Source of the DNA: Patescibacteria group bacterium
GTDB lineage: Bacteria > Patescibacteriota > Minisyncoccia > Phycocordibacterales > Phycocordibacteraceae
Length of the DNA stretch: 60,775 nucleotides
Direction: 5' to 3'
Assembly (NCBI GenBank): GCA_038062175.1
Contig: JBBTXR010000007.1
Coordinates: 1 to 60,775, forward strand
In this document: in pieces, positions 1 to 60,775 of the stretch
How the letters are laid out: each line of letters starts with the position of its first letter
How positions within the stretch are numbered: the first letter of the stretch is position 1
The notes under the pieces: model-generated
Database searches by the model: none
Seen by the model: the letters and a program-made list of their open reading frames with translations, nothing else
What the model was told of the DNA's origin: nothing
Translations under genes and position numbers: made by a program

Positions 1-371
1 TGTTTGTGGTGATTCTGTTTGCAGGTGCTTCGGTGATTATTGCGCTTGCGACCATCCGTCTTGCGATCTATAGCGCCAAAGACGAGATCGCTGTCATGCG
101 ACTGGTGGGTGCGTCAAACATGTACATCCGTGGACCGTTTATCGTGGCAGGTATTCTCTCAGGTATTTTCGCTGCGATCATAGCCCTGCTGCTGTTCTAT
201 CCCGCTACCTGGTATGCCGGGAACGCACTCTCCTCGTGGCTCGGAGGATTCAACCTCTTCAAGTACTACACGGATAACTTCGTGATCGTGTTCGGGATAT
301 TGATGGGCTCAGGCATTCTTATCGGTGCGCTTGCTTCGTGGCTTGCGGTTAGGCGGTATCTCCGCGTCTAG
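1..371 (+). CDS. ftsX: Cell division permease FtsX, C-terminal fragment (5' end outside window)
   Basis: The ORF runs in from the window edge. The TM-rich C-terminus (LVGASNMYIRGPFIVAGILSG...) is typical of the FtsX permease domain. Confidence 0.75.
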   Translation, partial: FVVILFAGASVIIALATIRLAIYSAKDEIAVMRLVGASNMYIRGPFIVAGILSGIFAAIIALLLFYPATWYAGNALSSWLGGFNLFKYYTDNFVIVFGILMGSGILIGALASWLAVRRYLRV

Positions 372-373
372 GT

Positions 374-2026
374 ATGGCAAAGGCAGGACATAAATACATT
401 TTCGTCTTGGGCGGCGTGATGAGCGGCGTCGGCAAAGGTATCGCAACATCCTCGATGGGACTCATCCTTAAGGAGCGTGGATACGAGGTGAACCTTGTGA
501 AGGTGGATCCGTACTTGAACGTGGACGCCGGCACCATGAATCCAACCGAGCATGGCGAGACGTTTGTGCTCTCCTCAGGGCTTGAGACTGATCAGGACAT
601 GGGTAACTACGAGCGCTTCCTCGGACGTGATCTTGGTAGTCAGGACTACATGACCTCCGGCATGGTGTACCAGTCCGTAATTAACCGTGAACGGGCACTT
701 GAGTATGGTGGTCGGTGCGTAGAAGCGATACCACATGTACGTGACGAGATCCTTCATCGCATTGAAACTGCTGCGGACCATAATGGCAGTCAGATCTCCG
801 TGATTGAGATTGGTGGAACGGTCGGAGACTTCCAGAACGCACTCTTTATTGAGGCGGCACGTGTGATGAAGCTGAAGCATCCGAGCGATGTAGTGTTTGT
901 CATGGTGTCGTACCTCCCAGTCCCTTCGACCTTGGGTGAGATGAAGACGAAGCCGACCCAGAGCGCCGTGAGGGAATTGAACTCGTACGGTGTACAGCCC
1001 GATTTCATTCTTGCGCGAAGTAAAACTCCTATGGATGCCAAGCGCAAAGAGAAGCTTGCGATCTGGTGCAACGTGCTCCCTGAGCGCGTGATCTCCGCAC
1101 CAGATGTTGAGAGTATCTATGATGTGCCACTGAATTTTGAGAAGGACAATCTTGGTGACCTGCTTCTGGATGCGCTCTCGCTTTCAAAGGAGAAGACCGC
1201 TGACTTTACGGAGTGGAAGGAGTTTGTGGACCGTACGAAGCTTGAGAAACCAGTGGTGAAGATTGGTATCGTTGGAAAGTATTTTGATACCGGTGACTAC
1301 GTGCTCTCCGATGCCTACCTCTCGGTCATCGAGGCTATCAAGTTCTCGGCAGCTACCGTTGGCGTAAAGGCGGTCATTGAATGGGTGAATGCAAAGCAGG
1401 TTGAATCAAGCAAGGATGCCGAGAAGCTCGAGCAGTACGACGGCATCATCGTTCCCGGAGGCTTTGGTGAGACTGGCATCGAAGGCAAGATCAAGTCTGC
1501 AGAATACGCACGTAACCATCGCATTCCATACTTTGGTCTCTGCTATGGCATGCACATGCTCGTGATTGAGTATGCGCGTAATATCCTCGGACTTGAGGGA
1601 GCACACACTGTTGAGATCGATCCAAATGCCGCACATCCAGTCATTGACGTGATGCCTGATCAAAAGGCTTTGATTGCAGAAGGGAAGTACGGTGGCACCA
1701 TGCGACTTGGAACGTATCCTTGTGACCTTGGGACAGGTACTATCGCACAGGAAGCGTATGGAACCAATCAGGTTGATGAGCGCCATCGCCATCGCTATGA
1801 GGTGAATCCTGAATACATTGAGCAGCTCGAGAAGAAGGGTCTGGTGTTCTCTGGAAAGTCTCCTGACGGAGTGCTTATGGAGATCGCTGAGCTACCAAAG
1901 AGCGAGCATCCGTTCTATCTCGGTTGCCAGTTCCATCCGGAACTTCAGGCGCGTCCGCTCACGCCGCATCCGTTGTTTACAAAATTTCTCGAGGCGGCAC
2001 TCAAGAGGAGTGAGCTCAAGGCATAA
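374..2026 (+). CDS. pyrG: CTP synthase
   Basis: 550 aa. N-terminal KYIFVLGGVMSGVGKGI synthetase motif and C-terminal glutamine amidotransferase (GLCYGMH, HRHRYEVN). Confidence 0.95.
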   Translation: MAKAGHKYIFVLGGVMSGVGKGIATSSMGLILKERGYEVNLVKVDPYLNVDAGTMNPTEHGETFVLSSGLETDQDMGNYERFLGRDLGSQDYMTSGMVYQSVINRERALEYGGRCVEAIPHVRDEILHRIETAADHNGSQISVIEIGGTVGDFQNALFIEAARVMKLKHPSDVVFVMVSYLPVPSTLGEMKTKPTQSAVRELNSYGVQPDFILARSKTPMDAKRKEKLAIWCNVLPERVISAPDVESIYDVPLNFEKDNLGDLLLDALSLSKEKTADFTEWKEFVDRTKLEKPVVKIGIVGKYFDTGDYVLSDAYLSVIEAIKFSAATVGVKAVIEWVNAKQVESSKDAEKLEQYDGIIVPGGFGETGIEGKIKSAEYARNHRIPYFGLCYGMHMLVIEYARNILGLEGAHTVEIDPNAAHPVIDVMPDQKALIAEGKYGGTMRLGTYPCDLGTGTIAQEAYGTNQVDERHRHRYEVNPEYIEQLEKKGLVFSGKSPDGVLMEIAELPKSEHPFYLGCQFHPELQARPLTPHPLFTKFLEAALKRSELKA

Positions 2027-2031
2027 AGAAG

Positions 2032-2056
2032 ACGGCCTCCCGAAAAGGGAGGCCGT
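2032..2056. terminator. Bidirectional hairpin between convergent pyrG and the 2085-2564 gene
   Basis: Perfect 10-bp stem ACGGCCTCCC / GGGAGGCCGT with a GAAAA loop. A T-rich tail follows on the minus-strand side. Confidence 0.6.
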
Positions 2057-2084
2057 GTTAGTAAGGCGCGCATGCGCCGAAAGA

Positions 2085-2564
2085 TCATGTCACTTCGACT
2101 AGCCGCGGCTTGAAGAATCGCTCGATGTGCTCCTCTTCATTGGTATCCTTCGCCCAGAAAAGGGCGTCGGAGAGTTTGGCGATGCGGTTGCGCTTCTCGG
2201 GTCGCAGTCGGAGGATCGATGGCACCTCCTTGAAAAGATCTTGAGTCGAGAGTCCTTCGACTGGTCGTTCCTTGCATGCTTCAAGCAGATCCATCGCTGC
2301 TTGGAAGCGCTGTATTCCCCTCTCGCCAGGAAACAGGGCGAGATTAAGCTCGATCGCACGAAACGGAATATCAACCGTAGTGCGTGAGCTAACGATGTCG
2401 AACTCGGTACAGTTCACCATCAGCTCCTGGATTTCTCCTTCGCTCAGATAGACCTTCCGCGCCTCAAATAGTGGATGCGGGTTGAGCTTGTTTTGGTACA
2501 ACGTGTTCCAAAACAAGAACCCGTATTCACGGGCGAAGGGTTGAAGAATCACATACAAACTCAC
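2085..2564 (-). CDS. Hypothetical protein (159 aa), SD-led with GTG start
   Basis: Long ORF. GGGAGG lies 5 nt upstream of the GTG start (2570-2575 on plus coordinates). I recognised no domain. Confidence 0.55.
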   Translation of the reverse strand: MSLYVILQPFAREYGFLFWNTLYQNKLNPHPLFEARKVYLSEGEIQELMVNCTEFDIVSSRTTVDIPFRAIELNLALFPGERGIQRFQAAMDLLEACKERPVEGLSTQDLFKEVPSILRLRPEKRNRIAKLSDALFWAKDTNEEEHIERFFKPRLVEVT

Positions 2565-2685
2565 AGTGGCCTCCCTGTACGTGGCATGATGCCTGAACGA
2601 GTAATTAATTTATAGCTCATATTCATTGCACCGTCAACTCATCTGTACGGCGATATACTACTCGCGTACTCGTAATTATTTCCGT

Positions 2686-3126
2686 ATGGAAGTACCTATT
2701 AACTATCTTGCAGTGCTCGTCTCAGCAGTGGCAGCCATCGTGCTCGGCGCTCTCTGGTATGGTCCGTTGTTTGGTAAGGCCTGGATGAAGGAGGTCGGCT
2801 ACACGAATGACGACGTGCAAAAGGCAAAGACTGACCCTAAGACTAAAAGCGCGATGATGCGCAGCTATGTGCTTATGGCGGTTGGAGCGCTCGTCATGGC
2901 ATTTGTATTCGCACACTCACTTGCGTTCGCCAACTACTATCTCGATACATCGGGGGTAGGAGCAGGACTCACCGGTGCGTTCTGGAACTGGCTTGGCTTT
3001 ATTGCTCCCGTCACGCTTGCACCTATGCTCTGGGAGGGGAAGAGTGCTAAGTACTGGGCTATCACCGGCGGCTACTATTTCGTGTCGCTTGGGGTAATGG
3101 GTATCATCCTTGGTCTCTGGGTGTAG
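2686..3126 (+). CDS. DUF1761-like membrane protein
   Basis: MEVPINYLAVLVSAVAAIVLGALWYGPLFGKAWM is the DUF1761 signature, with 4 predicted TM segments. I chose the internal ATG over the upstream ORF extension. Confidence 0.65.
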   Translation: MEVPINYLAVLVSAVAAIVLGALWYGPLFGKAWMKEVGYTNDDVQKAKTDPKTKSAMMRSYVLMAVGALVMAFVFAHSLAFANYYLDTSGVGAGLTGAFWNWLGFIAPVTLAPMLWEGKSAKYWAITGGYYFVSLGVMGIILGLWV

Positions 3127-3193
3127 TACGCGTTATCCACATGCCGTATGTGAGGGACTTGCGTCTCTAAACCCTCAGCGGTACAGTGTCTCT

Positions 3194-3230
3194 ACTAAGT
3201 CCTGGCTCTGCCAGGACTTAGTACTTTTTA
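3194..3230 (+). terminator. Rho-independent terminator
   Basis: 12-bp stem ACTAAGTCCTGG / CCAGGACTTAGT followed by ACTTTTTA. Confidence 0.75.
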
Positions 3231-3235
3231 TACGG

Positions 3236-3264
3236 TTGAATGTGTGCCCCTTTTCCAGTATTGT
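3236..3264 (+). promoter_or_regulatory. Sigma-70-like promoter for tRNA-Gln
   Basis: TTGAAT, 17-nt spacer, TATTGT, about 30 nt upstream of the tRNA 5' end. Confidence 0.5.
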
Positions 3265-3296
3265 GTCATCGACGGCGGCGTGAGCCGCTTCGTCAT

Positions 3297-3367
3297 TGCG
3301 GGATCGTCTAATGGTAGGACAGCGCTCTCTGGAGGCGTTTATCTAGGTTCGAGTCCTAGTCCCGCAG
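3297..3367 (+). tRNA. tRNA-Gln (anticodon CTG)
   Basis: I folded the cloverleaf by hand. Acceptor TGCGGGA/TCCCGCA with the U1:A72 pair and G73 typical of bacterial tRNA-Gln. D arm GTCT/GGAC. Anticodon stem GCGCT/GGCGT with loop CTCTGGA. T arm CTAGG-TTCGAGT-CCTAG. No encoded CCA. Confidence 0.85.
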
Positions 3368-3425
3368 CTGCTATAAAAGCTCTCACAGAGGGTTATCAAT
3401 GTTACAACTCTGCTACACTGTATGC

Positions 3426-3581
3426 ATGGAAAAAGTAAAGATTGAGCACCACACGACCGCGGGAGGATTCTGGATTGCTGGATGGTTGTTCACCATCGGT
3501 TTTCTCCACCTTAGTTTTTGGAAGGGTGTTTTGGCAATTGTGCTCTGGCCATACTTCCTCGGATTGGTATTGGCGATGTAG
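3426..3581 (+). CDS. Small membrane protein (51 aa)
   Basis: Two hydrophobic helices. The extended -10 TGcTACACT (3411-3419) lies 6 nt before the ATG, with GTTACA 17 nt upstream of the hexamer. Confidence 0.55.
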   Translation: MEKVKIEHHTTAGGFWIAGWLFTIGFLHLSFWKGVLAIVLWPYFLGLVLAM

Positions 3582-3600
3582 GTTACTGTAACGACATACT

Positions 3601-4053
3601 ATGACTGACGGCTACTCTGACTACAAAATGAATGAACCAAAGCCCGGGATACGGCACTATTACGGCGACTACGTTCGCTTCTGTTTCCTTGCGGCTGCAG
3701 TAGTCTCTTTCGTAGCACTTCCTCTATGGGGCGATCTGCTTCCGTTCGGCCTCTTTGCACAGATAACGGGAGGACTCATTCTCGTGCTTCTGGCAGGGCT
3801 CACCAATCCGCATAGCAAGGTGATCATGGTATTGAATGCTATTGCAGCAGGCGTCGGTGCACTTTTGGTTGAAGCTACTGCAATTACCCGTCACGCCATT
3901 GACCCCGTGCAACTTCTTCTCGTCCGCGAGATCGAGGTGGTGCTTCTTGTTCTTGCGTTCTATTTTGCGGTGAAGACCGCTCGCTCCATGTTCCTCCATA
4001 AGGTAGGGGAGACCGAGCGCCCTTGGGAGTTCGATAAGACGCCTACGGAGTAA
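3601..4053 (+). CDS. Hypothetical membrane protein (150 aa)
   Basis: ORF with 4 hydrophobic segments and no recognised domain. Confidence 0.55.
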   Translation: MTDGYSDYKMNEPKPGIRHYYGDYVRFCFLAAAVVSFVALPLWGDLLPFGLFAQITGGLILVLLAGLTNPHSKVIMVLNAIAAGVGALLVEATAITRHAIDPVQLLLVREIEVVLLVLAFYFAVKTARSMFLHKVGETERPWEFDKTPTE

Positions 4054-4495
4054 CGTCGGTGAACGCCTCGTCGGTGCCACTTGCCCCCGCAAACTTCCCA
4101 AGCCTCGTCCAGGTCGGCGTGAGTCGGTAGAACAAGATGGTCGTGGGATCGAGATGCGTCAGTGGCGCAAAGTCAGGACCCTGTTTCATAAAGTTATCCA
4201 TGAGCCGCTTCACGATGGGATCGATGAGGGCGGTATCAGGTTCAGCGGTGACCACTCCCTCAATCTGTAGTGTGCGAGGTGATTCGGGGTCAGACACCAC
4301 AAAAGCCGCACGAGGGTCGTGGTTGATGTCATCGACCTTGCGAGTGCCTGCAAGCGTCATGAAGAAGATCTCAAAGGCGTCATTGGCAACGTAGTACAGG
4401 GTTCGTGACCGAGGCTGCCCATCAGGCGCTACCGTTGAAAGTACGCCGAGCATGTTGCTTGTAAGGAGGGCGAGTGCGTCTGGGTCGGTAGTCAT
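4043..4495 (-). CDS. Pyridoxamine 5'-phosphate oxidase-family (FMN-binding split barrel) protein
   Basis: The pattern LGVLSTVAPDGQPRSRTLYY...FFMTLAGTRKVDDI is typical of the PNPOx-like family. Confidence 0.65.
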   Translation of the reverse strand: MTTDPDALALLTSNMLGVLSTVAPDGQPRSRTLYYVANDAFEIFFMTLAGTRKVDDINHDPRAAFVVSDPESPRTLQIEGVVTAEPDTALIDPIVKRLMDNFMKQGPDFAPLTHLDPTTILFYRLTPTWTRLGKFAGASGTDEAFTDVTP

Positions 4496-4536
4496 GGCTA
4501 TAAGTGTACACCCCCCGAAAGTGGTACCATATACCT

Positions 4537-4944
4537 ATGAAAGGATTCGTAACCAATATAGAAGCGGAGACCCTTGAGAACGAGGATTTTCGTCGGGTGC
4601 TCTATACCGCAGAACACTGCCAGCTCGTTGTGATGTCGATTGCAGCCGGCGAGGACATCGGCGAGGAGGTGCATGACGTCGATCAGTTCATCCGCATCGA
4701 GGAAGGTGAGGGGCAGAGTATTCTTGATGGTGTTGAACGGGACCTTACTGATGGATCAGTCGTGGTAATTCCTGCTGGGGTGCGCCACAACATCAAGAAC
4801 ATGTCTTCAAGCGATGCACTCAAGCTCTACACGCTCTATGCTCCTCCCCATCATGAGGATGCAACGGTCCATAAGACGAAGAAGGATGCGTTGAAAGACG
4901 ACGAGCATTTCGACGGAGAAACCACGGACACGCTCGGTGCGTAG
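4537..4944 (+). CDS. Cupin-domain protein
   Basis: Cupin_2 pattern GEEVHDVDQFIRIEEGEG...VVIPAGVRHNIKN. TGgTACCAT lies 6 nt upstream of this ATG. Confidence 0.7.
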   Translation: MKGFVTNIEAETLENEDFRRVLYTAEHCQLVVMSIAAGEDIGEEVHDVDQFIRIEEGEGQSILDGVERDLTDGSVVVIPAGVRHNIKNMSSSDALKLYTLYAPPHHEDATVHKTKKDALKDDEHFDGETTDTLGA

Positions 4945-4959
4945 TCTGGAGCAAGCGTT

Positions 4960-5418
4960 CTAGCGCGGCTCGATACTCTCGAGCTTCGCCTTCATCCAAT
5001 CGATCTCGGCCTGTTGACCGGAGAGGATGTTGGCACAGAGCTCATGGATCTGCGGATCAGTAAGATCCGCCTTTTCACACATAAGAATGGCCCCGGCGTG
5101 GTGTGGAATCATTGATCGTAGGAACTGCTCGTCACCAATCGCCGTTTGCTCACGGATAAAGAGATACGAAGTAGCAAGAAGGAGGATACCGAACGCAATA
5201 AGAACCAGGTTCCATTTCTTATTAGGGTACATAGATTTCATGAGCCACAGCTCAAGGATGAGCATGGGTGACGCCATAAGCGCAGCCATATAGAGCTGAT
5301 TGTGATTTGGTAGTGCATTCGCAGCGGTATTCACCATCGCATACATAAGCACGTACATGGCAACAAGATGCAGTGCGAACATAAGGAGAAGGCGCCCGTA
5401 GTTTTTTGTGTGATCCAT
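4960..5418 (-). CDS. DUF305-domain membrane protein
   Basis: 3 N-terminal TM helices plus MIPHHAGAILMCEKA...GQQAEIDWM (the DUF305 His motif). Divergent from csoR. Confidence 0.7.
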   Translation of the reverse strand: MDHTKNYGRLLLMFALHLVAMYVLMYAMVNTAANALPNHNQLYMAALMASPMLILELWLMKSMYPNKKWNLVLIAFGILLLATSYLFIREQTAIGDEQFLRSMIPHHAGAILMCEKADLTDPQIHELCANILSGQQAEIDWMKAKLESIEPR

Positions 5419-5445
5419 ACCTATACGATAGCTCTGATGAGCGTA

Positions 5446-5473
5446 TTGACACTATACCCCCAGGGGGTATTAT
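5446..5473 (+). promoter_or_regulatory. csoR promoter with a CsoR-type operator in the spacer
   Basis: TTGACA (5446-5451), 16-nt spacer, TATTAT (5468-5473), then ATG 6 nt later. The 17-nt palindrome ATACCCCCAGGGGGTAT (5454-5470) matches the GC-cored CsoR operator type. Confidence 0.75.
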
Positions 5474-5479
5474 GGGTAT

Positions 5480-5746
5480 ATGAAAACGGAAGCAAAGAAA
5501 CAGGTGCTTAATCGTTTGAGTCGGATAGAAGGGCAGGTGCGGGGGCTGAAGAAGATGGTTGAAGAGGATACGTACTGTGTCGATGTTATTACGCAGACGT
5601 CTGCGGTGAAGCGTGCGCTCTCAGGAGTGGAGGATCAGCTACTTGAAAGTCATCTCGCCACGTGTGTCGTCGGTCAGATGAAAAAGGGGCAGCACGATAA
5701 GGCGACGAAGGAGATATTAAAGGTGTACGCACTTAAACGCGCATAA
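5480..5746 (+). CDS. csoR: CsoR-family Cu(I)-sensing repressor
   Basis: 88 aa. LNRLSRIEGQVRGL helix and the C-H-C ligand fingerprint (YCVDV ... ESHLATC). Confidence 0.85.
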   Translation: MKTEAKKQVLNRLSRIEGQVRGLKKMVEEDTYCVDVITQTSAVKRALSGVEDQLLESHLATCVVGQMKKGQHDKATKEILKVYALKRA

Positions 5747-5747
5747 T

Positions 5748-6200
5748 ATGGAGCACAATCACGGACAGTCACTCAACCAGTTAGCCTTCAGTGCTACGCT
5801 TCATTGTCTTACCGGGTGTGCCACCGGCGAAGTGCTCGGTCTGGTCATTGGTACCGCGCTTGGATGGGGTGCCGGACAGACCATCGTGCTCGCGGTAGCA
5901 CTCGCATTTCTTTTTGGCTATATGTTCACCATGATCCCGTTGTTGCGACATGGCATGACGCTTGGAGCAGCACTTGGGCTAGCACTCGCATCAGATACTG
6001 CCTCTATTGCGATCATGGAAGTGGTGGACAATGCGGTCATGCTGCTTATCCCAGGCGCCATGACGGCAGGGCTTGTAAGCCCGGTGTTCTGGGGGAGTAT
6101 GGTGATCGCGCTTGCGGTAGCCGGTATATTCGCTTTCCCGGTGAACCGCTGGCTGATTGCGAGAGGGAAAGGGCATGCGCTTGTGCACGCTCATCATTAA
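5748..6200 (+). CDS. DUF4396-like membrane protein with a TM1 Cys motif
   Basis: SATLHCLTGCATGEVLGLVIGTALGW plus 4 TM helices. Starts 1 nt after the csoR stop. Confidence 0.65.
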   Translation: MEHNHGQSLNQLAFSATLHCLTGCATGEVLGLVIGTALGWGAGQTIVLAVALAFLFGYMFTMIPLLRHGMTLGAALGLALASDTASIAIMEVVDNAVMLLIPGAMTAGLVSPVFWGSMVIALAVAGIFAFPVNRWLIARGKGHALVHAHH

Positions 6201-6219
6201 GAACTACTAACTCACTACT

Positions 6220-6600
6220 ATGGATACAAAGATTCTTCTCGTCGCGCTTATCGCCCTTGTTATTGGTGTAGGTGGCGGGTACGCGCTCGCCGCGAACAAG
6301 ACGCCCGATCAACACATGATGGCAAACGGCAACATGATGCATGGCTCTATGCATAGCGGCATGCAGGGCGAGATGGAGGGTATGATGGCTGGTCTTGCAG
6401 GAAAGACAGGAGATGACTTCGATAAGGCCTTTCTTGCCGAAATGATCATGCACCACGAAGGGGCGGTTGATATGGCGGAGGCAGCGCTCCGAGACGCTAA
6501 GCATGCTGAGATTAAACAGATGGCGAATGCGATCATCGCTGCTCAGACGACTGAAATAAACCAAATGAAGCAGTGGCAGGAGGCGTGGTACGGACGATAA
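6220..6600 (+). CDS. Secreted or anchored DUF305 protein with a Met/His-rich segment
   Basis: N-terminal anchor, HMMANGNMMHGSMHSGMQGEMEGMMAG, then the DUF305 core MIMHHEGAVDMA...QTTEINQMKQW. Confidence 0.75.
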   Translation: MDTKILLVALIALVIGVGGGYALAANKTPDQHMMANGNMMHGSMHSGMQGEMEGMMAGLAGKTGDDFDKAFLAEMIMHHEGAVDMAEAALRDAKHAEIKQMANAIIAAQTTEINQMKQWQEAWYGR

Positions 6601-6615
6601 TACTTTCTTTTTCAG

Positions 6616-6642
6616 AAAACCGCCGTAAAGAAGCGGTTTTTT
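6616..6642 (+). terminator. Rho-independent terminator of the copper operon
   Basis: AAAACCGC / GCGGTTTT stem followed by a T-run. Confidence 0.7.
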
Positions 6643-6709
6643 GATTGCGTAGGTTCTAATCTTGCTCGACGCTCACCGCCAGAGCTTGCTGTCGCGGTAT
6701 AATATGCAG

Positions 6710-8170
6710 ATGAAGAGTTCATTATTATCGCGGAGCAAGCGCCGTCCGACTGAACCGTTGGTTGTGCATGATATCGCTATGACAGGACCAAAGGTGCTGA
6801 GTCTGCGTACAGAGCGACCCGCACTACTCTCCCGTATCTGCCGGTATGCAGCGCTCCATAAGCGACTCGTGTCGCTGCTCCTGTGTGCCGCGATAGTCAG
6901 CGGAAGTTTCGGTTTATATAAGACAGGCGCACAGGCACAGTCTTCGACCTACTTCGCAAGTTCCTGTCTTGGGGGTTGGGAGAATACGTCGCTGGCCGAG
7001 GGAGAACCCGATGTGCGTGGTCTGTTGGATGAGCATAACTCAGCGCTGCTTTCCGGGGATCGACAGGCTCAGATCTTCTGTAGCGGGTTTGCAGGAGAGA
7101 TCCCAGAAGGGTCAACGCATACGGGCGTGCGTGCGCACATATCATGGCAGACACGGCAGGTTGATCCTCCCGCAACGACCACTATCGTTGCCGACGAGTC
7201 GTTTGAATCAGCTGCGATAGAAATAATCGACCTCACTGAGGACGAGCCTGCGGTCATCGAGCTTCCGATTACGGAACCCGTTGAGGTTGAGAGCGTACCG
7301 GGTACTGATCACGTACCAGACGAAGCGGTCGAGTCTGTCGTAGAGGAATCCGACCCCGTTGAAGCAGAATCTGCTGCAGACGAACCTGCTCCTTCTGAAG
7401 CAGAACCTGCTGCAGAGACTTCGGCCTTCATCCGATACATCCTTCCGCGTGCTCATGCGCAGGAGCTTGAAGAGGGTGCATCTACGACAACTGAAGCCTC
7501 AGCAGTCTCGACCGCTTTCTTCGAAGTGCTCTACACCCTTGATGGTGTGGTGTGGCATTCACTCGGCCTCGTTGAACAGGTAGACGGAGACAGCTCGTTT
7601 GAGATCCCCATTTCCGAATTCACATCAGTCGATGATCTCTCGGAACTCCAGCTTGCCGTACATACGCTTCCGACCGTCGAAACCCGTACAGATGTGCTTC
7701 TTGATGCAATGTGGGTGGAGGTGGAGTATACGGGCGGACTTGCGCCTCTCGAGGAGCTTCTCACTCCGATTGAGGATGTCCTCATTACTCCGGCGGCTAC
7801 AGTGCTTTCTATACGCATCTTCGATAAGGAGATTATCATCGACGCTCGCGCTGCCCACGGGTGCGAGGCAGAGACATTTCGAGTAGATATGTCGCATGAA
7901 AGGACTCGGGACGCGCGTATCTTGCTCTCTGGAAGCGCGGGAGAGGGCGCAGAGCTTGAGATAGGAGCGCTACCGCAGGGTATCGATATCAGGTTTGCAG
8001 CCACCAATGAGTACGTCTATCGCCCCGCTTCAGGTGAAGAGACGGTCGAGCTCACGCTCGCAAATGAGCGAGGAGCACAAGAGGGAGACTTCACGGTACC
8101 TATCATCTATACCCGTCAGGAGCCGGAGCAGTCCTCGGTCATCTGTCAGATTAATATTGTGAATCAATGA
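6710..8170 (+). CDS. Envelope operon protein P1: membrane-anchored, with an acidic Pro/Glu-rich linker
   Basis: Basic N-terminus, one TM (LVSLLLCAAIVSGSFGLY) and the acidic tract ESVVEESDPVEAESAADEPAPSEAEPAAE. TATAAT (6698-6703) lies 6 nt upstream of ATG 6710; an alternative ATG is at 6704. Its stop overlaps the P2 start (ATGA). Confidence 0.55.
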   Translation: MKSSLLSRSKRRPTEPLVVHDIAMTGPKVLSLRTERPALLSRICRYAALHKRLVSLLLCAAIVSGSFGLYKTGAQAQSSTYFASSCLGGWENTSLAEGEPDVRGLLDEHNSALLSGDRQAQIFCSGFAGEIPEGSTHTGVRAHISWQTRQVDPPATTTIVADESFESAAIEIIDLTEDEPAVIELPITEPVEVESVPGTDHVPDEAVESVVEESDPVEAESAADEPAPSEAEPAAETSAFIRYILPRAHAQELEEGASTTTEASAVSTAFFEVLYTLDGVVWHSLGLVEQVDGDSSFEIPISEFTSVDDLSELQLAVHTLPTVETRTDVLLDAMWVEVEYTGGLAPLEELLTPIEDVLITPAATVLSIRIFDKEIIIDARAAHGCEAETFRVDMSHERTRDARILLSGSAGEGAELEIGALPQGIDIRFAATNEYVYRPASGEETVELTLANERGAQEGDFTVPIIYTRQEPEQSSVICQINIVNQ

Positions 8171-10059
8171 GCGGGAAACGAGCGATAATCTCTGCGGTCA
8201 CCCTCATACCACTTACTGCGTGGCTGTTTTTAGCATGGCCGGAACTTTTCTCATTTCCGCCTGCGCCCCCGCCTGCGTTCGCCGCAACACTGACCTATGT
8301 GGGAGGAGCGGAAGCGAGCGGCAACAGTGCGTCATTCAACGTATCGCTCACCTCGCTTGCCGGTGGAAGTGGGAGTGCTGCGATCGAAGGCGATCTTGTC
8401 ATCGTGTCATCGGGATTTGTATCGACCGCAAACGGCAATCCGGGAGTGAGCACGTCAGGATTTGCTGAGCTCAATGACCTCTATGCTAACGATACGCGCG
8501 ACGCGAACTTCTCGGTGAGCTGGAAACTCATGACGAGTTCTCCGGACACGACCGTTGCCTGTAACGGGAGCGGTTCGGCAACCAACGGAGCGGTATGCGT
8601 CGTGCATGTATGGAGGAATGTCGATCAGACCACGCCCTTCGATGTTGCTTCCACATCGGTTGCCACAACGAATTCAGCGGCGCCCAACAGTCCCTCGATA
8701 GCGCCGACCACGGCCGGTGCGATCGTTATCGCAACGGGTCTTGGAACTGGCGCAGCGGATGATGCTGCGGTGACAGCACCGGCCGGATACGGCAATCAAG
8801 TGGATATCAGCGTTGACCCCGGAAACTCAGCAATCGTGGGCATTTCCTCGAAGGCGTGGGTCTCGGGTGCTGAGGATCCTGCGGCATGGACGAACTGGAC
8901 CACCTCCACCTCCGACTCCTACGCAGCGTTCACGCTTGCGCTTCGTCCGGCAGGGAATACCACCTACACGCAGTCCGCGTACCGCTGGTTCGCTAATACG
9001 AATGCAACCGATGTGGGTACTGCACTCGAGACCCAAGATGTTTCAGCATCGCTTTCAGCCGATGGCGAGGCATTTCGCCTACGCATGCTCTTGCATGTAG
9101 CAACAGCGAACCTATTCGCAAGCGGGCAGAACTTTAAGCTGCAGTTCGCAGAGCGTTCTGGCACCTGCGACACGGCGTTCTCAGGAGAGACCTACGCGGA
9201 TGTTACTGGGGCTACGGCGATTGCGTATAGTACCGCTAACACCGCTGCCGATGGTGACAATCTCACCTCAAATGCCAATGATCCGACGCACAGCGGGCAT
9301 ACGATTGTGAATCAGGACTATGAGGAGGCAAACAATTTCACCAACACGGTCGGTACCATCGTCTCAGGGCAGGACGGTAAATGGGACTTCTCACTCATCG
9401 ACAACAGTGCTCCGGACAATACCACCTACTGCTTTCGCGTCGTGAAGTCCGATGGTTCGGTGCTCGACAGTTATTCTGTCGTTCCCCAGATCACGACTTA
9501 TAATCCGACCTCCCTTACCTTTGTCGTGAGTCATGTTGATTTTCCTACGATTGCACCAGGTACGCCTTCGCATGCAACGACGACACTCTCGGTGGACACA
9601 ACGGATCCTAACGGCTGGAACGTCATTCTCTCGGGAGATGACCAGGGTACGAGCAACACGGTTATGGATCTTTCAACCGATGCAGCAGTCGGGATTACCG
9701 ATCAGACTGAGTGGATACCTGGGTCCGCGACCACCTCACCAGGGAATGCGGTGCGCATCAGCTCTTTTGATAGCGGAGGGGACGTCCTCGCGTTCCGCGT
9801 CATGACGGCGTCCGGAACACCCCTGTTCCGTGCTCCTACGTGGTGGGGAAGTACCGATACCTATGTGGATGCTGCGACCACACTTTGGGCCGGTATTGCG
9901 TCGTCGACGGCAAGTAATAAGAAAATAGGAGAATCGAGCGAAGACTCGGGAGGGGTACCGGTGCTTTCGAGTGTTCTGTATTACCTCGATGTACCAACCA
10001 GTCAACCGGTAGGTTCGTATAGTGGGGCACTGACCTACACTGCAACAGTGAATCCTTAA
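8167..10059 (+). CDS. Envelope operon protein P2: large secreted protein with a C-terminal WxL-like domain
   Basis: 630 aa. N-terminal anchor or signal, two unassigned beta-rich domains, and a C-terminal 180 aa paralogous to P3 (GWNVILSG ... GSYSGALTYTATVNP). Confidence 0.6.
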   Translation: MSGKRAIISAVTLIPLTAWLFLAWPELFSFPPAPPPAFAATLTYVGGAEASGNSASFNVSLTSLAGGSGSAAIEGDLVIVSSGFVSTANGNPGVSTSGFAELNDLYANDTRDANFSVSWKLMTSSPDTTVACNGSGSATNGAVCVVHVWRNVDQTTPFDVASTSVATTNSAAPNSPSIAPTTAGAIVIATGLGTGAADDAAVTAPAGYGNQVDISVDPGNSAIVGISSKAWVSGAEDPAAWTNWTTSTSDSYAAFTLALRPAGNTTYTQSAYRWFANTNATDVGTALETQDVSASLSADGEAFRLRMLLHVATANLFASGQNFKLQFAERSGTCDTAFSGETYADVTGATAIAYSTANTAADGDNLTSNANDPTHSGHTIVNQDYEEANNFTNTVGTIVSGQDGKWDFSLIDNSAPDNTTYCFRVVKSDGSVLDSYSVVPQITTYNPTSLTFVVSHVDFPTIAPGTPSHATTTLSVDTTDPNGWNVILSGDDQGTSNTVMDLSTDAAVGITDQTEWIPGSATTSPGNAVRISSFDSGGDVLAFRVMTASGTPLFRAPTWWGSTDTYVDAATTLWAGIASSTASNKKIGESSEDSGGVPVLSSVLYYLDVPTSQPVGSYSGALTYTATVNP

Positions 10060-10117
10060 TCGATCAGGTGGGGACAACAAAGCGCATGAATAGTTTTATA
10101 TACTATATAGTGACTAT

Positions 10118-10795
10118 ATGAATTCTTCATTTACGTTGCGAGACGTGCGAGCATTCCTTGCGGCGCTCATCATCACGACGCTCCTTTTTAGTTCGTTCTA
10201 TGCCTATCGTGCGCATGCTGAGGCAGTCACCCTCTCAGTGACCGTTTCTTCAGCACTTACCTTTACTACCTCAACCGATCAATTCGGCAGCATTTCTCCG
10301 GGCACGTACAAGATTGCAACAACGACCCTCTCAGTGACCACCAACAATGCCGCGGGCTGGAACATTACGCTCTATGGCGATAATCAGGGAACGTCCGATA
10401 CGGTACTTGATCTTGCAACCGATGCGGCAGTTGGGATTACCGATCAGACTGAGTGGGTTCCGGGAGCTGCAACGACCACAACGGGAAATGCTGTAGTGCG
10501 AGCATCGCTCGATAACTCTGCAGACGTTCTGGCGTTCCGCGTCATGACTGCTTCTTCCACCAACGGTACTTCCTTCCTTGCGCCATCGTGGTGGGGAACC
10601 ACCGACGCCGATGGCACGGCAAAGTTTGCCGGTATAGCCTCTAGCACCGTACAACGCCAGATCGGAAATGCCGGTACTGGCTCCTACAGTGCTTCTGCAC
10701 ACATCAATACCGTGCAGTACTATCTCGACGTTCCGGCATCTCAGCAGACGGGCTCGTACGACGGCGGTCTGACCTATACCGCGACCGCAAACTAG
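10118..10795 (+). CDS. Envelope operon protein P3: small secreted WxL-like protein (candidate major subunit)
   Basis: Signal peptide ending AHA-EA. GWNITLYG and the C-terminal GSYDGGLTYTATAN resemble the two WxL motifs. It has its own TATAGT hexamer (10106-10111) 6 nt before the ATG. Confidence 0.6.
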   Translation: MNSSFTLRDVRAFLAALIITTLLFSSFYAYRAHAEAVTLSVTVSSALTFTTSTDQFGSISPGTYKIATTTLSVTTNNAAGWNITLYGDNQGTSDTVLDLATDAAVGITDQTEWVPGAATTTTGNAVVRASLDNSADVLAFRVMTASSTNGTSFLAPSWWGTTDADGTAKFAGIASSTVQRQIGNAGTGSYSASAHINTVQYYLDVPASQQTGSYDGGLTYTATAN

Positions 10796-10811
10796 GGTGT
10801 ATAGTCTCCCC

Positions 10812-11729
10812 ATGGATATAAAGAGGACTCTGGGGTGCGCACTCCTCCTCGGAGTTCTTGCCGGGCCACTCGCGCTCTCTGCCGCTAGTACCGGACTTAC
10901 GATTCAGCCGGTGAAGATCTCGCACACCCTTGAGAAGGGTCAGTCGATCACCGGCTCCATATCACTTTCCAATGCGTCGGAGGAGGCGGTGAAAGTTGAA
11001 GTTAAGATTGAAGATTTTATCCCGAATGCCGGTGGAGACGGCGTAAAGTTTGTATCGCGCGCAGAGGGACTTACAACCGTACGCGACTGGATTACCCTCA
11101 ATGGGGGAACAGCAGAACTCACCCTTCAGAAGGGAGAGCAGACAAGCATACCGTATACCATTAATGCGCCGCAAAATGCAGAGCCTGGAAGTCACCTCGG
11201 CGTGGCCTTTTTCAAGGCAATTAATCTTGCCGACGCAGACAAGCAGCTTAAGGTGGGTACGCAGGTAGGTACGCTCATCTTCGTCACCGTTCCCGGCAAC
11301 TATCTCCAAAAGGGGCAGATACTTGAATTCAAGGGTCCGTTGTTTGCGCAAAGCGCACCGATTTCTTTCACGACCAAGTTTGAGAACACGGGCACGGTGC
11401 ACTTTGAACCGAAGGGAGTCATCAAGATCAAGAATCTCTTCGGTAAAACCATTGCAGAAGTTCCGGTAGAAGGTCAGGTGGTACTCCCAACCGGCATCAA
11501 GGATCTTACGACTGTATTTGCAACTGAGTCATTCCTGCTCGGTCGGTATGTCGCATCGATCGAGCTGCGCGACGGAGAAGGGAGTCTCCTCTCTGCCAAG
11601 GATCATGCGTTTTACGTGTTCCCTGTCTGGTACACGCTTGGATTTATCGCACTGCTCCTCGGACTATTCTTTGGGTTCAGACTCCTTGCATCCCGTGTAC
11701 ATATAAGCGTGAATCTTAAAGGCGAGTGA
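10812..11729 (+). CDS. Envelope operon protein P4: DUF916/DUF3324-like surface protein with a C-terminal TM anchor
   Basis: Signal peptide, then LTIQPVKISHTLEKGQSITGSISLSNASEEAVKVEV...APQNAEPGSHLGVAFF (DUF916-like). A second beta domain follows, then the TM LGFIALLLGLFFGF. The start could also be GTG 10797. Confidence 0.55.
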   Translation: MDIKRTLGCALLLGVLAGPLALSAASTGLTIQPVKISHTLEKGQSITGSISLSNASEEAVKVEVKIEDFIPNAGGDGVKFVSRAEGLTTVRDWITLNGGTAELTLQKGEQTSIPYTINAPQNAEPGSHLGVAFFKAINLADADKQLKVGTQVGTLIFVTVPGNYLQKGQILEFKGPLFAQSAPISFTTKFENTGTVHFEPKGVIKIKNLFGKTIAEVPVEGQVVLPTGIKDLTTVFATESFLLGRYVASIELRDGEGSLLSAKDHAFYVFPVWYTLGFIALLLGLFFGFRLLASRVHISVNLKGE

Positions 11730-11732
11730 TGA

Positions 11733-12707
11733 ATGAAAACGGTCTGCGGCCTCCTTCTTCTCGCGATCATTTTAATTCCCGCATCGGTCTATAGCGAGAG
11801 CACTGTCCTCTCGGTTACCGTGGTTGCACTCCCGCAATGCCAGGATGGTATCGATAATGATGGCGACACCCTCATCGACTACCCGCTTGATCTGGAGTGT
11901 GACACAGCTATCGATACGACCGAGAGCGTGGCTCCGCCACCAACGTCGAGTGGTGGGGGAGGAGGAGGGGGGAGCTCAAACTCAAACACCCAAGTCGCGT
12001 TTCGTGGAAAGGGATATCCGGGCAGCACGGTAACTATTCTCAAGGATGCGCGAATTGCCGCGTCCACGACTGCATCGCCCGATGGAGGATTCGATGTGAC
12101 GATAAAAGGACTCGCAGCAGGCACCTATACCTTTAGTGTGTATGGCACTGACTCTCGGGGTGTTCAGTCAGCCACCCATACGTTCACAGTAAGTCTGACT
12201 AATGGTGTCACAAACATCATTACTGGTATTTTTTTGCCACCCACCATCTCGTTGAACAAGAAGGAGGTTAAATATGGCGATGTCATACAAGTGCTCGGGC
12301 AGACGACTCCTTATGCGGAAGTGACCATATTTGTGAACTCTGCCCATGAGGTCGTAAAGAAGCTGCAGGCAGATGCGCAGGGGGCATGGCTTCTTAACTT
12401 CGATACTACAGAGATTGAGCGAGGGAATCACTCAACCCAGTCACGTGCGGCAAAGGCGGGAGAGATTAGTCCTCTGTCCAGGGCGCTTGAGTTCAAGGTT
12501 GGTGCGCAGAACATTTTCGCCGAAGATGTACGTACGGGGTGCACTACGTCAGATGCAAACTGTGATGGTCGTGTGAACTTGGTCGATTACTCGATACTTG
12601 TGTACTGGTTTAAGAGGAGTAATCCACCAGTAAGTGCCGATCTCAATGGTGATGGGGCAGTGACTATTATCGATTTCTCAATCATGGCATACAACTGGAA
12701 CGGCTAA
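11733..12707 (+). CDS. Envelope operon protein P5: secreted Ig-like repeat protein with a C-terminal dockerin
   Basis: Signal peptide, Ca-binding-like CQDGIDNDGDTLIDYP, a poly-Gly linker and two Ig-like modules. The C-terminus DANCDGRVNLVDYSILVYWF...DLNGDGAVTIIDFSIMAYNW is two dockerin type-I repeats. Confidence 0.7.
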   Translation: MKTVCGLLLLAIILIPASVYSESTVLSVTVVALPQCQDGIDNDGDTLIDYPLDLECDTAIDTTESVAPPPTSSGGGGGGGSSNSNTQVAFRGKGYPGSTVTILKDARIAASTTASPDGGFDVTIKGLAAGTYTFSVYGTDSRGVQSATHTFTVSLTNGVTNIITGIFLPPTISLNKKEVKYGDVIQVLGQTTPYAEVTIFVNSAHEVVKKLQADAQGAWLLNFDTTEIERGNHSTQSRAAKAGEISPLSRALEFKVGAQNIFAEDVRTGCTTSDANCDGRVNLVDYSILVYWFKRSNPPVSADLNGDGAVTIIDFSIMAYNWNG

Positions 12708-12708
12708 T

Positions 12709-13563
12709 ATGCGTACACTCATCCTCCTTATCTTCGGGTTCTGCATTCCACTTTCAGTCTCTGCTGCCACGGTATCGTTTGAACCACAGGCAAGTACGGC
12801 GGGCATAGATGGACCGTTTGTTATTGCGGTAAATCTCTCTGCAGATACCTATATAAACGCGCTCGATATACGCCTCATGGTTCCGCATTCACTTGAACCT
12901 ATCGATGTGTCCGATGGCAATTCCATCATTAATCTTTGGCTGGAGGAACCACACTTCGATGAGACTACGCGAATTCTTTCTTTTTCGGGCATTATTCCCC
13001 AGGGATTTATGGGCGAGCAGGGACGTCTTCTTACGATCACCATGCGGCCAGCTCTCTTAGAGAGTAGTGCGGAGCTAGAGCTCGATCCGGTAAGTGCTGC
13101 GTATGCAGGGGAGGGTGAGAAGGTTGCTCTTACCGCACTATCACTGAAGCTCCCGGTGGTTGCAACGCGCGGAAATATTGCAAACCCGATTCCGGACACT
13201 GATCCCCCCGAAGCATTTACGCCGATAGTGGTGCGAGAAGAACATCTCTATGAAGGAGCTCCAGTACTTTTGTTCTCTACGGTAGATAAGGGTTCTGGCA
13301 TTGCACGATATGAAGTGAAGGAGAGCTGGTTTGGAAATGTCTTCCCCTCTACTGGCTGGCGTTTGGCAACGAGTCCCTATCCGCTCCGCGATGGTGAACG
13401 AGCGAGCCATATTTATGTACGGGCCATCGACAAGACAGGTAACAGCAGTGTGGAGCATATGCAGCCTGAGCGAATACCGACCGTTATGTATGTTGTGCCG
13501 CTTATCGCCATACTTTCCATGCTAGTGTTTTGGTATGTTCGCCAGATGCGCGCTCGTCGTTAG
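12709..13563 (+). CDS. Envelope operon protein P6: cohesin-like domain protein with a C-terminal TM anchor
   Basis: Signal peptide, the cohesin-like segment VSFEPQASTAGIDGPFVIAVNLSADTYINALDIRLMVP...GRLLTITMRP, the shared motif DKGSGIARYEVKE, and the C-terminal TM VVPLIAILSMLVFWYV. Confidence 0.55.
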   Translation: MRTLILLIFGFCIPLSVSAATVSFEPQASTAGIDGPFVIAVNLSADTYINALDIRLMVPHSLEPIDVSDGNSIINLWLEEPHFDETTRILSFSGIIPQGFMGEQGRLLTITMRPALLESSAELELDPVSAAYAGEGEKVALTALSLKLPVVATRGNIANPIPDTDPPEAFTPIVVREEHLYEGAPVLLFSTVDKGSGIARYEVKESWFGNVFPSTGWRLATSPYPLRDGERASHIYVRAIDKTGNSSVEHMQPERIPTVMYVVPLIAILSMLVFWYVRQMRARR

Positions 13564-15250
13564 TCTCGTTGTGCTAGGAAGTATTCCATTACCGTTGTTT
13601 GCGGCGAGCCTCGATCTGTCTGGATCCGGTGGAGCGGTGGGTAGTACTATTTCCGTTCCAGTACGAGTGTCAGCAGGGAACGGCGAGTCACTCAATGCCG
13701 TATCTGCGCATATCGTATTCCCTCCAGATAAGCTCTCACTCGTGTCAGTTTCAAAGACGGGAAGTATCATCACGCTCTGGGCGCAGGAACCAACCTACTC
13801 CAATACTGCGGGCACCGTGTCGTTTGAAGGGGTCGTTCCGAATCCCGGTTACGCAGGACAGGGAGGCATGCTCGTCACGCTCTCGTTTCGGGTGCGTGCA
13901 CCAGGCACGGCAACACTTTCATTTGCGGGCTCCTCAGTGCTTGCCAATGACGGACAGGGTACCGAGATACTACGAAGCGCAACATCCCGCGTCTTTGCTC
14001 TTACGCAGACAGCCGCGCTCGAGACATCAGCACCAGTTCAAGCAGTTGCTCCGACGTCTGTCGTATCATCTGGTTTCCTGGTCAAATCACTTACGCACCC
14101 GGAACAGGATGCGTGGTACCGCGAGACAACCGGCTCATTTTCATGGCAGCTGCCGGAGGGGGTAACGGCGACCCGTCTTTTGCTGAGCAGAAATCCTTCA
14201 TCAGTACCGAGTGTGGTGTATGACACCCCACTCTCCTCAAAGACCATCGAGGGCATGCCCGAAGGCACCTCCTATCTTCTCGTGCAGCATAAGGTGGCTG
14301 GCGAGTGGGGTGCCATCGGACGGTACCGTATTAATATCGACACGACTCTTCCAAAGTCATTCCGCATCGTATTTCCTCATGGAGAGTCTGATGTGAATCC
14401 TCAGCCCATTATTCTTTTCAATACAATCGATACCGGATCAGGAATCGAACGGTATGAGGTGAAAATCGGCGACGGAGGATCGCAGCGCATGGCAGCCGCA
14501 GCCGATTCTAATCCCTATACGCTGCCGCTGCAGGAACCTGGCAGTCATGTCGTAACCGTTATTGCGTACGATGCGGCGGGTAATACGCAGACCGCGAGCG
14601 CTGAATTCTTCATCGAGGGCATTGATGCACCGATCATTACCTACTATCAGAGCGTTATTGAAGGAACTGATCTCGTGAAGGTGCGCGGTACTACCTATCC
14701 GAATTCAGATATAAACGCATACATTTATGAGGACGCTGAGCTCGTAGCTGAGGAATTCACTCGTAGCAATACACTCGGAGACTTTGCGTTCGTGGTTGCG
14801 AAGCGACTTACGCCAGGAACGTACAGTGTGACTGCGCGCGTTACCGATGCGCGTGGTGCACGAAGCGCAGAATCGGAACCGGTCACCGTTGTCATCAAGA
14901 GCAAGTTCCTCAGAGAGTTCGGCGACCTCGCGATCAATCATCCGCTCATTATCTCGATACTTGCGCTCATCCTGCTCGGTCTCGTGATAGCAGGGGTACT
15001 TGGAGTGTGCGCAGTCACCGGTGCATGCCGAAAGCTTCCGTCGATCTTCGGAAGAACAGAGAAGGTAACGAAGCGCTCGTTCGCACACCTCAAGCGGGAT
15101 CTGTCAGACCACTTAAAGGGATTGCACTCCCGGGGTACCTCGCATGGCCTCACCAAAGAGGAACTGCTTCTTCTCAAGCAGCTCCGCAGTGATCTCGATA
15201 AGGTTGAACGTGTTTTAGGAGGGAAGATCAAGGATGAGGACGGCTCGTAA
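13535..15250 (+). CDS. Envelope operon protein P7: cohesin-domain protein with an Ig-like module, a TM and a cytoplasmic tail
   Basis: Signal peptide, the cohesin-like segment GSTISVPVRVSAGNGESLNAVSAHIVFPPDKLSLVSV...GMLVTLSFRVRAPGTATLSF, then DTGSGIERYEVK. It carries an Ig-like module related to P5, a TM, and a 75-aa charged tail. Overlaps P6 by 29 nt. Confidence 0.6.
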   Translation: MFARCALVVSLVVLGSIPLPLFAASLDLSGSGGAVGSTISVPVRVSAGNGESLNAVSAHIVFPPDKLSLVSVSKTGSIITLWAQEPTYSNTAGTVSFEGVVPNPGYAGQGGMLVTLSFRVRAPGTATLSFAGSSVLANDGQGTEILRSATSRVFALTQTAALETSAPVQAVAPTSVVSSGFLVKSLTHPEQDAWYRETTGSFSWQLPEGVTATRLLLSRNPSSVPSVVYDTPLSSKTIEGMPEGTSYLLVQHKVAGEWGAIGRYRINIDTTLPKSFRIVFPHGESDVNPQPIILFNTIDTGSGIERYEVKIGDGGSQRMAAAADSNPYTLPLQEPGSHVVTVIAYDAAGNTQTASAEFFIEGIDAPIITYYQSVIEGTDLVKVRGTTYPNSDINAYIYEDAELVAEEFTRSNTLGDFAFVVAKRLTPGTYSVTARVTDARGARSAESEPVTVVIKSKFLREFGDLAINHPLIISILALILLGLVIAGVLGVCAVTGACRKLPSIFGRTEKVTKRSFAHLKRDLSDHLKGLHSRGTSHGLTKEELLLLKQLRSDLDKVERVLGGKIKDEDGS

Positions 15251-15293
15251 TACTAGGCTCGGAGTCACGGAAGGCATCGAAAACTAATGGACT

Positions 15294-16124
15294 CTATCTG
15301 CTAAACGTATTGCAGGCTTCCACTGAGCCAGTCTCGAACCCAATGGTAAACCAGCGCACGCGCTCTGCTGATGAGCCGTGCGTCCAGTTCTCAGGAGATA
15401 CCCGTCCGGTCGTTCTTTTCTGGATCCGATCATCACCAACGGCAGCAGCGGCATCAATCGCCTCCGTTATCTCGCCCTGCTCAAATACACCGAGATCTTT
15501 AATGGAGTGTGCCCACAGGCCCGCATAGCAATCTGCCTGGAGCTCTAGCTTGATCGATGCTTCGTTCGAGCCATCTCGTGCCACCTGATCGGACGTATCG
15601 AGCTGGTGCTGCACATGATGCCCAACCTCGTGCGCGATGACATAGGCTTGAGCGACGTCTCCACCCTGTGCACCGAACCGTGCGGTCAGTTCTTCAAAGA
15701 AGGTCTCATCGAGATAAATGGTTTCGTCAGGAGGGCAGTAGTGCGGACCTACGGAAGCGTCTGCTCCGCCACAGGACGACTGCGTCCTTCCACGGAAGAG
15801 TACGAGTGTTGGGGGTTCGTAGGTGCGGCCATTTGCCGCAAAGATCGTAGTCCAGGTTTCGTCAGCTGAACCCAGAACCGTTGAGGCGAATACTTCGTAT
15901 GAATCTGCTCCCTCAAAATCTGCCGCACTGTATGAACTTGCCGCCTGCTGGTTACTGAGTTCATTCAGTACGGTAGGGACAAGAGAGGATAGATCTCCAC
16001 CACCCAGAAAATTAAGCGCTATCACCAGCGCAAGACCGCCAAGCCCAAGACCGCCAGCGGCAGGTCCCAGACCGCGACGGTCCTGTACGTTACCGCGACC
16101 AGGTAGTTTGTCCCACAGTGCCAT
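15294..16124 (-). CDS. Putative neutral zinc metallopeptidase (YpfJ family)
   Basis: N-terminal Gly-rich TM, then GPHYCPPDETIYLDETFF and the AHEVGHHVQ zinc motif. TATGAT lies 6 nt upstream of the ATG. Confidence 0.75.
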   Translation of the reverse strand: MALWDKLPGRGNVQDRRGLGPAAGGLGLGGLALVIALNFLGGGDLSSLVPTVLNELSNQQAASSYSAADFEGADSYEVFASTVLGSADETWTTIFAANGRTYEPPTLVLFRGRTQSSCGGADASVGPHYCPPDETIYLDETFFEELTARFGAQGGDVAQAYVIAHEVGHHVQHQLDTSDQVARDGSNEASIKLELQADCYAGLWAHSIKDLGVFEQGEITEAIDAAAAVGDDRIQKRTTGRVSPENWTHGSSAERVRWFTIGFETGSVEACNTFSR

Positions 16125-16230
16125 ACAACCATCATAGGGTTCTTACATGAACAATTGCTGAGGTCCTTTGGGTACACTCGCACTTCACCCGTCCTTGCTA
16201 TGCTGGGTACATAGTCTTAACCCTGTCACC

Positions 16231-17130
16231 ATGCAAAAAATTATTCCGCATCTCTGGTTCGATACGCAGGCAGAAGAAGCGGCGAACTTTTATATCTCGC
16301 TCTTTAACGATTCAAAAATAACCGATGTCGCACACTACCCCGACGCGGGGAAGGAGATCACCGGCAAAGATGCCGGTTCGGTGATGACCGTTGCCTTTGA
16401 AATTAGTGGCTACTCCATCATCGCACTCAATGGTGGGCCACACTTCAACATAAACCCATCGATCTCGTTTATGGTGAACTGCGAGAGTAAGGAAGAAGTC
16501 GATCGGTTGTGGGGAGGACTCAGTAACGGTGGTACTGCACTCATGCCACTCGATGCGTATCCCTTCAGTGAACGCTACGGATGGATACAGGATCGATTCG
16601 GTATGTCATGGCAGATAAGTTATAGTCCCGCAGCATCACAGAAAATAATTCCTGCACTTATGTTCGTGGGTGACAACTGCGGTAAGGCAGAGGAAGCGAT
16701 CTCGCTTTATACTTCAATCGTCGATGACGCGAAGGTTGGCACACTCGTCAAATATCCTGCTGGTGTTGAGTACGGGAAAGAAGGAACGATCATGTTCGCA
16801 GACTTTATACTCTCCAGTCAGTCTTTTGCAGCGATGGATAGTGCCGGTCCGCATCAGTTCAACTTCAACGAAGGGGTGTCACTCCTCGTGAACTGTGAGA
16901 ATCAGGAAGAGATCGATCGCTACTGGTCAGCCTTGTCTGCATATCCCGAGAGCGAACAGTGCGGATGGCTCAAAGACAGGTACGGTCTCTCCTGGCAGAT
17001 CTCTCCGAAGGGCATGGACTACTTCTTCAAGAGTAATGATAGGGAAGCGGTGAATCGCGCAATGGCCGCGATGCTCTCCATGAAGAAGATTGACATTGCT
17101 GCTATGGAAGCTGCGGCGAGAGGCGCATGA
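16231..17130 (+). CDS. Tandem PhnB/YjdN-like VOC-fold protein (3-demethylubiquinone-9 3-methyltransferase-domain family)
   Basis: Two repeats of the KIIPxLWF/MF ... SWQI module. I chose the internal ATG at MQKIIPHLWFDTQAEEAANFY. Confidence 0.7.
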   Translation: MQKIIPHLWFDTQAEEAANFYISLFNDSKITDVAHYPDAGKEITGKDAGSVMTVAFEISGYSIIALNGGPHFNINPSISFMVNCESKEEVDRLWGGLSNGGTALMPLDAYPFSERYGWIQDRFGMSWQISYSPAASQKIIPALMFVGDNCGKAEEAISLYTSIVDDAKVGTLVKYPAGVEYGKEGTIMFADFILSSQSFAAMDSAGPHQFNFNEGVSLLVNCENQEEIDRYWSALSAYPESEQCGWLKDRYGLSWQISPKGMDYFFKSNDREAVNRAMAAMLSMKKIDIAAMEAAARGA

Positions 17131-17504
17131 AGTTAGACGCTGTTGGCGTGCCGAGCAGTAATCTTCAGAGAAGCATCGAATTCTATAGCCTTCTCGGGTT
17201 CACGTTCCATGCATATACCGACCAGTCACATATCGAGGCAGTCTCGAAAACGGGAGAAGTGCGCCTCATGCTTGATGCTGTTTCTGTGGTTGTGGATATC
17301 CTCGGCCATGCTCCTGTGCCTGCCAACTACTCTGTGTTCGCCCTACGCTACGATTCTCCTCATGAAGTAGATGAGATAACGAGATTGGCGTTCGCCGCCG
17401 GTTTCACGTTAGTAAAAGAGCCGTGGAATGCGGTCTGGGGTCAGCGGTACGCAATCATGAAGGATCCAGATGGAACCCTCATAGATCTCTTCGCAACGCT
17501 CTAA
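17127..17504 (+). CDS. Glyoxalase/bleomycin-resistance (VOC) family protein
   Basis: 125 aa with the VOC pattern (IEFYSLLGF ... DPDGTLIDLF). Overlaps the upstream stop by 4 nt. Confidence 0.7.
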   Translation: MKLDAVGVPSSNLQRSIEFYSLLGFTFHAYTDQSHIEAVSKTGEVRLMLDAVSVVVDILGHAPVPANYSVFALRYDSPHEVDEITRLAFAAGFTLVKEPWNAVWGQRYAIMKDPDGTLIDLFATL

Positions 17505-17575
17505 CAAGCACCTCATACAGCGCCGCCGAGAAAGTGGTGGATATACTTAGTGACGAACCAACTCACTGTCACTTC

Positions 17576-20500
17576 ATGTACAAAATCTTCCTCTCGCTTC
17601 TTGTCGCCCTTCTTCTTTTCGTTCCTGCCACAAGTCAGGCTGTCACCCTCACCCAGGACCTTACGGCGGGTTCTAAGGGAGCTGAGGTTACCCAGCTCCA
17701 ACTCATCCTCTTCCAGTTCGGCTATTCAACTGCTGCACCAAGCGGTGTCTATGCCGATACAACTGCTGCTGGGGTGCGCGCGCTCCAAAAGAAGTACGGC
17801 CTTCCGGAGTCGGGTGTAGTAGATCAACGCGTACGCAATCTTCTCAACCCATTCATTTCTCGGAACCCGCTATCGGGTACAGCAAAACCATCGGTATCAA
17901 ACGCACCGAGTTTTTCGACATCGGTACCACTTTCGCTTGGAGCGTCAGGCTCAGCGGTGTTCGAGCTTCAACGCAAACTCGCGGCCCTCGGTTATTTCTC
18001 AGAGACCCCAACAGGGTACTTTGGTCAGGTCACTCGTGCAGCAGTCATTGCACTTCAAGCTGCACGCGGTCTTGAACAAGTTGGATATGTTGGCCCGCGT
18101 ACAAGTGCAGCACTTGTCGAGTCATCATCAGGTTCAGTTGCGACAGCGCAACCATCGCAGACAGTCTCTACTCCTGTACCGCCAACCACGACTAGTGGAA
18201 GCGGAATTAAACCAACGCTCACATTTCGTATTGATCGAAAGTTTGCAGCAGCCGGTGATTCTATTCAACTTACTTGGTCTGCAAAACGTGCAGAAAGTTG
18301 TAGCGCATCTAGTGGCTGGTCAGGAGAGAGGGGGGTGAGAGGATCGGAATCGATTACTGTTTCGGGTAATGCTACCTACACCCTCACGTGTACTAGTTCG
18401 TCAGGCGGTACGATCTCAAAATCAGTATGGGTATCAACAACACTCGTCGCACGGAAGGTGGAGGATAAAGAAGATATTGTCGAGACACCGGTCATCGTTG
18501 TTACTCCAACTCCGACTACCCCGACTCCGGAGCCTGTCCCTACTATTGATCCAACAGATAAGACCCGTCCATCTATAGGCTCTATTCTCGTTCCAAAGGC
18601 TACGCTCACCAATAGCGGCATGGTTGTTGCTTGGACAACGAATGAACCTGCCACTACCGTTGTTGAGTACGGTACTACCGTGGCGTACGGACAAACCGTA
18701 TCGACACCCGGCTACAGAACAAGCCATCAACAGACAATTTCCGGTCTCCTGCCTTCGACTACCTACCACTTCCGTGTGAAGTCGGTTGATGCATCGGGCA
18801 ATGCTGCTCAATCACTCGATCGTTTCCGCGATACCCTTGCAGGTTCGATTGCTACACCGACCCCAACCCCAACCCCAACCCCTACACCCACTCCGACACC
18901 AACGCCTACCCCAGAACCGATTCCTTCTGGTCTCGACACATACTATGTGGACTTCGCATCTGGTGCAGATACCAATCCAGGTACTATGACGTCTCCATGG
19001 AAGCATGCGCCAGGTGACCCGAACGCTACCGGTAACCCAGCGAAGGTGGCACTGAAGAGCGGCAATACGATCCAGTTCAAGGGAGGTGTCGTCTATTACG
19101 GACAGATCTCAACCAAGGCTGCAGGTGTCACATATCGTGGCTCTGGGTGGGGAACAGGCAAGGCGATCATCGATGGTTCGCAGCCGGTTACGGGTCTTCG
19201 TAAGTGCGTCTCAGTTGCTGACTGTGCAGGGAATCCAAATTGGCAGCGTATCTATCGCACCACAGTCACTCTTCCAAGTCACATTACAGAATCACCAGCG
19301 CACAACCTTCATCTCATGCGTGGACTCGACCGCATGACGGTTGCGCAGCAGCCAGCTTCTACGAATAAGTACTATCAGGCGTACGAGAACTTCTACACCA
19401 TCCAGCCTGCACAGATATCGAAGACTTCGCTCACCGATTCACGGCTCGCCTCTCTTGGCGGTTCAAATCTCATTGGATCCACCGTTCATGTTTGGGGTCA
19501 GCCAAATGAGATAATCCCTCGTAAGATCACTGGTTACAGCAACGGCACCATAACGTTCGCATCGCTCACGCCCTACACCAATCGGAACTCGCTCTACGCG
19601 ATCTCGAACAACGCAAGCGGAGCCATCTTCGACACACCTGGAGAGTACTACTTCAATTCTTCCACCAATGAGCTCTACATCATGCCGTATGCTGATTCAG
19701 ATGTGGCGGGAGGCACCATCACCATGGCATCGAGCCCGTATGGTTTCAACCTCAATACCCACGAAAACATCACCATCGATGGATTCATTATCCGCAAGCA
19801 CGCAGGTGACGGCGGTCGCGAGGGTCAGGGTATCGTGAAGTACACCACCGGCTCAGCCGGAGGATACGTCATCAGTAATAACGAAGTCGCATACAGCTAC
19901 TCACCGCAGAAGGGCGGCGCCATAGGTCTCCTGGGAGCAGCGGACAACACAATCATCCGCGACAACTACGTGCATGATATCGGCGGTAACATGCGTGGCA
20001 TCTCGGTGACTGGCGAGGATGTTCTCATAAAGAATAATCACGTGAAGAATGTTGCGCGAACCGCCATCTTCTTCGGCGAAATGACGGACGGCACTATCGA
20101 CGGTAACTATATCGAGGATAATAACTCGGCCCACGGTAACGGTATGTCCGTCTATCAGAACTCCAAGGACATCACGATCTCGAACAACCGCATCGTGCGC
20201 TCGAATATTCCGTTCACGATGGAGCAATCATCAAATATCACCATCTTCAACAATGTGTTTGTGGGGCCCGGATCGGACAGTCCCGCATTTGCTGATTGGG
20301 GTGGTATGTCAGGGACGAACTACGTCCTCAACAACACCTTCGCGAATGGATACCTTCTTCTCGGTAGTGCGGACAAGAGTGCAACTAACTACACCGTGCG
20401 GAATAACATCATCAACGGCGGCGGTACGAGAGGTCCGAATACTACGTACAGCCACAACATCTACACAGCTCTCATCTGGAACCAAAGTGCTCGATACGGA

Positions 20501-20704
20501 TGGGCTGCTGAGTCAACCGAGCGGATCATTACTGATGTGGGATCAATCCTCGCGAATCCACTAGGTGAGATCTTCTCACTCAAGACGGGGTCTCCGGCTA
20601 TTGATGCGGGCGCAAACCTCTCGATCTACTTCACACGCGACATTAACGGAACAAAACGTCCACTTGGAAACGGCTTCGATATTGGTGCCTACGAGTTGCG
20701 CTAG
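17576..20704 (+). CDS. Large secreted protein: two peptidoglycan-binding domains, FN3-like module, TP linker and right-handed beta-helix
   Basis: Signal peptide MYKIFLSLLVALLLFVPATSQA. Two PG_binding_1-like repeats (GSKGAEVTQLQLIL..., GASGSAVFELQRKLAALGYF). An FN3/PAP-N-like module (TTVVEYGTTVAYGQT...YHFRVKSVDASGN). The C-terminal parallel beta-helix has repeats such as NNxI..N and NNVF. Confidence 0.75.
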   Translation: MYKIFLSLLVALLLFVPATSQAVTLTQDLTAGSKGAEVTQLQLILFQFGYSTAAPSGVYADTTAAGVRALQKKYGLPESGVVDQRVRNLLNPFISRNPLSGTAKPSVSNAPSFSTSVPLSLGASGSAVFELQRKLAALGYFSETPTGYFGQVTRAAVIALQAARGLEQVGYVGPRTSAALVESSSGSVATAQPSQTVSTPVPPTTTSGSGIKPTLTFRIDRKFAAAGDSIQLTWSAKRAESCSASSGWSGERGVRGSESITVSGNATYTLTCTSSSGGTISKSVWVSTTLVARKVEDKEDIVETPVIVVTPTPTTPTPEPVPTIDPTDKTRPSIGSILVPKATLTNSGMVVAWTTNEPATTVVEYGTTVAYGQTVSTPGYRTSHQQTISGLLPSTTYHFRVKSVDASGNAAQSLDRFRDTLAGSIATPTPTPTPTPTPTPTPTPTPEPIPSGLDTYYVDFASGADTNPGTMTSPWKHAPGDPNATGNPAKVALKSGNTIQFKGGVVYYGQISTKAAGVTYRGSGWGTGKAIIDGSQPVTGLRKCVSVADCAGNPNWQRIYRTTVTLPSHITESPAHNLHLMRGLDRMTVAQQPASTNKYYQAYENFYTIQPAQISKTSLTDSRLASLGGSNLIGSTVHVWGQPNEIIPRKITGYSNGTITFASLTPYTNRNSLYAISNNASGAIFDTPGEYYFNSSTNELYIMPYADSDVAGGTITMASSPYGFNLNTHENITIDGFIIRKHAGDGGREGQGIVKYTTGSAGGYVISNNEVAYSYSPQKGGAIGLLGAADNTIIRDNYVHDIGGNMRGISVTGEDVLIKNNHVKNVARTAIFFGEMTDGTIDGNYIEDNNSAHGNGMSVYQNSKDITISNNRIVRSNIPFTMEQSSNITIFNNVFVGPGSDSPAFADWGGMSGTNYVLNNTFANGYLLLGSADKSATNYTVRNNIINGGGTRGPNTTYSHNIYTALIWNQSARYGWAAESTERIITDVGSILANPLGEIFSLKTGSPAIDAGANLSIYFTRDINGTKRPLGNGFDIGAYELR
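18854..18913 (+). repeat. (Thr-Pro)x10 coding microsatellite-like linker
   Basis: ACN-CCN is repeated ten times and encodes TPTPTPTPTPTPTPTPTPTP inside the 17576-20704 gene. Confidence 0.9.
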
Positions 20705-20725
20705 GAGCTTGGTATACTGCGAGCC

Positions 20726-21208
20726 ATGAAAAAGAATACTTGGCTCTGGATCCTGGGCATCATCCTCTTACTCGTCATTGTATGGTTCGCATCGACAGGG
20801 AATCGCGAGGGACCAAAGACAAGCAGAACGACGGACGAGATCGCTGTAGCATGTACCACGCACGAGTCTGATCGCTTCCACATTCATCCGGTCCTACAGA
20901 TTATGGTTGATGGGGTGTCGGTAGCGATACCTGCCGATGTCGGTATTACTCCTGGCTGTATGAAAACACTCCATACGCATACACCCGATGGCATCATACA
21001 TATCGAGTCTGGTGAGCCGCGTGACTTCACGCTCGGTCACTTCTTCACTAGTTGGGAACGACCTTTTAGTCGCACTCAGGTACTCGATCATGTCGCAGGC
21101 GACACGCACCGTATTCGTATGACCGTAAACGGCTCCGAAGTCGATACGTACGAGAATACGATTCTGCGTGATCACGATCAGATCGTGATCTATTACGAAG
21201 CTATCTAA
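20726..21208 (+). CDS. Membrane-anchored hypothetical protein (160 aa), His-rich extracytoplasmic domain
   Basis: N-terminal TM, then HIHPVLQIMVDG...CMKTLHTHTPDGIIHIE. TGgTATACT lies 7 nt upstream of the ATG. Confidence 0.6.
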   Translation: MKKNTWLWILGIILLLVIVWFASTGNREGPKTSRTTDEIAVACTTHESDRFHIHPVLQIMVDGVSVAIPADVGITPGCMKTLHTHTPDGIIHIESGEPRDFTLGHFFTSWERPFSRTQVLDHVAGDTHRIRMTVNGSEVDTYENTILRDHDQIVIYYEAI

Positions 21209-21215
21209 TCTTTAT

Positions 21216-21644
21216 ATGTTGTACGGACTCATTGGGCCTGTTGAAGTGCAGTTTTTGATTATCATCGCATTCTCACTTCTACTCGGCTTTTTGATCGGTG
21301 TTGAGCGTGAGGCAAGAGGGAAGGATGCAGGTATTAGCACTCACGTGCTCGTTATAGCTGGTGCCGCACTCTTCACTCTCATCTCTTCGCTCGTCGATCC
21401 AGCTTCGACTTCGCGCATTGCCGCACAGATTGTCTCAGGTATCGGATTTCTCGGCGCCGGTCTCATTCTCAAGGAAGGTGCGAGTGTCAAAAATCTCACT
21501 ACGGCCGCAAGTCTTTGGGTCGCTGGTGCTATCGGTATGGCGCTCGGGTTTGGGTTCTATGCGATCGCAGTTATTGCAGCGATCGTATCGATGCTCGCTC
21601 CGAGGATTCCGCACCTGCGGAAGGAAAATGGATACGAAGGATAG
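21216..21644 (+). CDS. MgtC/SapB-family membrane protein
   Basis: LLGFLIGVEREARGKDAGISTHVLVIAGAALF is the MgtC N-terminal domain signature. Confidence 0.8.
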   Translation: MLYGLIGPVEVQFLIIIAFSLLLGFLIGVEREARGKDAGISTHVLVIAGAALFTLISSLVDPASTSRIAAQIVSGIGFLGAGLILKEGASVKNLTTAASLWVAGAIGMALGFGFYAIAVIAAIVSMLAPRIPHLRKENGYEG

Positions 21645-21710
21645 TGCATAACCTCATCCATAGCACTGACCGGGTGCTATCGTGTGAGGTATAGCCATCT
21701 AATCTCACCT

Positions 21711-22094
21711 ATGGAGATATTCCTCGCAAAGCTGTTCGGTATGTATTTCATCGTGATGGGCGTCATCATGCTTCTCCGACGTAAGTCGATTATCCCTGCC
21801 ATCCGTGACTTTGCCTCTAACGCAGGTCTTCGTGTCGTCATCGGTGCAATTGAGATCGTCGCCGGTCTTGCGCTCGTGATTAACTACTCCGTCGTCTCGC
21901 TTTCCGTGCCCGGTATTATCGCGCTTGTCGGTTACATGATGGTCATCGAGGGTATTCTGTACATGTCGATGCCAGCGAAGTTCATTCAGAGCTTCATTCG
22001 TTCGTTCAATAAGCCGGTGTGGTATCACGCAGGGGGCGCGATCGCGATTGTCGCAGGTATCTACCTTGCTGGTACCGGCTTCGGCTACTTCTAG
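21711..22094 (+). CDS. Hypothetical membrane protein (127 aa)
   Basis: 4 TM helices. TCTAAT (21698-21703) lies 7 nt upstream of the ATG. The ORF also extends to GTG 21684. Confidence 0.5.
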   Translation: MEIFLAKLFGMYFIVMGVIMLLRRKSIIPAIRDFASNAGLRVVIGAIEIVAGLALVINYSVVSLSVPGIIALVGYMMVIEGILYMSMPAKFIQSFIRSFNKPVWYHAGGAIAIVAGIYLAGTGFGYF

Positions 22095-22127
22095 TAATAG
22101 AGACGCGTTCTACGCGTCTTAGTCCAT

Positions 22128-22721
22128 ATGAAAGGCTTATTTGTTGCCCCAGTCCTCTTTGTGGGGGTGTTCGGGCTTGCGCTTGCGGTGCACGCACGAA
22201 CTCCAGCCGAAGATGGACCTACGATGTGTACCATGCAGTACCAGCCAGTCTGTGGAGCAAAGCAGGTGCAATGCGTTAGTGCCCCTTGTTATCCGCAGTA
22301 CCATACCTACGGTAACTCCTGCATGATGGGAGTCGATGGGGGATCCTTCATTCATGAGGGGGAGTGTACGGCTAGCGAGACAGGTCCCGTTACAGGGAAG
22401 CCGTATGTGCCACCAGCACACTGCACGTCATGGTTTGATGGGTGCAATCAATGCGGACGCGGTGACAATGGGGAATCGTACTGCACGCTGAAGGCCTGTG
22501 TTGGTGACCCTGCTCCAGGGTACTGCACGGCCTATGACGAACCTCCCAAAGAGACGCCACCCAAGTTAGTTCCACCTATAGATTCTTCAACTACCTCACC
22601 CCAAGAGGAGAACGATAGTGCAACAGCAACGTCTAGTGTGCAGACCGAAGGATTCTTCGCAAAGATTGGCGAATTCTTCTCAGGTATTTTTGAGAAGCTG
22701 AGCAACCTGTTTACCAGGTAA
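22128..22721 (+). CDS. Secreted Cys-rich protein with a Kazal-like module
   Basis: Signal peptide, then CTMQYQPVCGAK...YHTYGNSCMMGV...GEC (Kazal-like spacing). A second Cys-rich block and a Pro/Thr tail follow. Confidence 0.5.
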   Translation: MKGLFVAPVLFVGVFGLALAVHARTPAEDGPTMCTMQYQPVCGAKQVQCVSAPCYPQYHTYGNSCMMGVDGGSFIHEGECTASETGPVTGKPYVPPAHCTSWFDGCNQCGRGDNGESYCTLKACVGDPAPGYCTAYDEPPKETPPKLVPPIDSSTTSPQEENDSATATSSVQTEGFFAKIGEFFSGIFEKLSNLFTR

Positions 22722-23022
22722 CTCCAGTAGTGGGGTGCTCGCGCCGGTCTTGCTCAAAGCGCTTTGCAAGCGTGACGCCGGCCACTAGTATTCCAAGGAA
22801 GAATGCCACGAGTGCATAGCCAAGTGCTTGAGGCATGAGGCTTGCGTAGAGCCAGAGCCAGCCAGCAACAAAGAGGTTCGCGGTGCCCCAGACGACGTTT
22901 AACAGTGCGCCTCCCTCGCGACGAAGCGGGGTATGGTGCCGCTGCCCGAGAATACCTTTCACGAAATGTGGAAAGCCGTTTGCAAGCACAAGCCCGGCGA
23001 GGAAATAGAGTACGTATGCCAT
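22711..23022 (-). CDS. Hypothetical membrane protein (103 aa)
   Basis: 3 hydrophobic helices. Convergent with the previous gene and overlaps it by 11 nt. Confidence 0.45.
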   Translation of the reverse strand: MAYVLYFLAGLVLANGFPHFVKGILGQRHHTPLRREGGALLNVVWGTANLFVAGWLWLYASLMPQALGYALVAFFLGILVAGVTLAKRFEQDRREHPTTGVTW

Positions 23023-23090
23023 AGGTCTGTAGTATCAGGTCTATCCCGTGAATACGGCATGAACGGGACAACTCTGGTATCATGCCAGCC

Positions 23091-23438
23091 ATGACAAAGC
23101 TAATTGGTATCGGGGTACTCGCGCTCATTGTGGTCGCCGTTCTTGTGGTTATGATCCCTCCTGCGCGGGAGGAAGTGGTCGAGGAGGTCGTAGTAGAGCA
23201 GCCCGTCTTAGGACGAGATGCACTTGTTGAGACATACATTAAAGAACATATTTCCGAACTCTCAACCGAGGCTGAGGTTCTTGGCGGTACCTACTACGTA
23301 ACGAGCGTCCATGCTGAGAACGGAACGGGTACGGTTTCCTATGAGGACGGGCACGTTGCCTATACCGCAGACTTTACGTATATCCATGTAAAGGACAGCG
23401 GTAATATATCCATCTCCTCGTTCGTCATCAGAGAATAA
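23091..23438 (+). CDS. Membrane-anchored hypothetical protein
   Basis: N-terminal TM IGIGVLALIVVAVLVVMI. TGgTATCAT (23075-23083) lies 7 nt upstream of ATG 23091; an alternative ATG is at 23082. Confidence 0.5.
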   Translation: MTKLIGIGVLALIVVAVLVVMIPPAREEVVEEVVVEQPVLGRDALVETYIKEHISELSTEAEVLGGTYYVTSVHAENGTGTVSYEDGHVAYTADFTYIHVKDSGNISISSFVIRE

Positions 23439-23481
23439 GTTCACCGCTTCATTAAACGTTAAGTTGCACTCCCGCAGAGTT

Positions 23482-24114
23482 ATGTCCATGTCACGTACTA
23501 CCATTCTCGTCCTCGCAGTTATCGTTCTATTTCTCGTCGGAGTCGGGCTAGCTCTTTATCATCTCAACGATGCTGGGGAGCGAGAAGTTGTGAATCAGTA
23601 TCGCGGTGCTGCATTTAGCTTTACCTACCCGCTTGGACTTGAGATTGAGGAGAACTCAAATGGCGCTATCGCAATCGGTTCAACCACTGCTAGTGGATTC
23701 GATTCTGCAGTAAATCTCACGATTGTGACTCCGGGTGAGATCGAGACACAAAGTCCAGTCGCAAGCGAACTCCCACCCTTCCTCAGCAATCTTTGTGTAA
23801 CCACAAGTCCCGCTGAGCGTACCTACTGTGAGCGTGAGGAGCGCCATCAGGCGGTCACCACCAAGAGTGGGGCAGAAGCGCAGGAGTACTATCTGGTACT
23901 CACTCGTGAGCGAGCAGGAAGGGAGCCAGAGCGCGTTACTTATGGACCGATATATCTCTATATCACACCAGCCATTAATCCTGACTCAGAGACTGACTAT
24001 GCCGTATTGACCGTCAGCAATTCTGTAGAGGCCGTACTTGCTGGAAATGCTGATCTTCCACTTCTTACCCGTATCAATGATTCCGTCACAATTAGTGAGG
24101 AAGAAGATCGCTAG
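23482..24114 (+). CDS. Membrane-anchored hypothetical protein
   Basis: N-terminal TM ILVLAVIVLFLVGVGLALY and no recognised domain. Confidence 0.5.
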   Translation: MSMSRTTILVLAVIVLFLVGVGLALYHLNDAGEREVVNQYRGAAFSFTYPLGLEIEENSNGAIAIGSTTASGFDSAVNLTIVTPGEIETQSPVASELPPFLSNLCVTTSPAERTYCEREERHQAVTTKSGAEAQEYYLVLTRERAGREPERVTYGPIYLYITPAINPDSETDYAVLTVSNSVEAVLAGNADLPLLTRINDSVTISEEEDR

Positions 24115-24187
24115 CTCATCCACATCCCCAGCCGCACCCATTTGATTAAGCGGTACACTATATACGTTATCCGTATATAGCTAAATC

Positions 24188-24610
24188 ATGCGTAATATAT
24201 TGCAGTGTAATTGCGGCCCAAAGTTTGCGCCGGTCGCGTCCCTCCTCCTTCGGGTGGTCGTCGGCGTTATCTTCCTCGTACATGGGTGGCAGAAGCTTCA
24301 GGGTGGTATTCCAGGTACGGCCGGTTTTCTCGGCACGCTTGGGTTCCCGGCACCTGAGTTCTTCGCGGTGCTCCTAATCGCTGCTGAGGTGATTGGTGGT
24401 GCACTTCTTATCATCGGTCTCTTGACTCACTGGGCAGCGAAGATCCTTGCGATTGTTTCCATCGTTGCGCTTGTCACCGTACACCTCGGTAAGGGATTCT
24501 TCGTATCCGGAGGCGGTTACGAGTTCATCCTTCTTCTCTTGGTCGCCAGCCTTTCGGTTATGGCGATGGGAGGAGGGAAGTGGTCAGTCGATGCACATTT
24601 GAAGAAATAG
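24188..24610 (+). CDS. DoxX-family membrane protein
   Basis: LLLRVVVGVIFLVHGWQKL and 4 TM helices, the DoxX signature. Confidence 0.8.
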   Translation: MRNILQCNCGPKFAPVASLLLRVVVGVIFLVHGWQKLQGGIPGTAGFLGTLGFPAPEFFAVLLIAAEVIGGALLIIGLLTHWAAKILAIVSIVALVTVHLGKGFFVSGGGYEFILLLLVASLSVMAMGGGKWSVDAHLKK

Positions 24611-24621
24611 GTATCTCTTTC

Positions 24622-24660
24622 AAATACTAAAACCACCCATTACGGGTGGTTTTAGTATTT
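24622..24660. terminator. Bidirectional terminator (DoxX gene / SOS operon)
   Basis: Perfect 17-bp stem AAATACTAAAACCACCC / GGGTGGTTTTAGTATTT with an ATTAC loop. Confidence 0.8.
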
Positions 24661-24668
24661 CCACCTAT

Positions 24669-25190
24669 TCAAAATCGAAACGTAATCGAATACCGCTTCT
24701 CTTCAACCGGCGGAATACTGTGTTGCCACAAGGATCGTGCAGAACCCGACATCATGTAGATCGAACGAGGTGCTGCGATCTGCGTGAATCGTTTCCATCC
24801 CTTGCCCTCACGTTTGCGCAATCTAAAGTTACAGGTGCCGCCCAGTGATACGCCAAAGACGGTGCTGTAGGGTGGGCGATCTCGGTGCCATCCGATCGGC
24901 GTTCCTGCCTCATACTTACTCACGAGTGCGTTATCAATCTTCTCAGGTGCTATCCCTGCCCAGTCGGTGACTGCATCACGAAGAATCTTCAGAGGTGTGG
25001 GCAGTGCGCGTTCAGTAAACCAACGAACCTTCCGTTTGGCTGTGTACTCGCCATGCTCGTAGTTCTTCAATTTGAGTCCGTGAAGATACTGGAGAAGTTC
25101 CACCTCCTCCTCTTCAGTCAGGAAGTCAGGTTGGTAGATAAACCCGTGGGGAGCGCGCACCGAAGTCGGGAAGAGGTCGAGCTGCGCCAT
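24669..25190 (-). CDS. alkB: AlkB-like 2OG-Fe(II) dioxygenase (alkylation repair)
   Basis: FIYQPDFLTEEEE..., the HxD motif in GWHRDRP, the distal His in LWQHSIPP, and the C-terminal RYSITFR. Confidence 0.75.
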   Translation of the reverse strand: MAQLDLFPTSVRAPHGFIYQPDFLTEEEEVELLQYLHGLKLKNYEHGEYTAKRKVRWFTERALPTPLKILRDAVTDWAGIAPEKIDNALVSKYEAGTPIGWHRDRPPYSTVFGVSLGGTCNFRLRKREGKGWKRFTQIAAPRSIYMMSGSARSLWQHSIPPVEEKRYSITFRF

Positions 25191-25192
25191 AC

Positions 25193-26524
25193 CTAATACA
25201 CATCGCCTAACATCGGAAGCGAAAACAATTTTAGGCGCTTCTTTCCATCAAACAGGGAAGCTGGTCGATACTTCGAGATACTTCCGATGCCATTACCGTC
25301 CGCTGCCTGCTTCCGAATGGCGACGGCTTTTGCGCTTGAGCCAAGATATATTGTATCCCTCCCGTACTTTTCGGTGAGCTCATCGACACTCTCGAATAAC
25401 CGATCCATCCCTTCGGTTTTCTCGGATGACACAAACAGATCGAGCTGTTCAGGTTTTGCTTCCCGTAACCCGGTGAGCGTAATACCGGTTGCACGGTAGC
25501 GAATCCTTTTTCGATAGAGCTTGGTGAAGAAGGGTTCGAGAGCGTGCAGAATCTCACTTGGCACATTGGTTGGTCGCGGGAGGGTGACCGCGTGCGTGTG
25601 ATACCTAAACTCAGAGGTTTTCAAAAAGAACGAGAGTCCGGTCGCAACCAGGTTATATCTGCGCGCCTTGCGACAGGCCCCCTCAATATTCTTTGAGAGT
25701 TCAGAGTACAACACTGCAGGGCTATCCGACGCAGGACTAAAGGTTCGCGTCTTCTGAATAGAGTGGTAGTCATCCTTCTGCTCGGTCACGAGCGGCAAGA
25801 CAGACTCACCATTCAATTCCTGCCATAGTTCATAAATAGGTTTGGTGACTCGTGCTTGAACCCACTCCTTATTCTTGCTCGCAAACTCTCCGGCAGTCTG
25901 CACCCCATGTTTTCGCAGTAGTGCGCCCGTGTTTGCTCCGATACCCCAGACTTTTTCAATCGGCACCGTCGCAAGAAAGGCATCTTTGCCGATAAGCGGG
26001 ATGGGGGTGAATCCATTGGGCTTGCGGTAATTGGAACCGATCTTCGCAAGCACCTTTGTTGAAGAGAGTCCGACTGAGAAGGTGATATCAAGCTCGCGAT
26101 ACAGGTCAGCCTTGATGGTCTGCGCAATCTCTTCGTATGACTTATTAAGTGTGCGGCGTAGTCCCGTAATGTCTCCAAAGCATTCATCGATACCATACTC
26201 CTCAACCTCAGGGGTATACCTGCGCATGATCTCGTACATGCGTAGGGAATAGAGTGTGTAGAGCTGATAGTCGGACGAGATGATGATTGCCTCCGGACAG
26301 ATCCGCTTCACGTCCCGGAGTGCTACGCCGCGCGTAATACCTCGCGCCTTCGCTTCATAGGTTGCAGCGGACACAATGCCACGTTCCTTGCCGGTTACGA
26401 CCGGTTTCCCGCGAAGTGATGGATCTCTTGCTACCTCGCAGGCAGCGAAGAATCCATCCCCGTCGACATGCACGATGGCGCGGGGATAGTAGTAGTGCTT
26501 ACCCCACCCGACTTCGGTTGGCAT
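25193..26524 (-). CDS. Y-family translesion DNA polymerase (DinB/UmuC-like)
   Basis: AIVHVDGDGFFAACE catalytic motif, SIDECF-like GIDECFGD, and palm, thumb and little-finger length. I chose ATG 26524; the ORF extends to TTG 26587. Confidence 0.85.
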   Translation of the reverse strand: MPTEVGWGKHYYYPRAIVHVDGDGFFAACEVARDPSLRGKPVVTGKERGIVSAATYEAKARGITRGVALRDVKRICPEAIIISSDYQLYTLYSLRMYEIMRRYTPEVEEYGIDECFGDITGLRRTLNKSYEEIAQTIKADLYRELDITFSVGLSSTKVLAKIGSNYRKPNGFTPIPLIGKDAFLATVPIEKVWGIGANTGALLRKHGVQTAGEFASKNKEWVQARVTKPIYELWQELNGESVLPLVTEQKDDYHSIQKTRTFSPASDSPAVLYSELSKNIEGACRKARRYNLVATGLSFFLKTSEFRYHTHAVTLPRPTNVPSEILHALEPFFTKLYRKRIRYRATGITLTGLREAKPEQLDLFVSSEKTEGMDRLFESVDELTEKYGRDTIYLGSSAKAVAIRKQAADGNGIGSISKYRPASLFDGKKRLKLFSLPMLGDVY

Positions 26525-26634
26525 ATGCAGACTTGCGGATAGGGCGGCGTACCTTGGTGCGCCTGAGCACACGCTCGAAACTCGCAAGTTGGTAGAGGGT
26601 GGGAGTGAAAGTGGCAGTAGTCATAAGTAAGTAA

Positions 26635-27201
26635 TTAATATTTACGCACGACAGCAGTTACGACCGCTTCGATCGAAAGACTGCCTTTTGGATAGATGGG
26701 CTTGTAGGCTGCGTTTGCAGGCTCGAGGTAATACTGATCACCCTGCTTCCGGAGGTACTTCATTGTGTACTCGCCCTCAATAGAGGCGATCACGATCTGT
26801 CCTGGCTTGTAGGTCGGACGACGCTCCACGATCACGAGGTCTCCCGGACAGATACCAGCATCGATCATCGAGTCACCTTTGACCTTGAGGATATAGCTCG
26901 ATTCCTTGTGCGGAGTGAGGTACTCGTCGAAGTCCATGACATCAAGGAGTTCCTCCTCTGCAGGGGAGGGGAACCCAGCCTCCACAAGACCGAGTAGCGG
27001 AGCACCCCGCATAAGGCGACCGGGGATGAGGTGTCCATCACGGTCCTTCTCGACGACACCAGCGTCAACCAACCGGCCGATAAGCTTGTACACGGCATTC
27101 TTCGATTTGAAGCCCGTGAGCGCCATAAGCTCCTTGTATCCCGGCATGCGGCGGTGCTTCTCGTAGAAGGTAGTCAGCTTTTTCTTGTGGTCATCGGCCA
27201 T
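26635..27201 (-). CDS. lexA: LexA-like repressor (wHTH plus S24 peptidase)
   Basis: N-terminal winged helix (GYKELMALTGFKSKNAVYKLIGRL), Ala-Gly cleavage site (VEAGFP), Ser in GDSM and Lys in TMKYL. Confidence 0.85.
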   Translation of the reverse strand: MADDHKKKLTTFYEKHRRMPGYKELMALTGFKSKNAVYKLIGRLVDAGVVEKDRDGHLIPGRLMRGAPLLGLVEAGFPSPAEEELLDVMDFDEYLTPHKESSYILKVKGDSMIDAGICPGDLVIVERRPTYKPGQIVIASIEGEYTMKYLRKQGDQYYLEPANAAYKPIYPKGSLSIEAVVTAVVRKY

Positions 27202-27207
27202 GTACTG

Positions 27208-27236
27208 AGTATAGGTGAACCATGGTTCACCTGCAA
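27208..27236 (-). promoter_or_regulatory. lexA promoter with a Cheo-type SOS box in the spacer
   Basis: On the minus strand: TTGCAG, 17-nt spacer, TATACT, then ATG 6 nt later. The spacer is filled by the perfect 18-nt palindrome GGTGAACCATGGTTCACC (27214-27231), which contains GAAC-N4-GTTC. Confidence 0.75.
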
Positions 27237-27353
27237 GGAGAATGTGGGGAAAGTCGCATCAAAGGCGAGTTCTTTTGCAGTACCTCGTAGCAGGAGCCAT
27301 CCCACATCAGGGCTCGCTCTATATTGGTAGCGAACGGGTCGTATACTAGAGCT

Positions 27354-28688
27354 ATGCTCACTCCAGGTTTTCTTGGGTCCCGGCTCGCAACCGCGCTGTG
27401 GATCGTTGTCTTGCTCGCTATCGGTCTTCTTCTATCGCTGTATGTGTACCGCGAGGTAGATCAGACAGGACGGGCACATATCGTAGATCGTGCTGCGACT
27501 CTTGCTGCTGCGATTTCTCCCGAGCAACTGTCAGCGCTTTCTGGTAGCGAAGCGGATCTTGGTACCGCGTCCTATGAATCCCTCAAGCAGCTTCTCATGG
27601 AGGTGCGCTCGGTTAACTCCGACGTGCGTTTCATCTATCTCATCGGTAGGGAGGACACCAGCGATCTATTCTTCTTCGTCGACTCGGAACCTGCTGACTC
27701 AGAGGACTATTCACCACCCGGTCAGATATATGCCGAAGCAACGCCTGCAATGCATGCGCTCTTTACGGATAGTCGCTCGAGAACCGAGGGACCTGATCGT
27801 GACCGTTGGGGTGTATGGATCTCAGGTTACGCGCCAGTCACAGGCGAAAACGGCCAGGTCGTCGCACTTCTTGGTATTGATCTGCCCGCTGACGACTACC
27901 TCACGAACCTCATCATCTACTCCGCGCTCCCATTCCTTGCCTCCCTCGTCCTCGTACTCCTCTTCCTTCTCATGAGTCGAGCACACAAGGAGACTGAGCG
28001 TCGTCTCGAGCAAAAAGCCGAGTTCTTGTCTATTGCATCCCATGAACTACGCACCCCGCTCACCGGCGTGCGCTGGGCCGTGGAGGGACTACTTCGTGAT
28101 ACGCGTCTGCCTGAAGACGATCGCTCGCTTTTGACGATGGTGCACTCTAATCTCGTGGGACTCATCGCCCGCATTAATAATTTCCTCGATGTATCGGCGA
28201 TTGAAAGTCGCAAGCATCGCGCGCTCGTTAAAGAGCCGCTCAGCATCCGGCTCCTATTTACTGAGCTTGCCGAAAGCCTCACTCTTTCTGCAAAGCAGCG
28301 TAGTGTCACGATCGTCCTCGACCCTTCAATCACGAAGGCTGGTTCATTCGTCGCTGACCGTCAGATGATGCATCATGCGTTCTTTAACCTGCTCGCAAAC
28401 GCGGTGAAGTACACAAACGAAGGCACGACCGTCGACATCTCCTACGAAGCAAGTCCTCAGGAACATCGCTTCCACATCACAGACCACGGAGCAGGTATTA
28501 AAGAAGAAGACCGACGAAAAATATTCGAAGGATATAAGCGACTGCGTGCGGCAATCCGTTCAGGCGAGCCTGGGTCGGGTCTCGGACTCTACCTCACCAA
28601 GCGCGCAGTCACACTCCACGGAGGTACGGTGGAAGTTTCGTCAGCACCCGGAGCCGGCGCAACCTTTACGGTGCGCCTTCCGCAGTAG
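27354..28688 (+). CDS. Sensor histidine kinase with an extracytoplasmic sensor domain
   Basis: 2 TM helices flank a PDC/Cache-like domain. H-box SIASHELRTPL, N-box NLLANAVKYT and G-box GSGLGLYL. TATACT (27342-27347) lies 6 nt upstream of the ATG. Confidence 0.85.
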   Translation: MLTPGFLGSRLATALWIVVLLAIGLLLSLYVYREVDQTGRAHIVDRAATLAAAISPEQLSALSGSEADLGTASYESLKQLLMEVRSVNSDVRFIYLIGREDTSDLFFFVDSEPADSEDYSPPGQIYAEATPAMHALFTDSRSRTEGPDRDRWGVWISGYAPVTGENGQVVALLGIDLPADDYLTNLIIYSALPFLASLVLVLLFLLMSRAHKETERRLEQKAEFLSIASHELRTPLTGVRWAVEGLLRDTRLPEDDRSLLTMVHSNLVGLIARINNFLDVSAIESRKHRALVKEPLSIRLLFTELAESLTLSAKQRSVTIVLDPSITKAGSFVADRQMMHHAFFNLLANAVKYTNEGTTVDISYEASPQEHRFHITDHGAGIKEEDRRKIFEGYKRLRAAIRSGEPGSGLGLYLTKRAVTLHGGTVEVSSAPGAGATFTVRLPQ

Positions 28689-29076
28689 CGCGCGGCGAAA
28701 GTCCGAGCTTGGTCTCGACAACTTTTACCACTACATCGATCTGATTGTCTGACTTAAGGAGATAGGCAAGCGCACCCTTGTCCATCGCGCGTGCGACCGT
28801 GCCGATGTCGTCTGAGGTGGTGAGCATGATGAAGGGGATGTGCTTTTCAGGCCACTGTGCCATCGCATACTCAAGCACCTCAATACCATCAAGTTTCGGA
28901 AGTATGATGTCACAGAGCACGACGTCTGGTGTTTCGTGGTCGAGTGCTTTAACGGCTTCTTCGCCGTCAGCAGCTGCGGTCACAGCATACCCAGCTTCAG
29001 TAAACTGCCGCGCAAGGCTTGCACGCATTAGTCCGTCGTCTTCAACAATCAGGATGGATTTTGGGGAATGGCTCAT
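28666..29076 (-). CDS. Single-domain (CheY-like) response regulator
   Basis: ILIVEDDGLMR, phospho-Asp in VVLCDIILP, and the conserved Thr and Lys. No output domain. Its 3' end overlaps the kinase gene by 23 nt. Confidence 0.8.
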   Translation of the reverse strand: MSHSPKSILIVEDDGLMRASLARQFTEAGYAVTAAADGEEAVKALDHETPDVVLCDIILPKLDGIEVLEYAMAQWPEKHIPFIMLTTSDDIGTVARAMDKGALAYLLKSDNQIDVVVKVVETKLGLSPRATAEGAP

Positions 29077-29130
29077 ATACCCCTAGTGTACACCCGCGCT
29101 TGGAGGGTGATATGCGAGGTAGGTAGTAGT

Positions 29131-32100
29131 CTACTCGACTACGGTCAAACGCGTATCGTTTTGTGCAAATCGCGCCTTCACCTCTTTACCCGGCCACCTA
29201 TGGTAGAGGACGGGGATGAGAACAAGGGTGAGCACCATGGAGAAGGCAAGTCCGAACATAATCGCAAAGGCGAGTGGTCCCCAGAGCGCTGAAGCAAATG
29301 AGAGCGGGATCATACCCACGACCGTCACGACGGTTGTAAGAACGATCGGACGGAAGCGCGAAGACGCGGCCGCTACCACCACATCGGTGAGGGTCTGGTC
29401 GGGGTTACTCTTTCCGATACGTGCGATCGAATCCATGAGAATGATGGCATGATTAATGATCACACCGGCAAGAGCGATCACGCCGAGCATGGATGGGAAG
29501 GAAAGCGGCTGACCCGTGATCATAAGACCCACAAGCACACCGATGAGTGAGAGCGGAATAATAGAAAGAAGGTAGAGGGAGTGTCGGAAGGAGTTGAACT
29601 CAAGGACGAGGATACCGAGCATGAGCGCAGCTCCTGCAAGAAGTGCGATACCCATCTCCGCAAACGACTGGTTCACATCCTCGCTTTCGCCAGCGACTTT
29701 CATGGTCACGCCACTCGGAAGCTCAGCCGCTTCCATGGCTTCCATAAACTGCGTGGTTGCGGTGTATGCGTTGCCACCTGCGCCTACCTCAGCCGAGATA
29801 CTTGCCACACGCTCACCATCCTCATGCCGGATCACCGCGTTAGCAGGTGCGTACTCAATGCGGGCAATAGAAACAAGTGGAACTGGGCCCCTGGCACCGG
29901 GCACCGTAAGCTCACGCACCGCATCAATTGTTGCGTGCGTTGTCTCATGTGGCTCGCGCCATCCAGGATTTAGGTCAAGGCGAGTCTCGACTTCGATGTC
30001 ATCAGTTCCTGTTCGGATGTCGGTCGCCTTTGCTCCAAAGAGTGCGGTGCGAAGCGTGTCGGCTACAGCAATAGGTGACACACCCAGTTCGGTTGCGCGT
30101 GCGGTATCCAAATGGATCACGAACTCACCACCATCGTCTTTCATGGTGGTCGTGATGTTAGTGACGCCCGGGATGTCGGCGATCACGCGCTGAGCAATCT
30201 CAAGCGTGCGAGAGAGATCAGCAAGATCGTCTCCCGCAAAGGTCACCGAGATAGGAGCTCCTGAGGGAGGTCCACCTGCCGGTGCGGTTACGGTCACATC
30301 CGCAGAGGTGACAACGGAAAGCTCCTTGCGCAGATCCTCCACGATCTCCTGACTCGTCTGGTCACGGTCTTCTTTAAGATTCACGGTGATGTTTGCGATG
30401 TTGCCGCCACCTCCGCCTCCCGATGCACCAAACGCGCTTGCGGCACCCACCTCAGATACGAAGGATGCAATACGAGGATCGTCGTAGAGCATTTCCTCAA
30501 CTTCACGGACCGATAGGTCGGTGTCAGTGAGTGAGGTGCCGGCTGGACGCTCCACTTCTACGTAAATAAATTCCATGTCCTCCTCAGGGAAGAACACCAC
30601 CTTCACGGCACCCACCATCGGCAGAAGCAAGGAGAGGAGGAAGAGTCCGAGCATGAGCCAAAGGAAATGGTTCTCCTTCTTCTTGTCGCCTAGGATGCGA
30701 CGGAGGAATCCTTCGTACCAGTGCTTGGCGATTTCGTTGTATCGCTCCTGGCGCGCCTCCATCTTCGACATAGAGCGCGTGATCGTGTACATCGCAAGAA
30801 GCGGCACGAGTCCAAGTGCAACGAAAATGGAAGCAAGGAGCACGAAGATCACGGTAAACGGAATCGATGCGACGAACTTACCCATGATTCCTGAAAGGAA
30901 GAAGAGGGGAACGAATACGGCGACGGTCGTCATGGTGCCGGCGAAAAGCGGCCAGGCATATTCCTTAATCGCCATGATCGCTGCACGCTTCTTGTCACCG
31001 TACTCAATCAGTCGGGTATGGATTGCTTCCACCACCACGATGCCCGAGTCCACCAAGATACCGATGGCGAGAATAAGCGAGAAGAGCGAGATGAAGTTGA
31101 TAGTGTTGCCAGAGTACGCCAGACCAATAAAGGCGATAAGGAAGGAAAGCGGAATGGAAGCGGCAGCCACCAGTGACTCCCTCCATCCAAGCGTAAGAAG
31201 AAGCATGATCACCACGAGCGCGACCGTCTCAAGTCCGACACGGGTGAGTTCGGTCAGGTCATGCTCCACATCCTTTGCGGCGTCGTATGAAATGACGGTG
31301 CGGGTACCGGCAAGTGGTCCGTCACCCATCTCTTTGATCTTCTCCTTGATGGCGTCGCCCGTCTCGACGATGTTCCCGCCACGGCTTTTGAATACCGAAA
31401 GAGTAAGGGCAGGTGACGATGGTTCACCAGCAACGGAGACGCGTGAGTAGGTTCGAGGGTCCTCAAGACCGTCTACGATGGTGGCGACATCACGAACGCG
31501 GATCACGCTTCCGCCAGGACCCTGGAGTGCAACCGCACCCACCGCAGCAGCATTAGTCACCCCCGCCTCAAGACGAACTGCGTATGAAATATCGTTAACG
31601 GTGATGGAACCGAGCGGTGAGGCAAGTCCGGATGCACGGATGGCATTAGTGACGTCAGAGAGCGCAAGGCCATACTGGCGGAGCTTGGTCTGCTCAACCA
31701 CCACCTGAATTTCGCGTGCGCGTACACCAGACGTCTGCACGTTTGAGACACCCGGAATACGCTCGAGTTCGTTCTCAAGCTCCTCACCAAGCGCGGTGAG
31801 TTCTGCGGGAGCAAGGTCTCCTGAGATCGAGGCGATCATGATCGGCTGATCGGCAAAGTTCACATCGGTCACGACCGAATCCTCTGCCTCAGGAGGAAGC
31901 TCGCCCTGTACCTTATCTACCTCGTCTTTAAGAAGCTGGATCGACTTATCGATATCTGCCTGCGCCTCGAACTCAACGGTGACAGAAGAGACACCGGCAC
32001 CGGACGTTGAGGTGACTTTCGACACGCGCTCAACCCCAAGCACGCGATCCTCGATCTTGTCGGTGACGAGGCGCTCAATGTCTTCGGCGGACGCACCCGG

Positions 32101-32256
32101 CAAGACCGTCGTCACAATGCCCATAGGAATCTGGACCTCAGGAGAAGACTCCTTAGGGATCATGAGTGCTGCGAAGATACCGCCAGCCATCAGCACGATC
32201 GCAAGCAGGATCGTGAAGTGATGCTTCTCGATGAAGAAGGTCCAGAATCGCGTCAT
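29131..32256 (-). CDS. RND efflux transporter permease (AcrB/HAE family)
   Basis: 1041 aa with the 12-TM architecture and two large loops. Typical N-terminus FFIEKHHFTILLAIVLMAGGIFAL. Confidence 0.9.
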   Translation of the reverse strand: MTRFWTFFIEKHHFTILLAIVLMAGGIFAALMIPKESSPEVQIPMGIVTTVLPGASAEDIERLVTDKIEDRVLGVERVSKVTSTSGAGVSSVTVEFEAQADIDKSIQLLKDEVDKVQGELPPEAEDSVVTDVNFADQPIMIASISGDLAPAELTALGEELENELERIPGVSNVQTSGVRAREIQVVVEQTKLRQYGLALSDVTNAIRASGLASPLGSITVNDISYAVRLEAGVTNAAAVGAVALQGPGGSVIRVRDVATIVDGLEDPRTYSRVSVAGEPSSPALTLSVFKSRGGNIVETGDAIKEKIKEMGDGPLAGTRTVISYDAAKDVEHDLTELTRVGLETVALVVIMLLLTLGWRESLVAAASIPLSFLIAFIGLAYSGNTINFISLFSLILAIGILVDSGIVVVEAIHTRLIEYGDKKRAAIMAIKEYAWPLFAGTMTTVAVFVPLFFLSGIMGKFVASIPFTVIFVLLASIFVALGLVPLLAMYTITRSMSKMEARQERYNEIAKHWYEGFLRRILGDKKKENHFLWLMLGLFLLSLLLPMVGAVKVVFFPEEDMEFIYVEVERPAGTSLTDTDLSVREVEEMLYDDPRIASFVSEVGAASAFGASGGGGGGNIANITVNLKEDRDQTSQEIVEDLRKELSVVTSADVTVTAPAGGPPSGAPISVTFAGDDLADLSRTLEIAQRVIADIPGVTNITTTMKDDGGEFVIHLDTARATELGVSPIAVADTLRTALFGAKATDIRTGTDDIEVETRLDLNPGWREPHETTHATIDAVRELTVPGARGPVPLVSIARIEYAPANAVIRHEDGERVASISAEVGAGGNAYTATTQFMEAMEAAELPSGVTMKVAGESEDVNQSFAEMGIALLAGAALMLGILVLEFNSFRHSLYLLSIIPLSLIGVLVGLMITGQPLSFPSMLGVIALAGVIINHAIILMDSIARIGKSNPDQTLTDVVVAAASSRFRPIVLTTVVTVVGMIPLSFASALWGPLAFAIMFGLAFSMVLTLVLIPVLYHRWPGKEVKARFAQNDTRLTVVE

Positions 32257-32259
32257 AGA

Positions 32260-33846
32260 TTATTCCTTTACGCGGACCCGCTCACCGTCAGACAAGCCGC
32301 GTGCGTCTTTGACAATGCGCAGTTCTGCGGAAAGGGGAGTGCGAATCTCGATACGGTCGCCGCGTACGTCACCGATCTCAACAGGCATGGCAACCAAGCG
32401 ACCCTCTTCGTTTACGGTAAACACAATGCGCTCGTCAGCACGGAGCTTCACTGCTGAAAGCGGAAGCAATACGGGACCTTCCGTCTCTAGGGTTGCGGCA
32501 ACTGCGTTTGGAAGTGCGATGCGAACGGACTGACCGTTCACGAGTTCGCTCTCACCCTCAACGGCAATATGCACCTCGATCTGTTTGGTCACTGGATCAA
32601 GTGCAGGCGAGATGGAGGTCACTACGCCAGGTGTTGCGTCCTCAATCGTGACCTCGGTACCTGCGGCAAGCAGGTCACGGTCATCCTCACTCACATATGC
32701 AACGATCTCAAGCGCGTTGTTACGCGCTACGGTCGCGACATGGGTAAAGGACGTGACATAGTCACCAACGCGGATAGGGAGGAAGTTCACCGTTCCGGCA
32801 ATCGGTGCGCGGACGATGGTCTTCTCAAGCTGTGCCTGTGCAGCACGAAGTACACCAAGCGCGGTTTTGACCTGCGCGTCGGCGCTCGATACCTGGCCGT
32901 TCTGGCTTTCGCTCTGGCGAGAACCAACGGTTGCTGCAGTGCGTGCAGCACGGAGCTGATCGCGTTCAGCGGAAATGGTCGCAAGGAGGCTGTCAGCGGT
33001 TGCACGTGCTGAAGCAATATTTCCCTTCTGGGTTGCTGTTGCACCTGAGTTCGCCTGTGCGGCCGCTCGCGATAGTTCCACCAAGAACGCCGAGAGACGC
33101 TGTACAACAACCTCTGACTCACTCAATAGGGTCTCAGGATTCTTCGAATCTGCGGAGTCAAGCGCCCGCCGCCAGGTAGTAAGCTCTGTGCGGCGCAAGG
33201 CCGAATACTCCTCCGACATGCGCGGACCCGATCCGGTATTGAGAAGCAGACCTGGTGTAATCGATGTGCCTCCAAAGACACTCTGTATTTCGATGGTGAG
33301 AAGGCTGTCGATGGTGGTAAAGGCTGTGCGGTACGTGTTACGTGCCGAACGCTCCGCTTCTTCAAGCGACTCCTCTGAGCTACCTGCCTGGGCACGAGTG
33401 ATTGATCGAGCGGCTAGTGCTGACTCGTAGGAACCTTCTGCCTGAAGCACAGACGCTCGCTCGCTGGCGTTTTCAAGCTCAGCGATAATTGCACCTGCGC
33501 CGACCGACTGGCCGATCGCAGTATGTACGCGACGCACGGTGCCGCCTGACTGCGCAAGAATGTCTGCCTCAGTAACTGAGCGGACAGAACCGATGATAGA
33601 AACGTTGCTTCCGTTGCCGGAGAGTTCGCTCACGGTCTGGAGCGTTACGGTGCGCTGCTGATTGGCAAGATCGCTTGCCGGATCACGGCGAAGAAAGACA
33701 ATAAGAGCGACCAGAAGGGCAATAAGAATGAGCGCAATGACAATCTGCTGCCAGCGCTTTCGTCCCCGATACCACGACCAGGTCCGTGCGGAGAACGCAC
33801 GAACCTTCTGCGCCGCCTGGCGCCCCATAGCTACAATCCTTTGCAT
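32260..33846 (-). CDS. Efflux periplasmic adaptor (membrane fusion protein) with a long coiled-coil hairpin
   Basis: N-terminal TM, lipoyl/barrel motifs (GGTVRRVHTAIGQSVGAGAIIAELE ... APIAGTVNFL) and an extended alpha-hairpin. Confidence 0.8.
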   Translation of the reverse strand: MQRIVAMGRQAAQKVRAFSARTWSWYRGRKRWQQIVIALILIALLVALIVFLRRDPASDLANQQRTVTLQTVSELSGNGSNVSIIGSVRSVTEADILAQSGGTVRRVHTAIGQSVGAGAIIAELENASERASVLQAEGSYESALAARSITRAQAGSSEESLEEAERSARNTYRTAFTTIDSLLTIEIQSVFGGTSITPGLLLNTGSGPRMSEEYSALRRTELTTWRRALDSADSKNPETLLSESEVVVQRLSAFLVELSRAAAQANSGATATQKGNIASARATADSLLATISAERDQLRAARTAATVGSRQSESQNGQVSSADAQVKTALGVLRAAQAQLEKTIVRAPIAGTVNFLPIRVGDYVTSFTHVATVARNNALEIVAYVSEDDRDLLAAGTEVTIEDATPGVVTSISPALDPVTKQIEVHIAVEGESELVNGQSVRIALPNAVAATLETEGPVLLPLSAVKLRADERIVFTVNEEGRLVAMPVEIGDVRGDRIEIRTPLSAELRIVKDARGLSDGERVRVKE

Positions 33847-33854
33847 ATATCCGT

Positions 33855-33883
33855 ATTCTATATCACTTTTGTCAATATGTCAA
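33855..33883 (-). promoter_or_regulatory. Promoter of the MFP-RND-CheY operon
   Basis: On the minus strand: TTGACA (33878-33883), 17-nt spacer, TAGAAT (33855-33860), then ATG 8 nt downstream. A second TTGACA copy sits at 33870-33875. Confidence 0.6.
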
Positions 33884-33955
33884 TTTGTGGGTTATTGACG
33901 GCTTCTACTACTATCTACATGGATTTGAGCGCGTAATCAGGCGACAATAGAAGGT

Positions 33956-36673
33956 ATGCAAGATATGCGTTTCTACGCGGCAGACGAACATGCGCTACGG
34001 GCGCGCTTTGGGGTGGGCGAGAAGGGACTGGCCGCAACCGATGCGGCCGATCGACTCGCGACCTACGGGAAAAACGCGCTTCCGGAAGCACGCCCCACGG
34101 CGCTCCCCGTCATATTCCTCCGACAGTTTGCGAGCCCGCTCATTTACGTACTCCTTGCGGCGGCTGCAATCATCTACCTCACCGAAGAACCGGTAGATGC
34201 GTACATCATTCTGGCCATCCTCGTCTTCAACGCGATCATCGGCACCATCCAAGAAGGAAAGGCACAGGACACACTTCGTGCCCTCCGCTCCTTTGCAACC
34301 ACGAGCGCGACGGTGCTTCGCGACGGTGTGGAGATACTCGTGCCAGACGCAGAAATCGTACCGGGTGACGTCCTCCTTCTTTCGGAAGGGGGGAAGGTGC
34401 CTGCTGACGCGCGCATTATAGGAAGTCGTGGACTCAGGATTGATGAGTCAGCACTCACGGGAGAATCAGAACCCGTTGAAAAGACCTCTGCACTTTTGGC
34501 CGACACTGATCTTACTCTTGGGGATCAGGTGAACATGGCGTTCAAGGGAACGAACGTGGTCGCAGGAAGCGGGCACGCCATCGTTATTGCAACGGGAGGT
34601 GAGACTGCGCTTGGAAAGATTGCGACGCAGATCAAGGCTGTTGCAACTGAGATTCCGCTCCAGGCAACGATCCGTCGCTTGTCTCGCGCCATCATCATTG
34701 TGGTTGCGGTGATAAGTGCTCTCATCTTTGTGCTCGGTCTTTCACTTGGGTACGAAGCAGCTGCCATGTTTTCGACCGTGGTCTCACTCGCTGTCTCCGT
34801 GATCCCGGAAGGTCTTCCGATTGTTATGACACTCGTGCTTGCGTCGGGGGTCTGGCGCATGAGTAAGCGGCACGCACTGGTGAAAAACCTTCAGGCAGTG
34901 GAGGCGCTCGGTCAGGCAAGCGTGATTGCGGTTGATAAGACCGGCACTATTACTAAAAACGAGATGATCGTTGAGAAGGTGTATGCCGAGGGCACACTCT
35001 TTGCAGTTTCAGGCGAAGGGTATGATCCAACCGGCAGCATCACTCTGGATGGGGAGGTAGTAGTGCCTGGCAATCATCCGGAGCTTCTTTCTGCCGGAAG
35101 GATTTCGGCATACACCGCTAGCGCACGCGTGGTGTGGAGTGAGGAGAAGAAACTATTCAGTGTTGCAGGAGACCCAACTGAGGCGGCACTCATCGTGCTA
35201 GCGCAGAAGCTTGGCTTTAAAAAGGAAGACCTTGAGCGAGAGTCACCACCGATCGCTGAGCTTCCGTTCACCTCGTCACTTCGTTTCCATGCAGCAACGC
35301 ATGCGGGTATGCGCGGCGGTGCGCTTTCGGTCGTCGGCGCACCCGAGCACCTTCTTGCTCGTGCAACGCATATTCGTAAGGAGGGGAAGACGCATGTCCT
35401 AACCGAGAAGATGCGAGACGAACTCGATACGCTTATGCGCACCCTCTCGTCTGAGGGTCTTCGTGTGCTTGCGTATGCCGAGCGAGTGGGTGTAGGTGCA
35501 AACCTCTCTCCGGAGACGGTCACCGACCTCACCTTCCTTGGCTTCATTGGTATGAAGGACGGACTCAAGTCCGAAGTCCCCGCGGCACTCGCTAAGGCGC
35601 AGGCTGCCGGCATCCGTGTCGTCATGATCACGGGTGACCATGTCGTAACGGCAGAAGCCGTTGCACGAGAAGCAGGGATCTTTAAGGAAGGGAATCGGGT
35701 GATCTCGGGCACCGAGCTTGATTCGCTCTCAGATGTCAAGCTTCGCGGTGCGCTTGCAGACGTTGCGGTGTTTGCGCGTGTCACTCCCGAGCACAAGCTT
35801 CGTATCATTCAGGCGTATCGTGCGAACGGACACACGATTGCGATGACGGGTGATGGTATTAATGACGCGCCGTCCTTGGTGGCTGCTGACCTTGGAGTAG
35901 CGATGGGGAAAATTGGTACTGAAGTAGCTAAGGAAGCAGCTGACATCGTGCTTTTGGATGATGACTTTGGTTCGATTGTGTCTGCGGTTGAGGAGGGTCG
36001 CGGTATCTACCAAAACATCCGCCGCGTTGCGCTCTATCTTTTCTCAACGTCAGCTGGTGAGACGCTCACCATCATTGGGGCACTTGTTGCAAAGCTGCCA
36101 GTGCCTGTGCTTCCCGCTCAGATCATCTGGCTCAACTTTGTCACCGACGGATTCCTTGATATCGCGCTTGCGATGGAGCCGAAAGAGAAGAATCTTTTGA
36201 CGCGTCCGTTTAAAAAGCCAGGGAAGTATCTCCTCGATTCTTCCATGACGCTTCGCATGACGCTGATGGCTTCAACGATGGCGGCGGTTACGCTTCCACT
36301 CTTTGCCTTCTTCCTCGCAAGTCAGGGTATCGAAAAGGCACTCACCATTTCGCTCACCTGTCTTGCGGTCATGCAGTGGTACAACGCCTGGAATTGTCGC
36401 TCTGAGACCCGGTCACTCTTTACGATGAATCCGTTCAGTAACCTCTACCTCATCGGTGCAACAATCATTGTCGTACTTCTCCAGATCGTTGCGGTGTACC
36501 ATCCGTTCTTCCAGGCCTTCCTGCACACGGTCCCGCTCTCACTCGTTGAGTGGCAGCTCGTTCTTGTTGCCGGTCTCCCAATCATCTTCTTTGAGGAGCT
36601 CAGGAAGCTTGCCGTGCGATTTGAGAAACCACGCTCCGTTAATTCTGCCTTCACCCCTCTTGCTCAACACTAG
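33956..36673 (+). CDS. P-type cation-transporting ATPase (type II, Ca2+/Mg2+-like)
   Basis: DKTGTITKN phosphorylation motif, PEGLP, TGES, MITGDH and MTGDGINDAPSL. 10-TM layout. Confidence 0.9.
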   Translation: MQDMRFYAADEHALRARFGVGEKGLAATDAADRLATYGKNALPEARPTALPVIFLRQFASPLIYVLLAAAAIIYLTEEPVDAYIILAILVFNAIIGTIQEGKAQDTLRALRSFATTSATVLRDGVEILVPDAEIVPGDVLLLSEGGKVPADARIIGSRGLRIDESALTGESEPVEKTSALLADTDLTLGDQVNMAFKGTNVVAGSGHAIVIATGGETALGKIATQIKAVATEIPLQATIRRLSRAIIIVVAVISALIFVLGLSLGYEAAAMFSTVVSLAVSVIPEGLPIVMTLVLASGVWRMSKRHALVKNLQAVEALGQASVIAVDKTGTITKNEMIVEKVYAEGTLFAVSGEGYDPTGSITLDGEVVVPGNHPELLSAGRISAYTASARVVWSEEKKLFSVAGDPTEAALIVLAQKLGFKKEDLERESPPIAELPFTSSLRFHAATHAGMRGGALSVVGAPEHLLARATHIRKEGKTHVLTEKMRDELDTLMRTLSSEGLRVLAYAERVGVGANLSPETVTDLTFLGFIGMKDGLKSEVPAALAKAQAAGIRVVMITGDHVVTAEAVAREAGIFKEGNRVISGTELDSLSDVKLRGALADVAVFARVTPEHKLRIIQAYRANGHTIAMTGDGINDAPSLVAADLGVAMGKIGTEVAKEAADIVLLDDDFGSIVSAVEEGRGIYQNIRRVALYLFSTSAGETLTIIGALVAKLPVPVLPAQIIWLNFVTDGFLDIALAMEPKEKNLLTRPFKKPGKYLLDSSMTLRMTLMASTMAAVTLPLFAFFLASQGIEKALTISLTCLAVMQWYNAWNCRSETRSLFTMNPFSNLYLIGATIIVVLLQIVAVYHPFFQAFLHTVPLSLVEWQLVLVAGLPIIFFEELRKLAVRFEKPRSVNSAFTPLAQH

Positions 36674-36678
36674 GGGTA

Positions 36679-37557
36679 ATGAAGAATAAGAAGATCGAGC
36701 AGAAAGCAAAGATCCCTCCTCAAAAGCAGGATGCACAACCAGGACGCACGGCGCCCATGCATCCGCTGCCGGAAGATAAGATGGAGTGCTACGAGGGAAG
36801 TGGGAAGCTTGCCGGCAAGATCGCTCTTATCACGGGAGGTGATAGTGGGATCGGTCGCGCTACTGCAATTGCGTTTGCGAAAGAAGGCGCTTCCATTGCG
36901 ATCATTTACCTCAACGAGGACGATGACGCGAAAGAAACTGCGCACCACATCGAGGATGCGGCAGGGGAGGGACAGGTAACGCTACTCCGTGCTGACATCG
37001 GAAAGCCTGCAGTCGCAAAGCGCGTAGTAGAGCAGATTGTTAAACGACTCGGTGGACTCGATATTCTCGTGAATAACGCAGCGGAGCAGCATCCTCAGCA
37101 ATCCCTGACTGATATCACGCCCGATCAACTTGAACGCACGTTCCGTACGAACGTATTTGGTATGTTCTATATGACGCAGGCGGCACTGAAGTATATGAAG
37201 CCCGGAAGCGTGATCATCAACACCACCTCAGTCACAGCCTATAAGGGAAGTGAGGATCTTATCGACTACTCCGCAACTAAGGGCGCGATCGTATCTTTTA
37301 CTCGTTCACTCTCACAATCACTTGCCGAGAAAAAGATCCGCGTGAACGCGGTTGCTCCTGGTCCTATCTGGACACCTCTCATCCCCGCATCGTTTTCAAA
37401 AGAGAAGGTGGGGAAGTTCGGGCAGAACACTACGCTCGGACGTCCGGGTCATCCCGATGAGATTGCGCCGTCGTTTGTGTTCCTTGCCTCAGATGATTCG
37501 TCCTACATGACAGGACAGGTGCTGCATCCTAATGGCGGGACGATTGTGAATGGGTAA
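36679..37557 (+). CDS. SDR-family oxidoreductase (YghA/YhxC-like)
   Basis: LITGGDSGIGRA cofactor motif, NNAA and the YxxxK catalytic motif (YSATKGA). The N-terminal extension is as in YghA. Confidence 0.85.
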   Translation: MKNKKIEQKAKIPPQKQDAQPGRTAPMHPLPEDKMECYEGSGKLAGKIALITGGDSGIGRATAIAFAKEGASIAIIYLNEDDDAKETAHHIEDAAGEGQVTLLRADIGKPAVAKRVVEQIVKRLGGLDILVNNAAEQHPQQSLTDITPDQLERTFRTNVFGMFYMTQAALKYMKPGSVIINTTSVTAYKGSEDLIDYSATKGAIVSFTRSLSQSLAEKKIRVNAVAPGPIWTPLIPASFSKEKVGKFGQNTTLGRPGHPDEIAPSFVFLASDDSSYMTGQVLHPNGGTIVNG

Positions 37558-37645
37558 ATGTTCGATGCCTTGTCTTACTAGAGAAGATTGACGCTATTTA
37601 TATATAATAGTACAGTTTATTGAGCCAAACGCAGTGGAGCCTTCA

Positions 37646-38002
37646 ATGCGAGTTCTTCTCTTTGAGATGGACATTAATCTGCAAGCCTACATCAAGGCTT
37701 TCTTTGAGCACTATGGACATGTCGTGACCGCCACCGCCGACCGAAATGAGCTGATAAAGCTCATTCCAGATTTCCAAGTCACTATTTTCGACCCCGATGG
37801 TCTCGTCAAAGAGACAGGAGCCGATGTGGTGGCCAAGCTGCGCTGGTCCAAGTGCACGTGTCCAATCATTGTGCTTTCCAAGAAGAAGGCATGGAGTGAT
37901 AAGGTCCAGGCCTTCAATTCGGGTGCCAATGACTACCTGACGAAGCCCTTTGAGAACGAAGAGCTCCTGGGACGCGCCGCCATGCTCGCGCACCAGGAAT
38001 AG
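37646..38002 (+). CDS. Stand-alone OmpR-type receiver domain (no output domain)
   Basis: Receiver hallmarks IFDPD, IIVLS and DYLTKPF. The protein stops at the linker where a wHTH would follow. GGAG lies 6 nt upstream of the ATG. Confidence 0.65.
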   Translation: MRVLLFEMDINLQAYIKAFFEHYGHVVTATADRNELIKLIPDFQVTIFDPDGLVKETGADVVAKLRWSKCTCPIIVLSKKKAWSDKVQAFNSGANDYLTKPFENEELLGRAAMLAHQE

Positions 38003-38147
38003 GCGCCTTACAGAGCACACGTCCGATATATAACTGACCTCGAGGAGAAATCTTCGGGGTCAAATCTTTACCATTGATCCAGGATCGTCTCAACCCCCAG
38101 CACTCTTCTCCAGCTTTCCTTTATCACCACTCTGGTAGTATCAGTCG

Positions 38148-39818
38148 ATGACCCAGAGCGAAGCCCTCTCCATTTTGAAGTCCGGTGCCAACGTGTTCCT
38201 CACCGGGGAACCTGGTAGCGGAAAGACGCATACCATTAATGAATACGTTAGGTGGCTGCGCTCGCATGCGATCGAGCCTTCGATCACTGCATCAACGGGA
38301 ATCGCCGCAACGCATATCCACGGTGTCACTATTCATTCCTGGAGTGGTATTGGTATCGCAGAGCACCTCACCGCACAGCTCATCGAGAACATCTCCCAGA
38401 AGGAGCATGTGGTGAAGCGGATACAGAGAACGAACGTGCTCATCATCGATGAAATCTCCATGCTCTCTGCAGACGTGCTCACGATGGTGGACGCGGTGTG
38501 TAGAGAGGTACGGCATCGCGAGGAACCGTTTGGTGGTATGCAGGTGGTGCTTGTGGGTGACTTCTTCCAGCTTCCTCCGATCGGGAAGCGGGGACAGCCA
38601 TCTTCTTTCGCATTTGAGTCACCCATCTGGCCACGCTTGAATCCCATCATCTGCTACCTCTCCGAGCAGCACCGTCAGGAAGATCAGGATCTTCTCTCAC
38701 TCCTTGGCGCGATACGCGAAGGAAGTTCCGACCATACCCACGTCTCCCTCATTCTTTCTCGTGAGACCGATCTCGAGGGACTCGACGAGGACACTCCGAG
38801 ACTCTATACACATAACGCGGACGTGGATCGAGAGAACGAAGCGAAGCTGCTCGCACTCAAGGGTTCATCAAAGCGCTTTCTCATGTCTGCCGCAGGAGCT
38901 CCTCCGCTGGTAGAAGGACTCAAGCGCGGCTGCTTGTCTCCCGAGACACTCGTGCTTAAGGAAGGTGCGGTGGTGATGGCGACCAAGAATAATCCGATCG
39001 CAGGGTACGCAAACGGTACGACCGGAGTGGTGGTGGAGTTCGAGCACGGTTCAGGGTATCCGGTGATCGAAACCAAAGACGGTCGCATGATCACCATGGC
39101 TCCCATGGACTGGGCAGTTGAAGAAGGGGGGAAGGTACGCGCTAAGGTCACTCAGGTCCCGCTTCGTCTTGCTTGGGCAATCACGGTGCATAAGAGTCAG
39201 GGCATGAGTATGGATCGCGCAGCCATGGATCTTTCAAGAGCCTTTGAATATGGTCAGGGATACGTCGCGCTCTCACGCGTACGCTCGCTTGAAGGACTCT
39301 CTCTGCTTGGGTGGCACGAGAACGCGCTTGCCATACACCCAAACGTTGCTGCTAAGGATCAGCAGTTTAGGACGCTCTCAGAGCAAGCGGCACTTGCGTT
39401 TGGCACCCTTGCCGAGTCAGGAGAGCTTGAAACGATGCACAACAATTTCATCAAGGCATCGGGCGGCTCTCTTGAAGTACGAGAAGGCATTGCAACGCTA
39501 GAAAAGAAGACCACCTACGATGCTACCTACGACCTCATCAAGGAAGGGAAGACACTCATGGATATTAAGGCACTGCGTGGGCTCACCATCGGCACGCTTG
39601 CTGACCACCTTGAGAAACTGAAAGAAGCCGGCCGCATCACCATAGATGAGATCCGCGAGCTCATGCCAAAGAAGATTCTGGAGGCACTCCCCGCTATTTC
39701 TGAAGCCTTTGAAAAGGTTGGTCTTGATAAGCTTGCCCCGGTACACACAAAGCTGAAGGGTAAATATACATACGACGATTTGAAGCTCGCTCGGCTGATC
39801 TGTGGAGAGAGGGGGTAG
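38148..39818 (+). CDS. Pif1/RecD-like SF1 DNA helicase with a C-terminal HTH module
   Basis: Walker A GEPGSGKTH, LIIDEISM, the VGDFFQLPP Pif1 signature, and AITVHKSQG. TGgTAGTAT lies 6 nt upstream of the ATG. Confidence 0.85.
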   Translation: MTQSEALSILKSGANVFLTGEPGSGKTHTINEYVRWLRSHAIEPSITASTGIAATHIHGVTIHSWSGIGIAEHLTAQLIENISQKEHVVKRIQRTNVLIIDEISMLSADVLTMVDAVCREVRHREEPFGGMQVVLVGDFFQLPPIGKRGQPSSFAFESPIWPRLNPIICYLSEQHRQEDQDLLSLLGAIREGSSDHTHVSLILSRETDLEGLDEDTPRLYTHNADVDRENEAKLLALKGSSKRFLMSAAGAPPLVEGLKRGCLSPETLVLKEGAVVMATKNNPIAGYANGTTGVVVEFEHGSGYPVIETKDGRMITMAPMDWAVEEGGKVRAKVTQVPLRLAWAITVHKSQGMSMDRAAMDLSRAFEYGQGYVALSRVRSLEGLSLLGWHENALAIHPNVAAKDQQFRTLSEQAALAFGTLAESGELETMHNNFIKASGGSLEVREGIATLEKKTTYDATYDLIKEGKTLMDIKALRGLTIGTLADHLEKLKEAGRITIDEIRELMPKKILEALPAISEAFEKVGLDKLAPVHTKLKGKYTYDDLKLARLICGERG

Positions 39819-39835
39819 GGTACAATCGTAGGGAC

Positions 39836-40837
39836 ATGCGCTTTCCGTTTACGTGGACTCCTCCGCAGCTGCCACGCCGTACGCTCGTTTTCTGGGGTGT
39901 GGGTATAGTCGTCCTTCTTGCGACGTTCCTTCTTATCTACTCCGCGATGTTCGGTGCGGTCGTAACCTACGATGAGCCAGAAGAGTTTATCGTGAATCCC
40001 GATACGCCTATTGAAGAAGTGGCGGAGGGACTCAAGGAACTCAACTTCATCAAGAGCGAACTTGCGTTCCGCCTTGCGTTTGCTGCAACCGGACACGGCG
40101 AGATTACCGAAGGAGGATACAAGATCAGTCGCAGCCAGGATGCGTGGACGATTGCGGAGGCGTTTGCGCACCCACCGTATCTTGCCTGGGTGATTGTGCC
40201 TCCGGGGATGCGTAAGGAGCAGATCGGTGAATTACTCCAGCGGAAGCTTGGATGGACTGACGAGCAGCTTGTCGAGTGGGGTGCGGCGACAGAAATTGAT
40301 GACACCTTGATTGAGGGCGTGTACTACGGTGATACCTACCTCATCCCGTCTGACCAGCCACCCGCTGAAGTCGCTAAGCGTCTTCGCGGCAGGTTCGAGG
40401 AAGTGTTTGCGCCCTACGCAGAGGAGGCGAGAAAGAAGGGGCTCTCCTGGAATGAGGTGATCACCATGGCGTCACTCGTTGAGCGGGAAAGTGCGCGCAC
40501 CGATAAGGCACTTGTTGCTGGCATCATGTGGAATCGCCTTGATATTGGTATGGCACTTCAAGTGGACGCGACCTTCCAGTACATACGAGGCGAGAGTGGG
40601 AATTGGTGGCCCGTACCAAAGTCAGAGGATAAGCGCATCGACTCACCGTTCAATACATACAAGTATCCAGGACTCCCGCCACACCCGATTGCGAACCCTT
40701 CGCTCGATTCTATAAAAGCGGTGCTGCACCCAGACGAGACCAATTGCATCTACTATTTGCATGACAATGACGGGCAGATACATTGCTCACAGACGTATGC
40801 CGGTCAGCTCCGGAATGTGGATGCGCATTTGCGGTAG
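39836..40837 (+). CDS. mltG: Endolytic murein transglycosylase MltG (YceG-like)
   Basis: N-terminal TM, then ASLVERES, MWNRLDIGMALQVDATFQY and SPFNTYKYPGLPPHPIANP. Confidence 0.85.
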   Translation: MRFPFTWTPPQLPRRTLVFWGVGIVVLLATFLLIYSAMFGAVVTYDEPEEFIVNPDTPIEEVAEGLKELNFIKSELAFRLAFAATGHGEITEGGYKISRSQDAWTIAEAFAHPPYLAWVIVPPGMRKEQIGELLQRKLGWTDEQLVEWGAATEIDDTLIEGVYYGDTYLIPSDQPPAEVAKRLRGRFEEVFAPYAEEARKKGLSWNEVITMASLVERESARTDKALVAGIMWNRLDIGMALQVDATFQYIRGESGNWWPVPKSEDKRIDSPFNTYKYPGLPPHPIANPSLDSIKAVLHPDETNCIYYLHDNDGQIHCSQTYAGQLRNVDAHLR

Positions 40838-40920
40838 CTTGACGCAACTCGTTTTTTATCCTAAAACCAATACAGCCTTTTGCACCTTGTAATCGGCGTG
40901 CTCCCTGAAAGGAGAAAGAG

Positions 40921-41607
40921 ATGTCGAAAGACATGCTCGGTCCGGCTATCCGGGCTCTAGTAGGTGTACCGCAACGTCATCTGAATCTGATGGCTAAGAT
41001 CGCTGATCATCTGAGTGATAATCTCGCCGATGATAGAGCGGCATTCTATTGGCAGCTCGCCAGGACGCGGGATGTCCATCTTGAGATTAAGCAACTGCCA
41101 TATGAGCAGTGGCGAACCTTCACGGTGGGCGGACGATCCAAACGAAACCTTCTCACCTCAGTGGTGGAGAAGTACCGGGAGGACCAAATTCCTGGCGAGA
41201 TGGTCAGGAGCCGGAACTTCCGAATCTCGACCGAGAGTCAGTCGTTCGACACGATTAGGCTCAAGTCTTCCGATATGGGCTTCGGGAATCTCGCACGAGT
41301 CGATTGGCTCCATGACGAGAATGTCTTGGAGAGGTGGAACACCACGAATGCGACGCGTCTGAACGGACGCAAAATCGTGCTGCTGCCTCGCGAGTCTGGA
41401 CCGTTCATCCGTGAGCAGTACCTCGATCAGCCCAGCAGCGAGCGAATGATAATCGCTTCAGAGCCACTGGAGTTCCGGGGCACCGCCGGCCAGCTTGATT
41501 CCAGGGTCTTCAGACTCACCAGCTTCAATGGGGAACTCCAATTGAAGAGTATGAACCTGAGAGAGTCCATCGTTACAAACGAGTACATTTTGTTCGGGCT
41601 GGCTTAG
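40921..41607 (+). CDS. Hypothetical protein (228 aa), SD-led orphan
   Basis: GGAG (40911-14, within AAAGGAGAAAGAG) lies 6 nt before the ATG. Has its own TTGACG / TAAAAC promoter-like elements and its own terminator. No recognised domain. Confidence 0.6.
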   Translation: MSKDMLGPAIRALVGVPQRHLNLMAKIADHLSDNLADDRAAFYWQLARTRDVHLEIKQLPYEQWRTFTVGGRSKRNLLTSVVEKYREDQIPGEMVRSRNFRISTESQSFDTIRLKSSDMGFGNLARVDWLHDENVLERWNTTNATRLNGRKIVLLPRESGPFIREQYLDQPSSERMIIASEPLEFRGTAGQLDSRVFRLTSFNGELQLKSMNLRESIVTNEYILFGLA

Positions 41608-41620
41608 TCAGTTCAAACGG

Positions 41621-41650
41621 GCCCCGCTGTCGCAAGATAGCGGGGCTTTT
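41621..41650 (+). terminator. Rho-independent terminator
   Basis: GCCCCGCT / AGCGGGGC stem followed by TTTT. Confidence 0.7.
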
Positions 41651-41714
41651 CATTGACGCTCTCCTATATATAGGTTATTCTCCCTTCAATCGCCCGAAGG
41701 GCCTTTTTATTTTC

Positions 41715-43502
41715 ATGGACATCCGAAACATCGCCATCATCGCGCACGTGGACCACGGTAAGACCACCCTTACCGACGCTATTCTTAAAGAGACCGGAGC
41801 TGCCGCTGCCGGCGTCTCTATGGACTCAAACGCACTCGAGCACGAGCGTGGTATCACCATCTACTCCAAGAACGCATCGGTGGAGTATAAGGGAACCAAG
41901 ATCAATATCGTCGACACTCCAGGACACTCCGACTTCGGTTCGGAGGTTGAGCGCGTGCTTCGTGCGATCGACTCCGTGCTCCTTATTGTGGACGCGCAGG
42001 AGGGTCCAATGCCACAGACCCGCTTCGTCCTCAAGAAGTCGCTTGAGCTTGGCCTCAAGCCAATCGTCGTGCTTAACAAGATCGATAAGCCAGCGGCTGA
42101 CCCCGATCGTGCAGAGGAGCAGGTCCTTGAGCTTTTCCTTGAGCTTGGTGCGTCTGACGAGCAGTCAGACTTTAAGGTGGTGTACGCCATCGGTCGCGAA
42201 GGTGTGGCGATGAAAAAGGTGGACGACGAGCGCGTGAACCTCGAGCCGCTTCTCGACACCATTCTTGAGAACGTACCGGTCGCCCTCAAAGAGGGAGATG
42301 CCGAGAAGCCACTGAAGCTTCAGTCATTCAACCTGGCCTACGACAACTTCCTTGGTCGTCTCGCTATCTGCCGCGTCTACGAGGGCACCATCACCCCAGG
42401 TCAGAACGTCATTGTGAAGACGGCGGACGGTACCGCACGTAACGGAAAGACCACCAAGATCTTCACCTTCAAAGGTCTTGAGCGTGTGGAGGCTACTTCT
42501 GCGTCAGCAGGGGACATCGTCATCGTCGCAGGACTTCCTGATGTATTCATTGGTGAGACCATCACCACGGACCCCAACATGGAGCCGATGCCTGCAATTG
42601 CGATCGATGAGCCTACCATCACCGTGAACTTCCTCGTGAACAACTCACCATTTGCTGGTCGCGAAGGAAAGTACGTTACCAGTCGTCAGCTCCGCGAATA
42701 TCTTGAGCGCGAGCTTGAGGTGAACGTAGGTCTTAAGGTGGACTTTGTGTCACCAGACGCGTTCAAGGTCTCGGGCCGAGGAGAACTTCACATCGCCATC
42801 CTTCTTGAGAACATGCGTCGTGCAGGATACGAGATGCAGGTTAGCCAGCCACAGGTCATCATCCGCGAGGAGGAAGGTCAGAAGCTCGAGCCATACGAGG
42901 AGGTCACCATCGACACTCCGACCGAGTTCCAGGGCGCTATCATCGAGCGCCTCGGCACCCGCGCATTCGTCCTCCAGAACCTCGTGCAGGACGGCGACAC
43001 TGTGCGCCTCACGCTCGAGGGCCCAACCCGTGGACTCCTCGGATACCGCAATCAGTTCGTGGTGGACACAAAGGGTGAGGGTATCCTCTCTACCCGCGTG
43101 CTTGGCTTCAAGCCGTACGCCGGAGAGATCAAGAAGCGTCAGGTCGGCTCCATGATCTCCATGGCAACCGGCAAGGCGCTCGGCTATGCGCTTTGGAGCA
43201 TGCAGGAGCGCGGGGTGCTTTACATCATCCCGGCTACCGAAGTGTACGAGGGTATGGTGGTGGGCAATACCTCCAAGGGTGAGGAGATGGTGGTGAACCC
43301 GACCAAGGGAAAGAATCAGAGTAACGTCCGTTCCTCCGGTATGGACGAGGCCATCAATCTCGTGCCTGCCTTCACTCTTACCATCGAGCGCGGCCTCGAA
43401 GTCATGACCGACGACGAGTACCTCGAGATCACTCCGCTCTCGGTGCGTCTTAGGAAGATGGGTCTTACTGAGTCCGATCGCTCGAAGAGTCGTCGATCGT
43501 AG
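41715..43502 (+). CDS. typA: Translational GTPase TypA/BipA
   Basis: AIIAHVDHGKTTL, DTPGHSDF and NKID G-motifs. 595 aa with the EF-G-like domain order. Confidence 0.95.
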   Translation: MDIRNIAIIAHVDHGKTTLTDAILKETGAAAAGVSMDSNALEHERGITIYSKNASVEYKGTKINIVDTPGHSDFGSEVERVLRAIDSVLLIVDAQEGPMPQTRFVLKKSLELGLKPIVVLNKIDKPAADPDRAEEQVLELFLELGASDEQSDFKVVYAIGREGVAMKKVDDERVNLEPLLDTILENVPVALKEGDAEKPLKLQSFNLAYDNFLGRLAICRVYEGTITPGQNVIVKTADGTARNGKTTKIFTFKGLERVEATSASAGDIVIVAGLPDVFIGETITTDPNMEPMPAIAIDEPTITVNFLVNNSPFAGREGKYVTSRQLREYLERELEVNVGLKVDFVSPDAFKVSGRGELHIAILLENMRRAGYEMQVSQPQVIIREEEGQKLEPYEEVTIDTPTEFQGAIIERLGTRAFVLQNLVQDGDTVRLTLEGPTRGLLGYRNQFVVDTKGEGILSTRVLGFKPYAGEIKKRQVGSMISMATGKALGYALWSMQERGVLYIIPATEVYEGMVVGNTSKGEEMVVNPTKGKNQSNVRSSGMDEAINLVPAFTLTIERGLEVMTDDEYLEITPLSVRLRKMGLTESDRSKSRRS

Positions 43503-43524
43503 ATTGTCAGATTGAGGAAAACAT

Positions 43525-43556
43525 GTCGGCATGCTACGGTAATGCCGGCGTTTTTC
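43525..43556 (+). terminator. Rho-independent terminator of typA
   Basis: GTCGGCAT / ATGCCGGC stem followed by GTTTTTCTT. Confidence 0.7.
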
Positions 43557-43620
43557 TTATCTCGACTAAAGAGTAGGGAAGGACATCGGGTTCTTTCAAC
43601 TCTTACATGGAGGTCCATTC

Positions 43621-43974
43621 ATGGATCAAGATTTCCACGCACGTATCCATCAGCTAGCGGCTCAGGAAGGCAAGACGGTCGGTGACCAACTGAAGGAGGA
43701 AGAGCTCCGTATTCAGCGGCTCGACCTCATCGACGGCACTGGCACGAAACGGACCATCGAGGCTCCCGACTCTGCGGCGAGTCGACTCTTCATCGAGTCG
43801 GAAGCGCGGCGCATGGGCGGGACTCCCGACTCTATCGTTCCGAACGGAGATACAACCGGTCGTGCCGTGGAGTTCTACGGGCTCAGTCTTTGGGATGATG
43901 AGCCGGGCACTGGCAAACATCCCGTCATCGACGCGCTCTGCGGTGCAGAGCCAATCACCATCACCTGGAAATAA
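43621..43974 (+). CDS. Hypothetical protein (117 aa), SD-led and coupled to dapD
   Basis: GGAGG lies 7 nt upstream of the ATG. No recognised domain. Its stop overlaps the dapD SD. Confidence 0.55.
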   Translation: MDQDFHARIHQLAAQEGKTVGDQLKEEELRIQRLDLIDGTGTKRTIEAPDSAASRLFIESEARRMGGTPDSIVPNGDTTGRAVEFYGLSLWDDEPGTGKHPVIDALCGAEPITITWK

Positions 43975-43986
43975 GGAGAGACTCCA

Positions 43987-44838
43987 GTGTTCAGAGATTT
44001 ACAGGCAACCATCGAACAGGCTTGGTCCGTACGCGACGACCTCAGTCCAAAAACTCACGGCCCTGTAAGGGATGCGGTGAACGAGACACTCAAGGCGCTC
44101 GACTCGGGAACGCTCCGCGTCGCGGAACGCAACCTGGACGGCGCCCGGACGGTGAATCAGTGGGCCAAGCAGGCCGTACTGCTCTCCTTCCGGCTCAACC
44201 CAAACCAGGTCATGGGTTCTGATCCCTACCATCACAGCGACGATCGTCAGGCTCCCGGCCCCTACTACGACAAGGTTGCGTCGAAGTTCGCCGGTTGGGG
44301 TCCTGCGCATTTCGAAGCTGCTGGTTTTCGAGTGGTGCCCGGTTCGATCGTCCGTCACGGCGCCTATATCGGGAAAGACGTCGTTCTCATGCCGTCGTTC
44401 GTGAACGTCGGTGCCTACATCGACGAAGGTACGATGATCGACACGTGGGCGACGGTCGGGTCCTGTGCGCAGATCGGCAAGAAGTGCCATATCTCGGGCG
44501 GCGCAGGTATCGGTGGCGTGCTGGAGCCTCTCCAGGCCGCTCCCGTTATCATCGAGGACAACTGCTTCATCGGCGCGCGTTCCGAGGTTGCCGAAGGAGT
44601 CATTGTCCGTGAAGGTTCGGTGCTTGCGATGGGTGTATTGATCGGAGCATCAACGCCGATCATTGACCGGGCCACCAGCAAGCAGTATATGGGTGAGGTA
44701 CCGCCGTACTCGGTTGTGGTGCCCGGTAATCGTCCAACGGTTGCCGGTCGTCCGTCGACCTACTGCGCCGTGATCGTGAAGCAGGTCGACGAGCAAACAC
44801 GTTCGAAGACCTCGATCAATGAGCTGCTGCGCACGTAG
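43987..44838 (+). CDS. dapD: Tetrahydrodipicolinate N-succinyltransferase (proteobacterial-type DapD)
   Basis: Collinear with E. coli DapD as I recall it: [23 protein letters not shown], and the hexapeptide core [46 protein letters not shown], ending INELLRT. GTG start with AAGGAG 8 nt upstream. Confidence 0.85.
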
Positions 44839-44866
44839 TTTCGGTTCCTGTAGAGTTGATTAAGTG

Positions 44867-44890
44867 GGGCGCTTCCGCAAGGGAGCGCCC
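44867..44890 (+). terminator. Hairpin terminator after dapD
   Basis: GGGCGCTTCC-GCAA-GGGAGCGCCC (10-bp stem, tetraloop) with a weak T tail. Confidence 0.55.
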
Positions 44891-44953
44891 TTCATCATTT
44901 CTCTACCTCCCTTTTTTTACTCTTAGACCGTTAGCAATAAACGCATATATTCC

Positions 44954-45106
44954 ATGCTGTACACCATTGCTGTGATACTTCTGGCTCTGTGGCTCTTTGG
45001 TCTTGTGACCTCGTACACGCTTGGTGGATTCATCCACCTGCTGCTCGTCGTTGCTGTGATCATGGTGCTCGTACGCCTGATTCAGGGCAGAAACCCCATC
45101 GCCTAG
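44954..45106 (+). CDS. lmo0937-family small membrane protein (50 aa)
   Basis: MLYTIAVILLALWLFGLVTSYTLGGFIHLLLVVAVIMVLVRLIQGR matches this small-protein family. It is below the 60-aa ORF-track cutoff. It replaces the antisense ORF 44903-45166. Confidence 0.7.
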   Translation: MLYTIAVILLALWLFGLVTSYTLGGFIHLLLVVAVIMVLVRLIQGRNPIA

Positions 45107-45109
45107 CAC

Positions 45110-45412
45110 ATGCCACGCGGAAGCAAGGCCAAGTATACGGATAAGCAGAAACGCCAGGCTGAACATATCGAAGAAGGATATGAGAAGCGTGGTATTCCCG
45201 AAAATGAGGCTGAGGCTCGTGCCTGGGCGACGGTGAATAAAATGTCCGGAGGCGGCAAGAAGAGCGGTTCCGGACGAGGGAAGAAGGTGAACAAGGCGCC
45301 AGCCAAGAAAGGCGGACGAAAGGGCGGGCAGGTGAGTGCAAAACGCTCAAAAACCGCCAAGTCAGCTTCTGCAAAGAAGGCAGCCAAAACAAGAAAGAAG
45401 CGCGCTTCTTAA
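45110..45412 (+). CDS. Conserved basic protein with a Lys/Ala/Gly-rich tail (100 aa)
   Basis: MPRGSKAKYTDKQKRQAEHIEEGYEKRG is a conserved N-terminus. The histone-H1-like KKxxKK tail follows. Starts 3 nt after the previous stop. Confidence 0.65.
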   Translation: MPRGSKAKYTDKQKRQAEHIEEGYEKRGIPENEAEARAWATVNKMSGGGKKSGSGRGKKVNKAPAKKGGRKGGQVSAKRSKTAKSASAKKAAKTRKKRAS

Positions 45413-45422
45413 AGAACGTGAA

Positions 45423-45457
45423 AAGGAATACGGCCCATACTCTGGGCCGTATTCCTT
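45423..45457 (+). terminator. Rho-independent terminator
   Basis: 15-bp stem AAGGAATACGGCCCA / TGGGCCGTATTCCTT. Confidence 0.75.
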
Positions 45458-45464
45458 ATATGCC

Positions 45465-45493
45465 TTGCAAAAACACTGAACCAGTGCTATATT
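45465..45493 (+). promoter_or_regulatory. Promoter of the DEAD-box helicase gene
   Basis: TTGCAA, 17-nt spacer, TATATT. This predicts a 5' UTR of about 145 nt. Confidence 0.55.
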
Positions 45494-45643
45494 GTTCCCA
45501 CAACGGTTACTCCACGGTTTGACGTCTTGAGAGATCACTCATCAAGACCAGCGAGCGCCACGGCGCTTCTGCTTGAAACTCTCGAGGACGGTTGATTACT
45601 CAACACGAAACGCACCACGCGTTTCGTTCAAACACATACAACC

Positions 45644-47035
45644 ATGCAACAGAACAGTTCCTCCCGTTCGCGCGATACGCGCGGCGGATCTCGGTCGGGT
45701 TCATCCCGTCCACAGCGCGGCGGAAGTCGCGGTACGAGCGATGCCTACGAGATGGGTATGAAGTTTGCGCTTGAAAATGGCGCACCTCGTCGTCCTCAGC
45801 GCTCGTTTGGTCCTCCTCGCGGCGGAAGTCGCGGCTCGTCTTCATCACGTCCCTCATTTGACCGTGGCCCTCGTGGTGGCGGCTCAAGTAATCGAGGTGG
45901 CGGCAAGCGTGGCTTTGCCGAGATGAACGTTGATATCAGCAAGCTTATCAACAAGGCGCAGGCACCTGAAGAGGTAGAAGCCTACGTCTCGGAGAATGCG
46001 TTTGCAGGCTTTGCGATCGATGAGCATCTCAAGGCAAACATCATTGGTAAGGGGTACGTTACCCCAACGCCGATTCAGGATCAGTCCATCCCGCATATCC
46101 TCAAAGGTCATGACGTGGTCGGGCTTGCGAACACCGGTACCGGCAAGACAGCAGCCTTTCTCATCCCGCTTATCGATAAGGTCCTTAAGTTCCGCGCTCT
46201 CGGCCAGACCGAGCGCGTACTTATCATGGTCCCAACGCGTGAGCTTGCGATCCAGATCGAGCAGGAATTCTTTGGCTTTGCCAAGGGCCTCCAGCTCAAC
46301 TCAGTCACTATCGTCGGTGGTGCAAACATCAACCCACAGATCCGCGTTCTCCGTCGCAATCCGTCATTTGTCATCGGTACACCGGGACGCCTGAAGGATG
46401 TCATGGAGCGTAAGGAGCTCGACCTCTCAGACTTCTCAACCGTCGTTCTCGACGAGGCAGACCGCATGCTCGACATGGGATTCATCAACGATATGCGTTT
46501 CATCATGTCTCATATGCGCGAGAAGCGTCACACGCTCTTCTTCTCGGCAACCTTGTCTCGCGACATCGAGAAACTCATTCACGAATTCCTGCACGAGCCG
46601 ATCCGCGTCACGGTGAAGACCCGCGAGACCTCGCACACCATCGATCAGGACGTTGTGCGTGTCCCTACTGCGCAGAAGTTCGAGAAGCTCGTTGAGATTC
46701 TCAAGGCTCCTGAGATGGAACGCGTGCTTGTCTTCGGACGCACCAAGCATGGTGTCGAGCGCATTGCGAAAGATCTTCGCCATGCCGGCATTAAGGCTGA
46801 ATCTATCCACGGCAACAAGACCCATGGCGCTCGCCAGAAGGCGCTGACCTTGTTCAAGCAGTCACATGTGAATGTTCTGGTGGCTACCGACGTTGCTGCC
46901 CGCGGCTTGGATATTTCAGGTGTTACGCACGTGATCAACTACGATCTCCCAGGCACCTATGAGGATTACACCCACCGTATCGGTCGCACCGGCCGAGCCG
47001 GTAAGGGAGGAAAGGCACTGACCTTCATTCCGTAA
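45644..47035 (+). CDS. DEAD-box RNA helicase with an N-terminal RGG/RS-rich extension
   Basis: Q motif, AxTGTGKT, VLDEADRML, SAT and HRIGRTGRAG. The first ~95 aa are Arg/Gly/Ser-rich. Confidence 0.85.
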   Translation: MQQNSSSRSRDTRGGSRSGSSRPQRGGSRGTSDAYEMGMKFALENGAPRRPQRSFGPPRGGSRGSSSSRPSFDRGPRGGGSSNRGGGKRGFAEMNVDISKLINKAQAPEEVEAYVSENAFAGFAIDEHLKANIIGKGYVTPTPIQDQSIPHILKGHDVVGLANTGTGKTAAFLIPLIDKVLKFRALGQTERVLIMVPTRELAIQIEQEFFGFAKGLQLNSVTIVGGANINPQIRVLRRNPSFVIGTPGRLKDVMERKELDLSDFSTVVLDEADRMLDMGFINDMRFIMSHMREKRHTLFFSATLSRDIEKLIHEFLHEPIRVTVKTRETSHTIDQDVVRVPTAQKFEKLVEILKAPEMERVLVFGRTKHGVERIAKDLRHAGIKAESIHGNKTHGARQKALTLFKQSHVNVLVATDVAARGLDISGVTHVINYDLPGTYEDYTHRIGRTGRAGKGGKALTFIP

Positions 47036-47043
47036 AAGACGCC

Positions 47044-47075
47044 AAAACCCCCAGGATTGTCATCCTGGGGGTTTT
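47044..47075 (+). terminator. Rho-independent terminator
   Basis: 14-bp stem AAAACCCCCAGGAT / ATCCTGGGGGTTTT. Confidence 0.8.
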
Positions 47076-47118
47076 GCTATACTTACGGGACTAGAAACTA
47101 AGGGTCTTATATATTCGT

Positions 47119-47814
47119 ATGGAAAAAGCAGAAACTGGTTCGTTCTTGGAAAAGTACCTCACCCCGATCGCGGTACTCGTCGGTGCACTTATCATCGCTG
47201 GTGCGTTTGCGTTTGGTCGTGGTGACACGGCTCCTCTTGCGCAGCAGGGACAGCAGCCAGCGAAGGTCGCTAACATTGCAGACGTGAAGACCAACGACAG
47301 TCCGTCGATTGGTAACAAGAATGCTCCTGAGACCATGGCGGTTTGGTTCGACTATCAGTGTGGCTTCTGCAAGAAGTTCGACGAAGAGACGATCGCGCAG
47401 CTCAAGACCTCACACGTTGATACCGGTAAGCTCCGCATCGTATTCAAGGACTTCCAGTTCTTCCCGGGTTCCGAAGATGTGGGTGTGTTCGGTCGCGCAA
47501 TGTGGGAAGCGTATCCTGACCAGTACTACGCATGGTTCTCAGGTGTGATGGCACTTCCAGCCGGTGAAGGATCCGGTCTCACGGTGGCGCGCGTAAAGGA
47601 TGTTGCTGCAGGTATTACGGGAGTCGATGCTAATCGTGTAGAAGAGCTCGCAACGGAGAATCGTGCGAAGTATATTGCTGCTATTCAGGCAGATCGCGAA
47701 GAGGGAGGGGTCTTCGGTATCACTGGCACCCCAGCCTCTATCGTCGGGAAGCAACTCCTTGAGGGCGCACAGCCTTACGCAACGGTGTCTGCTGCAGTTG
47801 ATGCAGGCTCGTAA
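47119..47814 (+). CDS. DsbA-family thiol:disulfide oxidoreductase (membrane-anchored)
   Basis: N-terminal TM and the thioredoxin fold with FDYQCGFCKKF (CxxC). Confidence 0.8.
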   Translation: MEKAETGSFLEKYLTPIAVLVGALIIAGAFAFGRGDTAPLAQQGQQPAKVANIADVKTNDSPSIGNKNAPETMAVWFDYQCGFCKKFDEETIAQLKTSHVDTGKLRIVFKDFQFFPGSEDVGVFGRAMWEAYPDQYYAWFSGVMALPAGEGSGLTVARVKDVAAGITGVDANRVEELATENRAKYIAAIQADREEGGVFGITGTPASIVGKQLLEGAQPYATVSAAVDAGS

Positions 47815-47871
47815 GAACACATTACTTTCAACTTCAAAGCCCCTTCTAAGGGGCTTTGTTAGTATCAGGGT

Positions 47872-48333
47872 ATGACCGAAGCAGAATACCAGCGCCTCAA
47901 TTTCCACCCGGACTTCAAACCGGATCTCTCACCAAAGGAGATGCTCGCGCTTGGGATATTTGGTGGTGCATATTTTGACGGGGTATCGATAGCAGAATAT
48001 CCGAAGGATTGGTTTGAGGGAGTTGCTGTTTCAGACCATGGGAAGGATAAGAAGCTGAACTACTTTCTGGTTGATGCCTCGCAGTCACGGGAGGAATGGA
48101 TACGAAAGGGCTGGATCGGTGAACACGATCCTTTGGGATGGTTTGAGTGGTACTGCAGGTATTATCTCGGACGCCGAATCCCTGGAGAAGACGAACGACA
48201 GATCAAGCGGTGGCGACGGATGGTGCGGCATGTGGCGCAGATTAAATATGCCTGCCGGGCAGGGGACGCTACCTGCCACACGAAGCAGCGGCAGGCGCTA
48301 CTCCATTGGGGTTATGACTCTCGGGGGATGTAA
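47872..48333 (+). CDS. Conserved hypothetical protein (153 aa)
   Basis: Long ORF. TGtTAGTAT (47857-47865) lies 6 nt upstream of the ATG. No domain recognised. Confidence 0.6.
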   Translation: MTEAEYQRLNFHPDFKPDLSPKEMLALGIFGGAYFDGVSIAEYPKDWFEGVAVSDHGKDKKLNYFLVDASQSREEWIRKGWIGEHDPLGWFEWYCRYYLGRRIPGEDERQIKRWRRMVRHVAQIKYACRAGDATCHTKQRQALLHWGYDSRGM

Positions 48334-48348
48334 CGATATACTGCAGCC

Positions 48349-48507
48349 ATGAACATTGAATGGAATAAAGTGACGTCGCTTTCGCAGATCGTCGCAATCG
48401 TACTTGCTGTTGGTATCTTTGCGCTCGGTTTCTATCTCGGTCAGCAGTATCAGGTGAAGGCGTATGAAAATGCGATTCAGGCTGAACTCGGTGAGATGGT
48501 GCGATAG
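48349..48507 (+). CDS. Small membrane-anchored protein (52 aa)
   Basis: One TM (IVAIVLAVGIFALGFYL). TATACT (48337-48342) lies exactly 6 nt upstream of the ATG. Below the ORF-track cutoff. Confidence 0.5.
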   Translation: MNIEWNKVTSLSQIVAIVLAVGIFALGFYLGQQYQVKAYENAIQAELGEMVR

Positions 48508-48512
48508 ACACG

Positions 48513-48923
48513 ATGAGCGAAGAGGAATTCAAAGAGATAGCACAGGAAGAGTGGACGAAAGTTCCTGAGCGCTTTCAAGAACGCATCAAGAACGTTGCGC
48601 TTTTGATTGAAGACGAACCGAGCGAGGAGGTGCGTCGTGACGAGGGACTTGAGGAAGGCGAGACGCTACTCGGCTTGTATCAGGGCATCCCGAACACAGA
48701 ACGGGGAAGTGAGTATGGAGTTGGCATCACCATGCCTGACACCATTACCCTCTATCGTCTTCCCCTGATTGAGGAGGCGGAGAATATGGATCGAGAATTC
48801 AGACAGGCGATGCGTATCTCGATACGGGAAACGATTTGGCACGAGCTCGCGCACTATTTCGGGCATTCCGAAGAGCCGATTAACGAGCGGGAAGGGGAGG
48901 GGACGAATCGATTTGAATCCTAA
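48513..48923 (+). CDS. Zincin-like metallopeptidase-family protein (DUF1025-like)
   Basis: ITLYRLPL ... TIWHELAHYFG (HExxH-type motif) in a 136-aa protein. Confidence 0.7.
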   Translation: MSEEEFKEIAQEEWTKVPERFQERIKNVALLIEDEPSEEVRRDEGLEEGETLLGLYQGIPNTERGSEYGVGITMPDTITLYRLPLIEEAENMDREFRQAMRISIRETIWHELAHYFGHSEEPINEREGEGTNRFES

Positions 48924-48988
48924 TCTGTCGGCAATATTTAACTCCGTGTAAACGGAGGACATTAGAACCTGTTTGTAGGTAAATGCTT

Positions 48989-49016
48989 AGCCCCCGGTCA
49001 TCATATGCCGGGGGCT
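48989..49016. terminator. Bidirectional hairpin between convergent genes
   Basis: AGCCCCCGG / CCGGGGGCT 9-bp stem. Confidence 0.55.
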
Positions 49017-49027
49017 GCGAACAATTG

Positions 49028-49633
49028 CTAGGACAAGTAGCGGATATCAGGGTTAGGGACTTCCTTCTTGTCGTCGTAGAACACGAAGATCAGTTCCTCA
49101 CGCGTACAGATCAGCCCTTCGGGCAGGCCGAGGCGACTCTTCACCTTGCACGGCAGCTTGTGGCTCGTTGGGACGAATCCCGCAGCGTGCGGCTGGCAGT
49201 GGTCTTTGGAGAAGTAGAACTCCCCTTGACCATTGCTGCTGAAGACCACGACCTCAGTCTCGTCGTGCGGTGAACGGGTCAGTCGCGCGACTGCCAGGTC
49301 CTCATAGAACGTGCAGACGTAGTACTGGCGATTCGAATGCACTCCATCTCGGCCGGCGTACGTCACGGAAACGTACACTCGGTCGATCGGGAATCCGGCC
49401 TGCCGATTGTTCTTGAAAATAACCGTGCAGATGGGATAGACCCAAAGGTCATGATTCGTGCGACCCTCGATTTGCACCTCGGCATTACCCTGGAGCTTGC
49501 ATGCTCGCAGGGTATAGTCGTTGATCCTGTCGAATTCCGAAATGAACTGCCCGATGTTCATGTGGTTGACCACCGCATTGGCTGCGGCAATGGCTGTCGA
49601 CCGAACGACACCCAGACGGTCAAATTCACTCAT
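49028..49633 (-). CDS. Hypothetical protein (201 aa), SD-led orphan
   Basis: AAGGAG (49640-49645 on plus coordinates) lies 6 nt upstream of ATG 49633. The ORF extension to GTG 49678 is judged spurious. No recognised domain. Confidence 0.55.
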   Translation of the reverse strand: MSEFDRLGVVRSTAIAAANAVVNHMNIGQFISEFDRINDYTLRACKLQGNAEVQIEGRTNHDLWVYPICTVIFKNNRQAGFPIDRVYVSVTYAGRDGVHSNRQYYVCTFYEDLAVARLTRSPHDETEVVVFSSNGQGEFYFSKDHCQPHAAGFVPTSHKLPCKVKSRLGLPEGLICTREELIFVFYDDKKEVPNPDIRYLS

Positions 49634-49782
49634 CGTCTTCTCCTTGCATGAAGGAACGTAACAGGCCGATCCTGTCACTCAGTCGCATGGACCGATATTT
49701 GTATATGACTATTTTTATATTAAATTGTCAAATTTAGTCCCGGCATAGGAGTTTGGTTCCAGCGTCTCTCCAGATCCACGCT

Positions 49783-50097
49783 CTACACTTTCTTTTTCGC
49801 TCTCCTCGCAAGCACCCCCTTCACCGAAGGACTTATCTCCTTATCCTTCCGGTGTATACAGCCAATCCAACAGCAGGGTCTACGCTTTCCATTCTTCAGG
49901 TCACCGACCAGTCTTTTAATATGGTCCTTCCGGGTCTCGTCTTTTTTCACGGAGATAACCCAACAAATCCATTCATTGCGGGCAAGGGGAGTAAGGGTCT
50001 CCCAGGCAGCAAGCGCAGATTTACTTCCTGTAAGCGCTTTCTGCATATCAGTAGGCAGCGTATGTGCCGTACCGGCTGAGATTACTTTCTGCTTCAT
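49783..50097 (-). CDS. YdeI/OmpD-associated family protein (104 aa)
   Basis: WETLTPLARNEWICWVISVKKDETRKDHIKRLVGDLKNGKRRPCCW. TATCAT lies 6 nt upstream of the ATG. The 264-aa ORF extension overlaps the divergent gene and is rejected. Confidence 0.7.
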   Translation of the reverse strand: MKQKVISAGTAHTLPTDMQKALTGSKSALAAWETLTPLARNEWICWVISVKKDETRKDHIKRLVGDLKNGKRRPCCWIGCIHRKDKEISPSVKGVLARRAKKKV

Positions 50098-50182
50098 GAG
50101 GACATGATAGCGCACGTAAATGAGGTTGTAGGGTGCACCTAAACCGACTATCATAGATACATACTTTAGTAATTCGTTACGT

Positions 50183-51418
50183 ATGCGTATCACCACCAAG
50201 CTTCCGCTCCTCGCTGCACTTCTCTTTGCGGCGGTTATCCCATTCTCCGCATCAGCGGCAACCTGCAACTTCACCCGTGATCTTGAAGTTGGTGTTACCG
50301 ATGGCGAGGATATTCGCTGCCTCCAGCAATACCTAAACGGTGCTGGCTTCACCATCGCCACTGAAGGCGTTGGTTCAGCTGGAAAGGAGACGACACAGTT
50401 CCGAGAGAAAACGAAAGAGGCGCTCGTGAAGTGGCAGACCAAGAATGGGCTCTCTCCAGCAACCGGGTACTTCGGCCCGCTCTCACGTGCTAAATACAAG
50501 GAACTCGGGTCAGGCACTACCCCTGCCGTTCCGGCAACACCGGGCGTCACCCCCGCAACGCCAGCGATCCCTGGCAACCAGACGGCAATCCAAGCACAGC
50601 TTCAGGCGCTCCTCGCACAGGTAGAGAAGCTGAAGGGAGGACAGGGACAGGGTCAGGTCTCGACCCCGACCGTCTCTGACTCAAGTGTTAAGAAACTCAT
50701 CCTCAAGGCTATTGGTGCGATTGAAGAAGCCGAGGAGCAGATCGAAGAGGCAGGTGACACGGCAAGTAACTCCGCACGCGACAATCTCTCAGACGCACGC
50801 AAGGACTTCTTCACGGCAATCGAAGGATACTTCGACAACAATATGGCACGTGCCGCACAGTACGCAGACGAGGCATACGACAATGCGATCGATGCATACC
50901 AGGATGCTGGCGGAGAGACTGAAGAAGATGAGCTTGATGAACAGCTTGATGAACTTGATGACCAGATTGATGAGACTGAGGTGAAGATCGAGCAGGCTGA
51001 CGATGATGGTAAGGACGTCGAAGAAGCCGAAGAACTTCTTGATGAGGCGAAGGATAAGTTTGAAGAGGCTGAGACTGCCTTGGATGATGAGGAGTATGAC
51101 GAGGTACGTGATCTCGCGGACGAAGTAGAAGATCTCCTTGATGACGCCATTGATGCTATTGGCTCAAAGAAGGGAGACGAGGATGACGCTGAAGAAGCAA
51201 TCGAAAGTGCAGAGGATGCGATCGACGAGGCACAGGAGGCTATCGAAGAGGCACAGGATGATGGAGAAGATACGGACGAAGCTGAGGAACTTCTCGAGGA
51301 AGCAGAAGACAAGCTCGATGAGGCACAGGAGGCATTCGATGACGAGGACTATGACGATGCCCAGGATCTTGCTGATGAAGCTAAGGATCTTGCTGATGAC
51401 GCGATCGACGAACTCTAG
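50183..51418 (+). CDS. Secreted peptidoglycan-binding protein with a hyper-acidic repeat tail
   Basis: Signal peptide, PG_binding_1-like domain (GEDIRCLQQYLNGAGF...TGYFGPLSRAKY), a Pro/Thr linker, then ~250 aa of D/E/A-rich helix including two ~57-aa repeats. Confidence 0.75.
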   Translation: MRITTKLPLLAALLFAAVIPFSASAATCNFTRDLEVGVTDGEDIRCLQQYLNGAGFTIATEGVGSAGKETTQFREKTKEALVKWQTKNGLSPATGYFGPLSRAKYKELGSGTTPAVPATPGVTPATPAIPGNQTAIQAQLQALLAQVEKLKGGQGQGQVSTPTVSDSSVKKLILKAIGAIEEAEEQIEEAGDTASNSARDNLSDARKDFFTAIEGYFDNNMARAAQYADEAYDNAIDAYQDAGGETEEDELDEQLDELDDQIDETEVKIEQADDDGKDVEEAEELLDEAKDKFEEAETALDDEEYDEVRDLADEVEDLLDDAIDAIGSKKGDEDDAEEAIESAEDAIDEAQEAIEEAQDDGEDTDEAEELLEEAEDKLDEAQEAFDDEDYDDAQDLADEAKDLADDAIDEL

Positions 51419-51432
51419 AAGCGAGTGTAGAT

Positions 51433-51465
51433 AACAAAAGACCGGCCAGAAGCCGGTCTTTTGTT
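51433..51465. terminator. Bidirectional terminator
   Basis: 14-bp stem AACAAAAGACCGGC / GCCGGTCTTTTGTT. It overlaps the dedA-like stop. Confidence 0.8.
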
Positions 51466-52114
51466 ATGCCTTCTTCTCGCGTACTCGCCTGAGGTAATAG
51501 ATGTAGAGCACAAAGAGACCGAGACAGACGGCAAGCGCGATCTGGATGAGGGATTCAATCGAGGTCGCTTGGTTCAGAAGATTCTGGTATGCGGAGAAGC
51601 CGGTGTAACCAACGGCGATAAAGAGAAGGCTACGGATTAGGTTACCGATGAAGGTGGCGATGTTGTAGAGACCAAACGGAATCTTGATGATGCCGGCACC
51701 GACCGAAATCGGAAGAGAAGGGGAGAGTGGAAGTGCTCGAATGAAAATCAGGATGAGGTAGTCACGCACACCTCCCGTGAAGTATTTACCCACGCGCTCA
51801 ACTTCTGCATGAGTGATGCCGATCTTGGGACCAAGGCGCACCAGCAGGAAATCCTCAGCCTTGTCCGCAATGACATAGAGGATCGCGCACCCGATCGACT
51901 TCCCAACCGAGGCAAGAGCGGCAAGCCAGAGAAGTCCCCACCAGCCGTATCCTGCGGCAAGCGCTAAGGAGCCTGCGAGTGTGGTGATGAGGACGGAAGG
52001 GATGGGTGCCACAATCTCCTCGATAAAGGAGCCAAAGAACACGAAGAGTTCGAGCGGAAGCACGTAGGCAAGCGAGGTGAGGAGATGGCTGAACTGCTCA
52101 AACATAAAGCCCAT
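51464..52114 (-). CDS. DedA-family membrane protein
   Basis: The pattern FFGSFIEEIVAPIPSVLITTLAGS ... is the DedA/SNARE-associated signature. The start may instead be ATG 52105, which lies 7 nt downstream of a TAGTAT hexamer. Confidence 0.75.
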   Translation of the reverse strand: MGFMFEQFSHLLTSLAYVLPLELFVFFGSFIEEIVAPIPSVLITTLAGSLALAAGYGWWGLLWLAALASVGKSIGCAILYVIADKAEDFLLVRLGPKIGITHAEVERVGKYFTGGVRDYLILIFIRALPLSPSLPISVGAGIIKIPFGLYNIATFIGNLIRSLLFIAVGYTGFSAYQNLLNQATSIESLIQIALAVCLGLFVLYIYYLRRVREKKA

Positions 52115-52218
52115 ACTACGCTATCCACACAGTAGAGGCCATTAAGCTCATCTTCATAGAGCAGAGCTATACTTATAGGTATCAGGTTGACCCCTGACCA
52201 TAATCTTTATCTAGCAGT

Positions 52219-52608
52219 ATGGCAAAAACGCTTGCAATGGTTTTCGGTGTCGTATTCGTGCTTGTGGGTATCCTTGGATTCATTCCTAACCCGCTCGTGG
52301 GTATGGAGGGTCTCTTCGAAACCGATGCGATCCACAACATTGTGCACCTTCTCTTCGGTGTAATTTTGATCGTGGCATCACGTGCAGATGTCGCAAAGGC
52401 AGCGCTCTGGCTCCTCATTCTCGGCGTCGTGTACCTCGCACTTGCACTCGTCGGCTTCCTTATGATTCCTGAGGAGGGTGAGCTCCTTGGTCTCGTGCAT
52501 ATGAATCATGCTGACCACTGGCTCCATGTCGTGCTCGGCGTGGTCTTGATCGCAGCAGGTGTTCTTGGGAAGAAGGGGGGATCCGCTCCGATGGGTCCGG
52601 TGATGTAA
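52219..52608 (+). CDS. DUF4383-like membrane protein
   Basis: FGVVFVLVGILGFIPNP...NIVHLLFG is the DUF4383 pattern. Confidence 0.7.
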   Translation: MAKTLAMVFGVVFVLVGILGFIPNPLVGMEGLFETDAIHNIVHLLFGVILIVASRADVAKAALWLLILGVVYLALALVGFLMIPEEGELLGLVHMNHADHWLHVVLGVVLIAAGVLGKKGGSAPMGPVM

Positions 52609-52627
52609 CAACTCCGCTCGGTTCGAT

Positions 52628-52662
52628 ACGAACACACCGCTCATCTTGAGCGGTGTGTTCGT
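52628..52662 (+). terminator. Rho-independent-type hairpin
   Basis: 15-bp stem ACGAACACACCGCTC / GAGCGGTGTGTTCGT. A second, 22-nt perfect palindrome at 52675-52696 serves the convergent gene. Confidence 0.7.
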
Positions 52663-52726
52663 GTATAACGAATAAGCCGGATCATATGATCCGGCTGGTG
52701 GTTGGGGGTGAAGGTGAGGCGAATGG

Positions 52727-52960
52727 TCAGGGGTTGTAGAGAGGTGCGGAGGGGAGCGGGTAGGAAGGGAGAGCGGAGAGAGGAATGGAAGCGGGAGTAG
52801 ATTCTGCAGTTGCGGCAAGGTGTGCAGCAGCGTCAGCAGATACTCGAGCGCCATGGAGAAACGCAATGACCGTTGCTTCAAGTTCTTTGAGCACGTTTGG
52901 AACAAGCCATCCAAGTACCAGGATCAACACCCCAAGACCAAGTGCGCGGAATATGGGCAT
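52727..52960 (-). CDS. Small membrane protein (77 aa)
   Basis: N-terminal TM (ALGLGVLILVLGWLV) and a Pro/Ala/Ser tail. This is the more coherent of two overlapping ORFs. Confidence 0.4.
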   Translation of the reverse strand: MPIFRALGLGVLILVLGWLVPNVLKELEATVIAFLHGARVSADAAAHLAATAESTPASIPLSALPSYPLPSAPLYNP

Positions 52961-53156
52961 ATTCGTTTGCTTAGGTTAAATAACGGGGCGCAGATGCGGG
53001 TCCCGACGTACACATATGCGTACGCGATGGGTTCCATTGCCTTTCAAGGTGCTCTGAATATAAGAACTAGGTAGAAGGGAGGGAGGTTGCAGAATCGAAA
53101 TCTGGTATGTCAGCCTATAAATAGGGAAACCGCGTGAGCGGAATCCCGTTACGCGG

Positions 53157-53459
53157 TTACTTGAGCTCAGTGTCGGCGAGCTCCTTCAGGAGTCGAATTG
53201 CATTTGCATGTGCATGCGGGCCTGGCACTACTCCGCTTGCCCAGTGATTAATCGTAACTCTGGAAACAGCGAAATGGTCGTGCAAGGTCTTGTCATCGAT
53301 AAGCTGCCTGGCTGTCTGAATTAGAACAGCGAAGCGATCTTCCTTCTCAGACTCAGGTTCATCCAGCATCTTGCGGAACGCTTGAAGTGACTTTCGTCTT
53401 GTTTCCGCACGATGATCCGCGGATGATGTTGGGAAAGACGCATCGCTTTCCTGGGTCAT
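53157..53459 (-). CDS. HTH (XRE/antitoxin-like) protein, SD-led
   Basis: C-terminal LHDHFAVSRVTINHWASG helix-turn-helix. GAGGA lies 6 nt upstream of the ATG. A terminator hairpin AACCGCGT/ACGCGGTT overlaps the stop. Confidence 0.5.
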   Translation of the reverse strand: MTQESDASFPTSSADHRAETRRKSLQAFRKMLDEPESEKEDRFAVLIQTARQLIDDKTLHDHFAVSRVTINHWASGVVPGPHAHANAIRLLKELADTELK

Positions 53460-53537
53460 GTTGATTCCTCTGGCTCAAGGTAAGTCTGGACAGAACCCTA
53501 GCATAGTTGCATATGGACTCCAACAGTGTTCGGTACA

Positions 53538-54074
53538 CTACACGCCCTTCAATAGCTCCGCATATTCCTTCTGCACCTTCTGAAGCTTTGGTGCAATGAT
53601 CACCTGACAGTACCCCTGACTAGGGTTCCTCTCGTAGTAGTCCTTGTGGTATTCCTCGGCAGGATAGAAGGGAGCTTCTTCGATGGTGGTGACGATCGGA
53701 TCACCCTCAGCAGAAGACGCCTCCAGTTCTTTAATGAATGCCTCGGTCTCTGCCTTCTGCTCGGGAGTAGTAGGGAACACTGAAGAGCGATACTGCGTAC
53801 CCACATCATTCCCCTGACGGTTTAGCTGCGTCGCGTCATGGGACGCGAAGAATATGGTGAGGAGGGTGCGGTAGGAAACGAGCGAGGGATCGTATTCAAT
53901 ACGGATCACTTCTGCGTGTCCGGTCTCACCAGTACACACCTGCTCGTAGGTCGGATTAGGTTGTGCGCCTCCGGCATACCCCGGTTCTACCTTCGTTACC
54001 CCTTTCAGCATCTTGAATACCGCCTCCGTGCACCAGAAGCAGCCGCCCCCAAATATAGCCTGCTGAGTAGTCAT
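53538..54074 (-). CDS. msrA: Peptide methionine-S-sulfoxide reductase
   Basis: [12 protein letters not shown] active site and 178 aa. TGgTAAAAT lies 6 nt upstream of the ATG. Confidence 0.95.
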
Positions 54075-54097
54075 GCTACGATTTTACCACTACGTCC

Positions 54098-55315
54098 ATG
54101 AGCGAAGGATTTAATCCCAACCAGCGACCGTCAACGGCAGAAGTGCCTACGGCTGAGAAAGTCTCCTTATCGAATCAGCTTCCAGCTGAGTCACTCGATC
54201 TCGCGCTCGATAAGGATGCCTTTGAGTCTCATTTTGAAGCACAGCGCACGCTTTCCCCTGATGCGGAGGTACGTCTCTATCATGGACTAAATGGAAGTTA
54301 CGATGCGGCACTCGACTTACTCACCTCAGAGCACAAGGGTGTTGAAGAGCGGCGTGGACCAACTCTTTCCCTGACCCCGCTTGCTCAATACTGGAAGCCA
54401 GGTGATGTGGGTATTAGCTACGCAATTGCTCGACAACTTGTACAATTCCCTGGCGAAGATAATCCGAATGCAGTCGTGCGTCTGGATGCGAATAACGTAG
54501 CGCATATCCTTACGCCAGATAAGACGCTGCCGTTCACTGAATATCGCGGTGAGGTCATCCGTGCTCCAGAAACAGAGCCCGATCCAGAGAAAGAACGAGA
54601 GGTGTCTCGCCTACAGCAGAAGTATGACAAAATCCGCATAGAGGCGAGTTATATAAACGAACATATCGGCATCGATACAAAGCTAAGGATCGACGATCTC
54701 CTCGAAAAGGCTCGCGAACTCTTCAATGCCGTTTCTTCAACCCATGTCCGTGATGGTATTCATGACGGAGGCATGCCGCTGGGAAAGTTTAATTCATCTC
54801 GTATGCTGCAGCGCGAGCTTTCTGTAACAGGAGCACATGTCGAGGGAAAGAAATCGTTTGGTGATGAGGTGGAGCGCCTTCTCCCAAAAATTGAGGAATT
54901 GACCGATCGTATTAATCGGGCGCGAGGTGCAATCGATACCGAGATTGGAGAAATTGGAACCGAACAGCGAAACCTTAGCCAGCTCAAAACGCTCATTGAT
55001 AAACGGAATCCTCTTCAATCTGCATTTGGTCCCTCAAGAAAGAAGCTGCTGAGTAACCTGAATGAAACCTATCGCGGCTCTGATGAATCACTCAAGGCTG
55101 TACTTGTATGGGCTCAGACGAGCACTGAGCCATGGTCACAATTAAGTGATGCTATCGAAGCAAGGAAGAACGTGCTCGAAGGATCTCAAGCACGCTTGAT
55201 AGGGCGTAAGAATCTGTACGATCATGAACTCCTTACCTATACCGAGCTACAGAAACAGCTAGATAGTGTCCTTGAGATGGCTCGCAAGGCTCTGACGGCT
55301 ACTCAAGGTCGATAG
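54098..55315 (+). CDS. Hypothetical cytoplasmic protein (405 aa) with a coiled-coil C-terminal half
   Basis: Long ORF, visibly more AT-rich than its neighbours. No recognised domain. Its stop is 2 nt before the capA-like start. Confidence 0.6.
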   Translation: MSEGFNPNQRPSTAEVPTAEKVSLSNQLPAESLDLALDKDAFESHFEAQRTLSPDAEVRLYHGLNGSYDAALDLLTSEHKGVEERRGPTLSLTPLAQYWKPGDVGISYAIARQLVQFPGEDNPNAVVRLDANNVAHILTPDKTLPFTEYRGEVIRAPETEPDPEKEREVSRLQQKYDKIRIEASYINEHIGIDTKLRIDDLLEKARELFNAVSSTHVRDGIHDGGMPLGKFNSSRMLQRELSVTGAHVEGKKSFGDEVERLLPKIEELTDRINRARGAIDTEIGEIGTEQRNLSQLKTLIDKRNPLQSAFGPSRKKLLSNLNETYRGSDESLKAVLVWAQTSTEPWSQLSDAIEARKNVLEGSQARLIGRKNLYDHELLTYTELQKQLDSVLEMARKALTATQGR

Positions 55316-55317
55316 TT

Positions 55318-56268
55318 ATGAATCGTTTACTAGTATCTGGTACGCTAGTCTTCTTGATCGCCTTCAGCGCGGCCTTCGCCACGCTTGAATCGAGGGTGCC
55401 GGTATTCCGTACACTTTCCGGAAGCGCACAAACCTCCAACGAGAAAGCGACCGTGCTGTTTGTGGGCGACATGATGTTCGATCGACATATCCGTACCGTC
55501 CTCGAGCGTTCAAGTGACGAGGTTATTCTCGGAGAAGTACGCGAACTCCTTAGCGAAGCCGATATGAATGTAGGGAATCTCGAAGGACCCATCACCGATA
55601 ACCTGTCACAGTCACAGGGTAGTAAGGTTGGGGACATAACTAACATGCGCTTTACCTTTTCTCCCTCGGTGCGTGAGCTCCTAACTGAATATGGATTTGG
55701 ACTCGTATCGATTGGGAATAACCATATCCGGGACTTTGATACCGCAGGCGTGCGCTCAACCACGAGCTATCTCTCCTCAGCGGGTATTGCATATGTAGGA
55801 GATCCCACAGGAGCTAGTCCAGAACCGGTCGTTAAAGAAATTAACGGCGTGCGCATCGCCTTTGTCGCATACAGTGATTTTGTAGGAGGAGATGCAGAAC
55901 GCGCACGCAGAGCGATTAGCGAGAGTACTGCTGACGCGACGGTCGTACTTGCGCACTGGGGGAACGAATACGAAACCGAACCATCCGACCGCATACGCAC
56001 TCTTGCCGCATCATTTGTTTCTGCTGGTGCGGATCTGATCATCGGTTCGCACCCACATGTGATCGGGTCAGTTGAAGAAGTGGGTAGTGCACGCATGTAC
56101 TACTCGCTCGGTAACTTTGTATTTGATCAGTACTGGGAACCAAGCGTTAGATGTGGACTTGTGGTCAAAGCCACTTTCATTAAAGGGGAGGAGGGTACCC
56201 GTATCACCTACGAGGAAGAACAGGTGGGTATGAAAAACACGGGAGCAACCGTGCCGGGGTGCTCCTAA
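55318..56268 (+). CDS. CapA/PGA_cap-family metallophosphatase-like protein
   Basis: N-terminal TM, GDMMFDR, GNLEGP, IGNNHIRDF and HWGNEY motifs. Confidence 0.8.
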   Translation: MNRLLVSGTLVFLIAFSAAFATLESRVPVFRTLSGSAQTSNEKATVLFVGDMMFDRHIRTVLERSSDEVILGEVRELLSEADMNVGNLEGPITDNLSQSQGSKVGDITNMRFTFSPSVRELLTEYGFGLVSIGNNHIRDFDTAGVRSTTSYLSSAGIAYVGDPTGASPEPVVKEINGVRIAFVAYSDFVGGDAERARRAISESTADATVVLAHWGNEYETEPSDRIRTLAASFVSAGADLIIGSHPHVIGSVEEVGSARMYYSLGNFVFDQYWEPSVRCGLVVKATFIKGEEGTRITYEEEQVGMKNTGATVPGCS

Positions 56269-56404
56269 GCTCAGCATTACCTGCTGTTGATAGTGGTTTG
56301 TCGAGGGAGCCTATACTCAACCTCAGAGGGAAGATTTATCTAGCTCCTCTCTTTGACATCCTTCAGTGCATCAGGAACCGCCATGTGCGGGAAAGGGGAC
56401 TGTA

Positions 56405-56899
56405 ATGGGTTGGACAGACGAACGCGTTGAACTACTAAAGAAGCTTTGGCAAGACGGACTCTCAGGAGATCAGATCGCGAAGCAGCTCGGTGGCGTGACC
56501 AGAAACGCCGTCATCGGCAAGGTGCATCGCTTGGGGCTTTCGGGTCGTGCTACGCCCTCAAAGCCGCAGCGCACCACCTTCAAGGTTCCGCGGCCGCCAC
56601 GTCCGTTCTCGGCACCACCTGCAGGACCACGTCGTATCGCTGAGCCGGTATCGCACACACCCGCACCTTCCGTGCGCTACATTGACGAGTCTCCAGGAAC
56701 GGCAACGATTCTCACACTCGGCGCCCACATGTGCAAGTGGCCGATCGGAGACCCGGAGTTCGAAAACTTCACGTTCTGCGGGAGGGGGTGTGACGGTATA
56801 TACTGCGTCCCGCACGAGAATGTCGCGTACCAGCCTACACGGGCCAAGAAGAAGTCTGGCGCCGCTGAGCTCGCTCGCTCATTACGTCGCTACATCTAA
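56405..56899 (+). CDS. gcrA: GcrA-family cell-cycle regulator homolog
   Basis: MGWTDERVELLKKLWQDGLSGDQIAKQLGGVTRNAVIGKVHRLGLSGR is almost identical to alphaproteobacterial GcrA N-termini as I recall them. The C-terminal CKWPIGDP...FCG...YC..H...AYQP is also conserved. AGGGG lies 6 nt upstream. Confidence 0.85.
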   Translation: MGWTDERVELLKKLWQDGLSGDQIAKQLGGVTRNAVIGKVHRLGLSGRATPSKPQRTTFKVPRPPRPFSAPPAGPRRIAEPVSHTPAPSVRYIDESPGTATILTLGAHMCKWPIGDPEFENFTFCGRGCDGIYCVPHENVAYQPTRAKKKSGAAELARSLRRYI

Positions 56900-56924
56900 G
56901 GAACTGGGCGCTAGTCGTACTCTG

Positions 56925-57335
56925 CTACGATTGGCGCCCCTCCTCTTTTTCAAACGCAAGACAGGTCGAATTGATGCAGTACCGCTTACCGCCCGCTTCT
57001 GCAGGTCCGTCATTGAATACGTGTCCCAAGTGTCCGTTGCAGTTTTTGCAGTACACCTCGGTGCGGTGCATACCGTATGTGTCATCAGGACGCGTGCCTA
57101 CGTTCTCAGCAACAGCGGGATCGGTGAAGGAGGGCCAGCCCGTTCCTGAATCGAACTTCTGGTCGGAGGTAAACAGAAGGGCACCACAGCCCTTGCAGTG
57201 GTATTCGCCCTCTTCGTGATTATTTACATACTCGCCAGAAAACGGTGCCTCGGTCTGGTGTTCTCGCAGTATTCGGTATTCTTCGGGTGCGAGCTTTTGC
57301 TCCCACTCCTCCTCTGTTTTTGGCATCTCATCCAT
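56925..57335 (-). CDS. msrB: Peptide methionine-R-sulfoxide reductase
   Basis: Two CxxC zinc motifs (CKGCG, CKNCNGHLGH) and RYCINS. Confidence 0.95.
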   Translation of the reverse strand: MDEMPKTEEEWEQKLAPEEYRILREHQTEAPFSGEYVNNHEEGEYHCKGCGALLFTSDQKFDSGTGWPSFTDPAVAENVGTRPDDTYGMHRTEVYCKNCNGHLGHVFNDGPAEAGGKRYCINSTCLAFEKEEGRQS

Positions 57336-57391
57336 ACGAAACCAGTATACTCCCAGTTGCGTGAAGGATAGGAGAGGCTAGGATGTATTGT

Positions 57392-57853
57392 ATGCATACC
57401 CGTCGAGGGCTTCTCGTAGCACTTCTGGTCCTCACAATTCTAGGCATCATGGACGCCTGGTACCTCACGCAATCAGCACTGCAGGGTGCTGCACTTTTCT
57501 GTGACGTTGGAGCGATGCTTGATGGCTGCAACATTGTTGCGCAGAGTCCGTACTCGAAACTCTTCGGGGTACCACTTGCCGCATACGGTGTCGCATTCTA
57601 CGGCGTTCTTTTTGCACTCATTGCCGCTCTGTTTACTGCAACCCACCACCCCCTCTATCAGGCGGTGGTCGCGCTTGGGGTTGTTGGATTTATCGCTTCG
57701 ATCGCCTTCCTCTTTATTCAGTTCGTTCTCATCAAGGCACTCTGCATTTACTGCATTGCCTCAGCTGTTATCGCAGCTCTGATCTGCCTCCTTGCCCTCC
57801 GGCTGTTTAAAAAGCATGCCCCGGGGCGTCAACCCGCGACTGTGGTATCCTGA
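57392..57853 (+). CDS. Vitamin K epoxide reductase (VKOR) family protein
   Basis: 4 TM helices, loop cysteines CDVGAMLDGC and a TM4 CIYC motif. TAGGAT lies 7 nt upstream of ATG 57392; an alternative ATG is at 57383. Confidence 0.8.
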   Translation: MHTRRGLLVALLVLTILGIMDAWYLTQSALQGAALFCDVGAMLDGCNIVAQSPYSKLFGVPLAAYGVAFYGVLFALIAALFTATHHPLYQAVVALGVVGFIASIAFLFIQFVLIKALCIYCIASAVIAALICLLALRLFKKHAPGRQPATVVS

Positions 57854-57859
57854 CCGCAT

Positions 57860-59008
57860 ATGAAGGGAATCCTTGCTGGGCTTACCCTCCTTCTCCTTGT
57901 GCCCTCCATGGCGCTTGCCTCAACGGTGCGAACCGAGCGTACGCTGGTGGTCGCAGAACCCATTGCGGATAACGCATATCTCGCCGGAACGGACGTGAAT
58001 GTGGTAGCGGCTCTTGGAGGTGATCTTCTCTCGGTAGGAGGGACGCTTACCGTAAATGCGCCTATTGCAGGCGATGCCTTTCTTGCGGGCGGCACTATCG
58101 ATGTGAAGCGCCCAGTTGCCGGTGATGTCCGTGCTGCTGGTGGCCGCATCATTGTCGAAGACGATATTGAGGGAGATCTTGTGCTTGCCGGTGGCATCAT
58201 CGACGTGACAGGCACTGCCTCCTCAACGCAGATTGCCGGTGGAAACGTGCGGCTTGCAGGAGGAGCTGGTGGTCCCGTACTCATATACGGCGGCGAGGTG
58301 TTTCTTGCAGGAGAGTTCATGGGAGATGTTGAGGTATTTGCGTCTGACCGCCTCACGCTTGGAGAGGGAACCCACATACATGGCACGCTTAAATACAACG
58401 CACCGCAGCAAGTGGGCATTCCTACCAGTGCAGTTATCGACGGTGGGGTCGCATACACGGGTGGTTCCTCATACCTGCCTTCGGTCGAGGAGGCTAAGCG
58501 CTTTGCAATAGCGGGCGCCGGTGTCTTCTTTGTCGCAAGCGTACTTGCGACGGTGATTGCTGCGGGACTCCTCGCAGGGCTTTTCCCAGCGTTTGCGCAG
58601 CGCGTGACCGAGCGGGTCTTGTCACGCAGCCCACGACGCTTTGTGCTCCACGCGCTCCTTGGCTTTGCGATTGTAGTGGCAACTCCCGTCCTTATCCTCA
58701 TCCTCCTTCTCTCCTTTGTTGGTACGGTCGTGGCAATACTGCTTGCGCTTGCGTATTTCTTTCTCCTTATCCTCGGCTACCTCTATGCGGGTATTATCGC
58801 GGGTGCTGCACTTATGCGTGGACTGTTGAAGCGCTCTTCAGTCTCCTGGAGGTCGGCGGTGCTCGGCATGTTCGTGCTCTATCTCATCGGGGTCATTCCC
58901 GTACTAGGCAAGCTCGTAATTTTGATACTTGGTGCAGGCGCAATTGGCGCAATCGCAACCATCGCCTACCGTTTCACCTTCTCACGCAGTGACGAGCTAG
59001 AGGTATGA
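57860..59008 (+). CDS. Membrane protein with an extracytoplasmic bactofilin-like beta-helix repeat domain
   Basis: Signal peptide and ~10 degenerate repeats (AGDAFLAGGTIDV, AGDVRAAGGRIIV, EGDLVLAGGIIDV). 4-5 C-terminal TM helices. Confidence 0.6.
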   Translation: MKGILAGLTLLLLVPSMALASTVRTERTLVVAEPIADNAYLAGTDVNVVAALGGDLLSVGGTLTVNAPIAGDAFLAGGTIDVKRPVAGDVRAAGGRIIVEDDIEGDLVLAGGIIDVTGTASSTQIAGGNVRLAGGAGGPVLIYGGEVFLAGEFMGDVEVFASDRLTLGEGTHIHGTLKYNAPQQVGIPTSAVIDGGVAYTGGSSYLPSVEEAKRFAIAGAGVFFVASVLATVIAAGLLAGLFPAFAQRVTERVLSRSPRRFVLHALLGFAIVVATPVLILILLLSFVGTVVAILLALAYFFLLILGYLYAGIIAGAALMRGLLKRSSVSWRSAVLGMFVLYLIGVIPVLGKLVILILGAGAIGAIATIAYRFTFSRSDELEV

Positions 59009-59472
59009 TGCCAGCGATAGGGAAGAAGGCTCCAGAGTTTACGCTCCAGGATCAGGACGGTACCCCGCATGCGCTCAAAGACTATCGAGGCCGGTACGTC
59101 CTCCTTTATTTCTATCCAAAGGACGACACCCCAGGCTGCACCAAAGAAGCCTGTGCGCTTCGTGATGCTGATCCTGACTTTTCAAAGCTTGATGCCGTTG
59201 TGCTTGGAGTTTCGGCTGACTCAGTAAAGAGCCATAAGAAGTTTGCGGAGAAATATGAACTCAAGTTTCCGCTTCTCGCCGACGAAGACAAAAGTGTGGT
59301 GAATGCGTATGGGGTATGGGGTCCAAAGAAATTTATGGGCCGCGAATACGAGGGAATCTTCCGTAACTCCTTCCTCATAAATCCTGAAGGGAAGATCGCT
59401 AAGATATACGAGAAGGTAAAACCCGAGCAGCATGCAGCAGAAGTGCTCGCTGATCTCAAGATATTTTCATAG
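59005..59472 (+). CDS. bcp: Thiol peroxidase Bcp (peroxiredoxin)
   Basis: YFYPKDDTPGCTKEAC peroxidatic-Cys motif, 155 aa. Confidence 0.9.
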   Translation: MMPAIGKKAPEFTLQDQDGTPHALKDYRGRYVLLYFYPKDDTPGCTKEACALRDADPDFSKLDAVVLGVSADSVKSHKKFAEKYELKFPLLADEDKSVVNAYGVWGPKKFMGREYEGIFRNSFLINPEGKIAKIYEKVKPEQHAAEVLADLKIFS

Positions 59473-59473
59473 C

Positions 59474-60139
59474 ATGGAGAGTACGTTTGAAGAGCGCAAA
59501 GCGCGCATGGAGAAAATCGTTGCGTACTTGAAGAAAGAATACCCAGTCCCCAAATCAGAGCTCACCTACGAGACTCCATTCCAGTTCCTTGCCTCAGTAG
59601 TCTTGTCTGCACAGTGCACTGACAAGAAAGTGAATGCGGTTACCGGCACGCTTTGGATGAAGTACCGAACGGTGCATGATTTTGCGAACGCGGACCTCGC
59701 AACGTTCACCAGAGAACTCTCTTCGCTGACGTTCTTCCAAAACAAGGCCAAGCACATCATTGCTGCTGCGAAGCTGGTGAATGAGAAGTTTGGTGGGGAG
59801 GTGCCCAAGACCGCAAGCGAGTTAATTGAGCTACCGGGTGTTGCGTATAAGACCGCGCACGTGGTCCTGGGAGAATTATTTAGTGTCTGGGAAGGAATAC
59901 CAACCGACACCCATGTCAGACGTTTTGCGCTTCGGTTTGATCTGGTTGACTCAACTGACCTTACGAAAATCTCAAAGGAGCTCGAGGCGCTTGTTCCGAA
60001 AGAGGACTGGCGGTATGTGAATAACGGACTCGTCCTTTACGGTCGCTACGTGTGCTCCGCTATCCCGCATCCCTGCAAGGAGCACCCCTTGACCAAGCTC
60101 TGGCCTCCTGCCGCGAATGTGTGGCCGAGAGCGAAATAG
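59474..60139 (+). CDS. nth: Endonuclease III-family HhH DNA glycosylase
   Basis: HhH-GPD motif (LIELPGVAYKTAHVVL) and catalytic Asp region (TDTHVRR). Only two of the four usual C-terminal FeS cysteines are present. Confidence 0.8.
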   Translation: MESTFEERKARMEKIVAYLKKEYPVPKSELTYETPFQFLASVVLSAQCTDKKVNAVTGTLWMKYRTVHDFANADLATFTRELSSLTFFQNKAKHIIAAAKLVNEKFGGEVPKTASELIELPGVAYKTAHVVLGELFSVWEGIPTDTHVRRFALRFDLVDSTDLTKISKELEALVPKEDWRYVNNGLVLYGRYVCSAIPHPCKEHPLTKLWPPAANVWPRAK

Positions 60140-60180
60140 AGCACTTTTTCCTTTCCCCATAGAAGGGGTACGATTGGGGT

Positions 60181-60775
60181 ATGGAAAAGCCAAAGCCGGT
60201 CGCGGTCTTCGATATCGATGGCACACTCTTTCGCTCGTCTCTCCTCATCGAGCTTGTCGAGGAATTAATTGCTCGCAACATCTTCCCGCCCGAGGCGAGA
60301 CAGACCTACGAGGGAGCAGAAAGCGATTGGCTGAATCGGAAGGGGGAGTATGAGCCCTTTATCAAGAAAGTCGTACAGGCCTTCGGCAAGCATGCGAAGG
60401 GTGTGCCGTATGGTGACGTGGCAGATGTTGCTGGCGAGATCATCGAAGCAAAGCACGAGCGCGTGTATCGCTACACCCGAGATCTTTTAGACGAGCTTAA
60501 GGCTAAGGGATACTACCTGCTCGCCATCTCGCACTCTCCGAAATTCATCGTCGACGGATTTGCGTATGAACTCGGGTTTCATAAGTCCTATGGCACGTTC
60601 TACGAGACCGGGGCCACGGGTCGCTTCACGGGAACGATCGAAGACGAACATTTGATCATGAACAAGAGCGCAGTACTCAAGCGTGCGGTTGAGAAAGAGA
60701 ATCTCACCTTCAAGAACTCCTACGGTGTGGGTGACACCGAAAGTGATATCTCGATGCTCACCATGGTTGAGAATC
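60181..60775 (+). CDS. HAD-IB family hydrolase (phosphoserine-phosphatase-like), 3' end outside window
   Basis: Open frame to the window edge, so it is not in the ORF track. VAVFDIDGTLF motif I, ISHSP motif II and GVGDTESDISML motif IV. Confidence 0.7.
   Translation, partial: MEKPKPVAVFDIDGTLFRSSLLIELVEELIARNIFPPEARQTYEGAESDWLNRKGEYEPFIKKVVQAFGKHAKGVPYGDVADVAGEIIEAKHERVYRYTRDLLDELKAKGYYLLAISHSPKFIVDGFAYELGFHKSYGTFYETGATGRFTGTIEDEHLIMNKSAVLKRAVEKENLTFKNSYGVGDTESDISMLTMVEN

Follow-up and report, generated by a model that had tools for sequence, protein, structure and literature searches.

What kind of surface structure could be built by seven closely packed genes that bring together pilin-like, chaperone-like and cohesin-dockerin modules? 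Cohesin-dockerin pairs are connectors otherwise known from cellulose-degrading complexes. We analyzed this cluster in a Patescibacteria group bacterium (GCA_038062175.1, contig JBBTXR010000007.1, positions 1-60,775, forward strand; this whole 60.8-kb stretch is referred to as the window). In our judgement it is reasonably probable that these genes specify a Parcubacterial form of the Pam-type pilus, a donor-strand fibre with a cohesin-dockerin pair that would fasten its base to the membrane. The Parcubacteria are uncultured bacteria of ultra-small size.

Gene layout and conservation

P1 to P7 are seven closely packed open reading frames, all on the plus strand (Table 1). P1 and P2 overlap in an ATGA at 8167-8170, P2 and P3 are separated by 58 nt, spacers of 1-3 nt lie between P4 and P5 and between P5 and P6, and P6 and P7 overlap by 29 nt. 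An ORF check confirmed this layout as given in the preliminary description, except for two starts: position 6698, proposed for P1, is a Tyr codon, the gene beginning at ATG 6704 or alternatively at the upstream TTG 6662, and 10797, proposed for P4, is an alternative GTG, the public call being a 305-aa protein from ATG 10812. A terminator-like hairpin 3' of the upstream gene likely marks the 5' limit of the cluster. As judged by hydropathy only, P1, P2, P3 and P5 each have a single N-terminal hydrophobic segment, and P4, P6 and P7 carry another close to the C-terminus, in agreement with the earlier claim that every product carries a signal peptide or a transmembrane (TM) anchor. Likewise, searches of P1-P7 against Pfam and NCBIfam returned no enzyme, ATPase, sortase or usher family, as had been noted before.

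Gene order was surveyed in 49 non-redundant related loci, with denominators that count the loci with enough flank. The order P2-P7 is kept in about 30-40 Parcubacteria genomes, with gene order conserved in 30-41 loci. A gene with the P2/P3-type C-terminal domain lies directly upstream of P4 in 41/42 loci and two such genes lie upstream in 32/35; P5 lies directly downstream of P4 in 37 of 40 loci, and P5 occurs together with a cohesin gene in 30 of 33. The co-location of these genes recurs in other genomes and is not due to chance. P1, previously counted as an operon member, has relatives in only 7/49 loci, at about 30% identity, and matches nothing in Pfam or NCBIfam. It was matched inside a 2086-aa ORF of locus L005 and a 1985-aa ORF of locus L019, both of which terminate in the C-terminal domain common to P2 and P3, as in a fusion to the large subunit. 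By sequence comparison, P1 is accessory rather than core; giant large-subunit proteins in other genomes are related to it in their N-terminal part.

Table 1. Features of the cluster, with positions in the window.
Feature	Position	Strand	Basis
Terminator-like hairpin, then T run	6622..6637	+	3' of upstream gene; consensus match only
P1, membrane-anchored; acidic low-complexity region and C-terminal domain	6704..8170	+	ORF, ATG 6704
P2, large subunit: signal peptide, variable heads, linker, C-terminal pilin-type domain	8167..10059	+	ORF and P3 comparison
P2 residues 265-444, head domain	8959..9498	+	Match to giant proteins of other loci
P2 residues 441-630, linker PQITTYNPTSLTFVV and C-terminal pilin-type domain	9487..10056	+	P3 identity, profile alignment
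P3, minimal pilin: signal peptide (aa 1-34), linker strand (aa 35-51), C-terminal domain (aa 52-225)	10118..10795	+	Homologues, profiles
P3 mature N-terminus EAVTLSVTVSSALTFTT, proposed donor strand, Pam linker equivalent	10220..10270	+	Conservation, alignment, motif count
P4: signal peptide, two beta-sandwich domains, C-terminal TM helix, basic tail	10812..11729	+	AF2, Foldseek, Pfam, hhalign
P5: signal peptide, N-terminal strand, acidic Cys repeat, Gly-rich linker, two Ig domains, dockerin	11733..12707	+	Pfam, gene position
P5 mature N-terminus ESTVLSVTVVAL, P3-like strand motif, proposed filler of last P3 groove	11796..11831	+	Motif count
P5 type I dockerin, two repeats, DANCDGRVNLVDY ... 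DLNGDGAVTIIDF	12549..12686	+	Pfam, PDB
P6, short anchor: signal peptide, cohesin-like domain, small Ig/OmpL47-type domain, C-terminal TM helix	12709..13563	+	P7 family alignment
P7, long anchor: signal peptide, cohesin, OmpL47-type domain, Big_13 Ig domain, TM, cytoplasmic tail	13535..15250	+	Pfam, PDB, NCBIfam
P7 cohesin, aa 28-143	13616..13963	+	Pfam, PDB

The shared domain of P2 and P3

P2 and P3 share a C-terminal domain of about 175-180 residues (P2 449-629 vs P3 46-225: 58% identity, E = 2e-58). The preliminary description had recognized this sharing but likened the domain to that of WxL surface proteins; Pfam WxL matches 0/81 members of the domain family, and profile comparison points instead to Pam-type pilins. 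The Pam pilus is found in CPR bacteria including Candidatus Mycosynbacter amalyticus and comprises pilins together with PapD-like chaperones anchored in the membrane (Troman et al., bioRxiv 2026, 10.64898/2026.03.03.709456); filament structures of its pilins have been obtained by cryo-EM (10.64898/2026.03.03.709456). When 132 C-terminal domains of the P2/P3 type (P2 included) were aligned by hhalign with the linker-plus-domain of 149 PamB-like sequences, the probability was 98.2% (E = 4.4e-14, 153 columns); these were sequences other than the M. amalyticus Pam proteins, classed as PamB-like by their size, their operon context and family matches under the cut-off. Reversed and shuffled controls reached at most 1.6%, an initial comparison of smaller alignments gave 96.1%, and a narrow Saccharimonadia set gave a weak result (13.9%). 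The NCBIfam model CPR_Pam_pilin_C was matched by 36/36 aligned P3 homologues, all below cut-off (best E = 5.9e-7; P3 itself 17.4 bits, cut-off 55), and PamT by two of the 36. On this profile evidence, we place the P2/P3 domain with the C-terminal domain and linker strand of the Pam-type pilins of other CPR bacteria.

No other protein of the cluster is as conserved as P3 (median identity 57%), as expected for a self-assembling shaft subunit, and every named one of its 440 homologues comes from Parcubacteria or Patescibacteria. Its monomer model is moderate (pLDDT 65.6), and Foldseek matched it to FimG, TasA, CfaB, Csu and cannulae subunits, each with E > 1e-3. P2 relatives, of about 340 to 2086 aa, are conserved in the C-terminal domain only, and heads across the wider family are propeller, LamG, fn3 and BNR domains. 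The P2 head at 265-444 is 48-55% identical to a domain in giant proteins of four pam-like loci (L051, L053, L054 and L061), of which three carry a Saccharibacteria title. Among 150 listed of 219 clusters, the shared domain sits at the extreme C-terminus of essentially all complete proteins, from about 200 to 3569 aa. P3 is likely the major fibre subunit, and P2 would be the large, variable and probably distal binding subunit.

The mature N-terminus of P3 is nearly invariant across the family and is left unplaced in the monomer model (pLDDT below 50). It lines up with the V.LTVdPtLtF linker of PamB-like pilins, and the Pam linker is a donated strand by cryo-EM (10.64898/2026.03.03.709456). An L-x-[VI]-x-[VI] motif occurs there in 27/41 P3 homologues against a background of 1%, and the same L-x-V-x-V-type motif is found at the mature N-terminus of 26/41 P5 homologues; elsewhere it was counted in 0/49 P4, 0/29 P6, 1/38 P7 and 0/19 P2 homologues. 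This motif common to the mature N-termini of P3 and P5 is a new finding, and PamR has been modelled as putting its N-terminal strand into the last pilin (10.64898/2026.03.03.709456).

P4 resembles WxLIP proteins and pilus chaperones

The AF2 monomer model of P4 (pLDDT 87.7) found its best Foldseek matches in the E. faecium WxLIP structures 9i1y (4.6e-11) and 9i25 (8.8e-11), followed by RbmA and the pilus chaperones CfaA, Caf1M, FimC, SafB and CsuC. The Pfam family WxLIP_PGBD matched P4 just under cut-off (E = 7.6e-5), and with the structural matches this supports the earlier identification of P4 as a DUF916/DUF3324-type partner. WxLIP_HBD did not match. Furthermore, the alignment of the P4 family with the two chaperones of pam-like operons spans its full length and takes in the TM helix (hhalign 100%, E = 4e-60), and 38/47 of these chaperones match WxLIP_PGBD as well (best E = 1.1e-7). 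That PamC and PamD act as chaperones is, for its part, inferred from AlphaFold only (10.64898/2026.03.03.709456).

These similarities also fit a static WxL-type surface platform, in which P2 and P3 would sit on the cell wall by their common domain, P4 would be a permanent partner that stabilises them from the membrane, as has been proposed in Lactobacillales for WxL/WxLIP clusters, and P5-P7 would form a separate tether or spacer. One WxLIP entry matched by P4 is a complex with a WxL protein, the succession of small, large and partner genes is that of WxL clusters, the TM helix and tail of P4 are strongly conserved, and the published model of WxL clusters is static and peptidoglycan-bound, with no fibre (PMC10599100). 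We nevertheless consider a platform unlikely: the P2/P3 domain aligns with Pam-type pilins, a family with reported cryo-EM filament structures (10.64898/2026.03.03.709456), and not with Pfam WxL, the conserved strand of P3 and P5 would have no role, and P3 is more conserved than P4. Returning to the pilus reading, P4 is more likely a membrane-anchored WxLIP/PapD-like assembly chaperone, as its model and alignments suggest, than the fibre or coat component that it had been taken for.

P5 and the anchors P6 and P7

P5 matches Pfam Big_6 (1.2e-10) and Dockerin_1 (4.5e-7; 30.4 bits vs cut-off 22.9), and its dockerin weakly matches the PDB dockerin 2y3n_B. In P7, Pfam detected a cohesin (31.0 bits vs cut-off 24.1) and Big_13, and NCBIfam an OmpL47-type domain (3.6e-7); the cohesin matches PDB entry 4uyp_A (E = 5e-4). 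Its TM segment (aa 464-497) is followed by about 75 aa of conserved cytoplasmic tail, with the alignment reaching residue 567 in several loci. P6 (TM segment aa 256-272 by hydropathy) has no Pfam match of its own, and its cohesin-like module was recognized through alignment with the P7 family (hhalign 100%, E = 2e-44); the two share two modules, including VDKGSGIARYEVK / IDTGSGIERYEVK, and by sequence P6 is a short P7 paralogue. The two-repeat dockerin, the cohesin-like modules, the motif common to P6 and P7 and the Ig module common to P5 and P7 (E = 3e-5) had all been proposed earlier and are borne out here.

A cohesin and a dockerin above Pfam cut-offs, together with a nearest PDB cohesin taken from a cellulosomal anchoring scaffoldin, might suggest cellulosome-like display of polysaccharide-degrading enzymes on the cell surface. 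This is highly improbable and is contradicted within the window, since the cluster has no glycoside hydrolase, carbohydrate-binding module or other enzyme and the sole dockerin in 60.8 kb, that of P5, sits on a non-enzymatic Ig-domain protein.

A different alternative is that two unrelated systems are neighbours, P2-P4 as a Pam-like fibre and P5-P7 as an independent cohesin-dockerin display with no physical link to it. Many bacteria and archaea have cohesin-dockerin pairs that are not part of cellulosomes, and P5 has no match to NCBIfam PamR. We regard such a coincidence as quite improbable, since P5 follows the chaperone gene so regularly with genes overlapping or nearly touching, P5 carries the P3-type strand motif and the only dockerin of the window, and P5-like genes occupy the same position in pam-like operons with a TM helix in place of the dockerin. 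The P5-like protein of one Saccharibacteria-titled locus weakly matches PamR (8e-5). Moreover, in distant CPR loci a cohesin gene is absent wherever the P5-like protein ends in a helix (8/8) and present wherever it has a dockerin-like end (6/6); in close loci it accompanies 29 of 30 dockerin-ended P5 homologues. This either/or pattern, own helix or dockerin plus cohesin gene, is a new finding. The dockerin of P5 and the cohesins of P6 and P7 would thus be an in-trans substitute for the terminator's own helix of the Saccharibacteria-titled pam-like loci.

Discussion

From these parts we infer that a filament forms by strand exchange and is held at the membrane by binding of P5 to P6 and/or P7. 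All components would leave the cytoplasm via Sec, and P4 in the membrane would fill the open groove in the C-terminal domain of newly exported subunits. Polymerization would proceed head to tail: a subunit would use the strand just ahead of its C-terminal domain, which in P3 is the mature N-terminus, to displace the chaperone strand from the groove of the previous subunit. The shaft would consist of P3, a minimal pilin without N-terminal domain, with P2 providing variable heads on the same C-terminal domain and P1 acting as an accessory module of P2. Growth would be stopped by P5, whose own strand would enter the groove of the last P3, capping the base, and whose dockerin would engage cohesins held by C-terminal helices. 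Such a fibre could be built without ATPase, sortase or usher. The overall logic of the earlier scheme, with P6/P7 as anchor, P5 as adaptor and P2/P3 as fibre, is supported.

Compared with cellulosome anchoring (type I/II, ScaC-type scaffoldins), the cluster likewise pairs a two-repeat calcium-loop dockerin with cohesins on cell-bound proteins. It differs in lacking enzymes and carbohydrate-binding modules, in anchoring its cohesin proteins by TM helices instead of SLH domains or sortase, and in its proposed cargo, a pilus base. Chaperone-usher pili (Fim, Pap, Caf1, CFA/I, Csu) resemble it in the periplasmic chaperone fold of P4 (Foldseek 1e-9 to 1e-7), in the principle that a donated strand completes an otherwise incomplete Ig-like domain, and in tip adhesins made of a head and a pilin domain. 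Here, however, the host has no outer membrane and the cluster no usher, the chaperone is membrane-anchored, and the P2/P3 pilin domain exceeds theirs in size (about 175 aa) and has no detectable sequence relation to it.

WxL clusters of Lactobacillales/Bacillales consist of a small and a large WxL protein plus a WxLIP (DUF916-DUF3324-TM) (Hassan et al. 2023, PMC10599100). They share with the cluster a small protein consisting of the common domain alone, a large one whose N-terminal binding domains vary and whose C-terminus is the common domain, and a partner made up of two Ig domains and a C-terminal TM helix, for which strand insertion into the common domain is predicted, P4 being closest to WxLIP in structure and just under cut-off for WxLIP_PGBD. 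In contrast, the P2/P3 domain has neither a Pfam WxL match nor the two W-x-L motifs as such, WxLIP_HBD is unmatched, the host phylum is another, cohesin-dockerin genes are present only here, and the WxL proteins have been described as bound to peptidoglycan rather than as fibres.

The Pam pilus is likewise confined to CPR bacteria. It has secreted pilins with an open Ig-like C-terminal domain into which the next subunit puts its preceding linker strand, chaperones of the PapD/FimC-like type that a C-terminal helix holds in the membrane, and a terminator/anchor protein with an N-terminal strand; usher, ATPase and sortase are absent from both. Unlike Pam, the cluster has one chaperone instead of two, its P3 lacks the N-terminal beta-sandwich domain, and every part scores below the NCBIfam Pam cut-offs; it also has no PamT-like tip subunit, so subunit order along the fibre is a guess. 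The combination had been thought undescribed. Its fibre and chaperone half is in fact covered by the Pam preprint, in which cohesin, dockerin, WxL and Parcubacteria, the group of the present host, go unmentioned (10.64898/2026.03.03.709456). At the base, where the Pam pilus has the RbmA-like, TM-anchored PamR, the cluster has a dockerin-ended P5 and the cohesin-bearing anchors P6 and P7.

Gene organization and conservation

The seven open reading frames of the cluster (P1 to P7) were found on the forward strand where the preliminary description had placed them, together with the junctions it gave: P1 and P2 overlap in an ATGA, 58 nt separate P2 from P3, the gaps of 1-3 nt are there, and P6 and P7 overlap by 29 nt. 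Its start for P1, position 6698, falls on a Tyr codon and was moved to the first ATG. Hydropathy analysis placed an N-terminal hydrophobic segment in all seven proteins and a second one near the C-terminus of P4, P6 and P7; signal peptides were called by eye together with hydropathy. As had been claimed, no enzyme, ATPase, sortase or usher family in Pfam or NCBIfam was matched by any of the seven. The first gene beyond P7 lies on the opposite strand.

Features in and around the cluster (window positions)
Feature	Position	Strand	Remarks
CTP synthase	374-2026		upstream of the cluster
Metal-homeostasis-like gene group	4960-6600		immediately 5' of the cluster
DUF305-like protein	4960-5418	-	His/Met-rich; by sequence inspection
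CsoR/RcnR-like repressor	5480-5746		by sequence inspection
Membrane protein	5748-6200		by sequence inspection
DUF305-like protein	6220-6600		His/Met-rich; by sequence inspection
Hairpin and T run	6622-6637		3' of the upstream gene
P1	6704-8170	+	first ATG 6704; upstream TTG at 6662
P2	8167-10059	+	large subunit
P2 residues 265-444	8959-9498	+	domain shared with distant giant proteins
P2-P3 gap	10060-10117		58 nt
P3	10118-10795	+	minimal pilin
P4	10812-11729	+	chaperone, 305 aa; ATG used by public gene calls, GTG at 10797 also open
P4 C-terminus	11607-11729	+	TM helix and basic tail
P5	11733-12707	+	Ig protein ending in a dockerin
P6	12709-13563	+	short cohesin-type anchor
P7	13535-15250	+	cohesin-type anchor
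P7 residues 498-571	15026-15247	+	cytoplasmic tail
1093-aa secreted protein	17423-20704	+	about 2 kb 3' of the cluster
RND transporter and HlyD-type protein	29131-33846	-	adjoining genes

Scans for promoters and terminators stayed at or near background within the cluster, and Rfam yielded nothing but a distant tRNA. The one sizeable gap, AT-rich and directly 5' of P3 (TTTTATATACTATATAGTGACTAT), could provide an internal promoter or strong initiation of translation for the major subunit; a consensus scan found no promoter-like site in it.

Several observations concern the flanks. The genes just upstream appear to form a metal-homeostasis group. The 1093-aa protein downstream is a further large surface protein, with two PG_binding_1 domains, a Thr/Pro linker, a right-handed beta-helix and a match to the purple acid phosphatase N-terminal domain. 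An AcrB-family RND transporter (1041 aa, E = 6e-182) adjoins a HlyD-type membrane-fusion protein, and such parts of a tripartite pump would be unexpected if the genome is that of a single-membrane CPR bacterium, as its nearest relatives suggest. Here, as in the related locus L003 (15520-17331, directly downstream), a CTP synthase gene is found no more than about 5 kb from the cluster, and this proximity may be a remnant of a shared neighbourhood. None of the ten flanking ORFs scanned belonged to the ATP synthase neighbourhood reported for pam operons. In the Sungbacteria loci L001/L002 (130-7047), PilM-like and PilC/T2SSF-like type IV pilus genes adjoin the cluster on the opposite strand; the flanks in the window hold no type IV pilus genes.

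A scan with a P4 profile, one genome per species, gave 79 loci, to which protein look-ups added five. The close set comprises 49 non-redundant loci with P4 at least 43% identical, and counts are given over the loci with enough flank. The survey showed P3 and P4 homologues co-located with partner genes across this set: a gene with the shared C-terminal domain lies immediately upstream of P4 in 41 of 42 loci, two such genes in 32 of 35, and P5 follows P4 in 37 of 40, with P5 plus a cohesin gene in 30/33 and both P6 and P7 in 28/33. Median identity to the window protein is highest for P3 (57%), followed by P4 (52%), the P2 C-terminal domain (51%), P5 (45%), P7 (39%) and P6 (33%). All named P3 and P4 homologues come from Parcubacteria or the Patescibacteria group, including Kaiserbacteria, Sungbacteria, Taylorbacteria, Adlerbacteria, Ryanbacteria and Portnoybacteria; the nearest locus (P4 70% identical) is on a contig of Kaiserbacteria, which NCBI places in the Parcubacteria group. 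One variant, L046, has P3-like matches of equal length and identity to P3 on either side of P4 (7226-7843 and 8973-9590) and no P5 to P7 downstream; the cluster is rearranged or duplicated there.

Distant loci, with P4 26-32% identical, carry titles such as Saccharibacteria, Saccharimonadales and WWE3; group labels here (for example the many 'uncultured Candidatus Saccharibacteria') are record titles and not phylogeny. Their layout begins with a giant protein that has a similar C-terminal motif; a pilin of about 350 aa then stands between two P4-like proteins, and a P5-like protein comes last.

The P3 domain is homologous to pilins of pam-like operons

P2 and P3 had been described as a large and a small protein with a common C-terminal domain resembling the WxL domain. 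The pairing held, with residues 449-629 of P2 58% identical to residues 46-225 of P3. The WxL assignment did not: Pfam WxL (PF13731) matched none of 36 P3 homologues (E <= 1) or 45 large proteins (E <= 0.001). All 36 aligned P3 homologues matched NCBIfam NF058581 ('Pam pilus system pilin subunit') below its cut-off (best E = 5.9e-7), and two of them matched the PamT model. P3 itself scored 17.4 bits, the cut-off being 55. PamB-like pilins of Saccharimonadia (30 bits) and the 350-aa pilins of the distant loci (up to 2e-8; relatives up to 3.5e-9) also fell under the cut-off, which indicates that the model is narrow.

The relationship emerged when deeper alignments were compared as profiles. With hhalign, 132 C-terminal domains of the P2/P3 family matched 149 distant pilins (linker plus domain) at 98.2% (E = 4.4e-14, 153 columns), and the aligned region starts at the linker (P3 LSVTVSSALTFTT, distant pilins VQLTIDPTLTFTV) and ends at the final strand (TGSYDGGLTYTATA and AGTYQTTLIYTVVS, respectively). 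Control comparisons (one reversed, ten column-shuffled) reached at most 1.6%; a smaller earlier comparison gave 96.1%, and the narrow Saccharimonadia pilin set alone gave a weak 13.9%. The C-terminal domain of P3 and the linker preceding it are homologous to the pilins of pam-like operons. A homologue search with a pilin from a Saccharibacteria-titled locus returned no M. amalyticus protein and no Pam-named protein; 'Pam-like' therefore rests on indirect links to the M. amalyticus proteins. Sequence searches of the PDB, in a set that holds no Pam structures, gave nothing useful for P3, P2 or the P3, P4 and PamB-like profiles, and the P3 model had no Foldseek match with E below 1e-3. Mature P3 consists of the linker and C-terminal domain only and lacks the N-terminal domain of Pam pilins; P2 does have N-terminal domains.

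Two other kinds of pilus were considered and set aside. A type IV pilin would call for a class III leader motif, which P3 lacks, and for a pilus ATPase, which is absent from the window; for a sortase pilus there is no sortase, and no LPXTG motif was noticed on reading the sequences.

P4, a probable WxLIP-like, membrane-anchored chaperone

The AlphaFold model of P4 is confident (pLDDT 87.7) and consists of a signal helix followed by two beta-sandwich domains, with a further helix at the C-terminus. In a Foldseek search of the PDB it ranked first with the WxLIP of E. faecium (9i1y, 4.6e-11), then with WxLIP in complex with a long WxL protein (9i25, 8.8e-11) and with RbmA (1.2e-9), followed by the pilus chaperones CfaA, Caf1M, FimC, SafB and CsuC (1e-9 to 1e-7). 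Pfam WxLIP_PGBD (DUF916) matched P4 slightly below its cut-off (7.6e-5; 23.2 bits against 27.3) and matched 25 of 41 P4 homologues at E <= 0.1. In a profile comparison with 47 chaperones from distant operons, the P4 family aligned over its full length, membrane helix included (100%, E = 4e-60); 38 of those 47 match WxLIP_PGBD (best 1.1e-7) and one matches PapD_N. The DUF916/DUF3324 layout proposed for P4 has support in part from this Foldseek, WxLIP_PGBD and chaperone-profile evidence, together with the TM helix; the HBD (DUF3324) half found no match. P4 has the features of a PapD/FimC-like chaperone with a C-terminal TM helix. Judged by these profiles, the Pam-like chaperones are tied to the WxLIP family, a link that we did not find in the Pam preprint (10.64898/2026.03.03.709456) or in the literature searched.

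The window and almost all close loci have one P4 gene; many distant loci have two. Past the TM helix, P4 ends in a short basic tail, [RK]F[LI]K.[RK][VI].[IF]S[VI], which is conserved across Parcubacteria; in the distant chaperones another tail, RKR...A..L.G, is conserved.

A strand motif common to P3 and P5

After the predicted cleavage between AHA and E, mature P3 begins with EAVTLSVTVSSALTFTT, which is nearly invariant in the family. This stretch has pLDDT < 50 in the monomer model, as expected for a strand that pairs with another subunit. Mature P5, after predicted cleavage between VYS and E, begins with ESTVLSVTVVAL. We defined the strand motif as the five residues L-x-[VI]-x-[VI], with x polar, just past the signal sequence, and counted it in the close loci. 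It was present in 27 of 41 P3 and 26 of 41 P5 homologues, in one of 38 for P7, and in none for P4 (0/49), P6 (0/29) and P2 (0/19), against a background of 1% in 30-residue windows. Distant P5-like proteins start with a similar strand, and P2 has a related linker (PQITTYNPTSLTFVV) N-terminal to its C-terminal domain.

A reading in which the cluster builds a static platform of the WxL type and P4 is its permanent partner has to be weighed here. It agrees with the WxL literature, in which clusters have a three-part layout of one small and one large WxL protein plus a WxLIP with TM helix, whose hairpin is predicted to insert into the WxL domain (PMC10599100). It leaves unexplained both the link to a filament-forming pilin and the common strand motif, and we consider it unlikely.

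The large subunit

P3-type domains were sought with a P3 profile in 1.84 billion representative proteins, giving 219 clusters. Of the 150 listed, essentially all complete proteins carry the domain at their extreme C-terminus; they are either about 200-245 aa long or much larger, up to 3569 aa. The large members carry beta-propeller, LamG, fn3, WD40 or BNR domains N-terminal to it, and these look like binding heads.

P1 was found in only 7 close loci, at about 30% identity, and in two of the relatives its region forms the N-terminal part of a single ORF ending in a pilin-type domain (L005 3682-9942, 2086 aa; L019 1174-7131, 1985 aa). In view of this rarity and fusion, P1 is most aptly described as a detachable part of the large subunit rather than a core component. 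In the window P1 and P2 are separate, overlapping genes, the second with a signal peptide of its own; it seems that the large subunit has undergone splitting or fusion in evolution. Residues 265-444 of P2 are 48-55% identical to a domain within giants of 1270-1490 aa in L051, L053, L054 and L061, loci with mostly Saccharibacteria titles whose chaperones are only 26-32% identical to P4. This suggests that head domains have been exchanged or shuffled between CPR classes.

Dockerin and cohesin genes alternate with a membrane helix

P5 has two Ig domains (Big_6, 1.2e-10) and, as had been proposed, ends in a two-repeat dockerin (Dockerin_1, 30.4 bits, cut-off 22.9), which matches PDB dockerins weakly. 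The cohesin proposed in P7 was borne out by Pfam (31.0 bits, cut-off 24.1), and its best match in the PDB is the cohesin of a cellulosomal anchoring scaffoldin (5e-4); P7 further has OmpL47-type and Big_13 Ig domains, along with a membrane segment and a cytoplasmic tail that is conserved. P6 has no Pfam match of its own and qualifies as cohesin-like through homology, being a clear short paralogue of P7. A cellulosome is very improbable, as the cluster encodes no enzyme or CBM and the sole dockerin in the window is that of P5. In several loci the conservation of the P7 cytoplasmic tail, a charged and probably helical stretch of about 75 residues, extends to residue 567; the tail might have a regulatory role or connect to a cytoplasmic partner.

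The strongest evidence that the P5 dockerin and the P6/P7 cohesins work together is a pattern of co-occurrence. None of the 8 distant loci whose P5-like protein ends in its own membrane helix has a downstream cohesin gene, and all 6 in which it ends in a single dockerin-like loop (CDLNxDGxCNxxDFSxLLYY) do (Fisher's exact p ~3e-4, by hand). Of three further loop variants, two are accompanied by a cohesin gene and one (L064) is not. In the close set, the cohesin gene accompanies 29 of 30 dockerin-bearing P5 proteins. The cohesin protein of the distant loci matches Pfam cohesin weakly and has its membrane helices at the N-terminus, and one helix-ended P5-like protein weakly matches NCBIfam PamR (8e-5). 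From sequence, this pattern indicates that a dockerin-cohesin pair stands in for the membrane helix. That two unrelated modules merely lie side by side is improbable: gene order is fixed, P5-like genes hold their place in the operon, and the alternation of helix and dockerin also counts against it.

A model for the cluster

We propose that the cluster encodes a Parcubacterial Pam-like pilus with a cohesin-dockerin tether, a reading that we hold, as a whole, to be reasonably probable. All parts would be exported by Sec, and membrane-fixed P4 would fill the groove of new subunits, keeping them foldable. Subunits would then join by strand exchange into a shaft of P3, with P2 as the large binding subunit, probably at the distal end, and the N-terminal strand of P5 would cap the last P3. 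We are more confident of this pilus core than of the reading as a whole. Docking of the P5 dockerin on P6 and/or P7 in the membrane, the anchor step, is somewhat less secure than the whole, and still plausible. Homologies, folds, domains, gene order, the strand motif and the co-occurrence pattern are what the analysis observed; the filament, its subunit order, strand exchange and dockerin-cohesin binding are deduced from them.

Within the CPR, no branch is larger or less well understood than the Parcubacteria. We know of none in pure culture, and of no explanation of how they attach to hosts or surfaces. The cluster offers a concrete, widely conserved candidate attachment organelle with named parts that would need neither ATP nor a sortase. 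If the model is true, the Pam pilus reaches past the groups where it was reported, and cohesin and dockerin have a new job in holding the base of a pilus at the membrane; the either/or pattern would show how such a tether can evolve. Since P4 and the Pam-like chaperones are tied to WxLIP (DUF916), the WxL proteins of enterococci, listeriae and lactobacilli may assemble similarly.

Comparison with known systems

Cryo-EM has given the structures of two Pam pilins from Ca. Mycosynbacter amalyticus; the Pam operon includes PamC and PamD, membrane-anchored PapD/FimC-like chaperones with predicted roles, PamT, the tip subunit, and PamR, an RbmA-like membrane-anchored terminator with an extra N-terminal strand and a predicted anchor role (10.64898/2026.03.03.709456). 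The present cluster, known here from its genes, would work in the same way, and the likeness includes tested homology of the pilin C-terminal domain and of the chaperone. It differs in that P3 lacks the pilin N-terminal domain, one chaperone replaces two, all parts score under the curated cut-offs, and there is no PamT or RbmA-like PamR (P1 to P7 match neither NF058579 nor NF058578). P5 shares with PamR its operon position and N-terminal strand, but ends in a dockerin.

Compared with WxL clusters, the defining WxL domain with its two W-x-L motifs is absent, although the small-plus-large layout is present and the chaperone resembles WxLIP. With no usher family matched by the seven proteins, this is not a chaperone-usher pilus; unlike a cellulosome, it has neither dockerin-bearing enzymes nor a CBM-bearing scaffoldin. 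New here are the Parcubacterial host range, the minimal pilin, the WxLIP link, and the proposed cohesin-dockerin tether with its exchange for a membrane helix. Tentatively, we suggest a donor-strand pilus tethered by cohesin and dockerin, which replace the terminator helix in part of the CPR, with Pam and the Firmicutes WxL/WxLIP systems possibly forming one old, usher-less, chaperone-assisted family of single-membrane bacteria. Should they be one family, WxL proteins might join by strand exchange too.
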